Origin: Clostridia bacterium
GTDB taxonomy: Bacteria > Bacillota > Clostridia > Christensenellales > DTU072
Assembly: GCA_045535785.1 (NCBI GenBank)
Contig: JAZSMH010000060.1
Span: forward strand, 66,560-130,559
Reading direction: 5' to 3'
DNA length: 64,000 bases
The notes under the pieces were generated by a model. The model made no database searches and was not told where the DNA came from. It was given only the letters and a program-made list of their open reading frames with translations. This document shows positions 1-64,000 of the stretch, piece after piece. The position numbers and the translations under genes were made by a program. How positions within the stretch are numbered: the stretch's first letter is position 1; the number at the start of each line of letters is the position of its first letter.

Positions 1-1729
1 CGATGGGGATATCCCAAACTGCGTAAAGCGTGACGTGGTCGGTGATAATATATGGGAAAGTTATCCTTTCGCCCGTGCCTTGGGTATTAAGATACCAACC
101 TACGAATATAAAGCCGTCTTTTTCGGTATAAGGCTCTCTTTCTACCAAAACACCGTGAATAGAGTTGCTCTCGAAAATCAAATTGTGATCCTTTAGGTCT
201 TCTCCGCCTTGCAAATCAAAAGTAACGGTAAAGGTAGTGCTTGCTTTACCTGTAGCGGAAAAAATACTGCTACTTTCTTTCCAAAAGTGCTTGTAGATAG
301 CGAGGGTGTTATCGGGAATAACTACTTTTGCTAAAGCACTGCCGTAAAACACGTATTCACCTAAAACGGGGGGAACTTTGTTGACTAACTCAACGCTTTC
401 TAGCTTCTTACAAGAGGAAAATGCGCCGTCACCGATAGAAACTAGATTGCTGTCTTCTTTTTGCGTAACCTTGGTAAGTCTATCGGCATAGCTAAACGCG
501 TAACTCGATATACTCTCTATCGTCTTAGGTAAAATTATTTCGTTAAGAGTCTTGTTGGCATAAAAAGAAAACGCGCCTAAATTAGTAACGCCTTCGGGTA
601 TGGTAAAAATACCGCCCTCTACCGTTTTGCTTGCAGGGAAAAAGTAAAGTTCTGTCTTATCAACGTTATACAAAATGCCGTCTTTAGTTGAAAAAATATC
701 GCTACTATTAATCGTTATCTTCTCTAAATTGCTCGCATCTAAAAGGGCGTCTACAAAGTCTGTTGCGGTAAAATTATCGCCTAGAATTATCTCTTGTAGA
801 TTGTAGGCAACGGATAGCGCGTCCTTACTTACGCTGGTGACGTTATCTACTATTCTTAAGGTGCTATTCGTTGACGAAACGGGGCGAGATAATAATTTAA
901 TTCCGTTGTCAATTCTCAAATAAAGGTTACCATTATCGCTAAAAAGGTTCCCTAAACCTTGTTTTACTTCAAATTCTTGCAAACTTGTGATAACTGAAAA
1001 ATCTTCGTCGCCCGTAATACTAACTCCGCTATCAAGTATCAATTTTTTTAGGTTAAGGGTGTTGCCAAAAGCGGTATCGGAAAAGGGCTTAGATAACGTG
1101 AATGCTTCTTCTTTCTTTGCATTGGGATAAAGGATAAGTTTTTCACTGTTATAAAGCACGCCGTCTTCTACCAAAAAATTGTCGTTATCACTACTTACCA
1201 TTACTTCTTCAAGGTCAAGGCAGGTGTGGAAGTCTTGATTAATATAGGTAACGTTCTTACCTATATACAAGAATTTTAAATTGCGGTAAGCGTTAATTAA
1301 ACTACGCTCTTTTATGCCTATAACGGGTTTATTGTTATAGGTGTCGGGAATGACGATAGATATACTTTCTTTATCAAGTTTGGTTACTTCGTAGCCGTTG
1401 TCGGTTAAAGCGTACTCGGTGTTGTCGTTACCCTTTGATAGTGACGTCCATTTTGCGTAAAGGGTGCAAGTTGAGCCCGCTAAAAAGGGAAATTCTACCC
1501 TATCTTCATACTTTGTATCAAAATACCAACCTTCGAGAAGATATCCCGCCTTTTTGCTAATAGGGGCGGTAGAGATGGTTTTGTCTGTAACTGAAGAAAC
1601 GTTACTACCACCGTCGGTATTAAAGGTGACGGTTATCTCCGCAAGGGGCGCGCGCTCGCTACACGCGCATAGAAGCATACTTAGTATAAAAACTATACTG
1701 ATAAAAATAAGAGCTCTTCTATTCTTCAA
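1..1729 (-). CDS. Lipoprotein with BspA-type leucine-rich repeats and Listeria-Bacteroides (Flg_new-like) repeats; partial, 3' end runs off the window
   Basis: Absent from the ORF track because there is no in-window stop. Manual minus-strand translation from TTG at 1729 (GGAG about 12 nt upstream) gives MKNRRALIFISIVFILSMLLCAC, a signal peptide plus lipobox. This is followed by a GYLLEGWYFD...LYAKW repeat and then many '..I.IP..V..IG..AF..' LRR_5-like units. It ends GFIFVGWYLNTQGTGERITFPYIITDHVTLYAVWDIPI at position 2. The frame is open for 576 codons. Confidence 0.8.
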   Translation of the reverse strand, partial: MKNRRALIFISIVFILSMLLCACSERAPLAEITVTFNTDGGSNVSSVTDKTISTAPISKKAGYLLEGWYFDTKYEDRVEFPFLAGSTCTLYAKWTSLSKGNDNTEYALTDNGYEVTKLDKESISIVIPDTYNNKPVIGIKERSLINAYRNLKFLYIGKNVTYINQDFHTCLDLEEVMVSSDNDNFLVEDGVLYNSEKLILYPNAKKEEAFTLSKPFSDTAFGNTLNLKKLILDSGVSITGDEDFSVITSLQEFEVKQGLGNLFSDNGNLYLRIDNGIKLLSRPVSSTNSTLRIVDNVTSVSKDALSVAYNLQEIILGDNFTATDFVDALLDASNLEKITINSSDIFSTKDGILYNVDKTELYFFPASKTVEGGIFTIPEGVTNLGAFSFYANKTLNEIILPKTIESISSYAFSYADRLTKVTQKEDSNLVSIGDGAFSSCKKLESVELVNKVPPVLGEYVFYGSALAKVVIPDNTLAIYKHFWKESSSIFSATGKASTTFTVTFDLQGGEDLKDHNLIFESNSIHGVLVEREPYTEKDGFIFVGWYLNTQGTGERITFPYIITDHVTLYAVWDIPI

Positions 1730-3263
1730 GGTGTATTATCTCCGGGGGGAATTTTTTTAGTCCGCGTCTTAATTCGTCACCCGATATTACGGGGAAAAGC
1801 TTGCGCGGTTTTATATTCGTGCCTTTTGTCAACTTAATTAAATAATTACTCGAAAGAATTTCGCGTAAAAAACGGATATCTTCGTCGGCAGGCTCGATAT
1901 CGGCGTTCTTGCACATCTTAGCAAACTTCTTGACACTATTAGCTAGGTATGACGGATTGAGCGGTAAAAAGTCGGCATCGACTATGGTCGCTGATAGAAT
2001 AGAGTTGTAAATTTCTTTCCAAATACTAGAACCGCGTAATTTTAGTCTAACGATACTCGTGTATACGCCTGCTTTTTCGAAACTGACGGCAAGTTTACCT
2101 TCGTACCCCGTTTCTATTAAAGCTATAATGATAACGGACTTCACTCTATCGGATACTAGGGGTGAAATTAGGCATGAATGGATAACTTCTAGCGCGTCAA
2201 GGTCGTTTTCGTAATCAACCTTTTTTATTACGCTAATACACCTATCGGCATCGGTGACAACGTGAAGTACACCGTTTAGTTTTTCTAAAAACTCTTGTCT
2301 TTCTATAAATATTCCGTCTTCAAAATATCTAAGGTCGTCTTTTATCCAAAATTCTGATACGTAGGGAAAGTCGGGCACAACGTGCTCGCTAAACATTCTC
2401 TCATAGATATAGTAAGGGGGCTTGAATTCTTGCGAGCAAGCTTTGAATTGGTACCAAAACTTATCGCCTTTTTCTTTGTCGCCTAAGATATAGTTACATG
2501 CGGATAGGTAGAAAAGCAAGGTAAGGTTAACTTCGTTATCCTTGTAACAACCTTCAAAGCACATTCTTGCGCAATCGTATTCTTGCTCGTCAAAATAAGC
2601 CTTGGCTATGCCGAAAAGGATACGCGTATCTTCTACGTCTTTGGCAACGAATTCTGCACCCGCCACCATGACGGTACGCGTTTGTTCCGAACCTTGCAAC
2701 AAAAGTCTTACAAAATCGGGGCTTTTGGCTGCGTAGATACCCGAAAGAAGGATCATTCTGTACGTATGCTTGGTTAGATCTATCTTTTCGCCTGCATTGA
2801 TGGCTTTAATTAATATCTCCATAGCGGCGTCAAGTCCTGCAATATCGGGCGGAAGGTCGCAAAGAATGTCTAGTCCTTGCTCGTAATTACCGACAAGCAA
2901 ATTATTGCACGCATCGTTGTAACCTAGGACGGTTTCGCTGTCGGCAAGGGGTATCTCTTCTTCTATCTCGATAATGGGTTCTTCGGTAGGGAAAAACTTA
3001 TCGTAATCTAGTCTATAATATCCTTTTTTTGCGCAACACAAACACCCCCTAAATAGCATATTCCTTGCTAAAATAGGGTTACCGCAATTTGCGTACATGT
3101 CGGCAAAACACTTATAGACCGCCATTTTTTCTTCACCTTCGTTAGCAAGAGAAAGTGCTTCGTAAAGGTTCTGCACGCACATTAAATAATTGTCGTCGGT
3201 GATTGCTTTGCCTGCAAACTTTATTAAATCTTTTAACGACGGGTTAAATTCAATTACTCCCAA
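1719..3263 (-). CDS. Hypothetical 514-aa cytoplasmic protein, helical/TPR-like, unknown function
   Basis: Long ORF. It overlaps hslO by 10 nt at its 5' end and the downstream LRR lipoprotein start by 11 nt, which suggests translational coupling. I recognise no catalytic motif. Confidence 0.75.
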   Translation of the reverse strand: MGVIEFNPSLKDLIKFAGKAITDDNYLMCVQNLYEALSLANEGEEKMAVYKCFADMYANCGNPILARNMLFRGCLCCAKKGYYRLDYDKFFPTEEPIIEIEEEIPLADSETVLGYNDACNNLLVGNYEQGLDILCDLPPDIAGLDAAMEILIKAINAGEKIDLTKHTYRMILLSGIYAAKSPDFVRLLLQGSEQTRTVMVAGAEFVAKDVEDTRILFGIAKAYFDEQEYDCARMCFEGCYKDNEVNLTLLFYLSACNYILGDKEKGDKFWYQFKACSQEFKPPYYIYERMFSEHVVPDFPYVSEFWIKDDLRYFEDGIFIERQEFLEKLNGVLHVVTDADRCISVIKKVDYENDLDALEVIHSCLISPLVSDRVKSVIIIALIETGYEGKLAVSFEKAGVYTSIVRLKLRGSSIWKEIYNSILSATIVDADFLPLNPSYLANSVKKFAKMCKNADIEPADEDIRFLREILSSNYLIKLTKGTNIKPRKLFPVISGDELRRGLKKFPPEIIHLEE

Positions 3264-4117
3264 AGTTTGTCCGCCTCCTCACGTCCGTATACGTATCTCG
3301 TTTCGCAAAAGTGGCATACTATTTCTATTTTGCCCACTTCTTCTATGATTTCGTCACATTCTTTTTTGCCTAAACTACGCAAAGTGCTCTCTATTCTCTC
3401 TCTACTACAATTACACTTCAACGTAATCTCTTCTTCTTCGTAGCTTTCGCTATTAAGGTGTGCAAAATAAAAATCAAATATTTCGCTCGCGCTCATGTTA
3501 GCAAGTATTTCGCTAACGTTAGTAAAATTACTCATGACGTCTTCTATCATAAATAGTTCTTCTTCTAATAATCCGGGTAGTGCTTCTACGATAACACCGC
3601 CTGCGCCTATGCAACCGCTAGCGTCTACTCTAACGCCTAGCGCAACGGCACTATGGATACCTTCGCTACTGAATAGATATTGGGTAAAGTCTTCGGCAAT
3701 TTCGCCCGTTACTAGTTTACATCTGCCAACGTATGGTTCTTTTAGACCGAAATCTTTGATAACGGTGATAAAACCCTCCGTTCCTACCCCTTTACCTACG
3801 TCTAGATGTCCGTTTTCTTTCAAGGGAAGTTCTAGATCGGGATTGGTTACGTAGCCTCTAATACAGTTACCGCCGTTACCTGCGACTACTATGCTACCTA
3901 ATTCTCCGCCACCGTTTATCGTCATACTAAAAGTAGCGTTCTCGCTCTTTAAGTTATTGCTAATATACGCGCCTGCGGTCATTGCTCTACCTAGCGCAGC
4001 CGTTGATAGCGGTGAAAGATTATGAATTTTTATTTCTTCATTGACTATATCTTTGAGGTCTATAACGGCGACTCTTGCTTTGCCGTCGAAAATAAGACCT
4101 TTTTTTATCACGTTCAT
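3254..4117 (-). CDS. hslO: Hsp33 redox-regulated chaperone
   Basis: 287 aa. The C-terminal zinc centre CxC...CxxC is present (LKCNCSRERI...VCHFCETRYVY), as is typical of Hsp33. Confidence 0.9.
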   Translation of the reverse strand: MNVIKKGLIFDGKARVAVIDLKDIVNEEIKIHNLSPLSTAALGRAMTAGAYISNNLKSENATFSMTINGGGELGSIVVAGNGGNCIRGYVTNPDLELPLKENGHLDVGKGVGTEGFITVIKDFGLKEPYVGRCKLVTGEIAEDFTQYLFSSEGIHSAVALGVRVDASGCIGAGGVIVEALPGLLEEELFMIEDVMSNFTNVSEILANMSASEIFDFYFAHLNSESYEEEEITLKCNCSRERIESTLRSLGKKECDEIIEEVGKIEIVCHFCETRYVYGREEADKLWE

Positions 4118-4142
4118 TTTTACCTCGTAAATTATAACTAAG

Positions 4143-4781
4143 TTATAACGCTCTTATTTTTTGCTCTAGTATAGATAGGTTATCCGCTCTAAAGAGTATA
4201 TCGTATTTAGCTAGTTCTTCTTCTATACCGAAGCCGTAATTGACGATGCATACGGGGATATGGGCTAAAAGTGCGCCTTCTGCATCGTAATGGGTATCCC
4301 CTATAAGGATACAATCATCTTTATCAATGCCGTAAGTATTGATTAATTCTTCCAAAACTTGGACTTTGTGCAATCTATTAAGATCGTGTCTTGAACCGAA
4401 AGCACCGGTAAAATACTGCGATATATTGAATATATCGAGAATTTTTTTCGCGGTAAATTCGTTCTTGGTGGTCGCTAGATATAACTTGTAGTCCTTGCTT
4501 AGACTTTTTAATAAAGGTTCCACTCCGTCGTAGAGTGAATTTACTTTGCCTAAATCAAAGGTCTTGTACACTTCGCGAAAATGCGTACAAGTTGCCTTGA
4601 TATCTTCTTCTTTTACGTAATCTTTGATAACGTGTTCTATCGGTGGGCCTATAAAGGAACGCAACACACTTATATCGGGAGTGGGCAAATTTAGCTCTTG
4701 AAAGAGTTTTTTGTACACTCCCATTATGCACTCGCTACTATTAAGCAAAGTGCCGTCTAAATCGAATATAAGGTGTAACAT
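4143..4781 (-). CDS. HAD-superfamily hydrolase (phosphoglycolate phosphatase-like, subfamily IA)
   Basis: N-terminal DxDGT motif (FDLDGTLLNS). A distal GDTxxD motif (LIGDTHYDAEGA). 212 aa. Confidence 0.8.
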   Translation of the reverse strand: MLHLIFDLDGTLLNSSECIMGVYKKLFQELNLPTPDISVLRSFIGPPIEHVIKDYVKEEDIKATCTHFREVYKTFDLGKVNSLYDGVEPLLKSLSKDYKLYLATTKNEFTAKKILDIFNISQYFTGAFGSRHDLNRLHKVQVLEELINTYGIDKDDCILIGDTHYDAEGALLAHIPVCIVNYGFGIEEELAKYDILFRADNLSILEQKIRAL

Positions 4782-4784
4782 TAT

Positions 4785-7400
4785 TTATTGCAAGTCCTTA
4801 ATTTGCTTTTCTATCTTCTCAAGAAGTTGCTTGTTAAGAACTAGCTTTTCTTTTTCTTTGTCGATAAGCGCTTGAGGTGCTTTAGCAACGAAGCCTGCGT
4901 TGTTGAGCATACCTTCGCTACGCTTAATTTCGCCAATAACCTTTGCTTTTTCTTTATTAAGACGAGCGGTTTCTTTCTCGGTGTCAACCAATTCGCCTAG
5001 CGGGATAAATAATTCTGCGCCTACGGTTACCGCTTGGCAGAGTTTTTCGCCTGCTTGTGCTTTGTCGCTAACGAAAGTTATTTCGGTAACGCCTGCGAGC
5101 TTTTCTATGTAGGTTGACGCGCGTGCGTATACGTCTTGCTTGTCGGTAAGTAGGAATAAATGTACGCGTTTAGATACGGGTACGTCCATTTCTGCTCTTA
5201 TATTACGGATTTTACCTATTACTTCTTTGACAAGTTCGAAGTTCTCGTATGCTTCGCTAAAATCGAGACTCTCAACGTATTCGGGGTATTTTTCGAGCAT
5301 TACGGTATCGCTAATATTTAGATAAGTCCAAATTTCTTCGGTAATGAAGGGCACGAAGGGGTGCATTAGCTTGATAATATCGGTCAATACGTATTTTAGT
5401 ACCGAAAGTGCGCTTAGTTTCTTTTGTTCGTCGGTGCTATAAAGCATGGGCTTGGTAAGTTCTATATACCAATCGCAGTAGTCGCTCCAAACGAAGTCGT
5501 ATAATTTTGCTAAAGCTAGGCCTATTTCGTACTTATCAAGGTTCTTTCTTACGTCTTTAACTACGTTTTGAAGTTTGGTAAGTATCCACTTGTCGGCGTC
5601 GGTTAACGTTACGTCTTCTAATTTTAACGTTTGTTTGCCTTCAAGGTTCATGATAACGTAACGAGAAGCGTTCCAAACCTTGTTCATAAAGTTACGGCTT
5701 GATTCCATTCTGTCGTCGCTAAATCTTATGTCACCACCGGGTGCAACGCCCGTGCATAGTGAATAACGAAGGCTGTCTGCACCGAATTTGTCGATAAGAA
5801 GTAAGGGATCAACACCGTTACCTAAACTCTTACTCATCTTCCTACCTTGCGAGTCGCGGACGATACCGTGGATAAGCACTTCGGGGAAGGGTGTTTCGCC
5901 CATGTGTTCTATACCAGAGAAAATCATTCTTGCTACCCAGAAGAATATAATATCGTAAGCGGTAACTAACAAATTAGTGGGATAGAAATATTCTAGATCT
6001 TCCGTTTTTTCGGGGAAGCCTAGCGTGCTAAACGGCCAAAGTGCGGACGAGAACCAAGTATCGAGTACGTCTTCTTCTTGTCTTAGGTGCGACTTACCGC
6101 ATTTAGGGCAAACGGTGGGATCGGTTTTGCTTACTATCATTTCGCCACAGTCGTCACAGTACCAACAAGGAATACGATGTCCCCACCAAAGTTGACGAGA
6201 GATACACCAGTCTTTTATATTTTCCATCCAATTAAAGTAGATTTTATCGAAACGCTTGGGAATAAATTGCGTTTTGTCGCTTCTTACTACGTCGATAGCG
6301 GGTTTTGCTAGTTCTTCCATTTTTAGATACCATTGTTCGCAAACTCTAGGTTCGATTGCGCTATGGCAACGGTAGCAAACGCCTACGTTGTGGTTATAAG
6401 GTTCGATTTTTTCTACCAAATCAAGGGCTTTTAGGTCTTCTACGATGGCTTTGCGCGCTTCTTCTCTAGTCATGCCTTGGTATTTGCCTGCTAGTTCGTT
6501 CATGAATCCCCTATCGTCTATAACGGTGATAACTTCTAAATTGTGGCGTTTGCCTACTTCAAAGTCGTTGGGATCGTGTGCGGGGGTGATCTTAACCGCA
6601 CCTGTGCCGAAGCCTAGTTCTACGTAATCGTCGGCAATAACGGGGATAAGTCTATCTACTAGGGGTAGCTTCATGGTTTTACCGATGACGTCTTTATATT
6701 GTTCATCATTGGGGTTAACCGCCACCGCGGTGTCGCCTAGCATGGTTTCGGGACGGGTGGTAGCTACTACCATATATCCGCTACCGTCTGTATAGGGATA
6801 GCGAAGGTGCCATAGGTAAGATGCTTGTTCTTCGTATTCTATCTCCGCATCGCTAATTGCGGTACCACAACCTGGGCACCAGTGAGTCATACGATTGCCG
6901 CGGTAGATAAGGCCTTTGTTATAAAGGTTAACGAAAACTTCTCTAACTGCTTTGCTACACTTTTTGTCCATAGTGAACGCTTCTCTAGTCCAGTCGCAGC
7001 TTGAGCCTAGACGTTTGAGTTGTTCTACTATTCTTCCACCGTATTGGTCTTTCCACTTATACGCGCGTTCTAAAAACGCTTCTCTACCGATACTTTCTTT
7101 AGATAGACCTTCTTTTTGTATTTGCTCAACGATTTTTAACTCGGTAGCAATACTTGCGTGGTCGGTACCCGGTACCCATAGGGTGCAGTAGCCATCCATA
7201 CGTTTATATCTTACGATGATATCTTGTAAGGTGTTGTTAAGTGCGTGTCCCATGTGAAGTTGTCCCGTGATATTGGGTGGTGGGATAACTATACTGAAGG
7301 GTTTTTTCGTCTTGTCGATTTTCGGTGTAAAATAACCTTCTTTACACCATTTAGCATAAATACGCTGTTCAAATTCTTGAGGCGTAAAAGTCTTGTTCAT
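4785..7400 (-). CDS. valS: Valine--tRNA ligase
   Basis: 871 aa. Class I motifs HMGH (QLHMGHALN) and KMSKS are present, and there is a C-terminal coiled coil. Confidence 0.97.
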   Translation of the reverse strand: MNKTFTPQEFEQRIYAKWCKEGYFTPKIDKTKKPFSIVIPPPNITGQLHMGHALNNTLQDIIVRYKRMDGYCTLWVPGTDHASIATELKIVEQIQKEGLSKESIGREAFLERAYKWKDQYGGRIVEQLKRLGSSCDWTREAFTMDKKCSKAVREVFVNLYNKGLIYRGNRMTHWCPGCGTAISDAEIEYEEQASYLWHLRYPYTDGSGYMVVATTRPETMLGDTAVAVNPNDEQYKDVIGKTMKLPLVDRLIPVIADDYVELGFGTGAVKITPAHDPNDFEVGKRHNLEVITVIDDRGFMNELAGKYQGMTREEARKAIVEDLKALDLVEKIEPYNHNVGVCYRCHSAIEPRVCEQWYLKMEELAKPAIDVVRSDKTQFIPKRFDKIYFNWMENIKDWCISRQLWWGHRIPCWYCDDCGEMIVSKTDPTVCPKCGKSHLRQEEDVLDTWFSSALWPFSTLGFPEKTEDLEYFYPTNLLVTAYDIIFFWVARMIFSGIEHMGETPFPEVLIHGIVRDSQGRKMSKSLGNGVDPLLLIDKFGADSLRYSLCTGVAPGGDIRFSDDRMESSRNFMNKVWNASRYVIMNLEGKQTLKLEDVTLTDADKWILTKLQNVVKDVRKNLDKYEIGLALAKLYDFVWSDYCDWYIELTKPMLYSTDEQKKLSALSVLKYVLTDIIKLMHPFVPFITEEIWTYLNISDTVMLEKYPEYVESLDFSEAYENFELVKEVIGKIRNIRAEMDVPVSKRVHLFLLTDKQDVYARASTYIEKLAGVTEITFVSDKAQAGEKLCQAVTVGAELFIPLGELVDTEKETARLNKEKAKVIGEIKRSEGMLNNAGFVAKAPQALIDKEKEKLVLNKQLLEKIEKQIKDLQ

Positions 7401-7451
7401 AATAATTTTCCTTTATTTCTGTATTTATTTTTCCACTACGCGTGGTGCGGC

Positions 7452-7631
7452 AGGTGGCGACCTGCAACGCAGTTGGTCGGTTAAGTATTATCTAAATAAT
7501 TAACTTACTATGCGTAATAAGTCTTCTCATTATTAATTATCTTAATTAGGTGGCGACCTGCAACGCAGTTGGTCGGTTAAGTATTATCTAAATAATTAAC
7601 TTACTATGCGTAATAAGTCTTCTCATTATTA
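7452..7631. repeat. Perfect 84-bp direct repeat x2 (7452-7535 and 7548-7631) separated by a 12-bp spacer, in the valS 5' leader
   Basis: Both copies read aggtggcgacctgcaacgcagttggtcggttaagtattatctaaataattaacttactatgcgtaataagtcttctcattatta. The period is 96 bp. Each copy contains a GC-rich hairpin (cgacctgc..gcag..gtcg) and AT-rich hairpins (taataa..ttatta). Confidence 0.95.
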
Positions 7632-7665
7632 GTGAGTGTCCTTGCAAGCATGTTGGCTCTTAAGT

Positions 7666-7702
7666 GTTGATTGCTAAAATTAGTTTATTTTTAGCAATCA
7701 AC
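7666..7702 (-). terminator. 14-bp perfect palindrome downstream of the pgsA-like gene; possible weak or bidirectional terminator
   Basis: gttgattgctaaaa-N9-ttttagcaatcaac. There is no separate U-tail on the minus sense. Confidence 0.4.
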
Positions 7703-7717
7703 ATTACGCAATATTTT

Positions 7718-8473
7718 TTAGTCGTTGTTTTCTTCGGTTTCTGCTACTTCTTCGGTTGCTACTTCTTCGGTTGTTTCTTCGGTTGCTACTTCGCCTGCTG
7801 CTTTCTTTGCCTTGTTTTCTTTAAGTTGCTTGAAAGTGCCGATAGCGTAGTTAACTGCGGCGGACCAGTTGAGTACTAGACCGATGGTAACTACTATCCA
7901 GTCGATACCGTAGTCGCCCCAAAGCTTAGAAATGTGTTCGTGGAAGAAGCACAAAATGATACCGCAACTGATGATAGCGGAAGCAACTTTACCGAGCATA
8001 TTAGCTTGAACGTTAACTGCATTGATAACGAATGCGCCTACTACTATCATAGCGAGCTCTCTCATAACGAGTGCGATGATGAATGCCCAATGTAGATAGG
8101 GGCTGCCGTTTGACGTGGTAGCGATAGCAAGTGCTACTAGTGCGCCGATGTGCATAGCTTTGTCTGCAACGGGATCGATTGCTTGACCTAAATACGTACC
8201 TTGGTCGTGCTTAACGGTGTATTTACCGATTTTGGTACCAGCCTTATACTTACGAGCGATTTTGCCATCGAATACGTCGGTGCATGCTGCAAAAATCATG
8301 ATGCCTAGTGCTAGGTATACCCACCAACTTGCGTATGCGTTAGCTTCGCTTGCTCTACTACCTAAAATAAGTAGCGTCATGTACACGGGTACGCAAAGTA
8401 TTCTGATAAGAACTAGTAAGTTAGGGATCGTACATACCGTGTGACGGTTAATAATTAATCTTTTTTCTGCCAT
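7718..8473 (-). CDS. CDP-alcohol phosphatidyltransferase (PgsA-like) with an acidic repetitive C-terminal tail
   Basis: DG(x2)AR...G(x3)D(x3)D motif present (DVFDGKIARK...GQAIDPVADK). Multiple TM segments. The tail reads EVATEETTEEVATEEVAETEENND. RBS GGAG lies upstream. Confidence 0.8.
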   Translation of the reverse strand: MAEKRLIINRHTVCTIPNLLVLIRILCVPVYMTLLILGSRASEANAYASWWVYLALGIMIFAACTDVFDGKIARKYKAGTKIGKYTVKHDQGTYLGQAIDPVADKAMHIGALVALAIATTSNGSPYLHWAFIIALVMRELAMIVVGAFVINAVNVQANMLGKVASAIISCGIILCFFHEHISKLWGDYGIDWIVVTIGLVLNWSAAVNYAIGTFKQLKENKAKKAAGEVATEETTEEVATEEVAETEENND

Positions 8474-8488
8474 GATTAATCTCCTTTT

Positions 8489-10204
8489 TTATCTTCTTTT
8501 TTTATTTTTCGTATTTTTACCCTTGTGGGGATTTTTTTCTTCGGTTGCGTTAGTATTAGCTATATTTTGTTCGTTTTCGCTATTATTTTGAGCGGTTTCG
8601 CTATTATTTTGAGCGGTTTCGTTCTTGCTAGCGCTATCTTTCTTTATTTTGTTTATCTTACGGAAAGCGTAGATAAGTAGCACGCCACCTATAATTAGCG
8701 GAACGGCAGTCAAGCTAAATAGCCAATAGAGATTGCTACTATCTTTTTCTACAAAGATATTGACTACTCCGTACGTAAGGGGTGCGGTGACTTTAATCGT
8801 GCCGTCAACGTACTTGACGATATTGCTTTCGTGATATTCAATCTTGCCATTGACGTCGTAAGCAACTTGAACGGCTTTTATATTCTCGTAATCTTCTAGC
8901 TTGAAGCTGAAAGTAAGGGGGGTAGAGAACTTAGCCTTTACCTTGCCGTCATCTTCGGACTCAACGGATAGTGTAATGCAGTACACGTCGTCGGCTTTAC
9001 AGTCTAGATACTCTACTATTGGGCGCTTCTCTTGCTCTACGTCCTTATAATTGAACTTCGCGAGAGTAACGGTAAAATCTGCGTAGTCGCCTATATCTAA
9101 AAATGCTAGCGTGCTACCCATACCTTCGACGTTAAAGTCGGTTAAATATTCGCCGTTAATAACGGATAGCTCGTAATTACGGACGCCGTTGGCGTTATCT
9201 TGATTGGCATTTAGGTACAAGGTGTATGCTTTTCTTAATTCTGCGAGAGCGTTTTCTTTATCAGTTGCGCTCGAATTGCTGTCGGATATTACGGTGACGT
9301 AGTCGGCGTAGGCTGAGCTAATCTTGTCATACAGTATATCGGAATAGCCACCTTCTTGCATTTTTACGATAGCATCGTTGATTTGCGTTTCTATCTCTAC
9401 GTTATAAGACGACTCGGAAAGGGACTTGAGTAGCTGTTTTCCCGTAGTGTTGCCTACGTTGTCCTTAACCTCTATATAATAGTCGTAGTTGCCGTAATCG
9501 ACGACTACCGAATAGGTCTTGTTGTAACCGCTTATCTCTTGCTCGTCCACCTTTTTGTATTCGCTACCACCGCGAAGAAGGGCGTATAAAGTAACTTGGT
9601 CAAGACCGCTGTATGCCGAGCCCTCCATAACTTCGGTGAGCACTGCCGTAAGGCGACATCTACCGCTACTCCAATAGGACTGCGTAAGGCGGAATTTTGG
9701 GGCGGCAGTGTCTACGTTGGTGCAATAGACTATATCGCCGTAGTACGCTTCTTCGGGATCTTCGGGGGTTATGCTATAATAGACTGTGGGTACTATTGCG
9801 CAAATGGTATTTACCTTGATATCAAAGTAATAAGCTAGCCTTTCGGTGCCGTTATCGGTAGAAGTAAGGTCGCTTTTTTTCACCTCTACGTTATCTAAAA
9901 GTAGTTTGTAGCCCGTCTGAGTGATTGCACCGCCGTTAGACGTCAATCCACCTGCGTCGGTCACGTTGTTGAGTTGAACGACGTCGTAGGTGATGCGTGT
10001 TATTGCGTTGTAGCCCGTTGAATTAACGTAGACTCTATACGTTACGCCCGTGTCGGGGCTAACGAAGGTTTCGTAATTGGGTACGAAGGTAAGACGATAG
10101 TTGTAATCAGCGTGCGCTACTACCGTACTTATTCCGCATAGTGCAAGTATCGTTATTACCGCTAAAAATAGCGTAACTGTTATTAAAGTATATGTTTTTT
10201 TCAA
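8489..10204 (-). CDS. Secreted, C-terminally membrane-anchored 571-aa protein with Ig-like module(s); probably co-transcribed with the upstream giant gene
   Basis: TTG start 12 nt after the giant ORF's stop. N-terminal signal peptide (LFLAVITILALCGISTVVAHA). 'DTAAPKF...VKDNVGNT' Ig-like signature. C-terminal TM (LFSLTAVPLIIGGVLLIYAF) followed by a basic/Asn-rich tail that contains the ETAQNNS repeat. Confidence 0.8.
   Translation of the reverse strand: MKKTYTLITVTLFLAVITILALCGISTVVAHADYNYRLTFVPNYETFVSPDTGVTYRVYVNSTGYNAITRITYDVVQLNNVTDAGGLTSNGGAITQTGYKLLLDNVEVKKSDLTSTDNGTERLAYYFDIKVNTICAIVPTVYYSITPEDPEEAYYGDIVYCTNVDTAAPKFRLTQSYWSSGRCRLTAVLTEVMEGSAYSGLDQVTLYALLRGGSEYKKVDEQEISGYNKTYSVVVDYGNYDYYIEVKDNVGNTTGKQLLKSLSESSYNVEIETQINDAIVKMQEGGYSDILYDKISSAYADYVTVISDSNSSATDKENALAELRKAYTLYLNANQDNANGVRNYELSVINGEYLTDFNVEGMGSTLAFLDIGDYADFTVTLAKFNYKDVEQEKRPIVEYLDCKADDVYCITLSVESEDDGKVKAKFSTPLTFSFKLEDYENIKAVQVAYDVNGKIEYHESNIVKYVDGTIKVTAPLTYGVVNIFVEKDSSNLYWLFSLTAVPLIIGGVLLIYAFRKINKIKKDSASKNETAQNNSETAQNNSENEQNIANTNATEEKNPHKGKNTKNKKRR
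8575..8616. repeat. 21-bp tandem repeat x2 (plus a partial third copy) encoding ETAQNNS in the tail of the 571-aa protein
   Basis: tttcgctattattttgagcgg occurs twice in a row. Confidence 0.85.
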
Positions 10205-10216
10205 TATAACCTTCTT

Positions 10217-13200
10217 TTATTTGCTGTTCTTTATTTCTCTTATTGCCGATCTCTCGGTTTCTCTAGCCGTAACTTTACGTCTATGTTGTAGGGGGTTAAG
10301 GATAAGTACGACTACTATTGCTATCAATATAATAGCTAGTGAAGCGAGGATAATTACGTAAGTGTAGTTAAACTCTGCTAGTCCGAATACAACCGTACCC
10401 GTTGAACTTGACGCGTAGAAGGTAAGGTAATTGCCTTCTCTTACGTAGGATATATTCTGTCCTTTTAGCGCGCCGTCGAATTCTACCGTGAACTCTTTGT
10501 CAAGATATTTTTTAGGAATCTCGATACAAATCTTGTATTGGTCGGAATTGATGGTAGGATTGTCGTTAACTAAAATGCTATACGCTACTGCTCTTGCTTC
10601 TACGCCTAGCATCTTGGTCCAAATGCTAGTTTTGTTGCTCTCTAGCTTGACGGAATTGAATTCTACCGTTGTTCCGCTTACAAAACCGTTCTTGGTGCTG
10701 AGAATATAGGATGCGCTTTGTTTATCCTGAACCTTGTTGTTATAGATAGTAACCTGCTTTTCACAAACGGGTTCTTCTACAGCGTAGTTAGTCGCTTGTA
10801 AGCCTGATACGACGTAATTGGTGATGGTTACGTAGTGCTTGCCGACGTTGGTTTTGTTCTCAAAGGTGGTTGCTTCCATGCGTAGCAATACTTCGTCGCC
10901 GTATAGTGTGCCGTTAAGTCTACCGCTTATTTCTACCGTCGACGTGCCGTCGTAGACTTTGTCTTTAACCTCGATATCGCTTACGGTAAGAGCTTTTGGC
11001 TTAATCATAAATACCGCGCTTATTTGGTCAGCTTCGTAATTCTCGTCGTCGATATATACGGTGATGTTGTAGGTGCCTGCATCGGTGGGCATCGTGGTAT
11101 TGAAACCTTGGTATACGATATAGTAGCTTACTCCTGCAGGCGTGGTGGTGATGATGGGTGCTACTACGCTACCGTAAGTTTGTCCCATGAGCGTATCTTG
11201 ATGGAATTCTATATTCTCTACCGTGCCCTTGGTTACCTTGTATATAATGGTGCGCGTTGCTACGTAGTTATCGTGTACGAGAGTAACGGTTAAATCGTAG
11301 GTTTCTATATCGCTAGGCGCTACGAATGAATCGTAATGGGGGCCTGTACGCGACGTGTATCTATAAATAATAGTCTTGTACATGCTGTCGGCGTCACGCA
11401 TTAGATAGGTGCGTTTGTCACCTACGTGATTAGCGTCGTACATCTTTACTTTGACGTCTACGGCTTTGCCGTACGTGGTGGTATAGGTGGTTACTTCTTG
11501 GTTATCTGCGCCGACAAATTCGATATCGATAACCTTTTTGTTAACTACGTAACTAAATTCGTAAACCTCCGAGGTGTAGTTATCGTCCTCTATCCAACAG
11601 GTGAAGTAATACGTGCCTGCGTTAATTATATCGCCGTTAGAATACTTCTTGCCTTCGTAGGTGGTGTCGTAAACTACCTTATTGCTCAAATGTGATGGTG
11701 CCGTTACGAATACTAATTGCGTAAAGTCGGCAGGGGTGCCGTATTCTACGTTATTGGAAGTAACGAGTACCGTTGCTATACCCTTATTAATCATAATATC
11801 AACGTAACCTACGTAAGTAGCGAAGTTGACGCTGTCGGTGGGTATGAACTTGTATTGAACGGTCTTAATGCCCGATTCGGTAAATACCATAGCGGACTGT
11901 ACAAAGTCAAATGTGCCTTGTACGACGTTATTGAAACCTTCGTAATATACCTCACCGCCACCGAGAGCAGATTTGCCTAAGCTTTCGCCTACCGAGATAC
12001 TTACGGCGCTAGGATCGGTGACTTTCTTCGGGACAGCCTTATAAATAACGAATATAGGTGCGGTGCCGTTAGCCGTTGCACTTACCTTTACGTCATAGTT
12101 ACTGTCAATAGAGGTTACTCTCAATTCGTAGTTGCCTGCAGCAACGGGATCGGATACGTAATTACCCGTAGTGCCCTTATATTCTATCTTCAAGGGTACG
12201 TTAGCTGGGGTGACGACGTAGCTTATATCGCTAGCCTTGGACGCACCGTTATATTTTGCGGAAAGCGTTGTAAACGTAACGGTTGCGGTAGCTTTGGCTA
12301 CTACTACGGTGATTTCGCAATTTACCGACGAATAGTTAGCATTGTTGGGAATGAATACTAACGTTACTTTTTTGCTACCTGCGTCGGGAATAACGTCAGC
12401 GTATTCTTCCGTTACTTGGAATTTACCCTGTACGTCTATATCGCTACTCGTTACCTTGCCACTGTCGTCAAATCTAAGTTCGCCGAGCTTTTGACCGTAT
12501 TTTAGGTTATAAGAACCCGTTTCGTCAGTAGTAAATAGCGCGCTAGGTGCGTTAATTAAGGTAACTGACTTAGGATTAATGATAAACGCAAATTCTTTGT
12601 TGGTGAGTGCGTAGTTGTCGTCGGCAAGGACTACCGTAACGACGTAGTTACCGGCGCTTTCTGGTAAGACGGTGCTTTGGGTAACGCTCGACGAATGATA
12701 GTAGAGCTGGTAGTCAAGAGCAATACTCATCTTGGTATCGCTGTCTATAAATCCTACCTCGGGCGCGGATATGGTTGTGCCGTAAACGTATACGTAGGAG
12801 CTTTGACCTGTGACGAGAGTTACACTCTTGGGACTTACCTTATATTCTAGCACCGCTACACCGCTCATATATTCGGTGTCAACGGTTACTTTGACGTGAT
12901 AAACGCCTGCGTTAAAGACGATATTAGAGAGATATTCGCCGTCGGGTGCGGATGCCTTCTTGAATTCTAGCGAGTATTGATACGAACTAAGTACCGTGTC
13001 GAGCCACTTGATGCTAACCACGTTGACGGTGGCTGAATCGTATACGTCACTATCCTTAACTAACGATAATTCTTTGCTTACGTCGCGCTTGGTGATGGTA
13101 AAATCAATCGTCTTGACGCCGTAGTATTGATTTATTTCGTCCTTTAAGTAGATTACTACGCTGTAGGTGCCTATTTCTACACCTTGACTTTCGTTGCCTA

Positions 13201-16200
13201 ACGCATCGTAGATTTTTACACTAAACGCGCTGTCGGCTATCTCTAATTGCGAGTTGCGTACCGTTATATCTAAATTTTCGGGTGAAATTGCTTCGCCATC
13301 GTATGATTTGAAGGTTTTACCTACTATAATATCGCTTTCGCTTACCGATACGTAACGGTTTGATTTTACGGTATTTTCAAAATAATAGTTCTTGGTAGAT
13401 ACTACTATAAATATATCACCATTACCCGCGTTATCGGGCATAAACATTATTCCTACGGTAGAAACGTCGTCGGTGTATATAATCGAGCCGTCTAAGCTCA
13501 ACTCGCCACCCTTATTAATTATGCCGACTAGCATATTTCCTTTTTTATCGTAAATATTGAATATATAATCGGATGCAAGTGTGGGCACCTCTTCAAATAC
13601 GATTGCTTCTGCGGTATAGTTACTTATATCTACCTTGTTAACGATACCGTCGAAAGAAATGAAGCCGGTCATTACGTTATAGATATCAAAATCGGTAACT
13701 TTGCCACTAATTAACTTGTAAACTACTTCTATTTTTTCGCCAACACAAGGAACGTAGTTAGAGCCTTGCTTAAACTCTAACGTACCGCAAGCGTTGAGAG
13801 ATTTTACCATATCGTTACAGGTGCTGCAACTTGCATCAACGGGTACGAACGATACGGTGAATTCGTCTAGCGTTGCGCCGTAGTCGAGGCTATCTCCACC
13901 CGACGTAGGTCTTACTACTATATTAACTGCGCAATCGTGCGAATCAACGGTAGATACTCCGCTGAAAGTGGGAATTATTGCATAGCTCGTTGCGTCTTCT
14001 GCTGAATAATCCGTCCAATCGCTACCGCTTGCCGTATTGCCACTTGCTAGAACGTTACCGTTAATTGCTAGCGAATCTTTGCCGATTACGTTAACGGTGA
14101 TTGTGAACGTAACGGTCTTGTATAGAAGGGTGTCGGTAGGTGTGAAGGTGACGTTGATTTTCGTAGCGTTTGCTTTGGCAAACGTCACGTTCTCTACTTG
14201 GAAGGTACCCGCTATGTAAGAACCTGTGGACTTAATAACGGCTCTACCGCCCGATACGTCTGCGGTGGTGATTTCGTCGCCGATCTTGAATACCTTATCC
14301 GTGGTGGGTAATACCTCGATATAAGGTGTACATTCGGTTACTTCAAGTTCGTAATCCCACGTTCTTTGACAAATATAGTTCTTACTAGATACAACGGCGC
14401 TTACGATATACGAGCCCTTTGCTCTAGGACGGTTAGCAGAAGAATTGTAACTTACGCTAACGGTGAAGTCGTTGTTACTTACCGCGTAGTCGTATAATAG
14501 GCTATTGTCGTAGCTTACTTCTACGTAGTGATAGGTGTTGTCGTATTCGATAGCGAAAACTTCGCTCTCTAATATCTTGGAGCCTTGGTTAACTCCGTCT
14601 ATCGTGTATATATACAAAAAGTCTGCTTCGAGAACACGTTTGTCGATAACGATGTTCGTGATGCTTGAAGTACCTAGATAGTTGCTTGAAGTGGGCTCGA
14701 AACGATATTCTACTTCGTGCGAGCCTACGTTAAGGGTGTTGATACGGTCGAGCTCAATAAAGAAGGTACCCTCTACTTCCTTATCGTCGTATCTACAATA
14801 TACTCTACCGTCTTCTTTTACGGTAGGTGCGTCCGTCGTATTGTAGACGTAGTTATTGAATTGAGGTGCAACGGTGATATTAACGCTTGCTTTTTGTACA
14901 GTTAGCGTAATTATCTCCGAACCCTTATAGTTGTTATCGTTAACGGTGATCATGACTTGGTATACGTTAGCGTCTAGTGCGCCTAGTCCTGCTAGGGTGC
15001 TAGGAGTATACTCTTGACCATCTAATTTGTACGCATATTCTAGTCCTAATCCGTAGGGCGAGGTGTATGCATCGAAGGGAATATTGTCCTGTCCCGTATA
15101 AACTACGCTAACGGAATCGCTGACGGTGATATCCGCTTGATATTTGTTAATCGTCAATACGTAGCTAGGGTTGAGAGTGCTAGCCTTGATAACCTCGTAA
15201 TAACCGTTGTTATCCTCTGCGTGGAAGTTAAGGTAAACTTCGTACGTACCTGCATTAACGGGAAGGGTATCGTACCTAACTCCGTTAGAATCTTCGTAAG
15301 TAAGGGTACATTCTGCAATATTCTTACCTAGATCGACGTTAACGATTCTTTGAACGGTATACGTTTGGTTAAGGTTAACGAATTTTACGTCGTTAGAGTC
15401 GATGGATATCATCAAGAAACCTCTAGTGTCCTTAACGGGATTGCAATCAACGGCGTTATCTACTAGCATATAGTTCATACTAGCGGTAAAGCTCATTACG
15501 CATTCGTAGTAGCCTATTTCGCCCGGTGTATAACCTAGAGAAGAATTGTTAACGCGATAGTCGATGGTTATAGATTCGTTAATAGGCGTATCTAAATCGT
15601 CTACTGCGTACGCTTTTACACCGACGTTAAGAGATTTGCCTGCATACGGCTTCTTGACACCCTCTACTCCGTCTATCGTGTAGATTTGATCTCTACTGTC
15701 TGTAGAAACGACTTTGATTACCGCCAATTTTTTGTTAATGGTAAATTCTACGCTTACAGAGCCTTTATACTCGCTATAATCGTCTTCTTCTAATAACGTT
15801 GCCGTAAAGATATAGTTACCGGCGGTAAGAACGCCTTCGGGCATAATTTCACCGTCTTTTCTACTCAAAGTAAGCGCCCAAGGTAAATCTCCTGCCTCCG
15901 CTAGGGATAAAGCGTAAGTGACTACACCCGTTTCGTAAAAATCTTCTTTTTCTTTATTTATTTTGTACGAAAGGTCGCCGTATTCGTAAGTACCGTCAAC
16001 GGATAATGACATAAGGTCGCTTACGTCTAATCTGTTAACCTTCTTATTCATATAACCCTCATTGGAATATTCTCCGTAGAATCTCTCGTAGTTGTGAGCA
16101 TCATTGGGAATAAAGTCAAAGAAGATATTCGTTCCATAATGTGTTATATAGAAAATTTCGCCGGCATGACGTTCGGAAACGACAAATCTACCGCTAATTG

Positions 16201-19200
16201 TTTCGCCACCTTCCGCTACTACCGTACCGTTATAGAAAGTAACTGCCGATATGGGCTTACTGTAACAAACGACGCTACTCTCGTTGGCAATTTCGGGTTG
16301 TTGCGTAACGGTAAGCTGTGACTTCTTAATAATTATTGGGAACGTAACGGTACCTGCGTAGTTATCGTCGGCAACGGAATAAGTAACGGTATATTCGCCC
16401 GCGATAAGATTATCGAAAATAACGTCTTCGCCCTTTTCATTCTTGTAAGCAAACGTACCTCTTAATCTCGATAAGTCACCGTCGCCATATTTGCTACCGG
16501 AATAGCTCAATAAGGCGTAGAGTTCGTTCTCTTGATATACTTTGTACGCTTCGTTATACGTTCCTTCACTGTTAAAGAACACGTTAAGACGTTTTTTGTC
16601 GACGGTAAGTAGACAGCTGTTAGCGTAGACGTCTTTGTAGTTATTCTCATCCTGATGTGTGAGGTGAATCTCTACGTTGGTTATACCTGCAACAACGATA
16701 ACGTTGGTGCTAAGTGAATACTCGTATTGGCTCGGTTCAACGTATAAATATACGTTGTTACCTCTCTTGTAGTATTCTATACTATCGTCGCTAGGCAAGG
16801 TATTGTCCGTTGAATATAGGATACCTACCGTCTTGGATACGGTGAGGTCGTCGATGCTTTCTACCGTGGACTCGTACTCGATATTATCTATCGTTACTTT
16901 GGTCCAATCGAGATTAGCCTTGCCTACGAAAATATCTTTTGGGGTATAAATAAAGTCGTAATTAACTCTATCGTCGGCTACGAAGCATATATACCACGAA
17001 TACGGGGATATCTTATATTGAGCGTCTTTATACTCTTGCATATATGCGATATAGTCGTCTTCCGATAGATTCTCATTGTCGGGATTATTCGCTTTTTGCT
17101 CTTCTTTCCATTCTTCATACTTGCAGTATACGATCATCATTTTACCCGTAACGTTAACGATAGACGAGGTCTTACGGGTGGGAGTGATATATACCTGTGC
17201 AGCGTATTTTACCGTATAGGTATCGCTAATACGTATTGACTTGAAGGGTTGACCGTAGCTTATATTGTATTCGTTACTTAACGCGCTGTTGTATACGTTG
17301 GGCCAAACTACGTTGACGTGTGAGCTTTCGCTGCCCGCTCTTTTGATAGTATATAGTGCGTAGGTACTACCCTCGTGGTTAGGATCGTTTACGTCGATTT
17401 TTACAACGTATTCGCCTGCGCTTTCGGGAAGATTGACCAAATTACGCATGTCTTTTTTGTCTACTATATTGCTATCCGTCATCATGTCGACGATTTCTTT
17501 TCCGTCTACATAATAGTAGAAGGTGTAGTCGAACTTTATACTTGCAGTAACGTCTACACCGTTCTTGAGTGCGGTGGGGTTAGGCGTTGCTTCGTACTGA
17601 TATTCAAACTCTTCTTTGTCGCATTTTACGTTAAGCAAGACTTTGTTTATCTTCATAACGTAGTAGTGAGTGCCAGTGTAGTTACATTTGCTCTCGTTAA
17701 TAACCACCTTGATGACGTAGAGTCCCGATTGGTTAGGAGCGTTAACGGTATATTTTAAATCCTCGAAATCGTCTTCTATACTATCAGCTTCGGCATAGGT
17801 GACGATACAATCCTCGGTAAGGTCGAGATTGGTTTCGCCCTCTTTGGTGCTCTTTACCTTGAAGTTAACCGTTTTGTACTCGCCACTGTACGTGTGCTCT
17901 ACTATACCGTTGACGATTTTGCCACTTCCTTGGTCATTCTCTAACGAAAAGGCAACGGAGTCGTCGTGTCTTACGTAAAGGGTGATAGTTCTCGTAGCGG
18001 GTTCGTAATTGGGGTTGGGGATAAACTCGCCGTTAGCGTCGTATTCAAACTGAACGCTCGCTCTACCCATAGTATCGGTAGTCACCGTTCCGCGTACCGC
18101 GTGGAATACTACGTCTACTTGATATTCGCCTGCGTTAGGACGAGCGTAGTCGGCGCTCGCTCTTATTCCGTCCGATAGTTCGTAATAGCCGGGGATACCG
18201 TCGGAGGATAATTCGGAAACGAATTCGCTTTGGTAATAAGCGGATATTCTGTCGTTAACACGTCTTTTTCCCTCGCCGTCTTTGCCTGCATCTGACCAAT
18301 CCATATCGATTGACGACATGCTTTCGCCGTAGGTAATGGATAAGTCGGCACCCTGCATTAGCGTGTTTATTTTGGGTGTGGACTTGAGAATGGTGAATTT
18401 ACCCGACGTGTTGCCGTAGTACGTGCTATTGTTGGCAATCTCCGCGTAGAAGTAATACGTACCTGCGCTTATGGGGTAATTGCTGTTATTTTCATTTACC
18501 TTTTGCGTCATTTCGGCATCGGTATAGTAAGTAACCGCCACCCTTATCGAGCCTGCAGACACGCCTTCTACTACTGCCTGTGCCGGAACAGTTTTGCTAT
18601 TGCCATCGTAAGGTTGAGGATTGGTTACCGTCTTTATCTCTACTCTTAATTTGAATCTAAACACTAGAACTCTTATACTATCCTCTTCAACGAAGGAATC
18701 GCCTACAATGAAGGTATAAGGAACTTCTTTGGTCACTCCGTTGATAATGAACGGATCGCTGAGATGCTCTAGCGTGGTGGTGTTGTTGGAATACGAACAA
18801 TTACGGCAATCCATACTAACGCCGGTGGTGCTGAATTGGGTAAGGATATAGGTTTTGTACGCAGTACTGTTACGGAATTTTAATCTCAAAGAAATTCTTG
18901 CACCGCGTCTTAAAATGATTTCTCTTTGTTCAATTACTTGATATTTTGAAAGCTTGCCCGAATCGTTAACGGTGGCATAGCTAACCTCCAACTGATTCTC
19001 GTTGACGGTTTCGTCTTCTCCTTCGCCTATTAGATATTTTATTTCAAAAACGTAGTCGGTAACGTCAATTTGAATGAAATATTTGTTAGCGTTATATTGC
19101 GAATTGCCTACGTAGTCGCAGGATACGAGCTCGATGGACCACACGCCGTTAACGGTGTTGACTTTGCTCGAATTGAAAAGCTCAATAAAGAAGCCTTCGC

Positions 19201-20890
19201 CGTACTCGACGTCACCGCCCTCGTCTATGGTACAAAAAACACCGATATAAGAGCCGTCGTTGGAGGGAGCGGTAAGAGAATCGGGATCGGTTATTTCGAA
19301 GCCCGTGCTTTTTTTGTCTATGTTAGTAGTAGGTATCTCGTCACCTACGTAGGTGGTCTTGTAGTAAATTACGGTAGGGCTACCGTCTCTAACCTGGAGA
19401 CTATCATTGCTCATATTGGGAATGGTCGCACTAGTTGCTTCGAGCAAATCGTAGAGTAAATTTAGCTTAATGGGCTTGTTGGTGATGGGATCTAGCTCTT
19501 GTCCTTCGGAGTCGGTATAGAACGTATAGTCACCGCTTAAATACTTCTCGTAAAAGCTATTTTTGTCCATTTCGGGACGGTTGGGGAGCTTGTTATCTAC
19601 GAGAACGGTAAAACTCAAAGACGTATTGGTACCGTTGACCGATTTTTTCGTCGTCCCGTCTCTATATTCTAGATGTGCCGTAACAATAAGCTCGGTTGTT
19701 TCGTGATGACCTGCTACTATTTCGAAACTTATTTTTTGTCCCGACTTATCGGTGCTCGTTAATGCTTTTGCACTGCCCTTATCAATCGACCAATTGATTA
19801 TATACTCGTCTTCTTCCGTGGCGTCTTGTAAATTGACGTCGAGGAATAATTCTCTAAACGCCGTGCCGGTGCCGCCGACTTCGCTTTCACCGTAAGCAGC
19901 GGTATCGAGCTTGATGATAGTGTTATCCTTCCTGATGCCTAGGTCGATGGTGAGCGTGTCGCCCTTGGTTGCGAATTGGTTGTCAAGCGCTGGGTGACGA
20001 TTGTCGCCCGTGATGCTAACTTGCGAACCACCAGCGTTAAAGCTTACGTTGGTGCTGGGCGTAACGTCAAATTGTATGCCTACCTCTTTTATTCTTGCAG
20101 AAAGGTAGCTGTTGGGCTCCCAGCCTGCTAGCGTTACTTGAAAGAAAGAATCAGCATCAAAGGTGTTGGTGACGAGCTCGGTGCCGAACTCGGTGAAAAC
20201 CATGCTGTTGTCGGACATAATGAGATTCTTCGGTTCGTTAACGCCGTGGTATACCTTGCTACTGTTGTAATGAGCGAAGGCTATACGGACGCTATCCGAG
20301 CCAGTGGTATCACTGAGGCCTGACGGGCTACCCATACGGACGTAGGGCTTAGCAACGACTTTGACTAAATCGTCCTTCAAGGCGCGTTTCAAATCGTCGG
20401 AAATACCAAAAGTAAAGTATAACGGTGCAAGTCCAGCGGTGTTGGGTGCCATACCTGAGCTTACGTTAATGGTGAGGCAACTGTTCTCAATTTTGAAGTT
20501 AGTTGCGGCTTGGGTGACGCCTGCTTTACCGATGACGGCGGAGCCTATTTTGTTAAAGGTAGAGCTATCGTTATACGTGCCCAAATTCTGGCCGTCGGCG
20601 CCGTACTCTACGTGAGGCATGTTAGAAATAGAGCCGGTAGTCGCGCCTTCGAAGTTAGTTCTTACGTAAAAATATTTGTGAAGAGCCGAAGAAGGTATAT
20701 ATCCCGAGCCTGTGACGACGTTAGAACTGCCTATACCAGCGTTGACACCCGTGCTCGTAGTCACCGCTAGCGCACTCTGGTCGCTAACTCCTATCGACAT
20801 ATACAGCGTGAATAGCGTTATTACAGCTATAACCCCCGCAATAATTAATCTCATAAGCTTGCTCTTATTAAGATTATTGGTATTCTTCAT
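10217..20890 (-). CDS. Giant surface protein (~3,557 aa) with at least ~20 YGX/'MBG'-like repeats, an N-terminal signal peptide and a C-terminal TM anchor
   Basis: Uninterrupted ORF. The preferred start is the ATG at 20890, with GGAGG 6 nt upstream; the track start at 20917 is 9 codons further up. Signal reads MKNTNNLNKSKLMRLIIAGVIAVITLFTLY. The recurring unit is 'AG.Y.V......(D)NY........I.K..L.V', and the last unit carries KVYDGTSTVEISG. C-terminus: YVIILASLAIILIAIVVVLILNPLQHRRK. Confidence 0.9.
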   Translation of the reverse strand: MKNTNNLNKSKLMRLIIAGVIAVITLFTLYMSIGVSDQSALAVTTSTGVNAGIGSSNVVTGSGYIPSSALHKYFYVRTNFEGATTGSISNMPHVEYGADGQNLGTYNDSSTFNKIGSAVIGKAGVTQAATNFKIENSCLTINVSSGMAPNTAGLAPLYFTFGISDDLKRALKDDLVKVVAKPYVRMGSPSGLSDTTGSDSVRIAFAHYNSSKVYHGVNEPKNLIMSDNSMVFTEFGTELVTNTFDADSFFQVTLAGWEPNSYLSARIKEVGIQFDVTPSTNVSFNAGGSQVSITGDNRHPALDNQFATKGDTLTIDLGIRKDNTIIKLDTAAYGESEVGGTGTAFRELFLDVNLQDATEEDEYIINWSIDKGSAKALTSTDKSGQKISFEIVAGHHETTELIVTAHLEYRDGTTKKSVNGTNTSLSFTVLVDNKLPNRPEMDKNSFYEKYLSGDYTFYTDSEGQELDPITNKPIKLNLLYDLLEATSATIPNMSNDSLQVRDGSPTVIYYKTTYVGDEIPTTNIDKKSTGFEITDPDSLTAPSNDGSYIGVFCTIDEGGDVEYGEGFFIELFNSSKVNTVNGVWSIELVSCDYVGNSQYNANKYFIQIDVTDYVFEIKYLIGEGEDETVNENQLEVSYATVNDSGKLSKYQVIEQREIILRRGARISLRLKFRNSTAYKTYILTQFSTTGVSMDCRNCSYSNNTTTLEHLSDPFIINGVTKEVPYTFIVGDSFVEEDSIRVLVFRFKLRVEIKTVTNPQPYDGNSKTVPAQAVVEGVSAGSIRVAVTYYTDAEMTQKVNENNSNYPISAGTYYFYAEIANNSTYYGNTSGKFTILKSTPKINTLMQGADLSITYGESMSSIDMDWSDAGKDGEGKRRVNDRISAYYQSEFVSELSSDGIPGYYELSDGIRASADYARPNAGEYQVDVVFHAVRGTVTTDTMGRASVQFEYDANGEFIPNPNYEPATRTITLYVRHDDSVAFSLENDQGSGKIVNGIVEHTYSGEYKTVNFKVKSTKEGETNLDLTEDCIVTYAEADSIEDDFEDLKYTVNAPNQSGLYVIKVVINESKCNYTGTHYYVMKINKVLLNVKCDKEEFEYQYEATPNPTALKNGVDVTASIKFDYTFYYYVDGKEIVDMMTDSNIVDKKDMRNLVNLPESAGEYVVKIDVNDPNHEGSTYALYTIKRAGSESSHVNVVWPNVYNSALSNEYNISYGQPFKSIRISDTYTVKYAAQVYITPTRKTSSIVNVTGKMMIVYCKYEEWKEEQKANNPDNENLSEDDYIAYMQEYKDAQYKISPYSWYICFVADDRVNYDFIYTPKDIFVGKANLDWTKVTIDNIEYESTVESIDDLTVSKTVGILYSTDNTLPSDDSIEYYKRGNNVYLYVEPSQYEYSLSTNVIVVAGITNVEIHLTHQDENNYKDVYANSCLLTVDKKRLNVFFNSEGTYNEAYKVYQENELYALLSYSGSKYGDGDLSRLRGTFAYKNEKGEDVIFDNLIAGEYTVTYSVADDNYAGTVTFPIIIKKSQLTVTQQPEIANESSVVCYSKPISAVTFYNGTVVAEGGETISGRFVVSERHAGEIFYITHYGTNIFFDFIPNDAHNYERFYGEYSNEGYMNKKVNRLDVSDLMSLSVDGTYEYGDLSYKINKEKEDFYETGVVTYALSLAEAGDLPWALTLSRKDGEIMPEGVLTAGNYIFTATLLEEDDYSEYKGSVSVEFTINKKLAVIKVVSTDSRDQIYTIDGVEGVKKPYAGKSLNVGVKAYAVDDLDTPINESITIDYRVNNSSLGYTPGEIGYYECVMSFTASMNYMLVDNAVDCNPVKDTRGFLMISIDSNDVKFVNLNQTYTVQRIVNVDLGKNIAECTLTYEDSNGVRYDTLPVNAGTYEVYLNFHAEDNNGYYEVIKASTLNPSYVLTINKYQADITVSDSVSVVYTGQDNIPFDAYTSPYGLGLEYAYKLDGQEYTPSTLAGLGALDANVYQVMITVNDNNYKGSEIITLTVQKASVNITVAPQFNNYVYNTTDAPTVKEDGRVYCRYDDKEVEGTFFIELDRINTLNVGSHEVEYRFEPTSSNYLGTSSITNIVIDKRVLEADFLYIYTIDGVNQGSKILESEVFAIEYDNTYHYVEVSYDNSLLYDYAVSNNDFTVSVSYNSSANRPRAKGSYIVSAVVSSKNYICQRTWDYELEVTECTPYIEVLPTTDKVFKIGDEITTADVSGGRAVIKSTGSYIAGTFQVENVTFAKANATKINVTFTPTDTLLYKTVTFTITVNVIGKDSLAINGNVLASGNTASGSDWTDYSAEDATSYAIIPTFSGVSTVDSHDCAVNIVVRPTSGGDSLDYGATLDEFTVSFVPVDASCSTCNDMVKSLNACGTLEFKQGSNYVPCVGEKIEVVYKLISGKVTDFDIYNVMTGFISFDGIVNKVDISNYTAEAIVFEEVPTLASDYIFNIYDKKGNMLVGIINKGGELSLDGSIIYTDDVSTVGIMFMPDNAGNGDIFIVVSTKNYYFENTVKSNRYVSVSESDIIVGKTFKSYDGEAISPENLDITVRNSQLEIADSAFSVKIYDALGNESQGVEIGTYSVVIYLKDEINQYYGVKTIDFTITKRDVSKELSLVKDSDVYDSATVNVVSIKWLDTVLSSYQYSLEFKKASAPDGEYLSNIVFNAGVYHVKVTVDTEYMSGVAVLEYKVSPKSVTLVTGQSSYVYVYGTTISAPEVGFIDSDTKMSIALDYQLYYHSSSVTQSTVLPESAGNYVVTVVLADDNYALTNKEFAFIINPKSVTLINAPSALFTTDETGSYNLKYGQKLGELRFDDSGKVTSSDIDVQGKFQVTEEYADVIPDAGSKKVTLVFIPNNANYSSVNCEITVVVAKATATVTFTTLSAKYNGASKASDISYVVTPANVPLKIEYKGTTGNYVSDPVAAGNYELRVTSIDSNYDVKVSATANGTAPIFVIYKAVPKKVTDPSAVSISVGESLGKSALGGGEVYYEGFNNVVQGTFDFVQSAMVFTESGIKTVQYKFIPTDSVNFATYVGYVDIMINKGIATVLVTSNNVEYGTPADFTQLVFVTAPSHLSNKVVYDTTYEGKKYSNGDIINAGTYYFTCWIEDDNYTSEVYEFSYVVNKKVIDIEFVGADNQEVTTYTTTYGKAVDVKVKMYDANHVGDKRTYLMRDADSMYKTIIYRYTSRTGPHYDSFVAPSDIETYDLTVTLVHDNYVATRTIIYKVTKGTVENIEFHQDTLMGQTYGSVVAPIITTTPAGVSYYIVYQGFNTTMPTDAGTYNITVYIDDENYEADQISAVFMIKPKALTVSDIEVKDKVYDGTSTVEISGRLNGTLYGDEVLLRMEATTFENKTNVGKHYVTITNYVVSGLQATNYAVEEPVCEKQVTIYNNKVQDKQSASYILSTKNGFVSGTTVEFNSVKLESNKTSIWTKMLGVEARAVAYSILVNDNPTINSDQYKICIEIPKKYLDKEFTVEFDGALKGQNISYVREGNYLTFYASSSTGTVVFGLAEFNYTYVIILASLAIILIAIVVVLILNPLQHRRKVTARETERSAIREIKNSK

Positions 20891-20944
20891 CTGGACCTCC
20901 ACCCGTAAAAAGCGCATAATACGCCCTTATTATTGTCTACATAA

Positions 20945-20973
20945 AATATACAATACTTTTTTTCACTTGTCAA
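20945..20973 (-). promoter_or_regulatory. Sigma-70-type promoter for the 3,557-aa gene
   Basis: Minus-sense TTGACA, a 17-nt spacer, then TATATT. Confidence 0.55.
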
Positions 20974-21170
20974 CACGTATGCGCGCTTTTATTAATATAA
21001 TTAATACGTAAAAATCTTGCGTTCGACTTTTGATGGCGAAAAAAATTTGTTATTGTGTCGTAAAGTGCACGATTTTCGTTAGGAAATGGATAAAACACAG
21101 TCGTATTCTCTATCGGCAATCAAGCATTCGACAAAATAAACGTTAATTTTTCAAAACTTGTGCTTTTCAC

Positions 21171-21200
21171 TTGATTATTGGAAAAATATGGTGTTATAAT
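21171..21200 (+). promoter_or_regulatory. groESL promoter with extended -10
   Basis: TTGATT, an 18-nt spacer, then TGtTATAAT. Confidence 0.6.
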
Positions 21201-21207
21201 TAACACG

Positions 21208-21234
21208 TTAGCAGTCGAAACTATAGATTGCTAA
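21208..21234 (+). promoter_or_regulatory. CIRCE operator (HrcA binding site)
   Basis: TTAGCAGTC-N9-GATTGCTAA compared with the consensus TTAGCACTC-N9-GAGTGCTAA. It lies between the promoter and groES. Confidence 0.85.
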
Positions 21235-21272
21235 AAAAGTACAGTCATTTACTTACAAGGAGGTAATAGAGA

Positions 21273-23191
<1,919 letters not shown>

Positions 23192-23209
23192 GATTAAATG
23201 AGAAAATCT

Positions 23210-23243
23210 AAAAGCACGGTACTGAGTGTACCGTGCTTTTATT
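23210..23243. terminator. Bidirectional rho-independent terminator shared by groEL and the convergent WYL gene
   Basis: aaaagcacggtac-tgagt-gtaccgtgctttt, with A/T runs on both sides. Confidence 0.8.
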
Positions 23244-23250
23244 ATCTGCA

Positions 23251-24069
23251 TTAATCGTGACGTTTTGATAAATTTTTTATTTCTATTTCCGACAAATTTA
23301 TCGTAGTTTTTCCTGTGTAATCGTATTCGTAAATCAAGTATTCTAATTTATCAACCGCTTCATCGTTAAATTCAAATTCAAAAAAATCTTTTTTTATTAC
23401 GTTCCTTAACCAACATAGACGAAAAATATGACAAACTTGTGGTTTTTCTTTTTCTAGTGCAAGTAAATATAAAGATCCATCTACATAATTCAAATCTACC
23501 CTGTATGGAATGAGTGAATAATTCTCACCATTAAATGAACAAGTAATTGAACGTTTGTCATCTATCGCATGACATAATACGGAATATTCTTTATTAAAAC
23601 AAATACATTCTCGCTTGTCTTTTCTCATATTTGCATATTCATTGAAAAGGTTGCGCAAATAACTAGTTTTGTTTCTTTGTTGAGATTCTAATTCTTCAAA
23701 AAAACCTTGTAATTTGATTATGTTCGCCTTATTTAATCGAAAATGGAAGGTTTCCCTATGGTAATGCTCGTCGCCATCGTCAAAATAAGAGTAATCAAAC
23801 AAATCATCCATAAAGTCAAGAAGTTTTTCTTGATAGTTTTCTTTTATGCAATGGATAATATTATTCTCCAAATACGCCCTTAAATTCTTCCGCTTATTCA
23901 GTCTATAAAGAATAAGATTGGGAAGTAACTGATTAAAAAAAGAGTTGGGGTTTTCGCTACCGTCAGACTTCTTAAACTCAAAATCGCTAATATCTGCAAG
24001 AAGCTGATAAAAAACACCTTCGCTTACTCTAACACTTAATTTCCCTTGATCTAAATCAAAAGGTGCCAT
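23251..24069 (-). CDS. WYL-domain protein (C-terminal WYL fold; N-terminal ~170 aa unassigned)
   Basis: aa 178-232 read SITCSFNGENYSLIPYRVDLNYVDGSLYLLALEKEKPQVCHIFRLCWLRNV. This fits the WYL pattern (..P..l....g.wYL.a......r.FRl.ri..v). The ATG at 24069 is preceded by GAGGGGAGAG; the track's TTG start is at 24084. The gene is AT-rich. Confidence 0.65.
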   Translation of the reverse strand: MAPFDLDQGKLSVRVSEGVFYQLLADISDFEFKKSDGSENPNSFFNQLLPNLILYRLNKRKNLRAYLENNIIHCIKENYQEKLLDFMDDLFDYSYFDDGDEHYHRETFHFRLNKANIIKLQGFFEELESQQRNKTSYLRNLFNEYANMRKDKRECICFNKEYSVLCHAIDDKRSITCSFNGENYSLIPYRVDLNYVDGSLYLLALEKEKPQVCHIFRLCWLRNVIKKDFFEFEFNDEAVDKLEYLIYEYDYTGKTTINLSEIEIKNLSKRHD

Positions 24070-24143
24070 TTTCTCTCCCCTCAATCATAAATTACTTTTT
24101 TAAACGTTTCTTTGCCGTTTCTATTTTTTTGCACAAATGACGA

Positions 24144-24563
24144 TTATTTATCGTTAATAAACGTATCTATCTCTTCTTGATAAGCATTTTCTGTTAGTTC
24201 ATTCACTATCAAATCACTTACAACGTTAAAATGCAACCAATCTCCAACACCGCCTATCATATAACTTCCGTCTTCTTTTTTATCAATAGATGCTACATGT
24301 ATATAAATATCGTTATCTTCTTCAATTTGTTTTTCAATTACTTCAAATGAACCGATTATTTCTAGATAATGGTTCACCATAAATTGTTTATTTACATTAT
24401 GTTGGTGACAGTAAGCGTAAATCACTGTTTTTTCACCCTGATGTTTAACAAAATCAATATCTAATTCATGTGTGCCATACTTTGCTATAATTTCGTCAAG
24501 TGTCATAATTACTCTCCCTGTATGTGACTTCTTCAACATTCCATCTATGCTTTTGTAATACAA
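24144..24563 (-). CDS. Small acidic hypothetical protein (120-139 aa), immunity-protein-like
   Basis: The ORF begins 3 nt after the stop of the upstream ORF. A better start is probably the ATG at 24506 (MTLDEIIAKYG), which has GGGAGA 7 nt upstream. No motif recognised. Confidence 0.6.
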   Translation of the reverse strand: MYYKSIDGMLKKSHTGRVIMTLDEIIAKYGTHELDIDFVKHQGEKTVIYAYCHQHNVNKQFMVNHYLEIIGSFEVIEKQIEEDNDIYIHVASIDKKEDGSYMIGGVGDWLHFNVVSDLIVNELTENAYQEEIDTFINDK

Positions 24564-24566
24564 ATA

Positions 24567-25064
24567 TTACAATGATATATGCAGCATTCTCTTGATAGCT
24601 TCAATCCTTAATTGTTTTTTTAGACGTTTTCTTGCGGTTTCTATTTTTTTGGTACAAATAGCTCTAACAATTTCTATTTCTGTACAAGAAAAAATTATTA
24701 AATCGTCAAGAAAAACCGTATTATCTTCAAGACATCGAATGGTATTTATGCCTAAACCATTACCACTTAAGAATTCTGCGGTGTCATTATTAAACCACTC
24801 TCTCTTAACTAGCAAATAATCGGTTATGGGTTTGTCTTGTATATATTCCCAACTCTCCCACTCTTCATCAGGGCAAGGATATTTAATAAGCGTAGTGCTT
24901 CTTATCCATTCGACACCATGAAATTTGATCTCAAGATCATTGGGTGTATTGTCGTCTACGTAATATCGAAAAAACGTTATTGTTAGTACGTCGTTTTCCC
25001 ATTTAGCTCTTAAAATTGCACTATCTCCTAATTCATAAGGAAAAATATAATCTTTTTTAATCAT
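24567..25064 (-). CDS. Small acidic hypothetical protein (165 aa), candidate immunity or antitoxin partner
   Basis: The ATG at 25064 (MIKKDYIFPYELGD) has GGAG about 8 nt upstream. It overlaps the stop of the upstream basic protein in ATGATTAA (8-nt overlap). The track start at 25097 is less likely. Confidence 0.65.
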   Translation of the reverse strand: MIKKDYIFPYELGDSAILRAKWENDVLTITFFRYYVDDNTPNDLEIKFHGVEWIRSTTLIKYPCPDEEWESWEYIQDKPITDYLLVKREWFNNDTAEFLSGNGLGINTIRCLEDNTVFLDDLIIFSCTEIEIVRAICTKKIETARKRLKKQLRIEAIKRMLHISL

Positions 25065-25530
25065 TTTCAGCTCCATATAAATGATGATCGGGATCACCCC
25101 TGTGTGTCAGTTCACCATATTTATTATAATAAACATTTTGACCGCTATACTCTTTACTTTTAAATCGTCTATGTTTCGAATTCGTAAAAGGTTTTTCCCA
25201 AAAATCCAACCAATGGTAGTGATGCTTTTTTCCATGCTCTTCACTTCTAATGGTTTGTCCTGTAGACTTTCTTTGAATAACCCTTCCACCATTTTTAAAA
25301 ATTCTTTTTTCTTCCCAACCTTTTTGTATGAGTTTTCTATCGTCTTTCGGCAAATAAGAACCCGAATACACGTGGCGCGCGCGACTCCAACTATTGTATT
25401 GATCCTGTCTAGCATCTTGCGGACGTGATAATTTTTCTATTGCCGTTACCGGTGGATTACGTACTTCTTTGTAATACTCTGGTTTTTGTGATAATTTATA
25501 TACGATTCTATCTATCAAACTTCTTGCCAT
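25057..25530 (-). CDS. Small basic His-rich protein (157 aa), candidate stand-alone toxin or nuclease-like module
   Basis: Strong RBS AGGAGG upstream of the ATG. The sequence is rich in K/R/H and has clusters HGKKHHYHW and DPDHHLY. There is no signal peptide or TM. It is the first gene of a tightly packed cassette. Confidence 0.6.
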   Translation of the reverse strand: MARSLIDRIVYKLSQKPEYYKEVRNPPVTAIEKLSRPQDARQDQYNSWSRARHVYSGSYLPKDDRKLIQKGWEEKRIFKNGGRVIQRKSTGQTIRSEEHGKKHHYHWLDFWEKPFTNSKHRRFKSKEYSGQNVYYNKYGELTHRGDPDHHLYGAEND

Positions 25531-25800
25531 TAATTATAATACCTCCTTTTGTTGAAAGTCAAGTTTATGCTTATATCTATATTCTAGCACGTCAAGATTG
25601 TAAATAATAGCCTACATTTACAAATGTGTTTTGTATGACAAAATTAATACCTATATTGCTATTTTTTTGATAAATATTGTATTGTTTAATATAAATTACG
25701 ATAGTTATGTATGACAATTTTGTCCTACAAAAATCAAATTTAATAAAAAAACAAAATAAATTCAGCGCGTATATCCATACAAAATAATAAAACAAAATAA

Positions 25801-25829
25801 TTGCAATAATGATAAAATAAGTGTATAAT
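25801..25829 (+). promoter_or_regulatory. Promoter of tRNA-Gln
   Basis: TTGCAA, a 17-nt spacer, then TATAAT. It ends 11 nt before the tRNA 5' end. Confidence 0.7.
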
Positions 25830-25840
25830 AGATACGTTGC

Positions 25841-25914
25841 TGGAGTATGGTGTAATGGCAGCACAGAGGCCTCTGACTCCTCTGGCGTAAGTTCGATTCT
25901 TACTACTCCTGCCA
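25841..25914 (+). tRNA. tRNA-Gln (anticodon CTG), CCA encoded
   Basis: Manual cloverleaf: acceptor TGGAGTA/TACTCCT (U1-U72 mismatch). D arm GTGT-AATGGCA-GCAC. Anticodon loop CTCTGAC. T arm GTAAG-TTCGATT-CTTAC. Ends G-CCA. 74 nt. Confidence 0.85.
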
Positions 25915-25947
25915 AAAAAATAACACTCTCGTGAGTGTTATTTTTTT
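25915..25947 (+). terminator. Rho-independent terminator after tRNA-Gln
   Basis: aaaaaaa-taacactc-tcgt-gagtgtta-ttttttt. Confidence 0.85.
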
Positions 25948-26006
25948 ACGTCAAATTCGTAAGAAATTGACTATCATGTCACGAAGTGACTATCATTCGA
26001 GCAAGG
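25942..26006. repeat. Copy 1 of a ~65-bp intergenic direct repeat
   Basis: ttttttacgtcaaattcgtaagaaattgactatcatgtcacgaagtgactatcat, followed by a diverged tail. Contains an internal TGACTATCAT x2. Confidence 0.9.
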
Positions 26007-26136
26007 CGAGTCTAAAAATAACGAATTTGAATGATAGCGTATTGCATACGCATGATAATTCGCTACACTCACATTATGACTCACTGCGTTCGAATTATAT
26101 ATATAGCGGATAATCGTATAGCAAAAATTTGCGTTC

Positions 26137-26201
26137 TTTTTTACGTCAAATTCGTAAGAAATTGACTATCATGTCACGAAGTGACTATCATGCGAGCAAC
26201 G
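26137..26201. repeat. Copy 2 of the ~65-bp intergenic direct repeat (195 bp downstream of copy 1)
   Basis: The 55-nt core is identical to copy 1; the tails differ (tcgagcaaggcgagt versus gcgagcaacggcggt). It is immediately followed by the ggtggcgacc..gcagttg motif also seen in the valS leader. Confidence 0.9.
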
Positions 26202-26344
26202 GCGGTGGCGACCGCAGCGCAGTTGAATAGCAAAGTGTAAAAAAATGAAATATTTTGCTGATTGTTGCGCATATTATCTTTGATACCTTTTCACTATTCA
26301 CTATTACCTATTACTTGCCAAAAATCGACAAGTTTCGAGAGAAG

Positions 26345-26400
26345 AGTGAAAAGTGAAGAGTGAAGAGTGAAGAGTGAAGAGTGAAGAGTGAAGAGTGAAG
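26345..26400. repeat. Heptanucleotide microsatellite (AGTGAAG) x8: 7 perfect units and 1 imperfect
   Basis: Read directly from the sequence: agtgaaa followed by agtgaag x7. Confidence 0.95.
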
Positions 26401-26404
26401 AAGT

Positions 26405-26441
26405 AAAAATCGACAAGCTTCTGTCGAAACTTGTCGATTTT
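26405..26441 (-). terminator. Rho-independent terminator after tRNA-Arg
   Basis: Minus sense: aaaaatcgacaag-N12-cttgtcgattttt, immediately after the CCA. Confidence 0.8.
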
Positions 26442-26518
26442 TGGTACACCCGAGTGGAGTCGAACCACCGGCAACCAGCGTCGGAGGCTGGCACTCTATC
26501 CAACTGAGTTACGGGTGC
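26442..26518 (-). tRNA. tRNA-Arg (anticodon CCG), CCA encoded
   Basis: The reverse complement folds as GCACCCG TA ACTC AGTTGGATA GAGT G CCAGC CTCCGAC GCTGG TTGCC GGTGG TTCGACT CCACT CGGGTGT A CCA. 77 nt. Confidence 0.88.
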
Positions 26519-26716
26519 GTATTGGTGTATTTTGTATTTTTTTCGTAAAAATTATACGATTGATTTTTTGTTTTTTGCGAAATTATATTGTTATTTTTTC
26601 GCGGTTTTTGGCGAAATCGTATTAATTATTTTTTTGTGATTTATGGGCGTATCGTGATTTTTTTACGCAAAGAAAATTGGTTGATTTGCGTAAAATTATC
26701 TTCATCGTAAAGCAGA

Positions 26717-27787
26717 TTATAGGTCGGGGTTTACGTCTAGAGTTAGGTCACTTGCGTCCGCGCCGTCCTTAATTGCGTAGTATGCGCCTATTGCTATCAT
26801 TGCGGCGTTATCGGTGCATAGAATTTTGGGCGGAAGTAAAACTTCTACATTATTTTTTGCGCCCATTTCGGAAAGTTTTTCTCTTAATCTTCCGTTCGCG
26901 CCTACTCCACCTGCTAGTGCAACGCGAGTGGCTTTATGTTGTTTTAGGGCTACCAAAGTGTTCTCTACGAGCATCCCAACTGCTCTTTCTTGGAATGAGC
27001 ATGCTAGATCGGCTTTGTTTATCTCGATACCTTTTTGTTGGGCGTTATGGGCGTAGTTAATGACTGCGGTTTTTATACCCGAATAGGAAAAGTTGAGGTG
27101 TTTTTCTCCCTTATACGGTCTAGGCATAGGGATAGTATCTTGACCTTCTTTGGCTAGTTTTTCTATTTGGGGACCGCCCGGGTAAGGAAGTTCTAACACT
27201 CTTGCTACCTTGTCAAAAGCTTCGCCTGCGGCATCGTCTTGGGTGCTACCTAATACCGTCATATCGTTGTAACTTTTTACGTTAAGTATTTCGGTATGGC
27301 CACCGCTAGCAAGTAAGCAAATGAAGGGAAATTCTAGATTTTCGTGAACTAAAAAATTGGCGAGAACGTGACCTTTTACGTGGTCAACTGCAATTAGCGG
27401 AAGGTTAAGTGCGTACGAAAGTGCCTTTGCATACGACACGCCTACGAGTAGTGCACCTTGAAGTCCTGCACCGTAGGTAACCGCCATAACTTCGATATCT
27501 TCTAGTTTTAACTCAGCTCTATCTAATGCAGATTGAACGAGATTATCGATAGCGAGTATATGGTTACGCGAAGCAATCTCCGGCACGACTCCACCGAAGC
27601 GCTTGTGAATTTCTATTTGTGAACTGATTTCGTTAGCGAGAACTTCTTTGCCGTAAATGATACTGACGGCAGTTTCGTCACAACTGCTCTCTATCGCTAA
27701 AATATAAAATTTTTCTTTATCTCTAACTAGGTTTAATTTTTCTCTAGCAATATCTATATAAGCCATATTTCTCTTCTCAAAAATCAT
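26717..27787 (-). CDS. tsaD: tRNA N6-adenosine threonylcarbamoyltransferase
   Basis: 356 aa, Kae1/Gcp family (ILAIESSCDETAVSI, HVKGH, GGVGAN). Its start overlaps the prfB stop (TAATG). Confidence 0.93.
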   Translation of the reverse strand: MIFEKRNMAYIDIAREKLNLVRDKEKFYILAIESSCDETAVSIIYGKEVLANEISSQIEIHKRFGGVVPEIASRNHILAIDNLVQSALDRAELKLEDIEVMAVTYGAGLQGALLVGVSYAKALSYALNLPLIAVDHVKGHVLANFLVHENLEFPFICLLASGGHTEILNVKSYNDMTVLGSTQDDAAGEAFDKVARVLELPYPGGPQIEKLAKEGQDTIPMPRPYKGEKHLNFSYSGIKTAVINYAHNAQQKGIEINKADLACSFQERAVGMLVENTLVALKQHKATRVALAGGVGANGRLREKLSEMGAKNNVEVLLPPKILCTDNAAMIAIGAYYAIKDGADASDLTLDVNPDL

Positions 27788-28884
27788 TAACTCTTCTTCA
27801 AATATTCGATAATGAAGTCTTGTAAATCTCCGTCCATAACCGCGCTTACGTTAGCATTCTCAAAATTGGTGCGGTGATCCTTAACTAGGGTGTAGGGGCA
27901 AAATACGTAACTTCTTATTTGGCTACCCCACTCGATTTTTTTCATTTCGCCCTTAATCGACTGCGCTTCTTCCATTCTTTCACGCTCTTTAAGTTCGGTC
28001 AATTTACCTATAAGCATCTTCATAGCGGTTTCTCTATTTTGAATTTGGCTCCGCTCGTTTTGGCACTGAACGACTATGCCCGTAGGGATATGGGTTATTC
28101 TTACCGCGCTATCAGTTTTGTTGACGTGTTGTCCGCCCGCGCCGCCGCTTCGATACGTGTCAACTTTGATTTCTTCGGGGGCAACCTTAATATCCGCTTC
28201 GTCGGTAATCTCGGGCATAACTTCTAAGCTTGCAAAAGAGGTGTGTCTACGCTTGTTAGCATCAAACGGGCTTATTCTTACAAGTCTATGTACGCCCATC
28301 TCGGACTTGAGATAGCCGTAGGCATTCTCCCCTTCTACGGTGAAAGTTACGCTTTTTATCCCTGCATCGTCACCGTCTAATTTGTCCAATACTCTTACCT
28401 TGTAACCGCTTCTTTCGGCATACCTAGTATACATTCTAAAGAGCATTTCTACCCAGTCTTGGGCTTCGGTGCCGCCTGCGCCTGCGTGTAGAGTTAAAAT
28501 TGCGTTGTTGTTGTCGTATTTGCCTTTTAGCAATGCTTGTATGCTTAATTCGGCTACTAAATCGGAAAGTTTGGTTACCGAAAGCTTCGCTTCTTCTACT
28601 TCGCTCTCTTCGTCCATTTCTTCAATTAAATCAAGAAGACCTACTGTATCGTCGTATTTTAACTTGAGATTGTCAAAAGATTTTATCTTGCGAGTAAGAA
28701 TGGTGATTTCTCTATTTACCTTTTGTGCGTTGTCTATATCCTGCCAAAAATCTTCGCTATTACTTAGCTCGGTAAGACGAGCAAGCGTATCCCTTGCTTC
28801 GTCAATGCCTAAGGCATCTTTTAGGGTGTTAACTTGCTCGTTAATCTTATCTAATTGTTGGCGTTGAATATAAAAATCGATCAT
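27787..28884 (-). CDS. prfB: Peptide chain release factor 2, encoded in a single frame
   Basis: 365 aa. SPF motif (RISPFDANKRRHTSF) and GGQ motif (GGAGGQHVNKT). The N-terminus is continuous, so no programmed +1 frameshift is needed. Confidence 0.93.
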   Translation of the reverse strand: MIDFYIQRQQLDKINEQVNTLKDALGIDEARDTLARLTELSNSEDFWQDIDNAQKVNREITILTRKIKSFDNLKLKYDDTVGLLDLIEEMDEESEVEEAKLSVTKLSDLVAELSIQALLKGKYDNNNAILTLHAGAGGTEAQDWVEMLFRMYTRYAERSGYKVRVLDKLDGDDAGIKSVTFTVEGENAYGYLKSEMGVHRLVRISPFDANKRRHTSFASLEVMPEITDEADIKVAPEEIKVDTYRSGGAGGQHVNKTDSAVRITHIPTGIVVQCQNERSQIQNRETAMKMLIGKLTELKERERMEEAQSIKGEMKKIEWGSQIRSYVFCPYTLVKDHRTNFENANVSAVMDGDLQDFIIEYLKKS

Positions 28885-28890
28885 AAACTA

Positions 28891-31554
28891 TTATGCCTTT
28901 TTGCCGCAGCAGTCCTTGAACTTCCTACCGCTTCCGCAAGGACAAGGGCCGTTACTGTACACGCCTTGGCGTCTTAAATTGATTTGATTTTCTCTTTCTT
29001 CTAGTATGCTTTTACGTTCGATAACGGCGTCGACGTCGAGTTTACATAGCATGATAGCAACGCTATTTTGGATACTCTCGATCATTTCGTCGAACATATC
29101 CATACCTTCTCTACGGTATTCTATGACGGGGTTACGTTGGCCTAGACCGCGCAAGCCTATGCTACGGCGAAGGGTTTCCATATTGTCGATATGATCCGTC
29201 CAATGTTTGTCAACTTGGTTGAGAAGTGCGTTACGTTCGCTCGTTCTAAAGTCAATACCATTTTCTTCGGCGAGTTTTAATTTTGCTTCGTATTGCTCTT
29301 TTGCTTCGTCAACGATAGCATCAACGATACGTTGATAATTCCTGTGGCCGACTAATTCTTTGGTGATAAGGTTGGTGTCTTTTTTGAGCAATCTTTGTTC
29401 TACCGCTCTATTGAACGCTACGTAGTCAACGGTGGTTTCGTCTCCGCCTTCGAAGTTAACGAAACTCATAACTAGACTTTGAGCAATGGGTTCGATATAT
29501 TTTAAGATTTGTTCGTGAACGTCCGCGCCGTCAAGAACTTCGTTACGTTGTGAATAAATAAGTTGTCTTTGTTTATTCATAACGTCGTCGTAGTTAAGGA
29601 CGTATTTTCTTCTCTCGAAGTTAGCGTCTTCACAACGTTTTTGAGCGGTGCTAATTTGTTTAGAAAGCATGGGTAATTGGATAGAAGTGCTTTCGTCACC
29701 ACCGCTTAGACTGCTCATGATACTGCTTAGTCTATCACCACCGAATTTACGCATAAGGTCGTCTTCAAAAGATACGTAGAAGCAGCTGCTACCTTGGTCG
29801 CCTTGACGTCCACTACGACCGCGAAGCTGATTGTCGATACGACGCGACTCGTGACGTTCGGTACCGATAACGCGTAGACCACCGAGAAGTTTTACTTCTT
29901 CTTTTTCTGCATCGGTAACCTTCTTATATTTAGATACGAGCGCGTTAAAGTGGTTACGAGCAGAGATTAAGTCTTGGTCGCTAAGTGCGTTGAACGCGCT
30001 TGCTACGCTAATAACGTCTTCGCTATAACCTTCCTTAGTCATCTCTTCTTTTGCCATATATTCGGGATTACCACCGAGCAAAATGTCGGTACCTCTACCT
30101 GCCATGTTGGTTGCAATGGTAACGGAGCCTAGTTTGCCCGCTTGTGCGATGATGCCTGCTTCTAGCTCGTTGCTCTTTGCATTAAGCACTCTATGTGGGA
30201 TGCCTTTTTTCGACAACTTCTTACTGATAAATTCGCTAGTTTCTACGTCGATAGTACCTACTAGAACGGGTTGCTTAGTGTTGTAAATCTCGATAATTTC
30301 TTCAATAACCGCTTCGAACTTGGCGTCTTTGGTCGCAAAAACTTTGTCGGGTTCGTCGTCTCTTATCATTTCGCTATTGGTAGGAATTTCTACAACGTCT
30401 AAATTATAGATACCCTTAAATTCCGCTTCTTCCGTCATAGCGGTACCCGTCATACCCGATAATTTATCATACAATCTAAAGAAGTTCTGGAAAGTGATGG
30501 TAGCAACGGTTTTGTTTTCTTTGCGCACTCTTACGTTTTCTTTTGCTTCGATTGCTTGGTGTAAGCCGTCGGAGTAACGTCTACCTGCCATTTTTCTACC
30601 CGTGAATTCGTCTACGATAACTACTTCGCCATTCTCAACGATGTAGTCAACGTCGCAAGCCATTAGGAAGTTAGCTCTTAACGCGCTATTAATTCTCGTG
30701 TTTAGTTCGGCATTCTTGCCGTCGCTTAGATCCACTCTAAAGAATCTTTCCGCCTTATCAAGTCCGCTTTCGCTTAAGTAAATACGCGTTTCTTTCTCGT
30801 CCTTTACGTAGTCGTCTTCTCTTAACGTCTTAATGAATCTTTGGCACGTTGCGTAGATTTCGCCCGATTTATTCGCAGGAGCGGAAATAATTAGCGGGGT
30901 ACGCGCTTCGTCGATAAGGATACTATCAACTTCGTCCACGATTGCAAAGTAGTGGTGGCGTTGCATAATTCTATCCTTACGAATTGCCATATTATCTCTT
31001 AGGTAGTCGAAGCCTAATTCGTTGTTGGTGCAGTACGTTACGTCCGATGCGTAAGCAACGCGCTTGTCGGCATAACTCATACCGGGTAAAATGCAACCTA
31101 CGGTAAGACCTAGAAATTTGTAAACTTTGCCCATCCACTCAGCGTCACGCTTAGCTAGGTAATCGTTGACGGTGACGATGTGTACGCCTTTGCCTGCAAG
31201 TGAATTTAGATATGCGGGAAGGGTTGCAACGAGCGTCTTACCTTCACCCGTTTTCATTTCGGCAATTCTGCCTTGGTGAAGTACGATACCGCCTATAACT
31301 TGCACGTCGTAGTGGCGCATATTGAGTACGCGCTTGGACGCTTCGCGCATTACGGCAAAGGCATCGGGTAGTAATTCGTCAAGGGTTGCGCCTTGGCTGA
31401 ATCTATCTTTTAAAACTTTAGTTTGCGAAGAAAGCTCTTCGTCGGTGAGCGCGGAATACTTCTCTTCTAGCGCGTTAACCTTGTTGACTATAACTTTTAA
31501 CTTCTTTATAGTTTTTTCTCTATCCTTTCTTTGAAAAAAACTTACTAATCCCAT
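28891..31554 (-). CDS. secA: Preprotein translocase ATPase SecA
   Basis: About 887 aa from the ATG at 31554, which has GAGG 7 nt upstream; the track's TTG start is at 31566. DEAD-like motor motifs are present. C-terminal zinc-binding tail CPCGSGRKFKDCCGKK. Confidence 0.97.
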   Translation of the reverse strand: MGLVSFFQRKDREKTIKKLKVIVNKVNALEEKYSALTDEELSSQTKVLKDRFSQGATLDELLPDAFAVMREASKRVLNMRHYDVQVIGGIVLHQGRIAEMKTGEGKTLVATLPAYLNSLAGKGVHIVTVNDYLAKRDAEWMGKVYKFLGLTVGCILPGMSYADKRVAYASDVTYCTNNELGFDYLRDNMAIRKDRIMQRHHYFAIVDEVDSILIDEARTPLIISAPANKSGEIYATCQRFIKTLREDDYVKDEKETRIYLSESGLDKAERFFRVDLSDGKNAELNTRINSALRANFLMACDVDYIVENGEVVIVDEFTGRKMAGRRYSDGLHQAIEAKENVRVRKENKTVATITFQNFFRLYDKLSGMTGTAMTEEAEFKGIYNLDVVEIPTNSEMIRDDEPDKVFATKDAKFEAVIEEIIEIYNTKQPVLVGTIDVETSEFISKKLSKKGIPHRVLNAKSNELEAGIIAQAGKLGSVTIATNMAGRGTDILLGGNPEYMAKEEMTKEGYSEDVISVASAFNALSDQDLISARNHFNALVSKYKKVTDAEKEEVKLLGGLRVIGTERHESRRIDNQLRGRSGRQGDQGSSCFYVSFEDDLMRKFGGDRLSSIMSSLSGGDESTSIQLPMLSKQISTAQKRCEDANFERRKYVLNYDDVMNKQRQLIYSQRNEVLDGADVHEQILKYIEPIAQSLVMSFVNFEGGDETTVDYVAFNRAVEQRLLKKDTNLITKELVGHRNYQRIVDAIVDEAKEQYEAKLKLAEENGIDFRTSERNALLNQVDKHWTDHIDNMETLRRSIGLRGLGQRNPVIEYRREGMDMFDEMIESIQNSVAIMLCKLDVDAVIERKSILEERENQINLRRQGVYSNGPCPCGSGRKFKDCCGKKA

Positions 31555-31603
31555 AAATAACCTCAAATTTTATTTTACGGTGCAAAACACCATAATTACA
31601 GTC

Positions 31604-31632
31604 ATTATATCATAAAACGCGCTATATAACAA
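31604..31632 (-). promoter_or_regulatory. secA-prfB-tsaD promoter
   Basis: Minus sense: TTGTTA, a 17-nt spacer, then TGaTATAAT (extended -10). Confidence 0.55.
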
Positions 31633-31644
31633 CATTTTTATCGT

Positions 31645-31684
31645 CAAAAAGAAAAATCCCTTTTCTTTTTATAAGAAAAGGGGG
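31645..31684 (-). terminator. Rho-independent terminator after the BMP lipoprotein gene
   Basis: Minus sense: cccttttctt-ataaa-aagaaaaggg, followed by atttttcttttt. Confidence 0.75.
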
Positions 31685-31738
31685 TGATTTCCGTTAAAAT
31701 AGTGCGGTTTTTGGCGAATTCGTCGTGCCAAATTAATT

Positions 31739-32929
31739 TTATAGAATATTAATTCCGTCGATTTTAAGATCAAAATAAGGTGCGGAGCGGAATTTGCTCT
31801 CTTCAAACGTACCGCCCGATATAACCTCGGTGTCTCTCACTCCATCGCAATCGAGGTCGACTAGGTAGGAAGAAATACTTTCACCGCTTACGGTAAAATT
31901 ATCTACGTCGAATACGTCGAGGGTGTTGTTTTGTAAATCCTCTTTTACTTTTTTTATTACGTCCAAAGCGTTGTCGGGTAGAATGGATGAATTGCCGTTA
32001 CTTAAAACAACGGAGCCTTCATTAAGCCCACCGCACCAGTCGGTGGCAATAGCCTTGCCTTCCAATATCTGACCTATTGCGTAGCGGTAATAGGGTGACC
32101 AGTCGACTTTGCAGGATACTAAATACGTGTTGGGGCAGGTGGCTAGCGTGCTATCGTTGTAGCAGACGTTGTAGACACTGTTTGCTTCGCAAACGGTAGG
32201 TACACTCATAGAATCTGCATGCTGGCTGATTATTAAGGCACCTCTATCAATAAGCGTACGTGCACAGGCGCTTTCTCTGGCTGAATCATACCATGAATCG
32301 GTAAAAATGACGTCCATGGTAGCGCTAGGACATACCGACTTAGCACCTAAATAAAAAGCGGTGTAGCCTGATATTACCTCGGCGTAAGGGTAAGCACCGA
32401 CGTAGCCTAGACGGGCATTAGAGGCATCAATATCCCCTGCTGATATCATTTGGTTAAACTTCAATCCGGCAACGATACCGGTAAGGTATCTACCTTGGTA
32501 AATGGAAGCAAACGCGTTGTGGTAATTACGTAAATCTTCTAATTCTGCTCTCACTCCCGTTGCTTGACAAAATTCTACGTCGGGAAAACTCCTTGCACAC
32601 TTAATTATCTCGCTTTCATGCTCGAAGCTGTTGGCAAAAATGACGTCACAACCGCTATTCACTAAGTCTTCTACAATAGAAAAGCAGTTGTCCACGTTTA
32701 CGTTAGTTTTGACGAGGGCTTCTACACCTAATTCGTTACATACCGACGTAAACGAAGTAATAAAATTGTTATCGTACGCGCTAAGGTTATCGTTAAGGCA
32801 AATGAGTCCTACCTTAAAGCTCTCTTCACTCTCTGTTTCGCACGCAACGAAAAATACGCATGCCGTAACTATCAAGACAAGTATTAAAAAGTAAGTAAGT
32901 AGTCTTTTAGGTTTCATTATTGGCTCCAT
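31739..32929 (-). CDS. BMP-family (Med/PnrA-like) substrate-binding lipoprotein
   Basis: Signal peptide plus lipobox (LIVTACVFFVAC). Periplasmic-binding-protein-like sequence (FKVGLICLND..., GYVGAYPYAEVISGYTAFYLG, IISQHADS). Confidence 0.65.
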   Translation of the reverse strand: MEPIMKPKRLLTYFLILVLIVTACVFFVACETESEESFKVGLICLNDNLSAYDNNFITSFTSVCNELGVEALVKTNVNVDNCFSIVEDLVNSGCDVIFANSFEHESEIIKCARSFPDVEFCQATGVRAELEDLRNYHNAFASIYQGRYLTGIVAGLKFNQMISAGDIDASNARLGYVGAYPYAEVISGYTAFYLGAKSVCPSATMDVIFTDSWYDSARESACARTLIDRGALIISQHADSMSVPTVCEANSVYNVCYNDSTLATCPNTYLVSCKVDWSPYYRYAIGQILEGKAIATDWCGGLNEGSVVLSNGNSSILPDNALDVIKKVKEDLQNNTLDVFDVDNFTVSGESISSYLVDLDCDGVRDTEVISGGTFEESKFRSAPYFDLKIDGINIL

Positions 32930-32932
32930 TGG

Positions 32933-33562
32933 TTACTCTTTGTCGTTATTTACGTTGTTTACAAATATAAGACAATCGCCGTCGGTTACTGTAAAGCTGA
33001 CGCTATTATTTATGCTGATATTACTTATGCCCACGGTGTCGCACCTTGTTAAAGTGAGGTTGTCGTAAGGGTATTTTAGTCCGCTAGAATTGGATACTAC
33101 GACATAGCTAGAATAAGGTAAAACGCTAATGGTGGTGTCTACTTCTACCTTCAAATCTACCCTGCCCGTCTTCCTATAAATAACGTAGCCGTCACTTAAT
33201 ATAAGCCTTGCATTCAAGTTAAGGTCATCGGCAATTTTTAATAAAGACAAATTGGCGTAGACGTGGTCTAGTCTACCGCCTTCCGCTCCATATATATTGA
33301 CGGAAGTATAGCCTTTGTCGCGCGCTACTCTTAATGCAAACTCGCCGTCGGTGAAGTCTTTTTCTACAGGAACGGTGATCAATTCTAGATTGTCTTTATA
33401 TTGATTAAGGTCGATGCTATCAAGGTCGCCTACTACGGTAACTGTAAAAGTGCCGTCGACGAATTTTTTTCCGCCGTCGGCACAAATAACGTGTTTTTCT
33501 TCTATTTTCGTCCTTAAATAGGGCGCGTTAAGCACGATTGCTACGCTTTCTGCGTTTTGCAT
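32933..33562 (-). CDS. thiN: Thiamine diphosphokinase
   Basis: 209 aa. GDLDS motif (VVGDLDSI) and GGRLDH motif, both typical of the TPK family. Confidence 0.8.
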   Translation of the reverse strand: MQNAESVAIVLNAPYLRTKIEEKHVICADGGKKFVDGTFTVTVVGDLDSIDLNQYKDNLELITVPVEKDFTDGEFALRVARDKGYTSVNIYGAEGGRLDHVYANLSLLKIADDLNLNARLILSDGYVIYRKTGRVDLKVEVDTTISVLPYSSYVVVSNSSGLKYPYDNLTLTRCDTVGISNISINNSVSFTVTDGDCLIFVNNVNNDKE

Positions 33563-35171
33563 TGCTAATAACTTTACCTAATAATCCTACTACGATAACT
33601 ACCGCTAGCGTTGCTAGTATTGCTACGAGTGCAACGAATAAGATATCGTCGCTACCTAAAATCAAGGGTTGTCCGGGTACAATGGTGATACCTAACGTCG
33701 TATCTACGCTAACGTCGTTGGTTTCGCCGACTTCCATACCGTTGGTAAAATACTTAACGGTGTATTTAGCCGTAGCGTCTTCAACTTCAAATGCGTAACG
33801 CTTCATGCCGTCAACCTTACATTCTGCTATTTCTTTGCCCTCTTCGCTATACAACTTGGCAACGACTTCTTTATTTCTATCGGGCTCGATGGTACCTACT
33901 AGACGATAGGTTTTTTTCTCGTTAAATTCTTTAAAGTCGGCTCTATAATAGCTTCCGCTGGTTTGGTACAAACTATTCTCGCTCTTCGAGCAAGTTTGAA
34001 CGTAGGTCGTGCCGATATAGTTGGTTAACGTAGCCGTAGGCATTTTTATAGAAGGAACGGTCATGCCGTCGGTAGCGGTAACGGGGTCGAGGTAAAGGGT
34101 GGTGAAGTAATAGTCTACCGCCATTACGTGCGAGGGTGAGAAAGCACCGAATTTGGACTTGGACATGCCTTGTAGATATACCCATGCGCAGTTGTTTTCT
34201 AGCTTTTCGGTGATTTCTTCTACCTTTTCTTGGTCGCTAATACCTAGTGCAGGTATACCGTAAAAACGGAATACCATATCTAGATTAACGCCGTAAGCTT
34301 CGATGGGAATACCGTGTTCTCTTATCGTGTCGGTTGCTCTTGCTGCAAGCTCTGCACAAGGGATATTTTCTACCTCTTCGCCTGTGTGGGTGATCGTGCC
34401 CGTAACGGGGGTGGAACTCATGAACGGATCGATGAGGGTTACACGCTCGGGAAGAAGGTTAGCTTCGATTTTTTCATCGTCGTATTCGTAGCAGAGGTAT
34501 TCGGTAACCGCGGTGGTAAGTTGTCCGCCTACCGAGTGGCCTACTAGGTGGAGCTTGCCGTTATAGTCGCTACCTAAACTCTCTTTGATAGCTTTGCCGT
34601 AAAGGACTGCTACTGATTCGGTGGGGTTGGAGGGATCATCGGCAGAAGTAATGGTGCCTTTGCTCTTGCCCTCTTCGTAGGTGACGTATTGCATACCCAT
34701 AGAGGTGTTGTGTGACCAAACTTTCATATCAATAGAGGGCTTCAATGCAGGAATGTTCTCATCGGCGAATTGTTGCCAATAAAAAACGCCTACGTTATAG
34801 CCTAATTTGCGAAGTTCTTGATAATACTTCTTGTTATATGGATATGCGGAATAGCCGTGATCCGATAAAGCTTTGTCGGTGTTAGATTTTACCGAAAGGT
34901 CTTCTCTAATACCGCTTTCGCCATAGGGCTTCCAGCCGTGGGTGTATATAATGGTGGGAGCGTCTTTATTTATCTGATAGTCTTTGGTGGGAATGATGCT
35001 GTCGCTACCGTCGTACCAATAGATACCGTAGTTAAGCTCAGAGAACATCTCCGCGCCCCAATCTTCGGGTGTAGTATCGTAAGCAAGTGCGGATATACTG
35101 CTAACCGATACCGCCATAGACGTTGCTATAATGACGCCTAGTAATAAAATTGATAGTTTTTTTAATTTCAT
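33528..35171 (-). CDS. Secreted alpha/beta-hydrolase (lipase/esterase-like) with a C-terminal TM anchor
   Basis: Signal peptide MKLKKLSILLLGVIIATSMAVSVSSISALA. Nucleophile elbow GHSVG (LHLVGHSVGGQL). C-terminus ILFVALVAILATLAVVIVVGLLGKVISNAKRRKRSNRA. Confidence 0.75.
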   Translation of the reverse strand: MKLKKLSILLLGVIIATSMAVSVSSISALAYDTTPEDWGAEMFSELNYGIYWYDGSDSIIPTKDYQINKDAPTIIYTHGWKPYGESGIREDLSVKSNTDKALSDHGYSAYPYNKKYYQELRKLGYNVGVFYWQQFADENIPALKPSIDMKVWSHNTSMGMQYVTYEEGKSKGTITSADDPSNPTESVAVLYGKAIKESLGSDYNGKLHLVGHSVGGQLTTAVTEYLCYEYDDEKIEANLLPERVTLIDPFMSSTPVTGTITHTGEEVENIPCAELAARATDTIREHGIPIEAYGVNLDMVFRFYGIPALGISDQEKVEEITEKLENNCAWVYLQGMSKSKFGAFSPSHVMAVDYYFTTLYLDPVTATDGMTVPSIKMPTATLTNYIGTTYVQTCSKSENSLYQTSGSYYRADFKEFNEKKTYRLVGTIEPDRNKEVVAKLYSEEGKEIAECKVDGMKRYAFEVEDATAKYTVKYFTNGMEVGETNDVSVDTTLGITIVPGQPLILGSDDILFVALVAILATLAVVIVVGLLGKVISNAKRRKRSNRA

Positions 35172-35203
35172 AAGTTTCTCCTAGTGGTGAAAATCAGTAA
35201 TTA

Positions 35204-36253
35204 TTAGAATAGTAGTGACTTGTCTTCGCCTATACCGTGCATGCCGTCAAGGATATACTTCTTGCCGTCAAGGTCGGTTACGTAACCGCTTATATCGCCG
35301 AAAGTTACGTAATAATCAATATTAATTATACCCGCGTGTAGAATTCTTGCATAGGTATCACCGATGTCGAAAACAACGTCTACCATGCCGTATTCATCGG
35401 TAACGCGCCAACGAGTTTCCGTTTCGTGAACGAATTTAACGGGAGGAAGCAAACTTTGACTTCCTTCAAACCAAATAAGATTTTCGTTATACTTATCTTG
35501 GTCGATACTTTGGTTGCGGGTAAGGTTAAACGCAATATATTTTCTTTCGCCGTCGTTATCGTTAACACCCATGGTGGTTACCCAGTCATAGTGCGCTTTT
35601 CTTGGATAGTATCCTCTATGGTCGTCAATAATCGCGGTGGTGTCTTCGTCGCTCGTATAAGTAACACCGTTAACGGTAACCGATCCTACCGCCTTAAAGA
35701 AATCTTTTTGTGAATACAAAGGTCTATTCTCGCCGAAAGGTATACTTACTACGCAAGGAGTAGAAACTCTAGTTAGTTCAAAGTTATATTCTATCTCGCC
35801 ACCGTGGCCTTTACCTTTGCCGATAACCGTTGCTTTGCCTTCGCCGAAGTTATTGATAACTTTTACGTTAAGGTTCTTACTCTTACCTACGCTTTCGTCA
35901 CCATTAAGAAGAGTCTTCGATATACTAACGTTCTTAGGTGAAGTGTTAGCTTCCCACTTGTAGACTTTCTTTGCCTTCTTATCATAGAAAAGCACAAGTA
36001 TGGTACCGAAAACACCCATATCGCAAGGTGCGGCGAGCAAAATGCCGTCTTTTAAATTAACTTCTACCGCTTCCCAAAGAGTAAGCTTGAGTTTCTTAAA
36101 ACAGTCGGGTAATCTCGGTACGGGCTTGTTGATATCTAAAAAATTCATATTCTCGAATTCTTTGTCAAACGTACCGAAAACTGCCTTGCCGTCGATATGA
36201 ACGTCCTTGGGCGTGGGTTCTACTTTTCTCTTAATGATGCTTGTGTAATCCAT
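35204..36253 (-). CDS. Hypothetical 349-aa cytoplasmic protein (possibly DUF2804-like; family assignment uncertain)
   Basis: Clean ORF with RBS GGGGAG and its own promoter. I cannot name a catalytic motif. Confidence 0.7.
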   Translation of the reverse strand: MDYTSIIKRKVEPTPKDVHIDGKAVFGTFDKEFENMNFLDINKPVPRLPDCFKKLKLTLWEAVEVNLKDGILLAAPCDMGVFGTILVLFYDKKAKKVYKWEANTSPKNVSISKTLLNGDESVGKSKNLNVKVINNFGEGKATVIGKGKGHGGEIEYNFELTRVSTPCVVSIPFGENRPLYSQKDFFKAVGSVTVNGVTYTSDEDTTAIIDDHRGYYPRKAHYDWVTTMGVNDNDGERKYIAFNLTRNQSIDQDKYNENLIWFEGSQSLLPPVKFVHETETRWRVTDEYGMVDVVFDIGDTYARILHAGIINIDYYVTFGDISGYVTDLDGKKYILDGMHGIGEDKSLLF

Positions 36254-36283
36254 AAAATTCTCCCCAAAAAATAATATATAATT

Positions 36284-36312
36284 AGTATATCATTACGCGC
36301 GAGAAAAATCAA
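36284..36312 (-). promoter_or_regulatory. Promoter of the 349-aa gene
   Basis: Minus sense: TTGATT, a 17-nt spacer, then TATACT. Confidence 0.55.
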
Positions 36313-36438
36313 TATAAAATTTGGGGGATAAGTTTGTGGAAAACCCCCTTTTTATAAAAAGGTGCGTTTTCCACACCTTTCCGCCAAAAATTTTTAGTTA
36401 TTATGAGATTACGTCATTTGCCGTAAGGCATACGTCAT

Positions 36439-36478
36439 AAAAAGGTGTAACGTGGACAAAGCCAATTACACCTTTTTT
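36439..36478. terminator. Palindromic rho-independent terminator downstream of glyQS
   Basis: aaaaaggtgtaa-N15-ttacacctttttt, with A/T runs on both sides. Confidence 0.75.
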
Positions 36479-36559
36479 ATTTATTTCGTAGATAACACCT
36501 GACTTTATAACTGCCACAGCGGCTCGCTGCGACCAATTTGCGTGCAGGGACACTCCCTG

Positions 36560-37948
36560 CTAGTACGCGATATATTTTTCTACGTAAGCAGGAAGTTCTT
36601 CGATAGAGATTCTTACTTGTTCCATAGTATCTCTATCTCTAACGGTGACGGAGTTATCTTCTAGAGTATCGAAGTCAACGGTTACGCACAAGGGGGTGCC
36701 GATTTCGTCTTGACGACGGTAGCGTTTGCCGATAGAGCCCGTTTCGTCATAGGTGCAGGGGAATTTTTTGCTTAGTGCACGATAGATTTCCATAGACTTG
36801 TCGCCAAGTGCTTTCTTTTGTAAAGGAAGTACTGCAACCTTGATAGGTGCGATAGCGGGATGGAAGTGCATTACTACTCTGCTGTCGCCGTTGCCTAAAT
36901 CTTGTTCTTCGTACGCGTTGCAAAGAAGAGCGAGTACCATTCTTTCTACACCGAGTGACGGTTCGATAACGTAAGGAACGTATTTTTCTTGAGTAACGGG
37001 ATCGGTGTACTCTAAATTCTTACCACTTACCTTGGTGTGTGCTTTTAGGTCGTAGTCCGTTCTGTCGGCTATGCCCCAAAGTTCACCCCAACCGAAGGGG
37101 AATTTGTATTCAAAGTCGGTGGTTGCGTTGCTGTAGAAGCATAGTTCTTCGGGATCGTGGTCGCGAAGCTTGAGTCTATCTTCTTTGATGCCTAGACCTA
37201 GTAGCCAATTCTTGCAGAATTCTTTCCAATACGCAAACCATTCTAGGTCGGTGCCGGGTTTGCAGAAAAATTCTAGTTCCATTTGTTCGAACTCTCTTAC
37301 GCGGAAAATGAAGTTACCGGGGGTGATTTCGTTACGGAAGGATTTACCGATTTGACCGATTCCGAAAGGAACTTTTGCACGAGAAGAACGTTGAACGTTA
37401 AGGAAGTTAACGAAAATACCTTGTGCGGTTTCGGGACGTAAATAAAGGGTGCTAACGCTATCTTCGGTTACGCCTTGGAAGGTCTTGAACATAAGGTTGA
37501 ATTGTCTTACGCCCGTGAAGTCCATATTTCCGCAAATGGGGCACTTGATACCGTTGTCGGCAATGTATTTTTCCATAGTTGCGTTATCCCAAGAAGCGAT
37601 ATTCTCTTCGATACCCTTCTTCTTCATGTAGTCTTCGATAAGGTTATCCGCTCTATGGCGCGACTTACAGCTCTTGCAGTCCATAAGGGGATCGCTAAAA
37701 CCGCCTACGTGTCCGCTTGCTACCCAAACGTTGGGGTTCATTAAAATAGCGCAGTCAAGACCTACGTTGTATTCGCTCTCTTGAATGAACTTCTTCCACC
37801 ATGCTTTCTTTACGTTGTTCTTAAGTTCTACGCCCAAAGGACCGTAATCCCACGTGTTAGCGAGACCACCGTAAATTTCGCTACCGCTAAATATAAAGCC
37901 CCTGCCTTTGCATAGTGCGACCAATTTTTCCATAGTTAGTTCTGCCAT
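36560..37948 (-). CDS. glyQS: Glycine--tRNA ligase (dimeric alpha2 type)
   Basis: 462 aa with the typical N-terminus ([28 protein letters not shown]) and class II motifs. Confidence 0.95.
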
Positions 37949-38117
37949 AAACTCTCCTTATATCACCTAGTTGTGTTATTAACGTTTTTTTGTAGGCCGT
38001 CACGAAAAACACTTACAAAATGCTAAATTAACGTGACGAAGCCGTTTGATTAATAATAATCAAAATTTTTGTTAAAGTCAACTACATAAAGCACTTTTGA
38101 ATTGAATAACCTATAGT

Positions 38118-38810
38118 ATGAAGAAAAAATACGTAGTTAGTATAATAAGTAACGTGATAATCATAACTTTGCTTGGCGTGCTCTTCTGTGTAACGCATAT
38201 AAATAGCGGTAACTATAGCGACGCGCTCGCGCCTATCTATCGTGGCACCCCCGATAAAAAACAGGTGGGAATAATGATTAACGTGTACGAAGGGAGCGAG
38301 TACGTAGATAAAATATTAAAAATCCTTGATAAGTATAGCGTAAGTTGTACTTTTTTCGTAGGGGGAATTTGGGCGCAGAAAAATAACGCCCTGCTTAAAG
38401 AAATGTCCTATCGTGCGGAAATCGGTAATCACGGGTATTTGCACTTAAACCATTCAAAACTAAGCGAAGAAAAAAACTATGAAGAAATAATGCTATGCCA
38501 TAACCTTGTAAAAGCGGTAACTAGTATAGAAATGAACCTTTTTGCTCCCCCGTCCGGTGACTACGGGAAAGAAACGTTGAAGGTATGTCAAGACAATAAT
38601 TACAAGGTGATAATGTGGAGCAAGGATACTATCGATTGGAGAGATAAAAACCCTGATACGGTAACCGCGCGCGCGACTACGGATATCCAAAACGGTGATT
38701 TGATATTAATGCACCCTACTGAACATACGGTGAGTGCGTTACCTACTATAATAGAATTTTATTTAGACAACGGTTTTAATATAGTGACGGTAAGCGAGAT
38801 ACTAAAATAG
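38118..38810 (+). CDS. Polysaccharide deacetylase family protein (NodB homology domain), membrane-anchored
   Basis: N-terminal TM. CTFFVGGIW...EIGNHGYLH motifs, typical of PdaB-like deacetylases. Confidence 0.8.
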   Translation: MKKKYVVSIISNVIIITLLGVLFCVTHINSGNYSDALAPIYRGTPDKKQVGIMINVYEGSEYVDKILKILDKYSVSCTFFVGGIWAQKNNALLKEMSYRAEIGNHGYLHLNHSKLSEEKNYEEIMLCHNLVKAVTSIEMNLFAPPSGDYGKETLKVCQDNNYKVIMWSKDTIDWRDKNPDTVTARATTDIQNGDLILMHPTEHTVSALPTIIEFYLDNGFNIVTVSEILK

Positions 38811-38850
38811 GCTTACTTTTATTTTGATACTTAACTAAGTAAATAAGCAC

Positions 38851-38879
38851 TTGCAAGGAAGAAGAATTTATAGTATAAT
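38851..38879 (+). promoter_or_regulatory. Promoter for the membrane protein-ybaB-recR unit
   Basis: TTGCAA, a 17-nt spacer, then TATAAT. Confidence 0.6.
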
Positions 38880-38922
38880 ATTATACGTATTTTGTACTAA
38901 TAATAAAAGTAGGTGTGAATTT

Positions 38923-39417
38923 ATGAAAAATTCTAAAATATCCAAAAAGACGGCAATTATTATTATCTGTGCGCTTGTACTCGTCGTTATTGGCGGCGTG
39001 CTAGGTGCGGTGCTTGGACATCAGGCGTATTTAGGCAACAAGAAGGCGGAGATAGTTAACTACGCTAGCACTTCTAGCAGTGATTTTTATATGAAAGACA
39101 GCGGTATGCTTTTTTACAAATACGATGCTGAAGATACCGTTGTTAAGGTAAAAGAATTCGTAGAAGTAAGCGAAGGTGCTACCCTTAATATTCTTAACGT
39201 ACTAACCTATGCTAACGGCGAATTAAAAACCACTTCTAACCTAAGCGGTGAACTTAGCGTTGCAAGCGGCGAGAGATATTTCGTTATTACCGAAGTAATA
39301 TCGATGGGTGGTAACAAGAAAAACGGATACGTAATTGAAGTAGCGTCTATTGACAACAACGACAACGTCTTCCCTATGATTGAAGACTTATACAAAGATT
39401 TTATAACTATTGAATAA
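38923..39417 (+). CDS. Membrane-anchored hypothetical protein (164 aa)
   Basis: The ATG at 38923 is preceded by AGGTG. The sequence MKNSKISKKTAIIIICALVLVVIGGVLGAVLG is a single TM. The track's TTG start at 38851 coincides with the -35 box and is unlikely. Confidence 0.7.
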   Translation: MKNSKISKKTAIIIICALVLVVIGGVLGAVLGHQAYLGNKKAEIVNYASTSSSDFYMKDSGMLFYKYDAEDTVVKVKEFVEVSEGATLNILNVLTYANGELKTTSNLSGELSVASGERYFVITEVISMGGNKKNGYVIEVASIDNNDNVFPMIEDLYKDFITIE

Positions 39418-39429
39418 AGGAGTAACGTT

Positions 39430-39783
39430 ATGGCAAAATTTAACGGATACGGTGGATACGGCGGTGGTGGTGCTAATATGCAACAACTTATGCGCCAAGC
39501 TCAAAAAATGCAAGCGGATTTAGCTGCGGCACAAGAAGAATTAGCTGATACCGAAGTAGTCGCTACTAGTGGTGGTGGTATGGTAGAAGTAGTAATGTCG
39601 TGTGATAGAAAGATATCTTCTATTACTATTAATCCCGCAGTAGTTGATCCTGACGACGTAGAAATGCTAGAAGATATGATAATGGCGGGTATCAACGAAG
39701 CAATGGCACTCGTTGAAGAAGAACACGAACGTATTATGGGACCGCTTACCGGTGGTCTTGGCGGACTTGGGGGCTTGATGTAA
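39430..39783 (+). CDS. ybaB: Nucleoid-associated protein YbaB/EbfC
   Basis: 117 aa. MQQLMRQAQKMQADLAAAQEEL...GGGMVEVVMSCDRKISSITINP is typical of the family. Confidence 0.92.
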   Translation: MAKFNGYGGYGGGGANMQQLMRQAQKMQADLAAAQEELADTEVVATSGGGMVEVVMSCDRKISSITINPAVVDPDDVEMLEDMIMAGINEAMALVEEEHERIMGPLTGGLGGLGGLM

Positions 39784-40364
39784 TGCAATCGGAAAGCCTA
39801 GATAAGTTGGTGGCGAGCTTTCGTAAACTCCCCGGTGTCGGTGCAAAAACCGCGCTTAGGTATGCGTATAGTGTGATAGAGAATTCCGATGAATATGCGG
39901 AAACTTTTGCGCAGAACATTCTTGACGTTAAGCAAAATATAAAGTTTTGTACCGTTTGCGGTAACTATACCGAGGACGAGGTGTGTTCTATCTGTAAAAA
40001 CCGCAGTCACAAAACGATATGCGTAGTTGCGCAACCCAAAGACGTCGATAGTTTTGAAAAAATGGGTTGTTACGACGGCGTATATCACGTGCTACACGGC
40101 GTACTTGATTTTCAAAACGGCATAGACGCGGATAAGATAAGGATAAAAGAGCTTATTTCTCGTCTATCGGGTGTGGAAGAAATAATAGTCGCTACTAACC
40201 CTGACGTATGCGGTGAACTTACGGGGGCGTACTTAGCTAACACGATAAAACCGCTTGGAATTAAGGTATCTCGCCTTGCGTACGGAATTAGCATAGGAAG
40301 TGAGATTGAATACGCGGACGAAATAACCTTGCAACGCGCGTTAAACGATAGAAAAGCTTTGTAA
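39783..40364 (+). CDS. recR: Recombination protein RecR
   Basis: 193 aa. HhH element (LPGVGAKTALRYAY), C4 zinc finger (CTVCGNYTEDEVCSIC) and a Toprim region. Confidence 0.95.
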   Translation: MQSESLDKLVASFRKLPGVGAKTALRYAYSVIENSDEYAETFAQNILDVKQNIKFCTVCGNYTEDEVCSICKNRSHKTICVVAQPKDVDSFEKMGCYDGVYHVLHGVLDFQNGIDADKIRIKELISRLSGVEEIIVATNPDVCGELTGAYLANTIKPLGIKVSRLAYGISIGSEIEYADEITLQRALNDRKAL

Positions 40365-40820
40365 ATCGGCATAAACTACCGACAAGAATACGAAAAACAT
40401 AAATAGATACCAAAAAAAGTTAGGAAGCACGCACACCCATAGGTGATGCGTGTTTTTTAACGTCACGATTAATACTACTATCATAGTTATTATAATCGCG
40501 CAAAAGACAATAGACGAGATAACAAAAGAGTGCAACCTAAAAAAGGTGAAACAAAATACCACGTTGAGAATAACGAATATTATCAATAAAAAAGAGTACC
40601 TTGTGAGTTTTGAATTGACAACGAACTCCCCTATCGTGATAGCGGTGCAAATATAGCTAAAAAGCCAAAAGAAGGTGTAGAATTTCTCTCCAAAATCGGG
40701 TTTAATTAGGTTGTCGTACCAATAACTATGGGTGGTCATAAAGAGAGCGTTGAAGCTAGAAAGCATCACAACAACCGATAATCCTAGAGTTAGCCCCAAC
40801 GCGCGTAAATAACTTCTCAT
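40341..40820 (-). CDS. TspO/MBR-family tryptophan-rich membrane protein (tentative)
   Basis: 159 aa with about 5 TM segments. WYDNLIKPDF...FFWLFSYI resembles the TspO signature. Its 3' end overlaps the recR 3' end by 24 nt (convergent genes). Confidence 0.55.
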   Translation of the reverse strand: MRSYLRALGLTLGLSVVVMLSSFNALFMTTHSYWYDNLIKPDFGEKFYTFFWLFSYICTAITIGEFVVNSKLTRYSFLLIIFVILNVVFCFTFFRLHSFVISSIVFCAIIITMIVVLIVTLKNTHHLWVCVLPNFFWYLFMFFVFLSVVYADLQSFSIV

Positions 40821-40879
40821 ATTCTAATTCTTGAGTCCGCTTCCAACGGATGGCTCTGGAAGAGTGCCGAAAGGCACTC

Positions 40880-42310
40880 TTAGCTTGCGGAGAAAGTGGT
40901 GGCGATACCGCCGCCGCAGAGCCATCCGTTAATAAGTCCAGTAACGTCCGAACCGAGTTTTTTCTCCGCACATTTTTTCATATCTTCTAAACTTGCAACT
41001 TTACCATTAAACTCATCGAAGTAATACTTTAAGAATGCGTTGAATTTATCTTCGCCGTAGATACGGTATAGATTATCGAACATCATTGCGCCCTTATTAT
41101 AGATAACCATATAATATTGATATTCAACGTAGTCGTAGATGGGGTTATCCATACTTAAATCAAGTTTATCTTTGCGCATACTTTGAAGTTTTTCATACCT
41201 TGTATACGCTCTTGATATTGCTTTCATCTCTTCATTGAATTTATCTTCGTTACCGATAAGCTTTTTGTAATAAGCGGTACAAAAAGTGACTAGACCTTCG
41301 TCAAGGACGCTCTCTTTTATGCTGTCGCTACCTACCATTCCGTACCACCATTGATGGGCTGTTTCGTGAATTACCGTAGTAGGGACGTCTTTACTAAGAG
41401 TGCTTACGTAAACTAGTCCGCTATACTCCATACCTTCGTAATCAAAGGGCGTACGCACTACGCTATACGTAGGATATTGATATTTACCAAAAGTATCGGA
41501 AAAAGTCTTCAACGCGCTAACTGCTAAATTAAGGGTATCTTGCGCATTCTCGTCTTCTTCATAAAAGTAGTAAACGTTCGTTTCCCCTACTTTATCGCTA
41601 AGCACTTGAAAATCGCTATTAAGCACCATACAGTAGTCGCGCATACCTACGCCTGACGTACTTATCGTTTGTTTATCGTTTGTATCGGTTGTAGAATTAA
41701 TTTTACCACTAGACGCTACCACCATATTTTTGTTACAAGTAAGGTTAACGGTGTAGTCGGCAATTTCGCTTACGAAGGGATCGCCTACGGTAGAATAGTC
41801 GTCTAATCTAAACGCGCCCTCCTCTACGTATGCTAGTTGTGGATAAAAATTGCTTAAATTGTAATAACCGTCGTAGTAACCTAATCTTAAACCGCATTCA
41901 GCTAACGTAACGGTATATTCAAAGGTGATATCGATTTCTTCACCTTTTTTTAATTCTTTATGGTTGACGATAACGTATTCTTTATTCTCGGAATACTCTA
42001 TATTGGCGTTATTCCCATCTACGGTAACGCTCTTAACGTCTATACCACCGTAGGTAGATAGGGGGACTTTGTATGCAGGATTAACCGCGTCTTCACGATA
42101 GCAGTTAGGATAAAGGTGAAAAACGCTCGCACATAAATTATCGCCTAGATAATTATCGTAGCTGACCGTCTGCTTGGCTGTCATTACGTTATCTTCTAAT
42201 ACTAAATCTATAACGTATTCGATATCGGGCTCGATTTCTTTTTTGCCATTACACGCAAATAGGCAAAATACTAACAAAACAACTAACGTAAAAAATAAAA
42301 ATTTTCGCAT
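40880..42310 (-). CDS. M1-family zinc metallopeptidase lipoprotein
   Basis: Lipobox LVFCLFAC. HExxH-X18-E zinc site (VIHETAHQWWYGMVGSDSIKESVLDEGL). Confidence 0.85.
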   Translation of the reverse strand: MRKFLFFTLVVLLVFCLFACNGKKEIEPDIEYVIDLVLEDNVMTAKQTVSYDNYLGDNLCASVFHLYPNCYREDAVNPAYKVPLSTYGGIDVKSVTVDGNNANIEYSENKEYVIVNHKELKKGEEIDITFEYTVTLAECGLRLGYYDGYYNLSNFYPQLAYVEEGAFRLDDYSTVGDPFVSEIADYTVNLTCNKNMVVASSGKINSTTDTNDKQTISTSGVGMRDYCMVLNSDFQVLSDKVGETNVYYFYEEDENAQDTLNLAVSALKTFSDTFGKYQYPTYSVVRTPFDYEGMEYSGLVYVSTLSKDVPTTVIHETAHQWWYGMVGSDSIKESVLDEGLVTFCTAYYKKLIGNEDKFNEEMKAISRAYTRYEKLQSMRKDKLDLSMDNPIYDYVEYQYYMVIYNKGAMMFDNLYRIYGEDKFNAFLKYYFDEFNGKVASLEDMKKCAEKKLGSDVTGLINGWLCGGGIATTFSAS

Positions 42311-42473
42311 AATACCTCAAATTGTTATACAATATTCGTGCGAAAGTAGAAATATTACAATTTACTTTTTTTTTACTTTTTCAATATTGGATAAACCTCC
42401 CCATTTTACGTTGACTTTATTATTTTTTTAAGTTATTATATAGGTACGAAACAGCTCATAATTTTCCCCCTTA

Positions 42474-42522
42474 TCATAAAAAAGAAACGGAGTTCTCACC
42501 AATAAGAGCTCCGTTTCTTTTT
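42474..42522 (-). terminator. Rho-independent terminator after dnaX
   Basis: Minus sense: aaagaaacggag-N16-ctccgtttcttt, followed by tttatgat. Confidence 0.75.
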
Positions 42523-42574
42523 GTATTCTTTTTTTATAACTACGTCACGAAAAATGGTCGAATTGTAGCGTTTT

Positions 42575-44218
42575 TTACTTCCTAAAATTAACCTGTCCGT
42601 TGAATGATTCCATTATTTTTGCCTTGGACTCGGGATTCATGCCTTTTTTTTCGGGTGGTAGACAGGTAAACGTGTAATCGATGCCCGACACCTCTTTTAT
42701 AAGCTTGGTTAATATTCCACGCCTATAGTTATCTATAAGCATCTCGTACGTTGCTTCATCGTTACATCTAAGAATAAACTCTTTATCTCTAAGCGTAACT
42801 CCGCTGTCGATGGTTTCGCAAACTATCTTGAGAGTCATTTCGCTACTTGCTTCTAGCTTTTGCTTAACTCGCTCCCATATTTCCATTGCTCTACCTACGC
42901 TCTCGCTGTCTGCTTGTACTTCTTCTTCCTTGAATACGAGCTTATCTGCGTTGGTTTCTTCCTTAAGTCCCATTTTTTTCAACAAATCGGTAGCTTTGTT
43001 GGCTACGGGGGTGGGTTGGGCGGGCGCTTCCTCGACGACAACCGTTTTTACGCTACTCACCTTTACACCTTCACTTTTTAGCTGATCGAGCTCGTGCTCT
43101 AATTCTTTGACTCTATTAATTACTCCGTCGACGTTAACTTCGGTGGTAAGGCTACACGCCTTGACAACGTTGGCTTCGAACAAAATTCTCGGTTGAGATG
43201 CAAAGCGAAGTTGGCTTTCTAGACTAGCCATTATTTCCATAGCGCGAGAAATTTTGTAATTAGTGTAATCACCTGCTCTTGCTTTCAAAATTTTGCGTTC
43301 GTTGTCGGTGATACTACTTAATTTACAATTAGGCACGTTTTTTATAGTGATAAGAGAATTGTAGTAAGAAGCAAGCTCTCTAGCGACGTTATTCCTACCG
43401 CTTTTTTGTAATTGCTCGGACAGGGTGAGCGCGTTACCTACGTCACCGTCCAAAATTGCGGTAGCTAGTCTATCTAAAGTGGAAAAATCGGTTGCACACA
43501 AGATATCAAGGGTGTCTTCGTAGGTTACGTTGCCGTTACAGTACGACATACAGGTGTCGGCAATGCTTAGCGTATCACGCACGCTTCCTTCACCTTGAAT
43601 AGCTATTTTCGTCAAGGCACGTTCGTCATAGCCTACTTTTAGCTCGGCAAATACCTCTTTTAGAAGATTGACAAGTTCTTCTACTTCTACCAATCTAAAA
43701 TCAAATCTTATACAGCGGGAAAGAATGGTTTGGGGAAGTTTTTGCACTTCGGTAGTTGCTAAAATGAACACTACGTGCTTGGGCGGTTCTTCCAAAGTTT
43801 TTAACAAAGCGTTGAAAGCGGATCCCGTCAACATATGAACTTCGTCTATAATGTAAACTTTGTATTTACCCATAGTGGGTAAGAACATCGCGTTCTCTCT
43901 AAGTTGTCTAATTTCGTCAACACCGTTGTTGCTAGCTGCGTCCATTTCTATTATATCAATGGTACCGCTCTCGAGCGCTAGACAGTTAGCGCACTTACCG
44001 CAAGGTGAACCGTTAACGGGAGTGAGGCAATTTACCGCGCGCGCAAAAATCTTGGCGCAGGAGGTTTTACCCGTACCGCGCGTGCCTGTAAAGAGATAAG
44101 CGTGCCCTATATTGCCGCTTTTTATCTGATTAGTAAGCGTCCTAACGACGTGTTTTTGTCCGATAACCTTATCAAAAGTCGTCGGTCTAAATCTTCTGTA
44201 TATTGATGCGTATTCCAT
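42575..44218 (-). CDS. dnaX: DNA polymerase III subunit gamma/tau
   Basis: 547 aa. Walker A GTRGTGKTS, zinc module CGKCANC and a clamp-loader AAA+ core. Confidence 0.95.
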   Translation of the reverse strand: MEYASIYRRFRPTTFDKVIGQKHVVRTLTNQIKSGNIGHAYLFTGTRGTGKTSCAKIFARAVNCLTPVNGSPCGKCANCLALESGTIDIIEMDAASNNGVDEIRQLRENAMFLPTMGKYKVYIIDEVHMLTGSAFNALLKTLEEPPKHVVFILATTEVQKLPQTILSRCIRFDFRLVEVEELVNLLKEVFAELKVGYDERALTKIAIQGEGSVRDTLSIADTCMSYCNGNVTYEDTLDILCATDFSTLDRLATAILDGDVGNALTLSEQLQKSGRNNVARELASYYNSLITIKNVPNCKLSSITDNERKILKARAGDYTNYKISRAMEIMASLESQLRFASQPRILFEANVVKACSLTTEVNVDGVINRVKELEHELDQLKSEGVKVSSVKTVVVEEAPAQPTPVANKATDLLKKMGLKEETNADKLVFKEEEVQADSESVGRAMEIWERVKQKLEASSEMTLKIVCETIDSGVTLRDKEFILRCNDEATYEMLIDNYRRGILTKLIKEVSGIDYTFTCLPPEKKGMNPESKAKIMESFNGQVNFRK

Positions 44219-44304
44219 AACTTAAGTATACCCCAAAAAAACCTTAATTGCAACGCATAATTATTAAAAATAAGGCAAAAATACCTTAAAAAGGAGAATT
44301 GATT

Positions 44305-44475
44305 ATGGATATGAGAACTGAAAGCACACCCGTAGATAAAAAGCAGGCGGAAAAGCCCGCGGTATACCGCTGTACGAGCTGTGGCGTTACTATGCAAAGC
44401 AACGGCACGCCTAAAGTTTGTCCTAAATGTGACAACGCGCACTTTTTTAAGGTGGATAATACGAAAAAGAATTAG
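44305..44475 (+). CDS. Small zinc-ribbon protein (56 aa), not in the ORF track
   Basis: RBS AAGGAG 8 nt upstream of the ATG. Sequence: MDMRTESTPVDKKQAEKPAVYRCTSCGVTMQSNGTPKVCPKCDNAHFFKVDNTKKN, with CxxC-X15-CxxC. It is divergent from dnaX and its stop overlaps the histidine kinase stop by 4 nt. Confidence 0.6.
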   Translation: MDMRTESTPVDKKQAEKPAVYRCTSCGVTMQSNGTPKVCPKCDNAHFFKVDNTKKN

Positions 44476-45701
44476 CCTTCCTTAAAGACGCAGATGAACT
44501 CGGTGTACTTAGCAACTTCGCTATCTACACCGATTCTACCGTCCATAGAATCTACTATTGCTTTGGCTATGGCTAGACCTAGCCCAAAACTTCCGCCCCC
44601 CGAGTGCGATTCGTCCGCTCTATAGAATCTATCGAAAAGTTTTGGCAATTTTTCTTTTTCTATACCCTCGCCTTCATTGTAGACTCTTAGTATAACTTTA
44701 CGCTTCTCTATCGATAATTTTAGCCTTATTTCTTTGCCAAAAGGCGTGTATTTGATAGCGTTATCTAGTAGTATGTAGACTAATTTTTCTAAATCTTGCT
44801 TTCTACCCTTGACGAAAACGTCTTCTTGTACGTTAGACGTAAGCATTGCGCCCTTTTCAAAGGCAACGGTTTCCGTCTCAAGCACTACGCTTTCTACAAT
44901 GGTAGAAAAGTTAATTCGCTCTAAACTTTGCTTTTCTTTCATACCTTCAACCCTGGCTAAAACGAGCATTTCGTTAATCATTTCGCTCATTCTTTGCGTC
45001 TGGGTAGCAATACCTGAAAGCCATTTTTTTTGTTCTTCCGTCAAATTATCGTAGGAATTAATAATAGAAAGGTTGGTGTTGATTATGGTGAGAGGTGTTT
45101 TTAATTCGTGCGAAGCGTTAGCGACAAGCTCTTTTTGCTTAAAAAACGCGTCCTCGACGGTGGCAAAGCTTTTTCCGTTAAAACGTATTACCAATATAGA
45201 AACGACCAAAATAACGGCAAATGCGGTCATTAAAATGGTGATTACGTTAACCGTGTACGTGGTGTAGTCGTGAGTATAGTCATAGCAACAGACTATTGCG
45301 GTATATGCGCCCGAGCCTACGTTGTCGACCACCTTATAGGCGATATTCTTATCGTCGATTTTTACCTTATCTTCTTGCCTATTCTTGATTACTTCTATTA
45401 GTTGTACGAGAGTTTCTTCACTATAAAACTCCTTATCCGATACTTTGTATCCGCCGTCTTCTCTTAGTGCGATAATAAGTGAGTTACGGTATACTGAATC
45501 GTATTTATCGTCGGGATTGGGCACTCCTTGGTTTTGGAAAAAATCTCTATATGATTCTTCTAGAATTGCTATTTTTTTGTCTACTTCGGTGATCATTCTA
45601 CTGTAAATAAACAAGCCGACGAACGTAAAAACTACCGCCATTACCAAAGCAACGACGGCAATCTGATACAATGCGGCACGTTTTTTTACACGAGAAAGCA
45701 T
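44472..45701 (-). CDS. Sensor histidine kinase (two TM segments, HisKA plus HATPase_c)
   Basis: H-box SHELKTPLT. N/G boxes (LDNAIKYTP, GGSFGLGLAIAK). 409 aa. Confidence 0.9.
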   Translation of the reverse strand: MLSRVKKRAALYQIAVVALVMAVVFTFVGLFIYSRMITEVDKKIAILEESYRDFFQNQGVPNPDDKYDSVYRNSLIIALREDGGYKVSDKEFYSEETLVQLIEVIKNRQEDKVKIDDKNIAYKVVDNVGSGAYTAIVCCYDYTHDYTTYTVNVITILMTAFAVILVVSILVIRFNGKSFATVEDAFFKQKELVANASHELKTPLTIINTNLSIINSYDNLTEEQKKWLSGIATQTQRMSEMINEMLVLARVEGMKEKQSLERINFSTIVESVVLETETVAFEKGAMLTSNVQEDVFVKGRKQDLEKLVYILLDNAIKYTPFGKEIRLKLSIEKRKVILRVYNEGEGIEKEKLPKLFDRFYRADESHSGGGSFGLGLAIAKAIVDSMDGRIGVDSEVAKYTEFICVFKEG

Positions 45702-46372
45702 TATCCCTCCAATTTATACCCTACGCCTCTAACGGTGGCTATGGATACCTTTGATTGTAAGAAGGTCAGTTTTTTGCGCAAAAACGAGATATAGACTTCG
45801 ATATTGTTATACTCTACGTCTGCTTCGTAGCCCCATAGCTTGATGATCAACTCGTCTTTGGTTACTATAAAATTAGGTCTATCTAAAAAATACTTCAAGA
45901 TTTCGCTCTCTTTAAGGGATATTTTTATCCTCTTATCCTTACAAACGAGCTCGAAGTTACTTAAATTAAGGGTTATATCGCCGAAAGTTTTTTCATTGGT
46001 GACTATCGTCTCCGTCTTCCTACGAAGAAGGGCGCGCATACGCGCGAGCAGTTCGCTAGTAGAAAAGGGCTTCGCCATATAGTCGTCTGCGCCTAGATCG
46101 AGTCCACGCACTTTATCGCTAGTTTGGTTACGGGCGGTTAGCATTAATATAGGTGTTGCTACCCCTGCTTCTCTAACCTCTTTTAGCACTTCAAAGCCAT
46201 TTTTACCCGGAAGCATAATATCGAGCAAAATTATATCGTATCTACCCGTAAGTGCTTGGTCAAGTCCGCTGTTACCATCGTAACATGCGTCGACTGAATA
46301 TTTTTCTTTCTTCAATATATGACTTAATGCGTCGGATAGGCTCTTTTCGTCTTCTACTAACAAAACGTTCAT
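45701..46372 (-). CDS. OmpR/PhoB-family response regulator
   Basis: Receiver domain (LLVEDE...DIILLDIMLPG...K) plus a winged-helix output domain (TVRGVGYKL). Its stop overlaps the kinase start by 1 nt. Confidence 0.92.
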   Translation of the reverse strand: MNVLLVEDEKSLSDALSHILKKEKYSVDACYDGNSGLDQALTGRYDIILLDIMLPGKNGFEVLKEVREAGVATPILMLTARNQTSDKVRGLDLGADDYMAKPFSTSELLARMRALLRRKTETIVTNEKTFGDITLNLSNFELVCKDKRIKISLKESEILKYFLDRPNFIVTKDELIIKLWGYEADVEYNNIEVYISFLRKKLTFLQSKVSIATVRGVGYKLEG

Positions 46373-46448
46373 TTATTTACCTCTTCTTTTAGTATGTTTA
46401 TACTTAAATGCTATAATACTTTGCTTAATATAATCTAAATTGCGCGCT

Positions 46449-46490
46449 AAAAAACAAACTAATAGGGCTTAACGTAATCGGTAAGCCCTA
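46449..46490 (-). terminator. Rho-independent terminator after the 4,800-aa gene
   Basis: Minus sense: tagggctta-N10-taagcccta, followed by ttagtttgtttttt. Confidence 0.75.
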
Positions 46491-46513
46491 TCGTTCATAT
46501 TTAGCTAGTTGTG

Positions 46514-49500
46514 CTATTTGATAAATTCTACTCCGTAGAAGTTATCTTCAATAGGATCACCGTTCTCATCGACCTTCGGGATAGCGACTCCGTCGACGGT
46601 AATGGTGTAGGTATAGTCGATAGAAGCAGCTTCGCCTAGTACCCATTCACATTCGCCGTAGGAAGCACCCGCGAATAAGCCTGCGTATACCGTTTGTACG
46701 TCGGTAATCGTAATGGTACCCGTTGCTAGACCGTAGCTGAACTTGGGTTGTCCTTGTTCTATTACGCCTGCGTATCCGCCTACGTAAGCGGTACCGCCAC
46801 CGTTAACGGTTATGTCGAGTGCACTTATCGAGTTTTGAATCTTACTGATTTCTTCACCGCTACCGTCTAGTATGATGTCGCCACCGTAGTTAATACCTAC
46901 AAAGCCCGATACGTAAAGCGTGGTGTCGTTAGCTTCAGAAGTGATGTCTACCGAGCCTGCTACGGTTACGTTCTTGATAGTACCACTGTTGTATATAGCT
47001 ATTGCACCGAAGTAGAAGGTTTCGCCAGATTTTACGGTATTTTCGTAGACGATATTCAAGCTGATGTTAGAGATGTTACCGATGTTGTTATAAACAAGAG
47101 GTGCATCTAGTCCGCTCAAGCTTGCGATACTGCTTTCTTCTGCGCTAATGTTGTCGCCACCGCTACCGTTAATGCTACCGCTAAATACTAGTCCTTCGCC
47201 TATCGTGGTGAATTCTGTAAAGGTGATAGACTTGGTAATCGAGTAGTTAGCGTATAGTGCAATGTTGACGTAATTGAAGTCTTCTGCGCTCTCAACAATG
47301 AAAGGTGCATCTGCAGTACCGCTACCTCTTAACGGATAGTAGCCACCGAATACTATGCCGAATGCGTTATCGCCCGAAGCAAAGCTACTACCTCTCATAC
47401 CATCATCAGTGAATTCTACCATCTTGATGCCGTAGCTGTTGGTAGTCGAACCAATGGGCTTAGATTCTAGCACTGCACCATTGTTGTAGGTGTTGTTCTT
47501 GATTGCGTAAACGTTGATTGTCTCAGCTCCAAGCGCACCGCTACCGATAGCAGCGCCTACTACTAAGCTACTTGCGTTACCTTCAACTCTACCTAGTAAG
47601 TAGATAGCGCCGTCGGTTGCCTCGTTGTAGAGATACAAGTCGTTAGCTATACCTACGATACCGCCTGCTACTACTTGGGTACCGTTTACGCTGATGTTAT
47701 TCATACTGAATACGTCGTAAATTCTACCACCGCTTGCAGAGCCTACGATACCGCCTGCATAAACCGCACCGCTAGTTGAAGTAATCTTTTGAGTACCGAT
47801 AAGTACGATATTATTGATAACAGCGTTGTTGTAAATCTTACCTGCGACTAGACCTGCATACAATGCGTTGTCGCCTTCGTAAGTGAAGTCTACTGCAATA
47901 TCGCTGAATACTAGATTGTTTACTTTACCGTTGAGCTGTCCGAACAAGCCGAAGTAGTTACCGTCGAAGGTGTCAACGCTACCTGCGAAGTTACTGAGGA
48001 CTGCGAAGCTGCCGTCTTGAGTATCGAGGCTTCCGTTAAATACCTTATGGATAGCAACGGTTGCATCGTAATCACTCATATCTAGCGTTGTATTAGCGTT
48101 ATTTTGTGACGTAGCGATTACGAAGTGGAGGTTCATATAACCGTCGATAGCCATTAGATGTTCTACCTTGTCGATGATTAGCGGTGAAGCCTCTGTACCT
48201 ATACCGTACGCCGTGTCGGTGCCGTTGTATTGATATCCGAAGTCGCTATACAATCTACCTATGATCACGTCTTCGATAGTGTTGCCTGCTACGGTAGCGT
48301 CGTTACCTACCATGGATGCGTAGTTAACTGCTACTAGACCGTTGATGGTTACTGCTCTGCTTGACGAGGACGCGCCACTTACGGTGTAATCGTTAAGGAA
48401 CGCATTGTTAGCGAAGTAGTTAATGGTAGCGCCGTCGTAGCTAGCTTCATCTGCGTTGCCGTATACGGTACCGATATTTACGCTGTTGTTAACGCCGTAG
48501 ACGGTTACTTCACCGAATACTTGAACGTTGTTGAATTTAGCGCCCTTCTTAACGTAGCCTGCTAGGGTACTTACGTTAGCGTTATTGACGAGCTTGCCGT
48601 TATTGGTGATTCTTACGTCTACGTATACTAGATCGGAATTTTGACCGAGGACTGCTTTTTCGCCGAGCGTACCTGCTAGACCGCCTACGTTGACTTCGTC
48701 TACGGTGGTGCTAACTCCGTCGAGGACGATATCGCCCGTTACGCTTACGTTATGGACTAAGCCGTTGAGGGTGCCTGCAAGTAGACCTACGTTGGTGTTA
48801 GCACTTGCGCTTAGGCTGATCGTCATGACGTCGCTTAACGTTATTGCAAGGTTCTTAACGGTGCCGTCTACTCTCTCGAATACGCTGTGCTTGCCGTTAG
48901 TAATTCCGTTAGCTTCGATAGTAATCGTATGAATTGCTTCACTATAGCCTGTTACGGTAGTGGTTTTTTCTCCATTTTCCGTATTAGTGTTAGTAACTTT
49001 GGTGTAGCCCTCGTTGTCTGCACCGTTTGCGTTGAACGTACCTGTATAGATACCTTCTAGACGCTTATTGATCGTTAGGTCAGCGTTAAGAATGAAGTTA
49101 CTGTCTAGGTAGGTGCTAGGCGTGGGTACTACCATACCGCTAATATCATTACCTTCACCATCCTTCGAGCCTTCGGGATATAAATTGTAGTAATTGTTAT
49201 CTACGTAGTAGAAGTCGGTTTCGTTATTGATTAGGTAGTAAGTGGTTATTTCTTTCTTATCGCTTGATTTTAGTTGTCCGTTTTCTCTTTCTTCGGTTAA
49301 TTGAACGGGTTTAGCAAAGTACTTGATTACGAAGTCTTTGTAGTCCGTTGCGCCATTAACTGAATCTTTACCCGTGATTCTGAAACTACCGTAGGTGCCC
49401 TTATCGTCTGCCGTTGCGTACGTGTATACGTAGTATGCGCCTACTTCGCTAGGAGTATCAATGCCTACCGAGTTGTCACGGTTTAGGTTGGTGTTCTCGT

Positions 49501-52500
49501 TATATCTATGGTATTCGTAACTTAAAGCAACGTTTACGCTCTTAACGGTAGTGCCGTCAGTGTATACGTACGAAGCAATACCAGTGGTAGCCATGCTACC
49601 TTGTGCCGTTTGCTTATAGAATACGTCTTGACCGTCGACGTTGGTGCCACCGTAGTCTACTCTTACTTCTGCAATGAAGTAACCTACCAAGTTGATATGG
49701 TCGTCTATGAATTGTACCTTGAATTTGCCAGTCTTTTCTTCGCCTGCGCAATAAGGCTCATCTGAACCGTCGGGCGAGCCTACGGTGTAACTATGGAAGT
49801 AGTTATAACCGCTGCCGTAGTAACTATGGTCAGTGATAACGTCGTGTTTTGCTACGTAGGTGAGTTCTAATACGTCACCACGGTGGAATTGCGTATCGAA
49901 CGTATCACTAAATTCACCGTTTGCGTCACTTTCTCTAGTTGTATAACTCATAAAGTTATTGGTGTTGATGTCGTAACCGTAATCTTTACCTAGGTATACC
50001 TTACCGTTGTAGGTGTAGCTATATCTGTTAGCGTCAACGAACATTTGATATTCGGACTTTACGTTGTGATAATCTAATACTTCGCTACCTATTTCGCCCT
50101 TAACAACGTGTGATTGAACGGGTGCACTGCCTGTAACGTTCTCAATCGTATTGACGATATTTTGACCGTGGAAGGTGACTGCCGTGTTGGTATTCTTGTG
50201 GTTATCGATGATTTCTGTACCAATGTAGTAATACAAGCCTGCACCAGAGGTGATTCTGAACTTATAGGTATTGCCGTTAATTACGTTCTCGCCGATACCG
50301 CTGAATCTCAATACGTCGCCTGCTACGGGTAGCCATTCGCCTTCGCCGTTAACTTGATATTCGATTTCGTATCCGCTGTAAGGCTCGCTATCAACAAACG
50401 CGTTGTTCTCAACGATACCTACGCCAAGGTTGATTTCCGTTTCGCTAACGTACCAATATTCGATACTGTCGCTGTATAGGTTATCTTCTGCCGACCAGCC
50501 CCAGTTGGTTGCTTTGGTACCGTCGATGCTATTGACGTATACGATAGGCGTGGTGTTGTCTATCCTTGCATATACCGTGGTGCCTGAGCCCTCGGTGCCT
50601 GCGAACGTGTCGATTGCAACGTCCTTTCTCGTTTCGCCATTGTTACCTACGTAGTAGTAACGATAGATGCTCGAACTACCGCTTTGAGTAGCGTTCTTGT
50701 AATCTTCGTAGGTGATTACGTCGAATACTTCTCCGCCGATCTTCAACGTAACGCCACTATAGCCTACGTTACTGATAGTGAAGTTCATTACTACCGAGTT
50801 GTAGTACGTCCAAACTGCGTTAGCGGTAACTACGTAAGAAACGTTGTTCACGTTGTTGTAAGCAGCCTTTAGTTGCTCTTGAATGTCGATAGCCGATTCA
50901 TCGAATACGCTATAGGTAGCTTTACCTGAAGCGATTACGTTAGGCGTGTTGGTGTCTATCTTGATACCGTATATTAGGTCGTCGTTAACGCTTGCGGTAC
51001 CTCTATCGTCTATTCTACCTACCGTGCGGTGTTCACTCTCTATACCTGCGCCCGTCATGGTGAAGTATTCGTAAACTACGTTGTTCGTACTGTCCTCTAA
51101 TTTGTAATTCAACGCGCTTGCGTAGTTAGAGATCATTACGGTTTGGTCATTGGATATACCGTCGTTATAGTAACGTATCTTTCCTTCGATGCTGATGCTA
51201 GAGGATGATCCTGACTGTTGCGTCCACTTACCGCCTTGTTTTACGTATACTCTACCGGTAGGCAATACCATAGTCCATTCGGACCATACGTAGTCACCGT
51301 CAAGATTCTTCGCATACGTACGATAGAAGAACGCGTTACCGCTGATATATGCCGATGGAGAGTCTAGCGTTACCGTCATGGTTACGCTATTGTTAACCCA
51401 CTCGCCATCGGGGATTTCCCAAACGCCGTCAGCGTTGTAATAGCCGTAGAAGTCCTTGTTCGAATCTTTTGCTACGACGTCTAGGGTAGGCTTCGTCTTA
51501 TCTATTGCTATTAGGCTGGATATAACGCGTTTACCAATAGATATTTCTGCATATTGTGCGCCACCTTGATCTGCTGATTCGTAGCTTTCTAGCTCGATTC
51601 TTAACTTGTAATTGATGCTGTCAGGGGATGAGTCGCCTATTTCCGTAGCTCTAGGTATAGAGCTATTCTTGTAACTCTTATATACGTTGAGCTCGGTGTT
51701 TTGTGCGTTAGAGAGCGCTCTAAACATATAGTACTTATATAGGTAAGAAACGCCCTTGCCTACGTAATACTTGATTGTATCGGTATAAAGACCTGTGCTT
51801 GCATTATATACAGGATCACCTATACGCTCGTAATGTCCTAGGTCGAGGTCAAGCTCTGTCCAAGTTCCGTCCAAGCCACCGTTTACGTTCTTCTTGTAAT
51901 TCTCGCTAACGTAGAGGGTATATCCGCTCTTACCGTAGGTTATATCCATGGTTACGTAAGCGTAATCTTGCATCCAATTGATGGTGGATATTCCCGTATC
52001 TTTCAACCAATCGACGGAAGGTGTGCCTTGTGCGTACTTGTTGCCTTCTTTATCGTAAGCAATGATATTGCTTACATTAGCTGATGCGGTATCAACCTTG
52101 GGAATGAACTCCTTCTCGGTGACGTTACCTGCTCTATCGGTTATCTTTATGGTATATTTAATATTCTTATCGAAGTAATATAGCTCTTTGTTACCGTTGT
52201 ACGCTCTATACAAGCCGTCGTCACACTTAACGAGCCATAACGTTACTGTAGATTCGCCGTCTTCACCGGTTATATAAGCATCCTCGTAGTTGATTTGTAC
52301 ATTGTCGATTGTTTCTTTTTCTTTTCCACTATCGCCTATGCCTGACGTGCCGTCGTAAATGCTGATTCTCAACGATTTTGCGAGAGCGTGCCATATATCT
52401 TCGCTAGTAGCAAGCTCTGCAAAGTTACCGCTGTCAAGGTTAATGACGGGTGCGGTTATATCTATGCTAACGATGCTTGACGCATATTCGGATACAGGAC

Positions 52501-55500
52501 GGTTGAACGCCTTCTCGGGTTGATTGTTAGCGGCCTTGATGATATAGGTAAGGTGGGCGTTGGTTTTGGAAACGGGCATCGTAAGTTGTACGGTGCTGCT
52601 GGCAAAATCGTAATCCCAAATCGTACCGACCAATAGGTTGTGATAGATATCGGTTAGGTTAATGCCGGTAGTGACGTTATCGATATACCACGTGCGTGCG
52701 CCACCGTTTACCTTCGCGGTTAGCGTAAACGTATTGTCGCTCGGCCAATCAATGCTGGTAATCTTCGACTCAGTTGTGCCCGTGTTGGTTAGGTAGGTTA
52801 TTCTTACCTTGTTGTTATCGTTCGTGAACGTGGGCACGCGCATGCGTACGCTCGCGTTAACAATATTATCTACGATGCTGTAGTTAGACGAGCTGATAGC
52901 ATTCCACGTCCATTCTACGTCGTAGAAGTTAGTGGGATAGCTACTATGTACGGGTATATCCATATCTTCGCCGTTGATATGGAATTTGTATACTCCGTCA
53001 ACTTCTCTAGTGGTTAACGTTACCATTCCGTTAGTGCCCGTGTATTGTTTGCTCTTGGTGACAGCGCCTACGGTTAAGCTTACGGTATTAGATGCGATAG
53101 TAACCTTTAATACTTCGTTAAGCATAGTATTAAAGACGTTATGTGCAAGTCCTGTCGCTGACGAATCGCTTAACGTAATCGTGTTCGCCTTGAAATCATA
53201 TATCCACGTGGGAGTTAGGTGTGCGCTATATTTGGTATAGCTTACGGGAATGGTAACAGTCTTTTCGTTGTCCTCTACCGAAACTACGCAATAAGCACCG
53301 CTACTGGGGTTGGTTATCGCAAGGGTAACCTTGTTGCCTATAGCGTATACGCCCGTGTCGTAAATTTGTAACTTATCATTGCTATCGTAGTATTCTAGTA
53401 CTACGGTGTTAGTTTCACTAAACGAAACAACGGGGAATAGTAATTCCTTGTTAGTGAAGAGGTTGCCTTTATCGTCGATAACCTCGTAGTCCACGTAGCC
53501 TACTGCATCCGCGCCGTAGCTAATATTCCACTTAGCGTTGTATTTTTGTTGTTCGTATTCGCCGTATTCGGATTGTACCGTTCCTTCTGCGGGCTTAGGA
53601 TAAGTTATGACGATATCTTTTTCTTCAGCGCCCTTAGAAAGTTCTTCTATAACGTTGTTGTATGCGCATATAGTATACGTTACGCTCATATCAGTATTAT
53701 TGCCTACAATAAATTCACAAACTATGTAATTTTTGTCGGGGCATACTACCCAAGTCTTATCCTCAACCTTGGTGCTGTAATAAGCGTAATTAACGGGAGC
53801 TGTGATTAGCTTCTTGCCTTGTACAGCCCAACAGCCGTCTATTACCGTAACGTTCACTAATGCGTCTGCTTTAGGATCGGTAACCACAGGCTTGTTTACG
53901 CCCGTAAACACATCCACGAATCTAGTTCCGTTGTAGAAATTAATTATTATCTCGTTATTATCTGCATATCTAATGCTAGGCGCACGTAGTTCTGCGTACG
54001 TTTCTTCATACTTATCGATAAGCGTGATGATAGCGTTAGCGCCTACTCCGTTGATTTCCCACGTTACGTCGTGGATAGAATTGGGATAGATAGGTGCAGC
54101 GGCAACTCTTGCAGTGGTGATCTTGCCATCGATTGCCCAATAATAAGCATTCTTCTCCGTTCCTTTTTCGCCTGTTCCTAGCTTGGTATTGAGTTTGACT
54201 ATATCGCTAGTTCTCTTATATCCTGTATCAATTTGAATGAAGTCACCCTTATAGTCAAGGTATGACATTATGATATAGCCGTTACCGTCGACGTCAATGA
54301 TAGGAATATCGAGATTGTTGTAGATAATACGTGCGGGACCGGTTTTGCTAGAATCGGTTATTTTTGCCTTATTGCTAGCATAGTCGATGGTGTACGTTGC
54401 CGTACCGAAGCTACTGTAATATTTGGTTGCCACGTTAACTGCGGTGTCTTGACCGTTTATTTGCCATACACCAGCGTTCGCTCTGACGTTAACTTCGTTG
54501 GTCTTTTCTACGTAGGTATCGTATTTTTGAGCGTTACCTAAACTATCTAGATATTCAAGGACGAAGGTGCCGTTCTTACTTATGCTGACTTTAGGTACGT
54601 TAACGCCGTTGACAGTCGAATATTGGTCGATAATACCTTGGAAGTTATTGGTGCGAGTATACGCGATATAGCCGAAGCCACTCGAACCGTACTCTACTCT
54701 CCAAGACATCTTGACGCTGTCGTTGGTATACGCTACCATACTACCGTAGTAGGTCTTGTCAGTGCTTACGTACTTGGTCGTGCTAGATACCTTTACGGGC
54801 GCCGTGTCTATCTTTATGGAATATAAAGTATTCTTAGCACCTATACCCGTTGTTTCGTTCCAAACGTTACCGGAAATATCCCTTGCGTCGATAACGACGT
54901 CCTTGGTAGCGGTAGGAATGAGTAAGCGATAATATACTTCGTCAATATAGCCCTTATAGACGTTCTTCGCCGTCACTTTGGAATATAACAATTTGGTGGT
55001 TAAGCCGTTTAGTCTTACGTAATTGCCATCTTTCTCAACCGTCGGCTCAGCTTCGTTAGAGGTATACACTCTTACGTTGGTGGCGTATCCGTCTACGAAC
55101 CATACGGGAATGCCAGTAACTAGTATCTTTTCTAATTTCGTGCCGTTGTAATCTCCGCCTGAACAAACAACGGTGCTATCGTCAATACCGCTTGCTCCGT
55201 CGGAAAGTTGATAGTAAATATAAACCTTGCCGTTGGTGTAAGCGTCGCCTACGACGTTAGTCCAAATTGTCTGCATATTAGCGTAAGCAATTTCGCCATG
55301 GGTTTCGTCCTCGGTCATAGACGCGCTAGACTCTACCGCAAAGATGGTCATGTTGGAATCAAACTGTACGGGCTCGGAGTCGATGAATATACTTCCTAGA
55401 TCTATGAGGTAATATCTACCTACGCCCGATACTGCAAGAAGATATAATCTCTTCTTAAGAGAGGTCATGCTAATTCTTATAGACGCAATGCTTTCTGTAT

Positions 55501-58500
55501 CGTTAATACTGTTAGCATTGCTACTTTGGTATGCGATAGCGCCCGGTACAAATACTTTGTTGACGTAATATCCCCAGCCGTTAGCTGCGTAATCAAAGTT
55601 ATTTTCAACAAATTTGCCCATAACGAAGTCGTCAAAAGGACTGCAAAGCCCGATCACAGACTTATCTTTGTTCGCTTCATCCCAATCGACTTCTTTTAGA
55701 TACATCTTCACACCGGATATACCAGTGGTGAAATTAATGGTTAAATCGATATCCGTCTTTGTTGTCGCCTCACCCTTCATGACGTTGACGTTCTTACCGT
55801 ACTTACTCACGGTGGTAGGCGTAGTATACGTTTTGGTAGCACTACCTTCTGTCCACGTTATGGGTTGTAGCTTACTCTCTACGTCAACGGTGTCTACCAC
55901 GGGGAATAGCTTGAAGCCGTTCTTGTCTACATCTACGTAGGATCCGTCGGTTGCGTTATCCATATTGTCTTTTACCGTGAAGTTAAAGCTTGCCTGGCCA
56001 GTCTTAGCAGTAAGTCCCCACGATTTACCGTCGTAGACGTACATTCTCTCGCTCTTATCCTTCTCAGAATGGACGTAATCTTCTACTAGCCTACATACGC
56101 TGTCGTTAACCTTGAAGCCCTCGGTTACGTGTGCGCCTGAGCCCATGGTGTAACCTTCTAATTGCTTTACGTATTCACCATCACTGCCTACTATGTAATT
56201 GCCGTTTTCGTCGGTTACGTATCTATAATATGCCTGCCTGTCCGAAACGATGAAGTAAGCGTATAGGTTCTGCGTAGCCCAAACGAAGGGATCCGTTTGT
56301 CCCGTTACGAACGAACTGCTGTTATTCTTATCCAAAGTAAACGTGTAGTTATCGCCGTTTAATTTTGCGTCGAATGCAAGTTGTGAATTGTTTATCGTCG
56401 TTTCGTTAGGATTGTCGGCGAAGAACACCTTGGTCAATTCGGGTGCGGTAGTATCCTGTTTTAGTATGAAATAATAGTCGTTCGATCCCGTCGTCTTCGA
56501 TAATACGGTATCAACGCTAGCGCCTGCTTTGTTGGTTATCTGAACGCCAAGTTTTATATCTTTTGACTCTTTCGCATAAAAAACTACCCAGCCTATGCTC
56601 TTGTTATCTCTAAAGTCGGATACCGTCCAATCAAAATTAACCGTACCGTTAGGAACGCTAGGATAGTCTACTCTATTACCTTGTCCCCAAGTAATAACAG
56701 GTTCACTCAACGATTGTTTAACTTCAATCTCCATAATTACGTTGCTCATAGTCCACTCGGCGGTATGTACGAAGCCGTCATCATAAACGCCCCACGACTG
56801 GTCTTGCGTAAGACCGGGTAGCGTGGACGAATGTAGGAAGGGCTGAACGCCGTAACTTCCCATAGTGGATGCCGAACCAGATCCCGGTAACGAAGATGTG
56901 GTCATATCAGAAGGGAACGTATAGAAAGAGAGATCTGCATACGTCGGGAAAGGATCTACGTAGTAACGTAGTACGTAACTTGAACTGAACGTCGTACCAC
57001 TCGAATTGGTAGTATAAATAGCATTATCGCTATTATCTAAGCCTTTTCTTAGGTTAGCGTCTTTGTTAGCTGCAAAGGCTACGTTCGTGGAGCCATACGT
57101 TCTCGTATTGCCTAAGAAGTCTCTTATTGCTACCGAATAGTCTAGGAAGGTGCCGGTACTTACGTCCCAAATATTTCTCTTCTTGCCCTCTGTTTCCGTA
57201 GTTTTGAAGCCAGAGCAATTACCTTCGGTCTCTAGTCTGTTTCTATCGAATAGGCGAACTACTACGTAGTAGTAATTACCTAATTTTTGCACGTATCCGT
57301 GTTCATAATAGGTATAGGTACCTTTAGCACCAACGTATCTAAACGCGAACACGAAGCTACTTTCTCTAAATACCTCTACTTTGTCAGGATCATCTGCGAA
57401 TACCTCGGTGAGAATACCTTTTGAATACGTCTTGGGATTACCTAATTCGTCTAGAATTTCTGCATCTGCACTTTGGGTAAGTTCTTCACCCGCTTTGTCG
57501 TACTTTCCGTCGATGCCGTAATATTTTTCGTGAGCGCCAGTCTTGTCGTTAGCTGAACCGGGGGTTAAATCATTACCGTCTACCGCTATACCGGAATAGT
57601 TGTCTGCGACTTTGAATAAAGCCCAGTATTCTTTGCTATTCTCAATATTATACCACGTTCCATCCGTTAATACGGTCTCTTGAGTGAGCTTACTGGTAGC
57701 ATTTCCTGAAGAATCAACGTACGTATTGATATTATCCTTCGTTACGTTCCCTGGAGCGAAGCCCATCAACGTGAACGTCTCGGGAGCGGAAACGTCAATT
57801 TGAGTCGTTATCGTTATTTCTTCCGTTGATACGTTTTCTTTGTTCTTAAAGCTCATCGTGTAAGTGTTGCGCGCGTCTACGCCATCTACATTGATGGTTT
57901 CCGTATGTACTTTATACGTAGTGTTGACGTCCAACGTTTGCGTACTTAAACCACTTGATTGTGAGCCGTATATCGAGTCTGAGTCAGTAACGTTGTTTAC
58001 AGTGGTTGGCTTTATCGTTGTATCCGATGCATTTCTAGCGTACGGATCAATAGTACTCAAAGAAATATTAGTACCATTCATTTTAAGGGTGGGATCACCA
58101 CCGCTACAGCCGTAAACGTAGTGTATGATGAACTGTTGAGATTCGTGATCGTTCGACCATGGGAATACGTATGATAGAGAGGTACTATCGTACCCGTTGG
58201 TTGATGCTATAACCGTCCCATCCTTATCGGTTACGATAACCTGCGGTGTATAATAGTCTTTGATTACGTAGTACTCGAATTTGTAACCGCTTAACGTCTT
58301 ATCTTGGCTAACGTAGTAGTCATAGCTCTTATCGCTAGCATTGGCACAATTAGCGTCGTTTACCTTCGGATCCGAGAACGTATACGAATTGTCCGCATAC
58401 GATCTCGTACTGCGTGTAGCGTAACTGTCTGTTGTACCCGAAGCGGTATGCTTGGTGCCGTCGGAAACGTTACCACACTTATCGATAGCTACGATATACA

Positions 58501-60916
58501 GAGCGTTACTACCCTCTACGTTACTTGCTTTGTCGTACGGTAAAGTAATTCTTATAGACAGTTCGGTACATATCGTCGAGCCCGTTACGTCATAGACGCC
58601 TTCACACTTCTTACTACCTACGTAGAAGGTTACTTTTTGAGACGAGGTCTTACCACTGCTCGTATATACAAGTATCTTTTCAATTCCTGAACCGTTGTTG
58701 TACTCTCCTTTGTCAACGTAATAATAAGGCTTGGTATCTACTTCTTGTTTATCGTCAGGTTTGAGCCTGTTATTATAGGTAAGATCTCTAACGGTGAGCG
58801 TGAATGCAACGTCGTTGTATCTGTTACCCGCTTTGTAACTGTCGTTGGAGGTACTTATACCGTATTCATCGGTAATTTTTACCTCGGGCGCAACGGTATC
58901 TATGCTATATGGCATTTTGCTGGGAATACCACTCGCTAAATCGGTAAGGTCTCCACCAAATATGTTAAACACGTTACCTGCATTGTCGGTTACGTCTATA
59001 GCTAAGCTGTCTAGAATATCTACGTCGTAAGGAAGATCGAAAGTGTAGGTATTAAGCTTATATATACCTGCGCCATCAGTCTTTTCGGTACCTGCCGAAA
59101 CGCCTTTGCCTACAGACAAGGTGTGTGTTTTGCCATTATTAGTCATGGTTACGACAAAGCTTTTAACTCCCGCTTTGTAATAACCGTCGGTAACTTTAAT
59201 AGCGTCGCCTACTTGGTCCTTGATGCTTATTGAAACACGTAGCGGTGCGTCCGTCCACTTGGTAGTATCATCTGCCGTAAAGTCATTACCAGTCCTAGAA
59301 ACCGTCATTGAGCTTGATAACGTGCCGTTAGCATATTCCGGTATCGAAATATCGGTAAAATAGTAACTTCCTACACTCGTCGTTTTTCCTACGTTACCTG
59401 CATAATCGGTAATCTCAACGTCATATTTTCCGTTGAGATAATTTTTCTCGGTTGTTTTTACACTGTAATATGCGTATACATAACCGGTCCCTCTTGAAGA
59501 AGCAACATTTGGAGCCGTAAACGAATAGTTTTGCGTAACGTTCTTAATTACTACCTTAGTTACGTAGGTGTAAGTACCGTTATAGGTACTGCTGTCCGGA
59601 TCGTTACATTTAACTCTAATCGTTACGTCACCGTTATATGCAGCATCTACCGTGTCATTCATGATTTTGCCACTCGCGCTTCTATCTAGAGTTGTATTGC
59701 TTTTATCTAACGAGTCCGTTTTTATGAACGCAATTTCCGAATACGCTGGTGGCTGGTTATCTATTTTTAATGCTGTAGCGTTACGCGCCGTTGCGGAATT
59801 TGTTCCCGTAAGCGCTGATTTGGCCGTCAACGTTACCCCACCATAGGTTGTATACGCGGATGAGGTGTAAGACACTGCATTAATATTGTTGAAAGGTATA
59901 TTCACTTGGGCACTTGTTGCCGAAGTATAGTAAGTTCCCGTCATGGAATTCAATCCATAATTTGCAGAGGCATAGTACTTGACGGATCTCGAAGGCTTGT
60001 AAGGATCCGATGGATCCACCCAAGTGGAACCGTTAAGATTTCCACACGATACCGTAGAGGGAGTGCCTGATTCGTTAGTCTTAAGTGTAAGTGTCGGGCT
60101 ACTGATCGATACGGAAGCGGTGGCCGTTTTGTCGCAACCACTCTGAGAAGCTGATGCGCTGGCAGTTATAGTGTAGGTATAGTCTCCGCTAAACGAAAGA
60201 CTACCACCTCCTGTATGTGTCGCACTGCTTATCAAACCAGCACCTATTAATTTACCCCACGTGCTATCATAGGAAAACTTGAACTTACTGTAGCAAGTGG
60301 TCGAAACAGAAGGATCTTTGCCAGTCTGACTAGCCGAATTAGAAGCGGATTTACCGCTAAACGTTCTTTCTTTAGCGCAACCAGTATAGTCCTTGCCAAA
60401 TTCTTGCGTTTCATCATAGCCAGCATCAGCTGCTTTCATTGCGTTATTTACAGCTTGCTCTTCATTAAGGGGAACTGGTACACTTTCGGTATCATCATTA
60501 ATTATTACCATGGATATGACAGTACTACTATCGCCGAAAACATCGACCGTGCCGTCTTCGAACCAAACTTTGAGTCTGCCGTCGGGAAGATTGTCGCAAG
60601 CGACTGCTTCTTTAGTCGCCATCGCTAAAGTTAAACGCGCATTCTCTACGTTCTCGTCGTTCTTTACGTTATTGACCACCGTTTCAAACGTAGTATCCGT
60701 AGCGTCTTGATTTTGCGTTGCTAAACTCTCCTCGTAGCGTAAGTTATCCGAAGTATTCTTATCGGTGATGAGGGTGCAACCTAACATCATAAAGATCGCT
60801 ACCGCCACAATGAAGATCAGTAAGGGTATATCCCTATAACTGCGCTTCTTGTGCGTAGAAGTGATAGCGTTATTCTCCTTGCTTATTTCGGTAATATTCT
60901 TAGTAACGTCGGTCAT
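46514..60916 (-). CDS. Giant surface protein (4,800 aa): N-terminal lipobox/TM anchor, many Ig-like modules, C-terminal GLUG-motif beta-helix-like array
   Basis: Single uninterrupted 14.4-kb ORF. N-terminus: ...KKRSYRDIPLLIFIVAVAIFMMLGC. Recurrent 'ID.t.P.v ... D.aGN' signatures occur (IDTVAPEVKI, DVTDNAGNV, DTTAPELTKV, ITDRAGNVTE, IDNTTPIVYV). The last ~900 aa carry repeated GLUG-like units (FGLFGQLNGKVNNL..., AGGIVGSASG, VGGLAGTLG, GSGTADAPFIVESAEDF). Confidence 0.9.
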   Translation of the reverse strand: MTDVTKNITEISKENNAITSTHKKRSYRDIPLLIFIVAVAIFMMLGCTLITDKNTSDNLRYEESLATQNQDATDTTFETVVNNVKNDENVENARLTLAMATKEAVACDNLPDGRLKVWFEDGTVDVFGDSSTVISMVIINDDTESVPVPLNEEQAVNNAMKAADAGYDETQEFGKDYTGCAKERTFSGKSASNSASQTGKDPSVSTTCYSKFKFSYDSTWGKLIGAGLISSATHTGGGSLSFSGDYTYTITASASASQSGCDKTATASVSISSPTLTLKTNESGTPSTVSCGNLNGSTWVDPSDPYKPSRSVKYYASANYGLNSMTGTYYTSATSAQVNIPFNNINAVSYTSSAYTTYGGVTLTAKSALTGTNSATARNATALKIDNQPPAYSEIAFIKTDSLDKSNTTLDRSASGKIMNDTVDAAYNGDVTIRVKCNDPDSSTYNGTYTYVTKVVIKNVTQNYSFTAPNVASSRGTGYVYAYYSVKTTEKNYLNGKYDVEITDYAGNVGKTTSVGSYYFTDISIPEYANGTLSSSMTVSRTGNDFTADDTTKWTDAPLRVSISIKDQVGDAIKVTDGYYKAGVKSFVVTMTNNGKTHTLSVGKGVSAGTEKTDGAGIYKLNTYTFDLPYDVDILDSLAIDVTDNAGNVFNIFGGDLTDLASGIPSKMPYSIDTVAPEVKITDEYGISTSNDSYKAGNRYNDVAFTLTVRDLTYNNRLKPDDKQEVDTKPYYYVDKGEYNNGSGIEKILVYTSSGKTSSQKVTFYVGSKKCEGVYDVTGSTICTELSIRITLPYDKASNVEGSNALYIVAIDKCGNVSDGTKHTASGTTDSYATRSTRSYADNSYTFSDPKVNDANCANASDKSYDYYVSQDKTLSGYKFEYYVIKDYYTPQVIVTDKDGTVIASTNGYDSTSLSYVFPWSNDHESQQFIIHYVYGCSGGDPTLKMNGTNISLSTIDPYARNASDTTIKPTTVNNVTDSDSIYGSQSSGLSTQTLDVNTTYKVHTETINVDGVDARNTYTMSFKNKENVSTEEITITTQIDVSAPETFTLMGFAPGNVTKDNINTYVDSSGNATSKLTQETVLTDGTWYNIENSKEYWALFKVADNYSGIAVDGNDLTPGSANDKTGAHEKYYGIDGKYDKAGEELTQSADAEILDELGNPKTYSKGILTEVFADDPDKVEVFRESSFVFAFRYVGAKGTYTYYEHGYVQKLGNYYYVVVRLFDRNRLETEGNCSGFKTTETEGKKRNIWDVSTGTFLDYSVAIRDFLGNTRTYGSTNVAFAANKDANLRKGLDNSDNAIYTTNSSGTTFSSSYVLRYYVDPFPTYADLSFYTFPSDMTTSSLPGSGSASTMGSYGVQPFLHSSTLPGLTQDQSWGVYDDGFVHTAEWTMSNVIMEIEVKQSLSEPVITWGQGNRVDYPSVPNGTVNFDWTVSDFRDNKSIGWVVFYAKESKDIKLGVQITNKAGASVDTVLSKTTGSNDYYFILKQDTTAPELTKVFFADNPNETTINNSQLAFDAKLNGDNYTFTLDKNNSSSFVTGQTDPFVWATQNLYAYFIVSDRQAYYRYVTDENGNYIVGSDGEYVKQLEGYTMGSGAHVTEGFKVNDSVCRLVEDYVHSEKDKSERMYVYDGKSWGLTAKTGQASFNFTVKDNMDNATDGSYVDVDKNGFKLFPVVDTVDVESKLQPITWTEGSATKTYTTPTTVSKYGKNVNVMKGEATTKTDIDLTINFTTGISGVKMYLKEVDWDEANKDKSVIGLCSPFDDFVMGKFVENNFDYAANGWGYYVNKVFVPGAIAYQSSNANSINDTESIASIRISMTSLKKRLYLLAVSGVGRYYLIDLGSIFIDSEPVQFDSNMTIFAVESSASMTEDETHGEIAYANMQTIWTNVVGDAYTNGKVYIYYQLSDGASGIDDSTVVCSGGDYNGTKLEKILVTGIPVWFVDGYATNVRVYTSNEAEPTVEKDGNYVRLNGLTTKLLYSKVTAKNVYKGYIDEVYYRLLIPTATKDVVIDARDISGNVWNETTGIGAKNTLYSIKIDTAPVKVSSTTKYVSTDKTYYGSMVAYTNDSVKMSWRVEYGSSGFGYIAYTRTNNFQGIIDQYSTVNGVNVPKVSISKNGTFVLEYLDSLGNAQKYDTYVEKTNEVNVRANAGVWQINGQDTAVNVATKYYSSFGTATYTIDYASNKAKITDSSKTGPARIIYNNLDIPIIDVDGNGYIIMSYLDYKGDFIQIDTGYKRTSDIVKLNTKLGTGEKGTEKNAYYWAIDGKITTARVAAAPIYPNSIHDVTWEINGVGANAIITLIDKYEETYAELRAPSIRYADNNEIIINFYNGTRFVDVFTGVNKPVVTDPKADALVNVTVIDGCWAVQGKKLITAPVNYAYYSTKVEDKTWVVCPDKNYIVCEFIVGNNTDMSVTYTICAYNNVIEELSKGAEEKDIVITYPKPAEGTVQSEYGEYEQQKYNAKWNISYGADAVGYVDYEVIDDKGNLFTNKELLFPVVSFSETNTVVLEYYDSNDKLQIYDTGVYAIGNKVTLAITNPSSGAYCVVSVEDNEKTVTIPVSYTKYSAHLTPTWIYDFKANTITLSDSSATGLAHNVFNTMLNEVLKVTIASNTVSLTVGAVTKSKQYTGTNGMVTLTTREVDGVYKFHINGEDMDIPVHSSYPTNFYDVEWTWNAISSSNYSIVDNIVNASVRMRVPTFTNDNNKVRITYLTNTGTTESKITSIDWPSDNTFTLTAKVNGGARTWYIDNVTTGINLTDIYHNLLVGTIWDYDFASSTVQLTMPVSKTNAHLTYIIKAANNQPEKAFNRPVSEYASSIVSIDITAPVINLDSGNFAELATSEDIWHALAKSLRISIYDGTSGIGDSGKEKETIDNVQINYEDAYITGEDGESTVTLWLVKCDDGLYRAYNGNKELYYFDKNIKYTIKITDRAGNVTEKEFIPKVDTASANVSNIIAYDKEGNKYAQGTPSVDWLKDTGISTINWMQDYAYVTMDITYGKSGYTLYVSENYKKNVNGGLDGTWTELDLDLGHYERIGDPVYNASTGLYTDTIKYYVGKGVSYLYKYYMFRALSNAQNTELNVYKSYKNSSIPRATEIGDSSPDSINYKLRIELESYESADQGGAQYAEISIGKRVISSLIAIDKTKPTLDVVAKDSNKDFYGYYNADGVWEIPDGEWVNNSVTMTVTLDSPSAYISGNAFFYRTYAKNLDGDYVWSEWTMVLPTGRVYVKQGGKWTQQSGSSSSISIEGKIRYYNDGISNDQTVMISNYASALNYKLEDSTNNVVYEYFTMTGAGIESEHRTVGRIDDRGTASVNDDLIYGIKIDTNTPNVIASGKATYSVFDESAIDIQEQLKAAYNNVNNVSYVVTANAVWTYYNSVVMNFTISNVGYSGVTLKIGGEVFDVITYEDYKNATQSGSSSIYRYYYVGNNGETRKDVAIDTFAGTEGSGTTVYARIDNTTPIVYVNSIDGTKATNWGWSAEDNLYSDSIEYWYVSETEINLGVGIVENNAFVDSEPYSGYEIEYQVNGEGEWLPVAGDVLRFSGIGENVINGNTYKFRITSGAGLYYYIGTEIIDNHKNTNTAVTFHGQNIVNTIENVTGSAPVQSHVVKGEIGSEVLDYHNVKSEYQMFVDANRYSYTYNGKVYLGKDYGYDINTNNFMSYTTRESDANGEFSDTFDTQFHRGDVLELTYVAKHDVITDHSYYGSGYNYFHSYTVGSPDGSDEPYCAGEEKTGKFKVQFIDDHINLVGYFIAEVRVDYGGTNVDGQDVFYKQTAQGSMATTGIASYVYTDGTTVKSVNVALSYEYHRYNENTNLNRDNSVGIDTPSEVGAYYVYTYATADDKGTYGSFRITGKDSVNGATDYKDFVIKYFAKPVQLTEERENGQLKSSDKKEITTYYLINNETDFYYVDNNYYNLYPEGSKDGEGNDISGMVVPTPSTYLDSNFILNADLTINKRLEGIYTGTFNANGADNEGYTKVTNTNTENGEKTTTVTGYSEAIHTITIEANGITNGKHSVFERVDGTVKNLAITLSDVMTISLSASANTNVGLLAGTLNGLVHNVSVTGDIVLDGVSTTVDEVNVGGLAGTLGEKAVLGQNSDLVYVDVRITNNGKLVNNANVSTLAGYVKKGAKFNNVQVFGEVTVYGVNNSVNIGTVYGNADEASYDGATINYFANNAFLNDYTVSGASSSSRAVTINGLVAVNYASMVGNDATVAGNTIEDVIIGRLYSDFGYQYNGTDTAYGIGTEASPLIIDKVEHLMAIDGYMNLHFVIATSQNNANTTLDMSDYDATVAIHKVFNGSLDTQDGSFAVLSNFAGSVDTFDGNYFGLFGQLNGKVNNLVFSDIAVDFTYEGDNALYAGLVAGKIYNNAVINNIVLIGTQKITSTSGAVYAGGIVGSASGGRIYDVFSMNNISVNGTQVVAGGIVGIANDLYLYNEATDGAIYLLGRVEGNASSLVVGAAIGSGALGAETINVYAIKNNTYNNGAVLESKPIGSTTNSYGIKMVEFTDDGMRGSSFASGDNAFGIVFGGYYPLRGSGTADAPFIVESAEDFNYVNIALYANYSITKSITFTEFTTIGEGLVFSGSINGSGGDNISAEESSIASLSGLDAPLVYNNIGNISNISLNIVYENTVKSGETFYFGAIAIYNSGTIKNVTVAGSVDITSEANDTTLYVSGFVGINYGGDIILDGSGEEISKIQNSISALDITVNGGGTAYVGGYAGVIEQGQPKFSYGLATGTITITDVQTVYAGLFAGASYGECEWVLGEAASIDYTYTITVDGVAIPKVDENGDPIEDNFYGVEFIK

Positions 60917-61020
60917 GGTTCAGTCCGTCCTTTAAAATAATTTCGATATTCGTGTTGTGTGGCGTATTCGTGTACGCTCACGCGCGTGTAGCACGCTAAA
61001 TGTTATACTTATATAGTATA

Positions 61021-61049
61021 ATATTAACCCACGTACGAGAAGTTGTCAA
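61021..61049 (-). promoter_or_regulatory. Promoter of the 4,800-aa gene
   Basis: Minus sense: TTGACA, a 17-nt spacer, then TAATAT. It leaves a 5' UTR of about 95 nt. Confidence 0.6.
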
Positions 61050-61081
61050 TACCTATTTTGAAAAAAGTTGCGTTATTTGCT

Positions 61082-61110
61082 AAAAAAAAAGCGCACTCAA
61101 AGTGCGCTGA
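61082..61110 (-). terminator. Rho-independent terminator after rsmA
   Basis: Minus sense: agcgcact-ttg-agtgcgct, followed by ttttttttt. Confidence 0.85.
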
Positions 61111-61126
61111 AAAGTCGGCTTAGGCG

Positions 61127-61960
61127 TTAGTTATTATATCGAAAAATGGCGTCCGACAATAAAATCATATCTTCTATCGATAGTGCTTCTCCCCTAATCA
61201 TGGGTGAAAAATTGAGAGAAAGTAAGATTTTTTCGCAGTCGGATTTTGTTAAAGAAAATACCGAAATAAGGTTGTTTACGAGCGTCTTACGGCGCATCAA
61301 AAATGCGGATTTGGCTACTTTTTTGAAAGTATTATAATCGGCAAAATTATACTTATTCTTATTAACGTCTATCCTTACGATAGCGCTATCAACGTTGGGA
61401 ACGGGATAGAACAAAAATCTACTAACGCTCCTAACTATTTCTGCATCCGCTATAGAGTTAATGCTAACGGTCAAACTACCGTAGTCTTTTGTGTCGTTTT
61501 TTGCTACAATTCTATCGGCAACTTCTTTTTGCATCATAAGTGTAAGGCTCTTAACGTCTAGAGTGCTTTCTATAAAACGCATAATAAGGGGCGTTGTTAT
61601 ATAATACGGCAAATTGGCTACCACTTTGAATGGTTCGGGAACCAAAACTCTAAAATCGTCGTCGGAAAGTTTCAGCACGTCAAGGAAGTGAAGAGTGAGA
61701 TTATCGCACCCTGAAGTCATCTCTCTAATGATAGGCTCTAGGCTGTTATCTACTTCAAAACTTATAACTCGCTTTGCCTTTTTACATAGTTTTGCCGTTA
61801 GCGTACCCCCACCCGTGCCTATCTCGACAACGGTGTCTTCTTCGGTGATCCCCGCATCAAAAACGATGGCGTTAAGAAGATTGCCGTCGGATATAAAGTT
61901 CTGACCGAGAGCCTTCTTGAAGCGAAAATTATTCTTAACTAAAACTTCTTTTAATTCCAT
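61127..61960 (-). CDS. rsmA: 16S rRNA (adenine1518/1519-N6)-dimethyltransferase
   Basis: 277 aa. LGQNFISD and EIGTGGGTLT SAM motif; KsgA family. Confidence 0.93.
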   Translation of the reverse strand: MELKEVLVKNNFRFKKALGQNFISDGNLLNAIVFDAGITEEDTVVEIGTGGGTLTAKLCKKAKRVISFEVDNSLEPIIREMTSGCDNLTLHFLDVLKLSDDDFRVLVPEPFKVVANLPYYITTPLIMRFIESTLDVKSLTLMMQKEVADRIVAKNDTKDYGSLTVSINSIADAEIVRSVSRFLFYPVPNVDSAIVRIDVNKNKYNFADYNTFKKVAKSAFLMRRKTLVNNLISVFSLTKSDCEKILLSLNFSPMIRGEALSIEDMILLSDAIFRYNN

Positions 61961-62070
61961 ATTTTTCCTGTTGATTTTTGATATTTTCGTAGTATACTAA
62001 AATCGTACGAAAGATAAAATTTTTTTACTGAAGCACAAAAGAAAAAATGATTGTTTTTTATGCCGATACG

Positions 62071-62655
62071 TTATTTTATTAACTCTCTTATTCTTAGCGG
62101 AATATTGAGATTATCGGCAACTTTTTTTGCTTCTTCGATATTTACTTCACCATTGTCTACGATACTAAATACAACGTTCATTCCGTTTACCTTACAGTCG
62201 CCTGCAAATTCTAATAGGCTAGCAAAGCCATTCTCTCCAAAAATGCAATTACATAGTTCGTTATAGGCTTTTGCGTTATGCGCGTTGAGTGAGATGCTAA
62301 CGGTATCCACTCTATTTTTTAATTTCTCCGCAACGCCTTCACCTACTATGAGTGAAGCTTGACCGTTGGTGTTAAGGCGGATATTCTTACCCTTATTTTT
62401 TAGAAAATCGGCTACGGTTATTATTTCGTTAAGCCTATACAAAGGCTCGCCGTAACCGCAAAATACGTAGTTGTCGTATTTATCTAGATAAGGATGAAGT
62501 GCGGATATAATCTCTTCGCTAGTCGGCTCTTTTTTTAGCCATAGCGAAAATTCTGAATATCTATCGCTAGTATTCCTTACGCAAAAAGTGCAATCGTTAC
62601 TGCACTTGTTGGTTAGATTGATATAAACGTTGTTATCGATTAGGTATGCTATCAT
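62071..62655 (-). CDS. Small radical SAM protein of the TatD-associated type
   Basis: 194 aa. CxxxCxxC at the N-terminus (NKCSNDCTFCVRN). Overlaps the upstream TatD gene stop by 4 nt. Confidence 0.75.
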   Translation of the reverse strand: MIAYLIDNNVYINLTNKCSNDCTFCVRNTSDRYSEFSLWLKKEPTSEEIISALHPYLDKYDNYVFCGYGEPLYRLNEIITVADFLKNKGKNIRLNTNGQASLIVGEGVAEKLKNRVDTVSISLNAHNAKAYNELCNCIFGENGFASLLEFAGDCKVNGMNVVFSIVDNGEVNIEEAKKVADNLNIPLRIRELIK

Positions 62656-63425
62656 TTTAGTTTGTTAAAAAACGCGTAGGCGTTGCTTGTAGTTATCTCT
62701 TCTATTTCTTCCTTGGTTACCGATAGAATTTCCGCGATTCTTTCCGCCACCAAATTAACGTAACGCGGATAATTGGTCGTGCCCCTAAACGGTACGGGCG
62801 TCATATACGGACAGTCGGTCTCGAGAAGCAACTTATTAACGTCCATACTTCTTATTATATTGGGTTTTTCGGTGGCATTCTTAAAGGTAACCGCGCCACC
62901 GAAAGAGTAGTATGGGTTGAACTCATTATACCTAGCCATCATTTCTTTGCTACCGCTATAACAATGAACGAGTATGCCGTAGGTAAGAAGAGAATCGTTC
63001 TCTTTTAATAAATCGTACATATCTTGGTACGCATCGCGCAAGTGAATGACTACGGGGGCTTGAAGAGAGTGCGCGAGTTCTAGTTGTTCTACAAAAACGC
63101 GCTTTTGCACTTCTCTTGGGCTTAGATCGTAATAGTAATCAAGCCCTATCTCCCCTATTGCCACCGTCTTTTCGTCTTTATATAACGATTCGAAAAGATA
63201 GTAGTCGCTTGTCGTTGCTAACTTTGCATCGTGCGGGTGTATTCCCACCGCGCAATATAGATTATCGTACTTTTTTGCTAATTCAAACGCCGTATTACTG
63301 CTTTCTCTATCGTATCCCACGTTAATTATCTTCGACAAATTGTCGTTAAGCATATTGCTTACGATATTGTCGGCGTCATCTATTAGACGCTTGTCGTTCA
63401 TATGTGCGTGGGTGTCGATAAGCAT
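62652..63425 (-). CDS. TatD-family metal-dependent hydrolase
   Basis: 257 aa with the typical MLIDTHAHMN start and conserved His/Asp/Glu ladder. Confidence 0.9.
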   Translation of the reverse strand: MLIDTHAHMNDKRLIDDADNIVSNMLNDNLSKIINVGYDRESSNTAFELAKKYDNLYCAVGIHPHDAKLATTSDYYLFESLYKDEKTVAIGEIGLDYYYDLSPREVQKRVFVEQLELAHSLQAPVVIHLRDAYQDMYDLLKENDSLLTYGILVHCYSGSKEMMARYNEFNPYYSFGGAVTFKNATEKPNIIRSMDVNKLLLETDCPYMTPVPFRGTTNYPRYVNLVAERIAEILSVTKEEIEEITTSNAYAFFNKLK

Positions 63426-63428
63426 GTT

Positions 63429-64000
63429 TTACGATACGGTTGCGCCACCGCCTACTTTTACCGAAGGTTCTACGCTAAATACGCCTTCTTCATTCTCGGC
63501 AAACAAGATCATACCTTCGCTTAGTACGCCTGCTAGCGTTGCGGGCTTTAGGTTGCAAACAACTATTACTTCTTTGCCTACCATTTGTTCTGCGGTATAG
63601 TACTTAGCTACGCCACTAACAATGCTTCTTACTTTATCCCCCGTGTCTACGGTGAAGCAAAGTAACTTCTTGCTCTTGGGGTGATTCTCTGCGGTGAGAA
63701 TTTTGCCTACCTTAAGTTGAACTTTGGCAAAGTCGTCAATGGTTATCTCTTGATAAACTTGTTCTTCATGCTTCTTGGGGGCGGGTTGGGCGGGCTTCTC
63801 TTCTTTCTTTTCTTCCTTTTTGCCTGCGAGTTTTTCTAATTCTAGGCTTTCTTTGTTTACGTCCACACGCTTAAATAGTGCGGTGCTCTTAATTATCTTC
63901 TCGCCACCTTTTAGTACGCCGTATTGAAGCGCATCACCAAATTCGGTGGGAATTTCGCAAGAAAGGTCGTTTAAGATTTTCTTAGCGGTTTCTGGCAAGA
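63429..64000 (-). CDS. metG: Methionine--tRNA ligase, C-terminal part only (5' end outside the window)
   Basis: C-terminal Trbp111/EMAP-like tRNA-binding domain (ITIDDFAKVQLKVGKILTAENHPKSKKLLCFTVDTG...). The frame is open to the window edge. The metG-tatD-...-rsmA order is classic in Bacillota. Confidence 0.85.
   Translation of the reverse strand, partial: LPETAKKILNDLSCEIPTEFGDALQYGVLKGGEKIIKSTALFKRVDVNKESLELEKLAGKKEEKKEEKPAQPAPKKHEEQVYQEITIDDFAKVQLKVGKILTAENHPKSKKLLCFTVDTGDKVRSIVSGVAKYYTAEQMVGKEVIVVCNLKPATLAGVLSEGMILFAENEEGVFSVEPSVKVGGGATVS

Follow-up and report, generated by a model that had tools for sequence, protein, structure and literature searches.

A putative toxin–immunity operon with a WYL-domain regulator in uncultured gut Clostridia

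Several described systems resemble parts of the locus studied here. First, the polymorphic toxin–immunity cassettes (CdiA-CT/CdiI, Rhs, LXG and similar), reportedly treated by Zhang et al. in 2012, share with the present cassette family a conserved N-terminus, exchangeable C-terminal effectors, a downstream co-varying partner, orphan partners and recombination scars; the A protein of this family differs from them in measuring about 157 aa as a whole, in having a 54-aa N-terminal part devoid of known trafficking or secretion domains, and in being accompanied by a WYL regulator in the same module. Second, in hicAB, as in the A–B pair, the toxin gene comes first, the antitoxin gene overlaps it, and the toxin is small, basic and of alpha-beta-alpha arrangement; however, neither a HicB domain nor any DNA-binding domain can be recognised in B, and regulation would fall to a separate protein, D. 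Third, the omega-epsilon-zeta system comprises a toxin, a small acidic protein that neutralises it, and a separate RHH regulator acting on upstream repeats. Genes A, B and D appear to form a trio of that kind, but A and B show no homology to the zeta kinase and epsilon, the gene order is different, and D has an extra WYL sensor domain.

The regulator has relatives of its own. Like D, WYL1 (RspWYL1), the accessory protein of type VI-D CRISPR-Cas13d (PDB 6OAW; PMC6547453), combines in one chain two RHH motifs, with a helical insert between them, and an Sm-like WYL barrel after the second motif; gut Clostridia are the source of both proteins, and each is encoded next to an effector that is an RNase (WYL1) or a putative RNase (D). 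Unlike D, WYL1 is about 390 aa long (385–387) and has a C-terminal dimerisation domain, which the 272-aa D lacks, and its gene is adjacent to cas13d and a CRISPR array, neither of which is found near D, where the neighbours are groEL, A/B/C and tRNA genes; between the two proteins there is no HMM-detectable sequence similarity. WYL1 prefers ssRNA, an Arg at an RHH position clashing with dsDNA (PMC6547453), whereas conserved DNA repeats accompany D, which has the look of a regulator that binds DNA. BrxR, CapW, DriD and PafBC share with D the WYL ligand-sensing barrel and a gene that adjoins or diverges from the presumably controlled operon, but they have a winged HTH in place of the tandem RHH and carry a WCX extension, in place of which D has only ~40 residues after the barrel. 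Many defence systems are under WYL regulators (BrxR, CapW), which are also encoded alongside type II and type IV toxin–antitoxin systems, and BrxR homologues likewise occur next to toxin–antitoxin systems (PMC9122601); the genes that D would control, unlike such targets, belong to no known defence system.

Below we describe a four-gene block, which we judge to be, on balance, probably an operon A-B-C-D of an undescribed three-component toxin–immunity (toxin–antitoxin-like) family from uncultured gut Clostridia. Such a reading would bring together three unannotated families as a coherent conflict module without a database name.

An AT-rich, strain-variable block between groEL and tRNA-Gln

The window, that is, the whole 64,000-nucleotide stretch analysed, contains the block in the following setting:

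21273–23191, plus strand: groES/groEL, one flank of the cassette
23209–23241, unstranded: 14-bp perfect stem with a T run, a putative bidirectional terminator common to the cassette and groEL
23251–24069, minus strand: gene D, 272 aa, pI 5.4, ATG at 24069, 74-nt gap after C
24144–24506, minus strand: gene C, 120 aa, pI 4.5, ATG at 24506
24567–25064, minus strand: gene B, 165 aa from its ATG, acidic, pI 5.2, its start sharing 8 nt with the 3' end of A
25057–25530, minus strand: gene A, 157 aa, pI 9.8, 9 His
25841–25914, plus strand: tRNA-Gln(CTG), the other flank of the cassette

The original prediction, made from the sequence of the window, had described four tightly packed minus-strand ORFs: a basic His-rich protein of 157 aa, an acidic protein of 165 aa overlapping it by 8 nt, an acidic protein of 120–139 aa after a 3-nt gap, and a WYL gene after ~75 nt. 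The measured features agree with all of this except the 3-nt gap. The ORF of C is open from a TTG at 24563 (24144–24563, 139 aa), but the homologues and the RBS GGGAGAG preceding the ATG at 24506 place the start at the latter position, so that C has 120 aa and is separated from B by 60 nt.

The block was also predicted to be AT-rich (about 30% GC against 42–47% in the flanks) and to use different codons. Both differences were recovered on computation: the GC content of the cassette is 31.9%, compared to 42.5±1.8% in the other 2280-nt intervals of the window (z = −6.0; none as low), and GC3 is 0.21–0.26 in A–D versus 0.37–0.49 in all 29 other genes. As anticipated, no integrase or transposase ORF adjoins the cassette. 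Rfam returned two tRNAs and nothing else over 23000–26800, the window holds no second copy of the cassette, and an exact-sequence look-up of A yielded no record. Scans of Pfam, NCBIfam, PHROGs and PADLOC matched A, B and C to no family and placed none of A–D in a housekeeping family, and in PADLOC-DB 2.0 only the WYL HMM matches D, with no significant match for A, B or C; this is in line with the earlier view that the four genes include no housekeeping gene and that their combination corresponds to no named system.

The block is accessory and strain-variable, rather than universal in the lineage. Of seven informative conspecific contigs, five (L039, L040, L042, L043 and L047) are without the cassette and show the arrangement groEL, DUF4097 gene, tRNA-Gln, with an identical GroES and flanks of 96–97.5% identity; one conspecific contig carries a variant block. 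Homology with the cassette-free contigs breaks at 23193 and 25795.

Comparison of the cassette with about 30 gut Clostridia MAG loci showed a recurring trio of A, an acidic partner and D. In 26 of 27 loci the module has a higher AT content than its own flanks, and its copy number varies, two loci (L014 and L028) being from one MAG and another (L008) containing two modules. The A family comprises 111 clusters, the D family ~140 and the partner family ~30, all from uncultured gut Clostridia only. No relatives of A were found in GenBank phages, PLSDB plasmids or IMG/VR, and none of D in GenBank phages or PLSDB plasmids; a phage or plasmid origin was accordingly rejected for lack of A and D relatives in the sets scanned. 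The 111 neighbouring proteins taken from 25 loci matched 150 Pfam families, of which the 25 commonest are housekeeping families and include no integrase or transposase, while PADLOC returned only generic ATPase and radical-SAM cross-hits and one type IIG restriction-modification enzyme. Given these housekeeping neighbours, we also rejected a mobile-element or defence-island context. Further, the module shows signs of decay in relatives, with D split in L004 and affected by a deletion in L021.

Gene A, its exchangeable C-domain and its co-varying partners

Gene A can be divided into two parts:

25369–25530, minus strand: A N-module, residues 1–54, with the near-invariant motif PPxT..EKL.RPQDARQ.QYN.W. 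in the alignment
25057–25368, minus strand: A C-domain, residues 55–157 plus stop, a putative toxin domain with a predicted helix, four beta strands and a helix

The N-module is basic and belongs to no Pfam, NCBIfam or PHROGs family. Profile comparison aligned it with the N-terminus of proteins of 226–242 aa (A1 vs A8, hhalign 99.8%, E 6e-29) over residues 1–54 only, with no alignment between the C-domains of A1 and A8. The C-domain that replaces that of A in the longer proteins matches PBECR1 in three of four cases (P0149, P0150, P0157; E 0.002–0.03, below the Pfam cut-off); PBECR1 is a nuclease family of the Barnase/EndoU/ColicinE5-D/RelE type. The gene context of these variants is the same, with a D-like gene in divergent orientation and a gene for a 110-aa protein that overlaps the variant gene, and a PHROGs scan of the variants returned nothing. 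Some relatives carry an unrelated PBECR1-like RNase domain in place of the C-domain of A. The C-domain of A is, in turn, found standalone with other N-termini.

The alignment of the C-domain shows H106, W107 and H150 to be invariant and R87, K88, S89, R95 and H104 to be nearly so. An AF2 model of A (pLDDT 89.6) places a helix at residues 64–69, four strands within 72–108 and a helix at 117–128. This predicted topology and the residue conservation would be compatible with the BECR fold of RNase toxins, in which a helix precedes a four-stranded antiparallel sheet and His, Arg and Lys are catalytic. PDB sequence and profile searches with A returned nothing, its model gave only meaningless Foldseek matches against PDB and BFVD (best E 0.4–0.7), and A itself has no BECR profile or fold match; the label "nuclease-like" originally given to A is therefore not borne out by any sequence or fold match. 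Since the confident model finds no counterpart in PDB or BFVD, the grounds for assigning A as an RNase are the swapped domain, its predicted topology and its residue conservation, and the C-domain could represent a new effector fold. HicA was considered and rejected: Pfam HicA_toxin matches to 3 of 31 members and to P0091 were all sub-cut-off (E 0.03–0.07), hhalign against E. coli HicA (6HPB) gave 0.2%, and no HicA was present in the top 50 Foldseek PDB matches. We favor A as the toxin of the module, in which the family-wide N-module would bear a swappable effector, most likely a metal-independent RNase working through conserved His, Arg and Lys side chains.

In nearly all loci, A is followed at a spacing of −45 to +20 nt, in most cases with an overlap, by a gene for an acidic protein of 115–175 aa with a pI of 4.1–5.2. 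These partners form at least five sequence clusters and have diverged extremely while A is conserved; a search with the partner-family profile retrieved only 29 proteins, and no Pfam domain occurs in any of them. Imm50 and DUF6347, each known from single sub-threshold matches (Imm50 on 1 of 20 members, E 0.06), were rejected as identities for the partners. The more alike two A proteins are in the C-domain, the more alike are their partners (Mantel r 0.74 with 0 of 2000 permutations; Spearman 0.43), a correlation inflated by shared ancestry; no such relation holds for the N-module, with a Mantel r of 0.25 and a Spearman coefficient of 0.02, also subject to shared ancestry. Partners of B type follow A proteins of the HHYHWLDFWEK type (L001, L004, L007, L008, L009, L011), and partners of C type are the first gene after A proteins of the HWHWYNWW type (L005, L013, L017, L021, L023, L024); as exceptions, in L010 and L025 an A of the B-associated type has a different partner type. 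From these sequence patterns, B appears to be the cognate partner of the window's A type, and hence an immunity or antitoxin candidate, and C an orphan partner that belongs with the other A type. In L021, which has the other A type, the partner order is reversed (C then B), so that the putative cognate partner comes first in both loci.

The modules also appear to reassort between loci. Relative to the window, L019 and L021 have D proteins 65–80% identical and N-modules 67–69% identical, but C-domains only 37–38% identical and an unrelated partner; L008, L010 and L025 show the converse. A possible trace of such exchange is seen around C, which is bracketed by a direct repeat:

24601–24651, unstranded: first copy of the direct repeat, at the 3' end of B, 51 nt, 84% identical to 24081–24131
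24081–24131, unstranded: direct repeat copy 2, an apparent B-tail remnant between C and D that translates as CAKKIETAKKRLKK followed by a stop

The closest relative, L004, lacks exactly the interval between the copies and hence C. Recombination at this short repeat may have brought C in or retained it, and C would then be an extra neutraliser, directed at the second common type of A. B, for its part, would be translationally coupled to A, bind its C-domain and neutralise it.

The block had been thought typical of either toxin–immunity or anti-phage defence islets. The comparative data point to the former, on the grounds of the basic/acidic overlapping gene pair, the co-variation of the partner, the PBECR1-like swap and the orphan partner, and provide no defence-island context for the latter.

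The putative regulator D, its candidate operators and the promoter

Of 27 genome loci, 20 have a D-family gene linked to A, lying either downstream on the same strand or divergently upstream. An AF2 model of D computed with database homologues (pLDDT 87.9, pTM 0.83) predicts a first RHH unit (beta 10–15, helices 17–29 and 41–70), a helical insert, a second RHH unit (beta 106–111, helix 114–146) and an Sm/SH3-like five-stranded WYL barrel at 173–231. Foldseek related the model, along almost all of its length, to RspWYL1 (6oaw_A/B; E 1e-9 to 2e-9, TMq 0.62–0.64 and TMt 0.46 over 286–294 columns) and its barrel to those of DriD, BrxR, PafBC and CapW (probability 1.0, rmsd 1.6–3 Å over ~84 residues). 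At the sequence level, the PADLOC WYL HMM matches 9 of 31 D-family members (best E 1.2e-5; E 0.006 for the D of the window), Pfam WYL matches no D-family member, and PDB sequence and profile searches with D gave nothing. The WYL assignment made in the original prediction is, thus, confirmed by structure and weakly by sequence. Both RHH strands of D, read against PMC6547453, carry the basic and polar residues usual in DNA-binding RHH proteins.

Upstream of A, we identified the following elements:

25708–25729, minus strand: two TGT-N3-ACA sites, TGTAGGACA (25729–25721) and TGTCATACA (25716–25708), candidate operators for D, at −199 and −186 relative to the start codon of A
25632–25640, minus strand: a third site, TGTCATACA, at −110 from the ATG of A and ~50 nt upstream of the −10 element
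25581–25620, minus strand: putative promoter core, with AAATGTAGGCTATTATTTAC over the −35 region and the extended −10 TGcTAGAAT (25589–25581)
25531–25573, minus strand: predicted 5' leader, with the SD GGAGG at 25546–25542 and a conserved, promoter-like TTGACT-N18-TATAAT ending 2 nt before the ATG

Which operator-like repeats lie upstream of A depends on the type of D: the six loci with a type-1 D all have the TGT-N3-ACA sites, at identical offsets, all seven with a type-4 D lack them and have other repeats, and loci with a type-2 D have TGTAATACA instead. The elements GCTATT(A)TT and TGnTAnAAT, by comparison, are kept in loci of every D type. Transcription would start near 25574. A leader hairpin is predicted in 20 of 23 loci, and as it is not predicted in the window's own leader, we do not claim it for this locus. 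Taken with its predicted fold, these repeats suggest that the RHH part of D would bind the TGT-N3-ACA sites upstream of the promoter, and that its WYL domain, as in other WYL proteins, would bind a nucleic-acid ligand and thereby change transcription of the operon. D-type regulators are also found upstream of other gene pairs, and D may therefore be a generic regulator.

Possible biological roles of the module

The module may serve in phage defence by abortive infection, in competition between bacteria or in nothing beyond its own maintenance. Abortive infection is a possible role, if on the unlikely side: D would sense single-stranded nucleic acid made during infection, the operon would be induced or A freed from B, and A would stop translation in the infected cell. 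The control of many defence systems by WYL regulators, and their co-localisation with toxin–antitoxin systems (PMC9122601), would fit such a role, as would the kinship of D to a CRISPR accessory protein, its nearest structure, and the strain-variable, AT-rich and sometimes multiple occurrence of the module (L014/L028; L008). However, no PADLOC system was matched, the housekeeping neighbours in 25 loci include no consistent defence genes, and orphan partners (C here, B in L021) are unexpected for an abortive-infection toxin–antitoxin pair. Further, A and its neutraliser would be co-transcribed, and induction alone would hence leave the toxin bound.

We regard a role in competition, as a compact polymorphic toxin, as unlikely. 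The N-module would then lead to A being exported or released from the cell, the C-domain would kill neighbours, B would protect the producer and C would protect against the other toxin of those neighbours, with D inducing the genes under stress, as DNA damage does for colicins. The conserved N-terminus with swapped C-domains, the cognate partner lying directly downstream and co-varying with the C-domain, the orphan partners with an order set by the resident toxin type, the exchange of the central part between conserved flanks with a repeat scar left behind, and the limitation of the family to one lineage of a dense gut community are all consistent with this. Against it, A has no trafficking domain (LXG, WXG, Rhs, CdiA or MuF-type), no hydrophobic signal sequence discernible by eye and no secretion or lysis gene nearby, and no secretion genes were seen in the neighbourhoods of related loci. 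All 74 family representatives are, moreover, at most 242 aa long, far below typical polymorphic toxins, and D-like regulators are, to our knowledge, not a feature of polymorphic toxin loci.

Finally, it is highly unlikely that the module contains no toxin, with A as a small nucleic-acid- or zinc-binding regulatory protein, B and C as acidic modulators and D as a stress-regulon factor. For this reading, A lacks detectable similarity to nucleases or toxins, its N-module is basic and its His/Cys pattern (HxH ... C/H ... H) could hold a structural metal. Against it, a PBECR1-like nuclease domain takes the place of the C-domain of A with the gene context unchanged, partner sequences have diverged at an extreme rate (at least five clusters) while A is conserved, and the presence/absence, copy-number variation and decay of D are typical of selfish or conflict modules and not of regulons.

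Under the favored toxin–immunity reading, a broader proposal may be made, albeit as a tentative one that we consider improbable as a whole: the family would constitute a new class of miniature polymorphic effectors, built of a 54-aa adaptor with interchangeable RNase-type domains, each with its neutraliser, and a WYL1-like sensor. The sensor may, besides regulating transcription, directly license the effector via the invariant N-module, as WYL1 does for Cas13d, and WYL1 itself would have been recruited from such regulators of gut Clostridia. WYL1 has so far been seen as Cas13d-specific; as its non-CRISPR relatives, members of the D family may point to the origin of WYL1 and to the ligand of RHH-WYL proteins.

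An AT-rich cassette polymorphic within one species

The block between groEL and tRNA-Gln consists of four closely packed minus-strand genes, here termed A (putative toxin), B and C (acidic partners of A-type proteins) and D (predicted regulator).

25057–25530, minus: A, 157 aa, pI 9.8, nine His residues
24567–25064, minus: B, 165 aa, pI 5.2, its start overlapping the end of A by 8 nt
24144–24506, minus: C, 120 aa, pI 4.5, 60 nt from B
23251–24069, minus: D, 272 aa, pI 5.4, 74 nt from C
21569–23191, plus: groEL, flanking the cassette
25841–25914, plus: tRNA-Gln(CTG), the other flank
23209–23241: terminator, a perfect 14-bp hairpin with a T run, which ends both the cassette and groEL

The GC content of the cassette is 31.9% versus 42.5 ± 1.8% for the rest of the window (z = −6), lower than in any other 2280-nt stretch of it, and GC3 is 0.21–0.26 in the four genes versus 0.37–0.49 in every other gene of the window. 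Thus, the ORFs, layout and low GC of the original prediction were borne out, with the start of its third gene revised: a reading of C from TTG (139 aa) finds no support, since its homologs all begin with MTL(D/E) and the ATG follows a GGGAGAG ribosome-binding site. A 72-aa ORF (23033–23251, minus) outside the cassette, running antisense across the groEL 3′ end and the terminator, is a mechanical ORF without support.

We retrieved conspecific contigs by their exactly identical GroES and aligned them with the window. The cassette is absent from L039, L040, L042, L043 and L047, with flanks 96–97.5% identical to those of the window; in these contigs a 284-aa DUF4097 gene comes immediately after groEL, with tRNA-Gln next, and homology to the window ends at 23193 and restarts at 25795. 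In L041 (the same locus as L004; flanks 98% identical), the cassette sits between groEL and the DUF4097 gene, lacks gene C and has D split into 125 and 135 aa. The window itself has A-B-C-D intact and is missing the DUF4097 gene. Universal syntenic conservation is excluded because conspecific contigs lack the cassette and one carries a variant; the block, predicted from the outset to be accessory, is a presence/absence polymorphism within one species. As a separate observation, the DUF4097 gene (L039 9921–10906) adjoins groEL in all six conspecific contigs, the cassette carrier included.

Modular A proteins and their co-varying partners

In every locus retrieved, we called ORFs and screened them by BLAST and against HMMs of the A, partner and D families. 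The alignment of A showed an almost invariant N-module (residues 1–54, PPxT..EKL.RPQDARQ.QYN.W) followed by a far more variable C-domain, in which H106, W107 and H150 are invariant and R87, K88, S89, R95, H104, Y134, Y138 and G139 nearly so. Four database relatives of 226–242 aa (P0147, P0149, P0150 and P0157) have only the N-module in common with A (hhalign probability 99.8%, E 6e-29 over 54 columns, nothing beyond). Their C-domain is unrelated to that of A, and in three of the four it matches nearly the whole profile of PBECR1, a predicted Barnase/EndoU/ColicinE5-D/RelE-type nuclease family, at E 0.002–0.03, below the Pfam cut-off. The gene context of these P0147-type proteins is the same as that of A, with a divergent D-like gene and an overlapping downstream 110-aa gene. 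The converse swap, with the A C-domain joined to other N-termini, is seen in P0160, P0161 and P0169. A thus behaves like a modular, polymorphic effector.

AF2 modeled A with confidence (pLDDT 89.6, pTM 0.78), predicting a C-domain in which four antiparallel strands lie between two helices, a topology compatible with BECR or HicA-like RNases; Foldseek returned no match to this fold in the PDB or BFVD (best E 0.4–0.7). Identity with HicA, raised by weak HicA_toxin hints, was rejected when these were lost on hhalign. From gene context, the domain swap and the conserved His/Arg/Lys set, rather than from homology, we infer that A is a toxin and probably an RNase.

In nearly every locus, an acidic protein of 115–175 aa (pI 4.1–5.2) is encoded on the 3′ side of A, overlapping it or within ~20 nt. 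These partners form at least five sequence clusters with a loose common pattern of N-terminal (F/Y)HD(G/A/C) and C-terminal F.C..(V/I)E. Across 27 A–partner pairs, partner similarity tracks that of the A C-domain (Mantel r 0.74, 0 of 2000 permutations; Spearman 0.43) but not that of the N-module (r 0.25; Spearman 0.02); as shared ancestry inflates these figures, the telling point is how the C-domain and the N-module of A differ in this respect. The N-module likewise shows no co-variation with the subtype of D, which suggests that it has a conserved cellular partner or delivery route. An A protein with 'HHYHWLDFWEK' has a B-type partner next to it downstream, one with 'HWHWYNWW' a C-type partner (L005, L013, L017, L021, L023 and L024), and three more C-domain types each have their own partner cluster. 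The exceptions are L010 and L025, where a B-type A is paired with another, distantly related partner type.

The gene order is A(B-type)-B-C in the window and L008, and A(C-type)-C-B in L021, where the two partners are fused in frame. Thus, it is the first partner that fits the resident A, the second being a spare, and C in the window is, judging from these sequence types, probably an orphan partner gene. It is bracketed by a direct repeat.

24601–24651 and 24081–24131: direct repeat around C, 51 nt, 84% identical

The second copy is a remnant of a B tail (CAKKIETAKKRLKK*), and the gap in L004 is exactly the interval between the two copies. The modules also reassort independently.

Reassortment of modules (identities to the window)
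L019, L021: D 65–80%; N-module 67–69%; C-domain 37–38%; partner unrelated
L008, L010, L025: D 26–28%; N-module 61–69%; C-domain 67–69%; partner B-type in L008, another type in L010 and L025

The predicted RHH-WYL protein and operator-like repeats

Of the 27 genome loci, 20 have a D-family gene. This gene closes the operon in the window, L004, L007, L009, L019 and L021, and more often lies divergently upstream of A (L005, L008, L010, L011, L014, L015, L017, L018, L020, L022, L023, L025, L028–L030, L035 and L038). The confident AF2 model of D (pLDDT 87.9, pTM 0.83) has a strand (10–15) with two helices, a helical insert, a second strand (106–111) with helices, a five-stranded barrel (173–231) and a short C-terminal helix. 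Its best Foldseek match is RspWYL1 (6oaw; E 1e-9, TMq 0.62, 294 columns), followed by the WYL domains of DriD, BrxR, PafBC and CapW (probability 1.0). The WYL1 crystal structure has two RHH motifs per chain with a helical insert, an Sm-like WYL barrel and a C-terminal dimerization domain (PMC6547453); D is predicted to be alike in all but the last, which it lacks. By sequence, the D profile found no PDB chain, and the PADLOC CRISPR-type WYL model matches 9 of 31 D-family members (best E 1.2e-5). An Arg in the RHH2 strand of WYL1 disfavors dsDNA (PMC6547453); read against this rule, the D strands KLSVRVS and TFHFR have the basic/polar pattern usual in DNA-binding RHH proteins. Hence, the model presents D as a tandem-RHH and WYL protein of the WYL1 type.

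The regions upstream of A in five species with a window-type (type-1) D align well, though the A proteins are only 45–76% identical. TGT-N3-ACA occurs at −199, −186 and −110 from the A ATG in all six type-1 loci; in the window these candidate D operators are:

25729–25721, minus: TGT-N3-ACA
25716–25708, minus: TGT-N3-ACA
25640–25632, minus: TGT-N3-ACA

None of the seven type-4 loci has such sites; they have in common GTTGTA..TTGTCAATA..TTGTATAGTGA instead, and type-2 loci have two copies of TGTAATACA. Three features recur with every D type: the block GCTATT(A)TT spanning the −35 region, a −10 element of the extended kind (TGnTAnAAT; window 25589–25581) and a conserved leader with a Shine-Dalgarno sequence. 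This repeat pattern by D type fits D being a specific regulator of the A operon. With the sites located 5′ of a promoter lacking a −35 consensus, the layout would also suit an activator like PafBC or DriD. The A leader additionally conserves a near-perfect sigma-70 pattern, TTGACA-N17/18-TATAAT (window 25533–25562; ~20 loci), which ends 1–2 nt before the A ATG and encloses the Shine-Dalgarno sequence, and so could not act as an ordinary promoter for A. Immediately 5′ of this pattern, 20 of 23 loci, the window not among them, have a small predicted hairpin that shows compensatory changes.

Distribution, possible role and other variable features

A, B and C have no significant match in Pfam, NCBIfam, PHROGs or PADLOC, and the sole match of D in these is a weak one to a CRISPR-associated WYL model (E 0.006). 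A forms 111 clusters in a collection of 5.8 billion proteins, with 74 representatives among 1.84 billion, every one ≤242 aa; D forms ~140 clusters, none with a Pfam domain, and the partner family numbers 29. A genome scan placed A in 28 species-level genomes, all uncultured gut Clostridia/Eubacteriales MAGs from ruminants and humans, labeled Christensenellaceae, Candidatus Coproplasma, Candidatus Scatosoma and similar. GenBank phages and PLSDB plasmids yielded no relative of either A or D, and IMG/VR none of A. The chromosomal sites are unrelated (beside glycoside hydrolases, cysS/aspS, rplL or groEL), and the neighbors at 25 loci are housekeeping genes, with no integrase or transposase among their 25 commonest Pfam families and no recurring PADLOC system. 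In 26 of 27 loci, the GC content of the module is below that of the flanks, with a mean difference of 10 points, and a genome may carry several (L014 and L028 are from one MAG).

The modules of relatives appear to be turning over: L004 (2333–3166) has a D split in two, D is internally deleted (137 aa) beside the C–B fusion in L021 (5462–6693) and truncated to 78 aa in L001 (7608–7844), and L011 (5001–6992) has a tandem A-B A-B duplication. L008 bears a second module on the opposite strand (3819–5460), with a type-3 D-like gene divergent from a gene pair encoding a basic protein of 134 aa that lacks the N-module and an acidic protein of 113 aa; regulators of the D family are thus also found with other basic/acidic pairs.

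We consider the toxin–immunity reading of the cassette, proposed in the original prediction, moderately probable. The A-B-C-D operon would be transcribed from the extended −10 promoter under the control of D bound to the TGT-N3-ACA repeats, with the WYL barrel sensing a nucleic-acid ligand and transcription changing in response. The C-domain of A would act on RNA; B, made by translational coupling, would bind that domain and neutralize it, and C would neutralize an alternative A type. An intracellular toxin–antitoxin or abortive-infection module is favored by the WYL regulator, the small size and the absence of any export signal. BrxR-type WYL regulators are known from the vicinity of toxin–antitoxin systems (PMC9122601). 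Arguing for interbacterial competition are the orphan partners and the exchange of cassettes. Systems that combine a toxin, its cognate neutralizer and a dedicated regulator are already known, as are WYL-controlled conflict systems. What is new in this putative toxin–immunity cassette are the three protein families, an RHH-type WYL1-like regulator outside a CRISPR context, a common 54-aa N-module bearing unrelated effector domains, and a confident predicted effector fold without a PDB or BFVD match; our literature search found no description of such a module.

The spacer between tRNA-Gln and tRNA-Arg(CCG) (25925–26440) is a second variable spot. In the window it holds a 63-nt direct repeat (25942–26004 / 26137–26199, 98% identical) and a GAGTGAA heptamer array (26337–26415) flanked by a 27-nt inverted repeat (26318–26344 / 26418–26444); it holds genes for an RNase_T-domain protein and 23S_rRNA_IVP in L039, a BRCT protein and IVP in L040, and no gene in L043. 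Elsewhere in the window lie two giant minus-strand ORFs (10217–20917, 3566 aa; 46514–60916, 4800 aa). The first, 3557–3568 aa depending on strain, is of the surface-protein type, because its homolog in related contigs has MBG_3 and YDG domains.

Follow-up and report, generated by a model that had tools for sequence, protein, structure and literature searches.

Right-handed beta-helices of the GLUG type are described from the NTD2 gating domain of the IgA1 metalloproteases (S. pneumoniae, 6xja; G. haemolysans, 7uvk) and from B. ovatus BACOVA_03286 (3n6z); in the IgA1 protease, NTD2 is a beta-helix of ~316 residues (PMC9637739). A long beta-sandwich stalk with a distinct distal domain is found in fibrillar adhesins, among them Salmonella SiiE, the Marinomonas ice-binding RTX adhesin and the staphylococcal LPXTG adhesins. 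Gram-positive adhesins mostly carry their adhesive domain at the N-terminus and are anchored by the C-terminus (PMC8286594). Extracellular giant proteins of 3,000-8,000 aa have been reported from Apilactobacillus kunkeei (Giant1-5), which are predicted to be elongated and to end in a beta-solenoid domain; in Giant1-4 this domain is N-terminal and similar to that of serine-rich repeat proteins (PMC12863079).

The protein investigated here is encoded within a 64,000 nucleotide stretch of a Clostridia bacterium contig (the window), on the reverse strand at 46514..60916, by a 14.4-kb ORF with an ATG start; it has 4,800 aa (524 kDa, pI 4.6). We consider it moderately probable that this is an adhesin-like fibril on the surface of an uncultured gut or rumen bacterium (Christensenellales-type Clostridia), anchored in the membrane by its N-terminus and ending in a C-terminal head. 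This was the best explanation found; the architecture is predicted, the function is what we infer from it, and any binding is conjecture. The protein resembles the fibrillar adhesins in its predicted long beta-sandwich stalk and distinct distal domain and in its fast sequence evolution, but it lacks LPXTG, RTX/T1SS features and any Pfam stalk or adhesive domain, its gene lies in a core syntenic slot rather than in a variable island, and its polarity is the reverse of that of the Gram-positive examples, the predicted TM helix being N-terminal and the head C-terminal. The units of the head are predicted, as in the GLUG systems, to be right-handed beta-helices of ~270-290 aa with GGxxG-type turns; unlike the IgA1 proteases, the protein has neither an M26 catalytic domain nor HExxH. 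By description it is like A. kunkeei Giant1-5, as a very large, poorly annotated Bacillota protein of predicted elongated form with a solenoid-type end domain; it differs from Giant1-4 in that the predicted beta-helix is C-terminal and of GLUG type, and the hosts are of unrelated lineage.

The family and its predicted stalk and head

Pfam and NCBIfam gave nothing above threshold on the whole protein or on ten 560-aa tiles; no Pfam family reached E<=0.1 and Big_13 scored only 11.9 and 10 bits. Pfam detected no HemolysinCabind or related match in a test for RTX features, no SLH or other wall-binding domain, and no Peptidase_M26 in the whole protein or its tiles. No significant match in the PDB came from sequence searches, whether with the protein alone or with a profile of six family members. 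A word-indexed homology search was blank for aa 3601-4800 and for aa 1-1200 and gave three fragments only for aa 4471-4800, and no relative was detected when species-representative genomes and JGI metagenomes were scanned for peptide patterns of the giant. The idea that the protein is an orphan was nevertheless rejected, as exhaustive HMMER found a family in the same collection and the word-indexed blanks were false negatives. The family comprises ~40 cluster representatives (39 library proteins at E<=1e-30), most of 3,300-4,700 aa and colinear over 50-100% of their length; full-length members occur in independent assemblies, on contigs of up to 1.1 Mb, and none of the eight relatives looked up had a Pfam match or source name on record. 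The original prediction that most of the middle section matches nothing that can be named stands for the curated libraries only, the whole protein having ~40 colinear relatives. It had also held that a lack of HMM support for GLUG or Ig-like modules would count against it, and formally such support is lacking in Pfam and NCBIfam; structure prediction and transitive homology rescue both as predicted fold assignments.

Relatives occupy a common chromosomal slot that follows ksgA and precedes genes for an orthologous response regulator and histidine kinase, and they have kept it although KsgA identity among them is only 49-67%. The response regulator (45701..46372, reverse strand) is of OmpR/PhoB type by Pfam, and its orthologues adjoin the giant gene in L084, L085, L087 and L088 with 67-83% identity. 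The histidine kinase (44472..45701, reverse strand; Pfam) has two TM helices around an outside loop of ~110 aa, and its orthologues are 40-53% identical. The two-component system reached no NCBIfam equivalog cutoff and received no specific name from that library. Judged from alignments and gene order, the giants are an unnamed, vertically inherited, syntenic family, usually located beside an orthologous two-component system. Elsewhere in the window, a second giant ORF (10217-20917) was considered as a paralogue and rejected, with no BLAST match and marginal phmmer matches only, and the unannotated ORFs had no match in PHROGs.

Divergence within the family is uneven. Identity to P0002, the closest relative, is 23-30% over the first 1,800 aa, which diverge fast, and reaches 62-66% at the tip. 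The membrane-proximal segment, aa 52-384 (59765..60763, reverse strand), is the least conserved part, being aligned by only 3-4 relatives and 24-25% identical to P0002; S+T reaches 32% in aa 201-400, in agreement with the Ser/Thr-rich N-terminal region noted originally. Stalk part 1, aa 385-2060 (54737..59764, reverse strand), shows on motif maps a series of modules bounded by (I/V)DxxxP junctions and DxxGN motifs. It is followed at aa 2061-2800 (52517..54736, reverse strand) by a lineage-specific expansion of ~97-aa units, detected by tile BLAST and phmmer, which aligns to P0002 only and contains a super-repeat (2062-2331 resembling 2453-2715). The recurrence of DxTxP-type and DxxGN-type motifs along the body was as predicted, and the IDxxxP and DxxGN junctions are conserved in the family consensus; from these junctions we infer that aa 385-2800 form a stalk of tandem beta-sandwich modules.

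AF2 models covered 2,005 of the 4,800 residues and were built on family alignments of 19-24 sequences. Stalk part 2, aa 2801-3925 (49142..52516, reverse strand), was modelled as a chain of Ig/FN3-like beta-sandwiches with a mean pLDDT of 78.8. A Foldseek search with the predicted structure, a check suggested with the original prediction, retrieved 238 PDB matches (E<=1e-3) among the tandem Ig-like arrays of giant adhesins and S-layers; these included SiiE (2yn5, TMt 0.44), an ice-adhesin extender (6xi3), GhpA and the S-layer proteins SbsC and HPI. At the level of predicted fold, these data show tandem Ig-like beta-sandwich modules in aa 2801-3925, and the claim of many Ig-like modules holds to that extent but not by Pfam or NCBIfam. 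Between stalk and head lies a low-confidence linker, aa 3926-3995 (48932..49141, reverse strand; pLDDT <50 in model residues 1-73), which contains a window-specific insertion; gaps make up 36% of the columns when aa 3801-4000 are aligned with P0002.

The C-terminal head, aa 3996-4800, was modelled with a pLDDT of 83.9 and a pTM of 0.82 and is predicted to consist of three beta-helix domains of the GLUG/IgA1-protease N-terminal type. Unit 1 (aa 3996-4236; 48209..48931, reverse strand) has pLDDT values mostly >90. Unit 2 (aa 4237-4529; 47330..48208, reverse strand; AF2) starts with the cap motif GIGTEASPLII, and unit 3 (aa 4530-4800; 46517..47329, reverse strand), with the cap GSGTADAPFIV, shows the family's strongest conservation, the best-conserved 300 aa being 4477-4776. 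Internal similarity was detected between 4008-4084 and 4320-4394. The top Foldseek match in the PDB was 3n6z (E 9.8e-4, prob 1.0), followed by the IgA1 proteases 6xja, 7uvk and 6xjb at prob 0.96-0.99, and the top match in the viral library BFVD was a 'putative IgA1 protease' (E 4e-6). In a phmmer search of 1.84 billion proteins, P0043 (E=1.4e-11) and others (1e-8 to 1e-3) matched at aa ~4230-4480, that is in unit 2; seven of ten of these outgroup proteins carry Pfam Glug, six at or above cutoff, and in the outgroup GLUG repeats co-occur with SLH domains. Unlike the described GLUG systems, the head has three helices in tandem, C-terminal to a 4,000-aa stalk, its TM-score to 3n6z is only 0.42, and its best score against Pfam Glug (PF07581) was 11.9 bits (E 0.32, aa ~4040-4064, on tiles) against a gathering score of 20.5 bits; Glug matched neither the whole protein nor any of ten C-terminal fragments from the family. 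The GLUG-type array of the original prediction (nt 46570-49070) corresponds to the head with its three conserved domains at nt 46517-48931. Its assignment is upheld by Foldseek and by homology to GLUG-annotated proteins, although not by the Pfam threshold, and the comparison with IgA-protease-like proteins is borne out, the best Foldseek matches being of the type of the IgA1-protease N-terminal beta-helix.

Many adhesins vary most at the tip, whereas in this family conservation peaks there; a structural or self-directed role would explain this no less well than adhesion to a host. The giant might be an envelope structural protein, a core, S-layer-like or wall-spanning scaffold rather than an adhesin for external targets, whose head docks on the cell's own wall polymers or on neighbouring copies. 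The core-genome slot beside ksgA, kept despite the divergence of KsgA, the conservation of the head, the S-layer proteins among the stalk matches and the SLH domains of the outgroup are all in its favour. We regard it as rather unlikely, however, since the giant itself carries no SLH or other wall-binding domain, a single-copy, membrane-tethered chain of 524 kDa would be an unusual lattice subunit, and the stalk diverges fast, in the manner of exposed fibrils.

Parallel beta-helices are also a common scaffold of glycan-degrading enzymes, and the head could on that ground be an enzyme that the stalk presents away from the cell, acting on polysaccharides as a lyase or hydrolase, or else as a protease. 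Foldseek did return GH55, PL6, pectate lyases and phage tailspikes, but at prob 0.01-0.25, compared with 0.96-1.0 for the non-catalytic NTD2-type helix of the IgA1 proteases. Neither HExxH nor HxxEH occurs anywhere in the 4,800 aa and no enzyme family was found in Pfam or NCBIfam, and a tethered enzyme appears improbable. An adhesin-like fibril remains our preferred reading.

The predicted N-terminal anchor

A single hydrophobic segment was found in the whole protein, at aa 30-51 (IPLLIFIVAVAIFMMLGCTLIT; 60764..60829, reverse strand; KD hydropathy 2.9). It is preceded by a predicted cytoplasmic tail, aa 1-29 (60830..60916, reverse strand), that ends in the basic cluster KKRSYRD, and a KKRxxxD-type cluster lies before the helix in the closer relatives. 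An N-terminal hydrophobic helix of 20-29 residues, with basic residues before it, is present in all 34 full-length relatives. No C-terminal TM segment or LPXTG was found, as had been claimed, by hydropathy or by motif scan; LPx[TSA][GAN] matched only internally (aa 1343 and 3529), and there is no C-terminal hydrophobic segment. The proposal that the anchor is N-terminal is supported, as a prediction, by the one conserved helix.

The nature of the anchor was proposed to be a lipobox, MMLGC, which would make the helix a signal for signal peptidase II, cleaved before Cys47, and hold the giant on a diacylglyceryl-Cys. MMLG-C47 does fit the permissive lipobox pattern, with the Cys near the end of the hydrophobic span, but it fails the strict pattern [LVI][ASTVI][GAS]C because position -3 is Met. 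Cys47 follows a hydrophobic span of 17-22 residues and an N-region of 29 residues, which does not fit the usual geometry of lipoprotein signals, and spans of 20-29 residues, as in the family, are TM-like. A Cys near the end of the helix was present in only three of the 34 full-length relatives and is absent from P0002, whereas the helix is kept in all. The lipobox is not supported by these data, and a lipoprotein anchor seems doubtful at best; they point to a predicted uncleaved transmembrane signal-anchor, although the helix may yet be cut by signal peptidase I or II.

Transcription unit and integrity of the reading frame

The sigma-70-type promoter-like site TTGACA-17-TAATAT at 61021..61049 (reverse strand) was the top-scoring match in the 16-kb region scanned, and the orthologues in L084 and L087 are likewise preceded by a TTGACA box. 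A Shine-Dalgarno-like AAGGA (60928..60932, reverse strand), read from the sequence, lies 11 nt before the ATG at 60916. Downstream, an intrinsic-terminator-like hairpin (46449..46490, reverse strand) has a 9-bp G+C-rich stem (TAGGGCTTA/TAAGCCCTA) and a T-run; it was missed by the terminator scanner only because its loop is 10 nt, and an equivalent hairpin lies 3' of the orthologue in L084, L085, L086, L087 and L088. The upstream gene, ksgA, has its own terminator at 61108-61090. Both the promoter and the terminator had been predicted at these positions, and together with the termination of ksgA they support the view that the giant gene is probably monocistronic.

The 4,800 codons are uninterrupted, as originally described. 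At the base composition of the CDS the chance of such a stop-free frame is ~1e-125; on this strand, the two alternative frames contain 365 and 458 stops, and no ORF >108 aa was found in any other frame of the region. In a second strain, L082, the last 526 codons are open, with 97.4% nt and 96% aa identity and a pN/pS of 0.21. In public collections the protein is P0001, on a 140 kb NCBI contig; its neighbours led to contigs of the same species, which an exact-sequence look-up of the giant did not. The ORF is a real, coding gene. That it stems from chimerism or collapse in the assembly, or is a decaying gene open by luck, is extremely unlikely: the source is a metagenome-type assembly and the C-terminus of the relative L085 is split in two ORFs, but against this stand the ~1e-125 chance, the purifying selection between strains, the colinear full-length relatives in many independent assemblies and the almost non-repetitive sequence (tile BLAST, phmmer self-comparison), because of which repeat collapse is unlikely.

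A putative surface fibril

What survives of the original prediction is a real gene for a giant protein of surface type with a predicted N-terminal anchor, Ig-like modules and a GLUG-type end; the lipobox and direct HMM support do not. In the adhesin-like reading, the short basic tail would remain cytoplasmic and the single 22-residue helix would serve as an uncleaved Sec signal-anchor that holds the giant in the cytoplasmic membrane. Some 3,900 residues would then form a beads-on-a-string stalk of beta-sandwich modules, an estimated 25-30 of 120-250 aa each, which tandem expansion of the ~97-aa units would have lengthened in this lineage. Three consecutive right-handed beta-helix domains of the GLUG/IgA1-protease-NTD2 type would stand at the far end. 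The head, being the most conserved part, would probably bind a ligand that is itself conserved; this could be a glycan or a protein, borne by the host, by other cells or by the bacterium's own envelope. The adjoining two-component system may regulate the giant or respond to it. A bolder, and unlikely, extension is that the giant, rather than being an ordinary niche adhesin, forms a lineage-defining envelope organelle of Christensenellales-type gut bacteria, a fibril of ~100 nm (an estimate) with a conserved triple beta-helix tip, whose state (contact, tension or loss) is sensed or controlled by that system, its neighbour throughout deep divergence. On this reading, a host immunoglobulin or mucin is conceivable as ligand, the head being of the IgA1-protease NTD2 type.

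Christensenellales-type Clostridia are widespread, mostly uncultured bacteria of the gut and rumen, and to our knowledge little has been established about their contacts with the host or with other cells. This locus reveals a family of ~40 cluster representatives, 3,300-4,800 aa long, that was missed entirely by curated libraries and word-indexed search, and it is a warning that fibrillar surface proteins are under-counted when a search relies on domain annotation. The family is set apart by its reversed polarity relative to the usual Gram-positive adhesin layout and by its core-like genomic position beside a conserved two-component system, and the head, aa 3996-4800, is a concrete target for binding studies.

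The giant reading frame and its transcription signals

The original prediction of an uninterrupted ORF was borne out; at 46514..60916 on the minus strand, 4,800 codons run from an ATG start to a TAG stop. This observation was therefore confirmed, and the accompanying interpretation was partly supported. The base composition of the coding sequence predicts one stop every ~17 codons, so 4,800 open codons would arise by chance with a probability of ~1e-125; the other two frames on this strand are interrupted by 365 and 458 stops. The product has a mass of 524 kDa and an acidic pI (4.6), and T, S, V, G, N and Y are abundant in it.

Sequence-level internal similarity was confined to ~97-aa units (aa ~2060-2800) and three related ~300-aa C-terminal units, and as the giant is nearly repeat-free at this level, repeat collapse is of no concern. 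Contigs of the same species from independent samples were reached via exact look-ups of neighbouring genes. One from a second strain (L082, Logan SRR24653631) matched window positions 48094-42449 at 97.4% nucleotide identity, with the last 526 codons of the giant open; amino acid identity over these codons was 96% and pN/pS was 0.21, indicating purifying selection. An identical protein is also recorded for a 140-kb NCBI contig, and full-length variants were found in independent assemblies on contigs of up to 1.1 Mb. An assembly artefact is the less likely explanation of the ORF.

The top promoter-like match within the 16 kb scanned, TTGACA-17-TAATAT at 61049-61021, comes directly after the terminator of ksgA (61108-61090), and the giant's stop codon is followed by a 9-bp stem and a T-run (~46490-46449). 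A strong hairpin and T-run lie 3' of every orthologue at the loci compared, and a TTGACA box was located upstream of the orthologue at two of them (L084 and L087). These signals support the earlier suggestion that the gene, with its own promoter and terminator, is probably transcribed monocistronically.

A family of giant proteins at a conserved locus

Searches of the whole giant against Pfam and NCBIfam yielded no family at E<=0.1, and 560-aa tiles yielded sub-threshold noise only. The best tile scores were 11.9 bits for Glug (cutoff 20.5), 11.9 and 10 bits for Big_13 and 20.5 for DUF7619 (cutoff 27); the tile check proposed with the original prediction thus left Glug and Big_13 below threshold. 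A word-indexed search of 5.8 billion proteins gave zero matches for two 1,200-aa quarters, and with the product of 46517-60916 as query it missed every giant relative, though these are present in the same underlying collection. A result of 'no homologues' from such a search is unreliable for very long proteins.

When aa 3701-4800 were scanned exhaustively with HMMER against 1.84 billion cluster representatives, 64 matches at E<=1e-3 emerged, 39 of them at E<=1e-30. Most were 3,300-4,700 aa long and shared their last ~800 residues with the giant at 33-57% identity, which rules out an orphan. BLAST of the full giant against 31 long members demonstrated colinear homology across 50-100% of its length in most; the closest relative, P0002 (4,600 aa), covered all of it at ~36% identity. 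Conservation against P0002 was graded, from 23-30% in the N-terminal 1,800 aa through 42-52% at aa 2801-3800 to 62-66% in the last 400 residues. P0002 was the sole long member aligning to the repeat array at aa 2100-2700, which makes the array a lineage-specific expansion. In another member, P0004 (4,687 aa), stalk and head are separated by an insertion of ~700 aa made up of Cys-rich repeats (CDxCGxC ... H.D), which neither the window protein nor any other inspected member has. Pfam matches are recorded for none of the four full-length members with examined loci, and source names for none of the eight looked up; a six-member family profile found no solved structure by sequence.

The window is bacterial chromosome dense in housekeeping genes (ValRS, Hsp33, GroEL, TsaD, release factor, SecA, GlyRS, RecR, DnaX, KsgA, TatD and the MetRS C-terminus). 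Among 185,579 species-representative genomes, none matches its SecA at above 74% identity; the closest are MAGs of uncultured Clostridia, Christensenellales and Christensenellaceae from rumen and human and animal gut. The P0002 locus has the order of the window: ksgA, giant, response regulator (RR, 223 aa), histidine kinase (HK, 409 aa), small ORF and dnaX. The locus of P0036, among the most distant members, reads metG, tatD, radical-SAM, ksgA, giant, kinase-like gene, RR and HK. Giant, RR and HK are kept at the P0019 locus, where the upstream gene differs, and at L085, together with dnaX and the M1 peptidase; the P0012 locus keeps metG, tatD, ksgA and giant without RR and HK. Across these loci identity was 67-83% for the RR, 40-53% for the HK, whose two TM helices flank a ~110-aa external loop, and 27-36% for the giant where aligned. 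The giant is thus encoded by a core gene that is inherited vertically and evolves fast, and its two-component neighbour, which is conserved, may be functionally linked to it. At L085:2-1827 (ENA ERZ16268178) the giant's C-terminus occupies two ORFs of 210 and 398 aa with a 4-nt overlap; the split reflects a frameshift (pseudogene) or else an error in the assembly.

The product of a second giant ORF (10217-20917, minus strand; 3,566 aa) has a signal/TM segment at its N-terminus, contains four Pfam MBG_3 stretches and a YDG domain near the C-terminus, and ends in a TM anchor that has a basic tail. It has no detectable relationship to the 4,800-aa giant; the two ORFs occupy 39% of the window. The 571-aa ORF after the second giant (8489-10204, minus strand) matched nothing in Pfam, NCBIfam or PHROGs. 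A low-GC stretch at ~23200-26600 (GC 0.318 at 24-26 kb) holds three ORFs without Pfam or PHROGs matches (23251-24084, 24567-25097 and 25057-25530) beside tRNA-Gln (25841-25914, plus strand) and tRNA-Arg (26442-26518, minus strand), and may represent a short piece of foreign DNA inserted at a tRNA. ORFs of 514 aa (1719-3263) and 547 aa (33528-35171), both on the minus strand, had no significant Pfam and no NCBIfam match, and one of 188 aa (38851-39417, plus strand) had no significant Pfam and no PHROGs match.

Predicted anchor, stalk and head

The sole hydrophobic segment of the giant is aa 30-51, and neither a C-terminal TM nor a sortase signal was found, in keeping with the original prediction. 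That prediction also proposed lipoprotein anchoring through C47, which follows a 17-22-residue hydrophobic span and an N-region of 29 residues. MMLG-C47 fits a permissive lipobox pattern, but only that, with Met at position -3; a Cys near the helix end was present in 3/34 full-length relatives and absent from P0002. In all 34, a hydrophobic helix of 20-29 residues lies within the first ~90 residues, with basic residues, often KKRxxxD, ahead of it; this motif, directly before the helix at window 60830-60850 (aa ~22-29), is conserved in closer relatives (N-termini of P0004-P0010). What is conserved is thus a helix of TM length, flanked on its N-side by positive charges. We read it as a predicted N-in/C-out signal-anchor, and the lipoprotein is less likely.

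An AlphaFold2 model of stalk aa 2801-3925, from 18 family sequences, was beta almost throughout (mean pLDDT 78.8); its low pTM of 0.49 is expected of domains that are independent beads. Domain breaks match family-invariant (I/V)DxxxP junctions at aa 2819, 2942, 3139, 3321 and 3453. Foldseek against the PDB returned 238 matches at E<=1e-3, essentially all tandem Ig/FN3-like chains, including the Aureispira grappling-hook protein GhpA, SiiE (TMt 0.44), the extender of a large ice-binding adhesin, S-layer proteins SbsC and HPI, DSCAM and complement MG domains. The Ig-like modules proposed originally are thus upheld by structure prediction in this region, although not by the sub-threshold Big_13 model. 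The junctions and DxxGN motifs recur at aa 385-2060, conserved in the family consensus, and from these motifs we infer the same architecture for the remainder of the stalk; at 120-250 aa per module the stalk as a whole would comprise an estimated 25-30 beta-sandwich domains.

The head model (aa 3921-4800; AlphaFold2, 23 family sequences) had a mean pLDDT of 83.9, a pTM of 0.82 and 552 residues at pLDDT >=90. A disordered linker leads into three all-beta blocks (aa ~3996-4236, 4237-4529 and 4530-4800) with short helical caps between, units 2 and 3 opening with G-x-G-T-x3-P-(L/F)-I-(I/V). In the PDB, the N-terminal beta-helix of IgA1 proteases was the only high-probability Foldseek group (3n6z, E 9.8e-4, prob 1.0, TMt 0.42; S. 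pneumoniae and G. haemolysans enzymes, prob 0.96-0.99), and a 'putative IgA1 protease' was the top match in a viral structure library. Weak non-giant matches of the exhaustive search (E 1e-11 to 1e-3) fell on aa ~4230-4480; 7/10 were GLUG-motif proteins by Pfam, often with SLH, Big_3 or Flg_new. In fold and distant homology, the original call of a GLUG-type C-terminus thus holds, while Pfam Glug stays below threshold on the giant's family. The giant is not an IgA1 protease, since neither HExxH nor an M26 domain (Pfam) was found in its 4,800 aa. The NTD2 beta-helix of these proteases is itself a non-catalytic gating domain (PMC9637739). An enzymatic head is less likely, enzymatic beta-helices, like autotransporters and tailspikes, scoring prob <=0.25 in the PDB.

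A proposed surface fibre of reversed polarity

The best-supported model is a fibrillar surface protein, in which the N-terminal TM helix would tether the giant to the cell, the Ig-like stalk would extend it outward and a triple GLUG-type beta-helix head would lie at the distal C-terminus. The proposed polarity is opposite to that of typical Gram-positive fibrillar adhesins (PMC8286594) and to that of the A. kunkeei Giant proteins, which carry their beta-solenoid at the N-terminus (PMC12863079). The family is new and unannotated, and it belongs to a class already known, that of giant fibrillar surface proteins. The head is its most conserved part, so a putative ligand is likely to be conserved too, which leaves room for a structural or self-binding role for the head.
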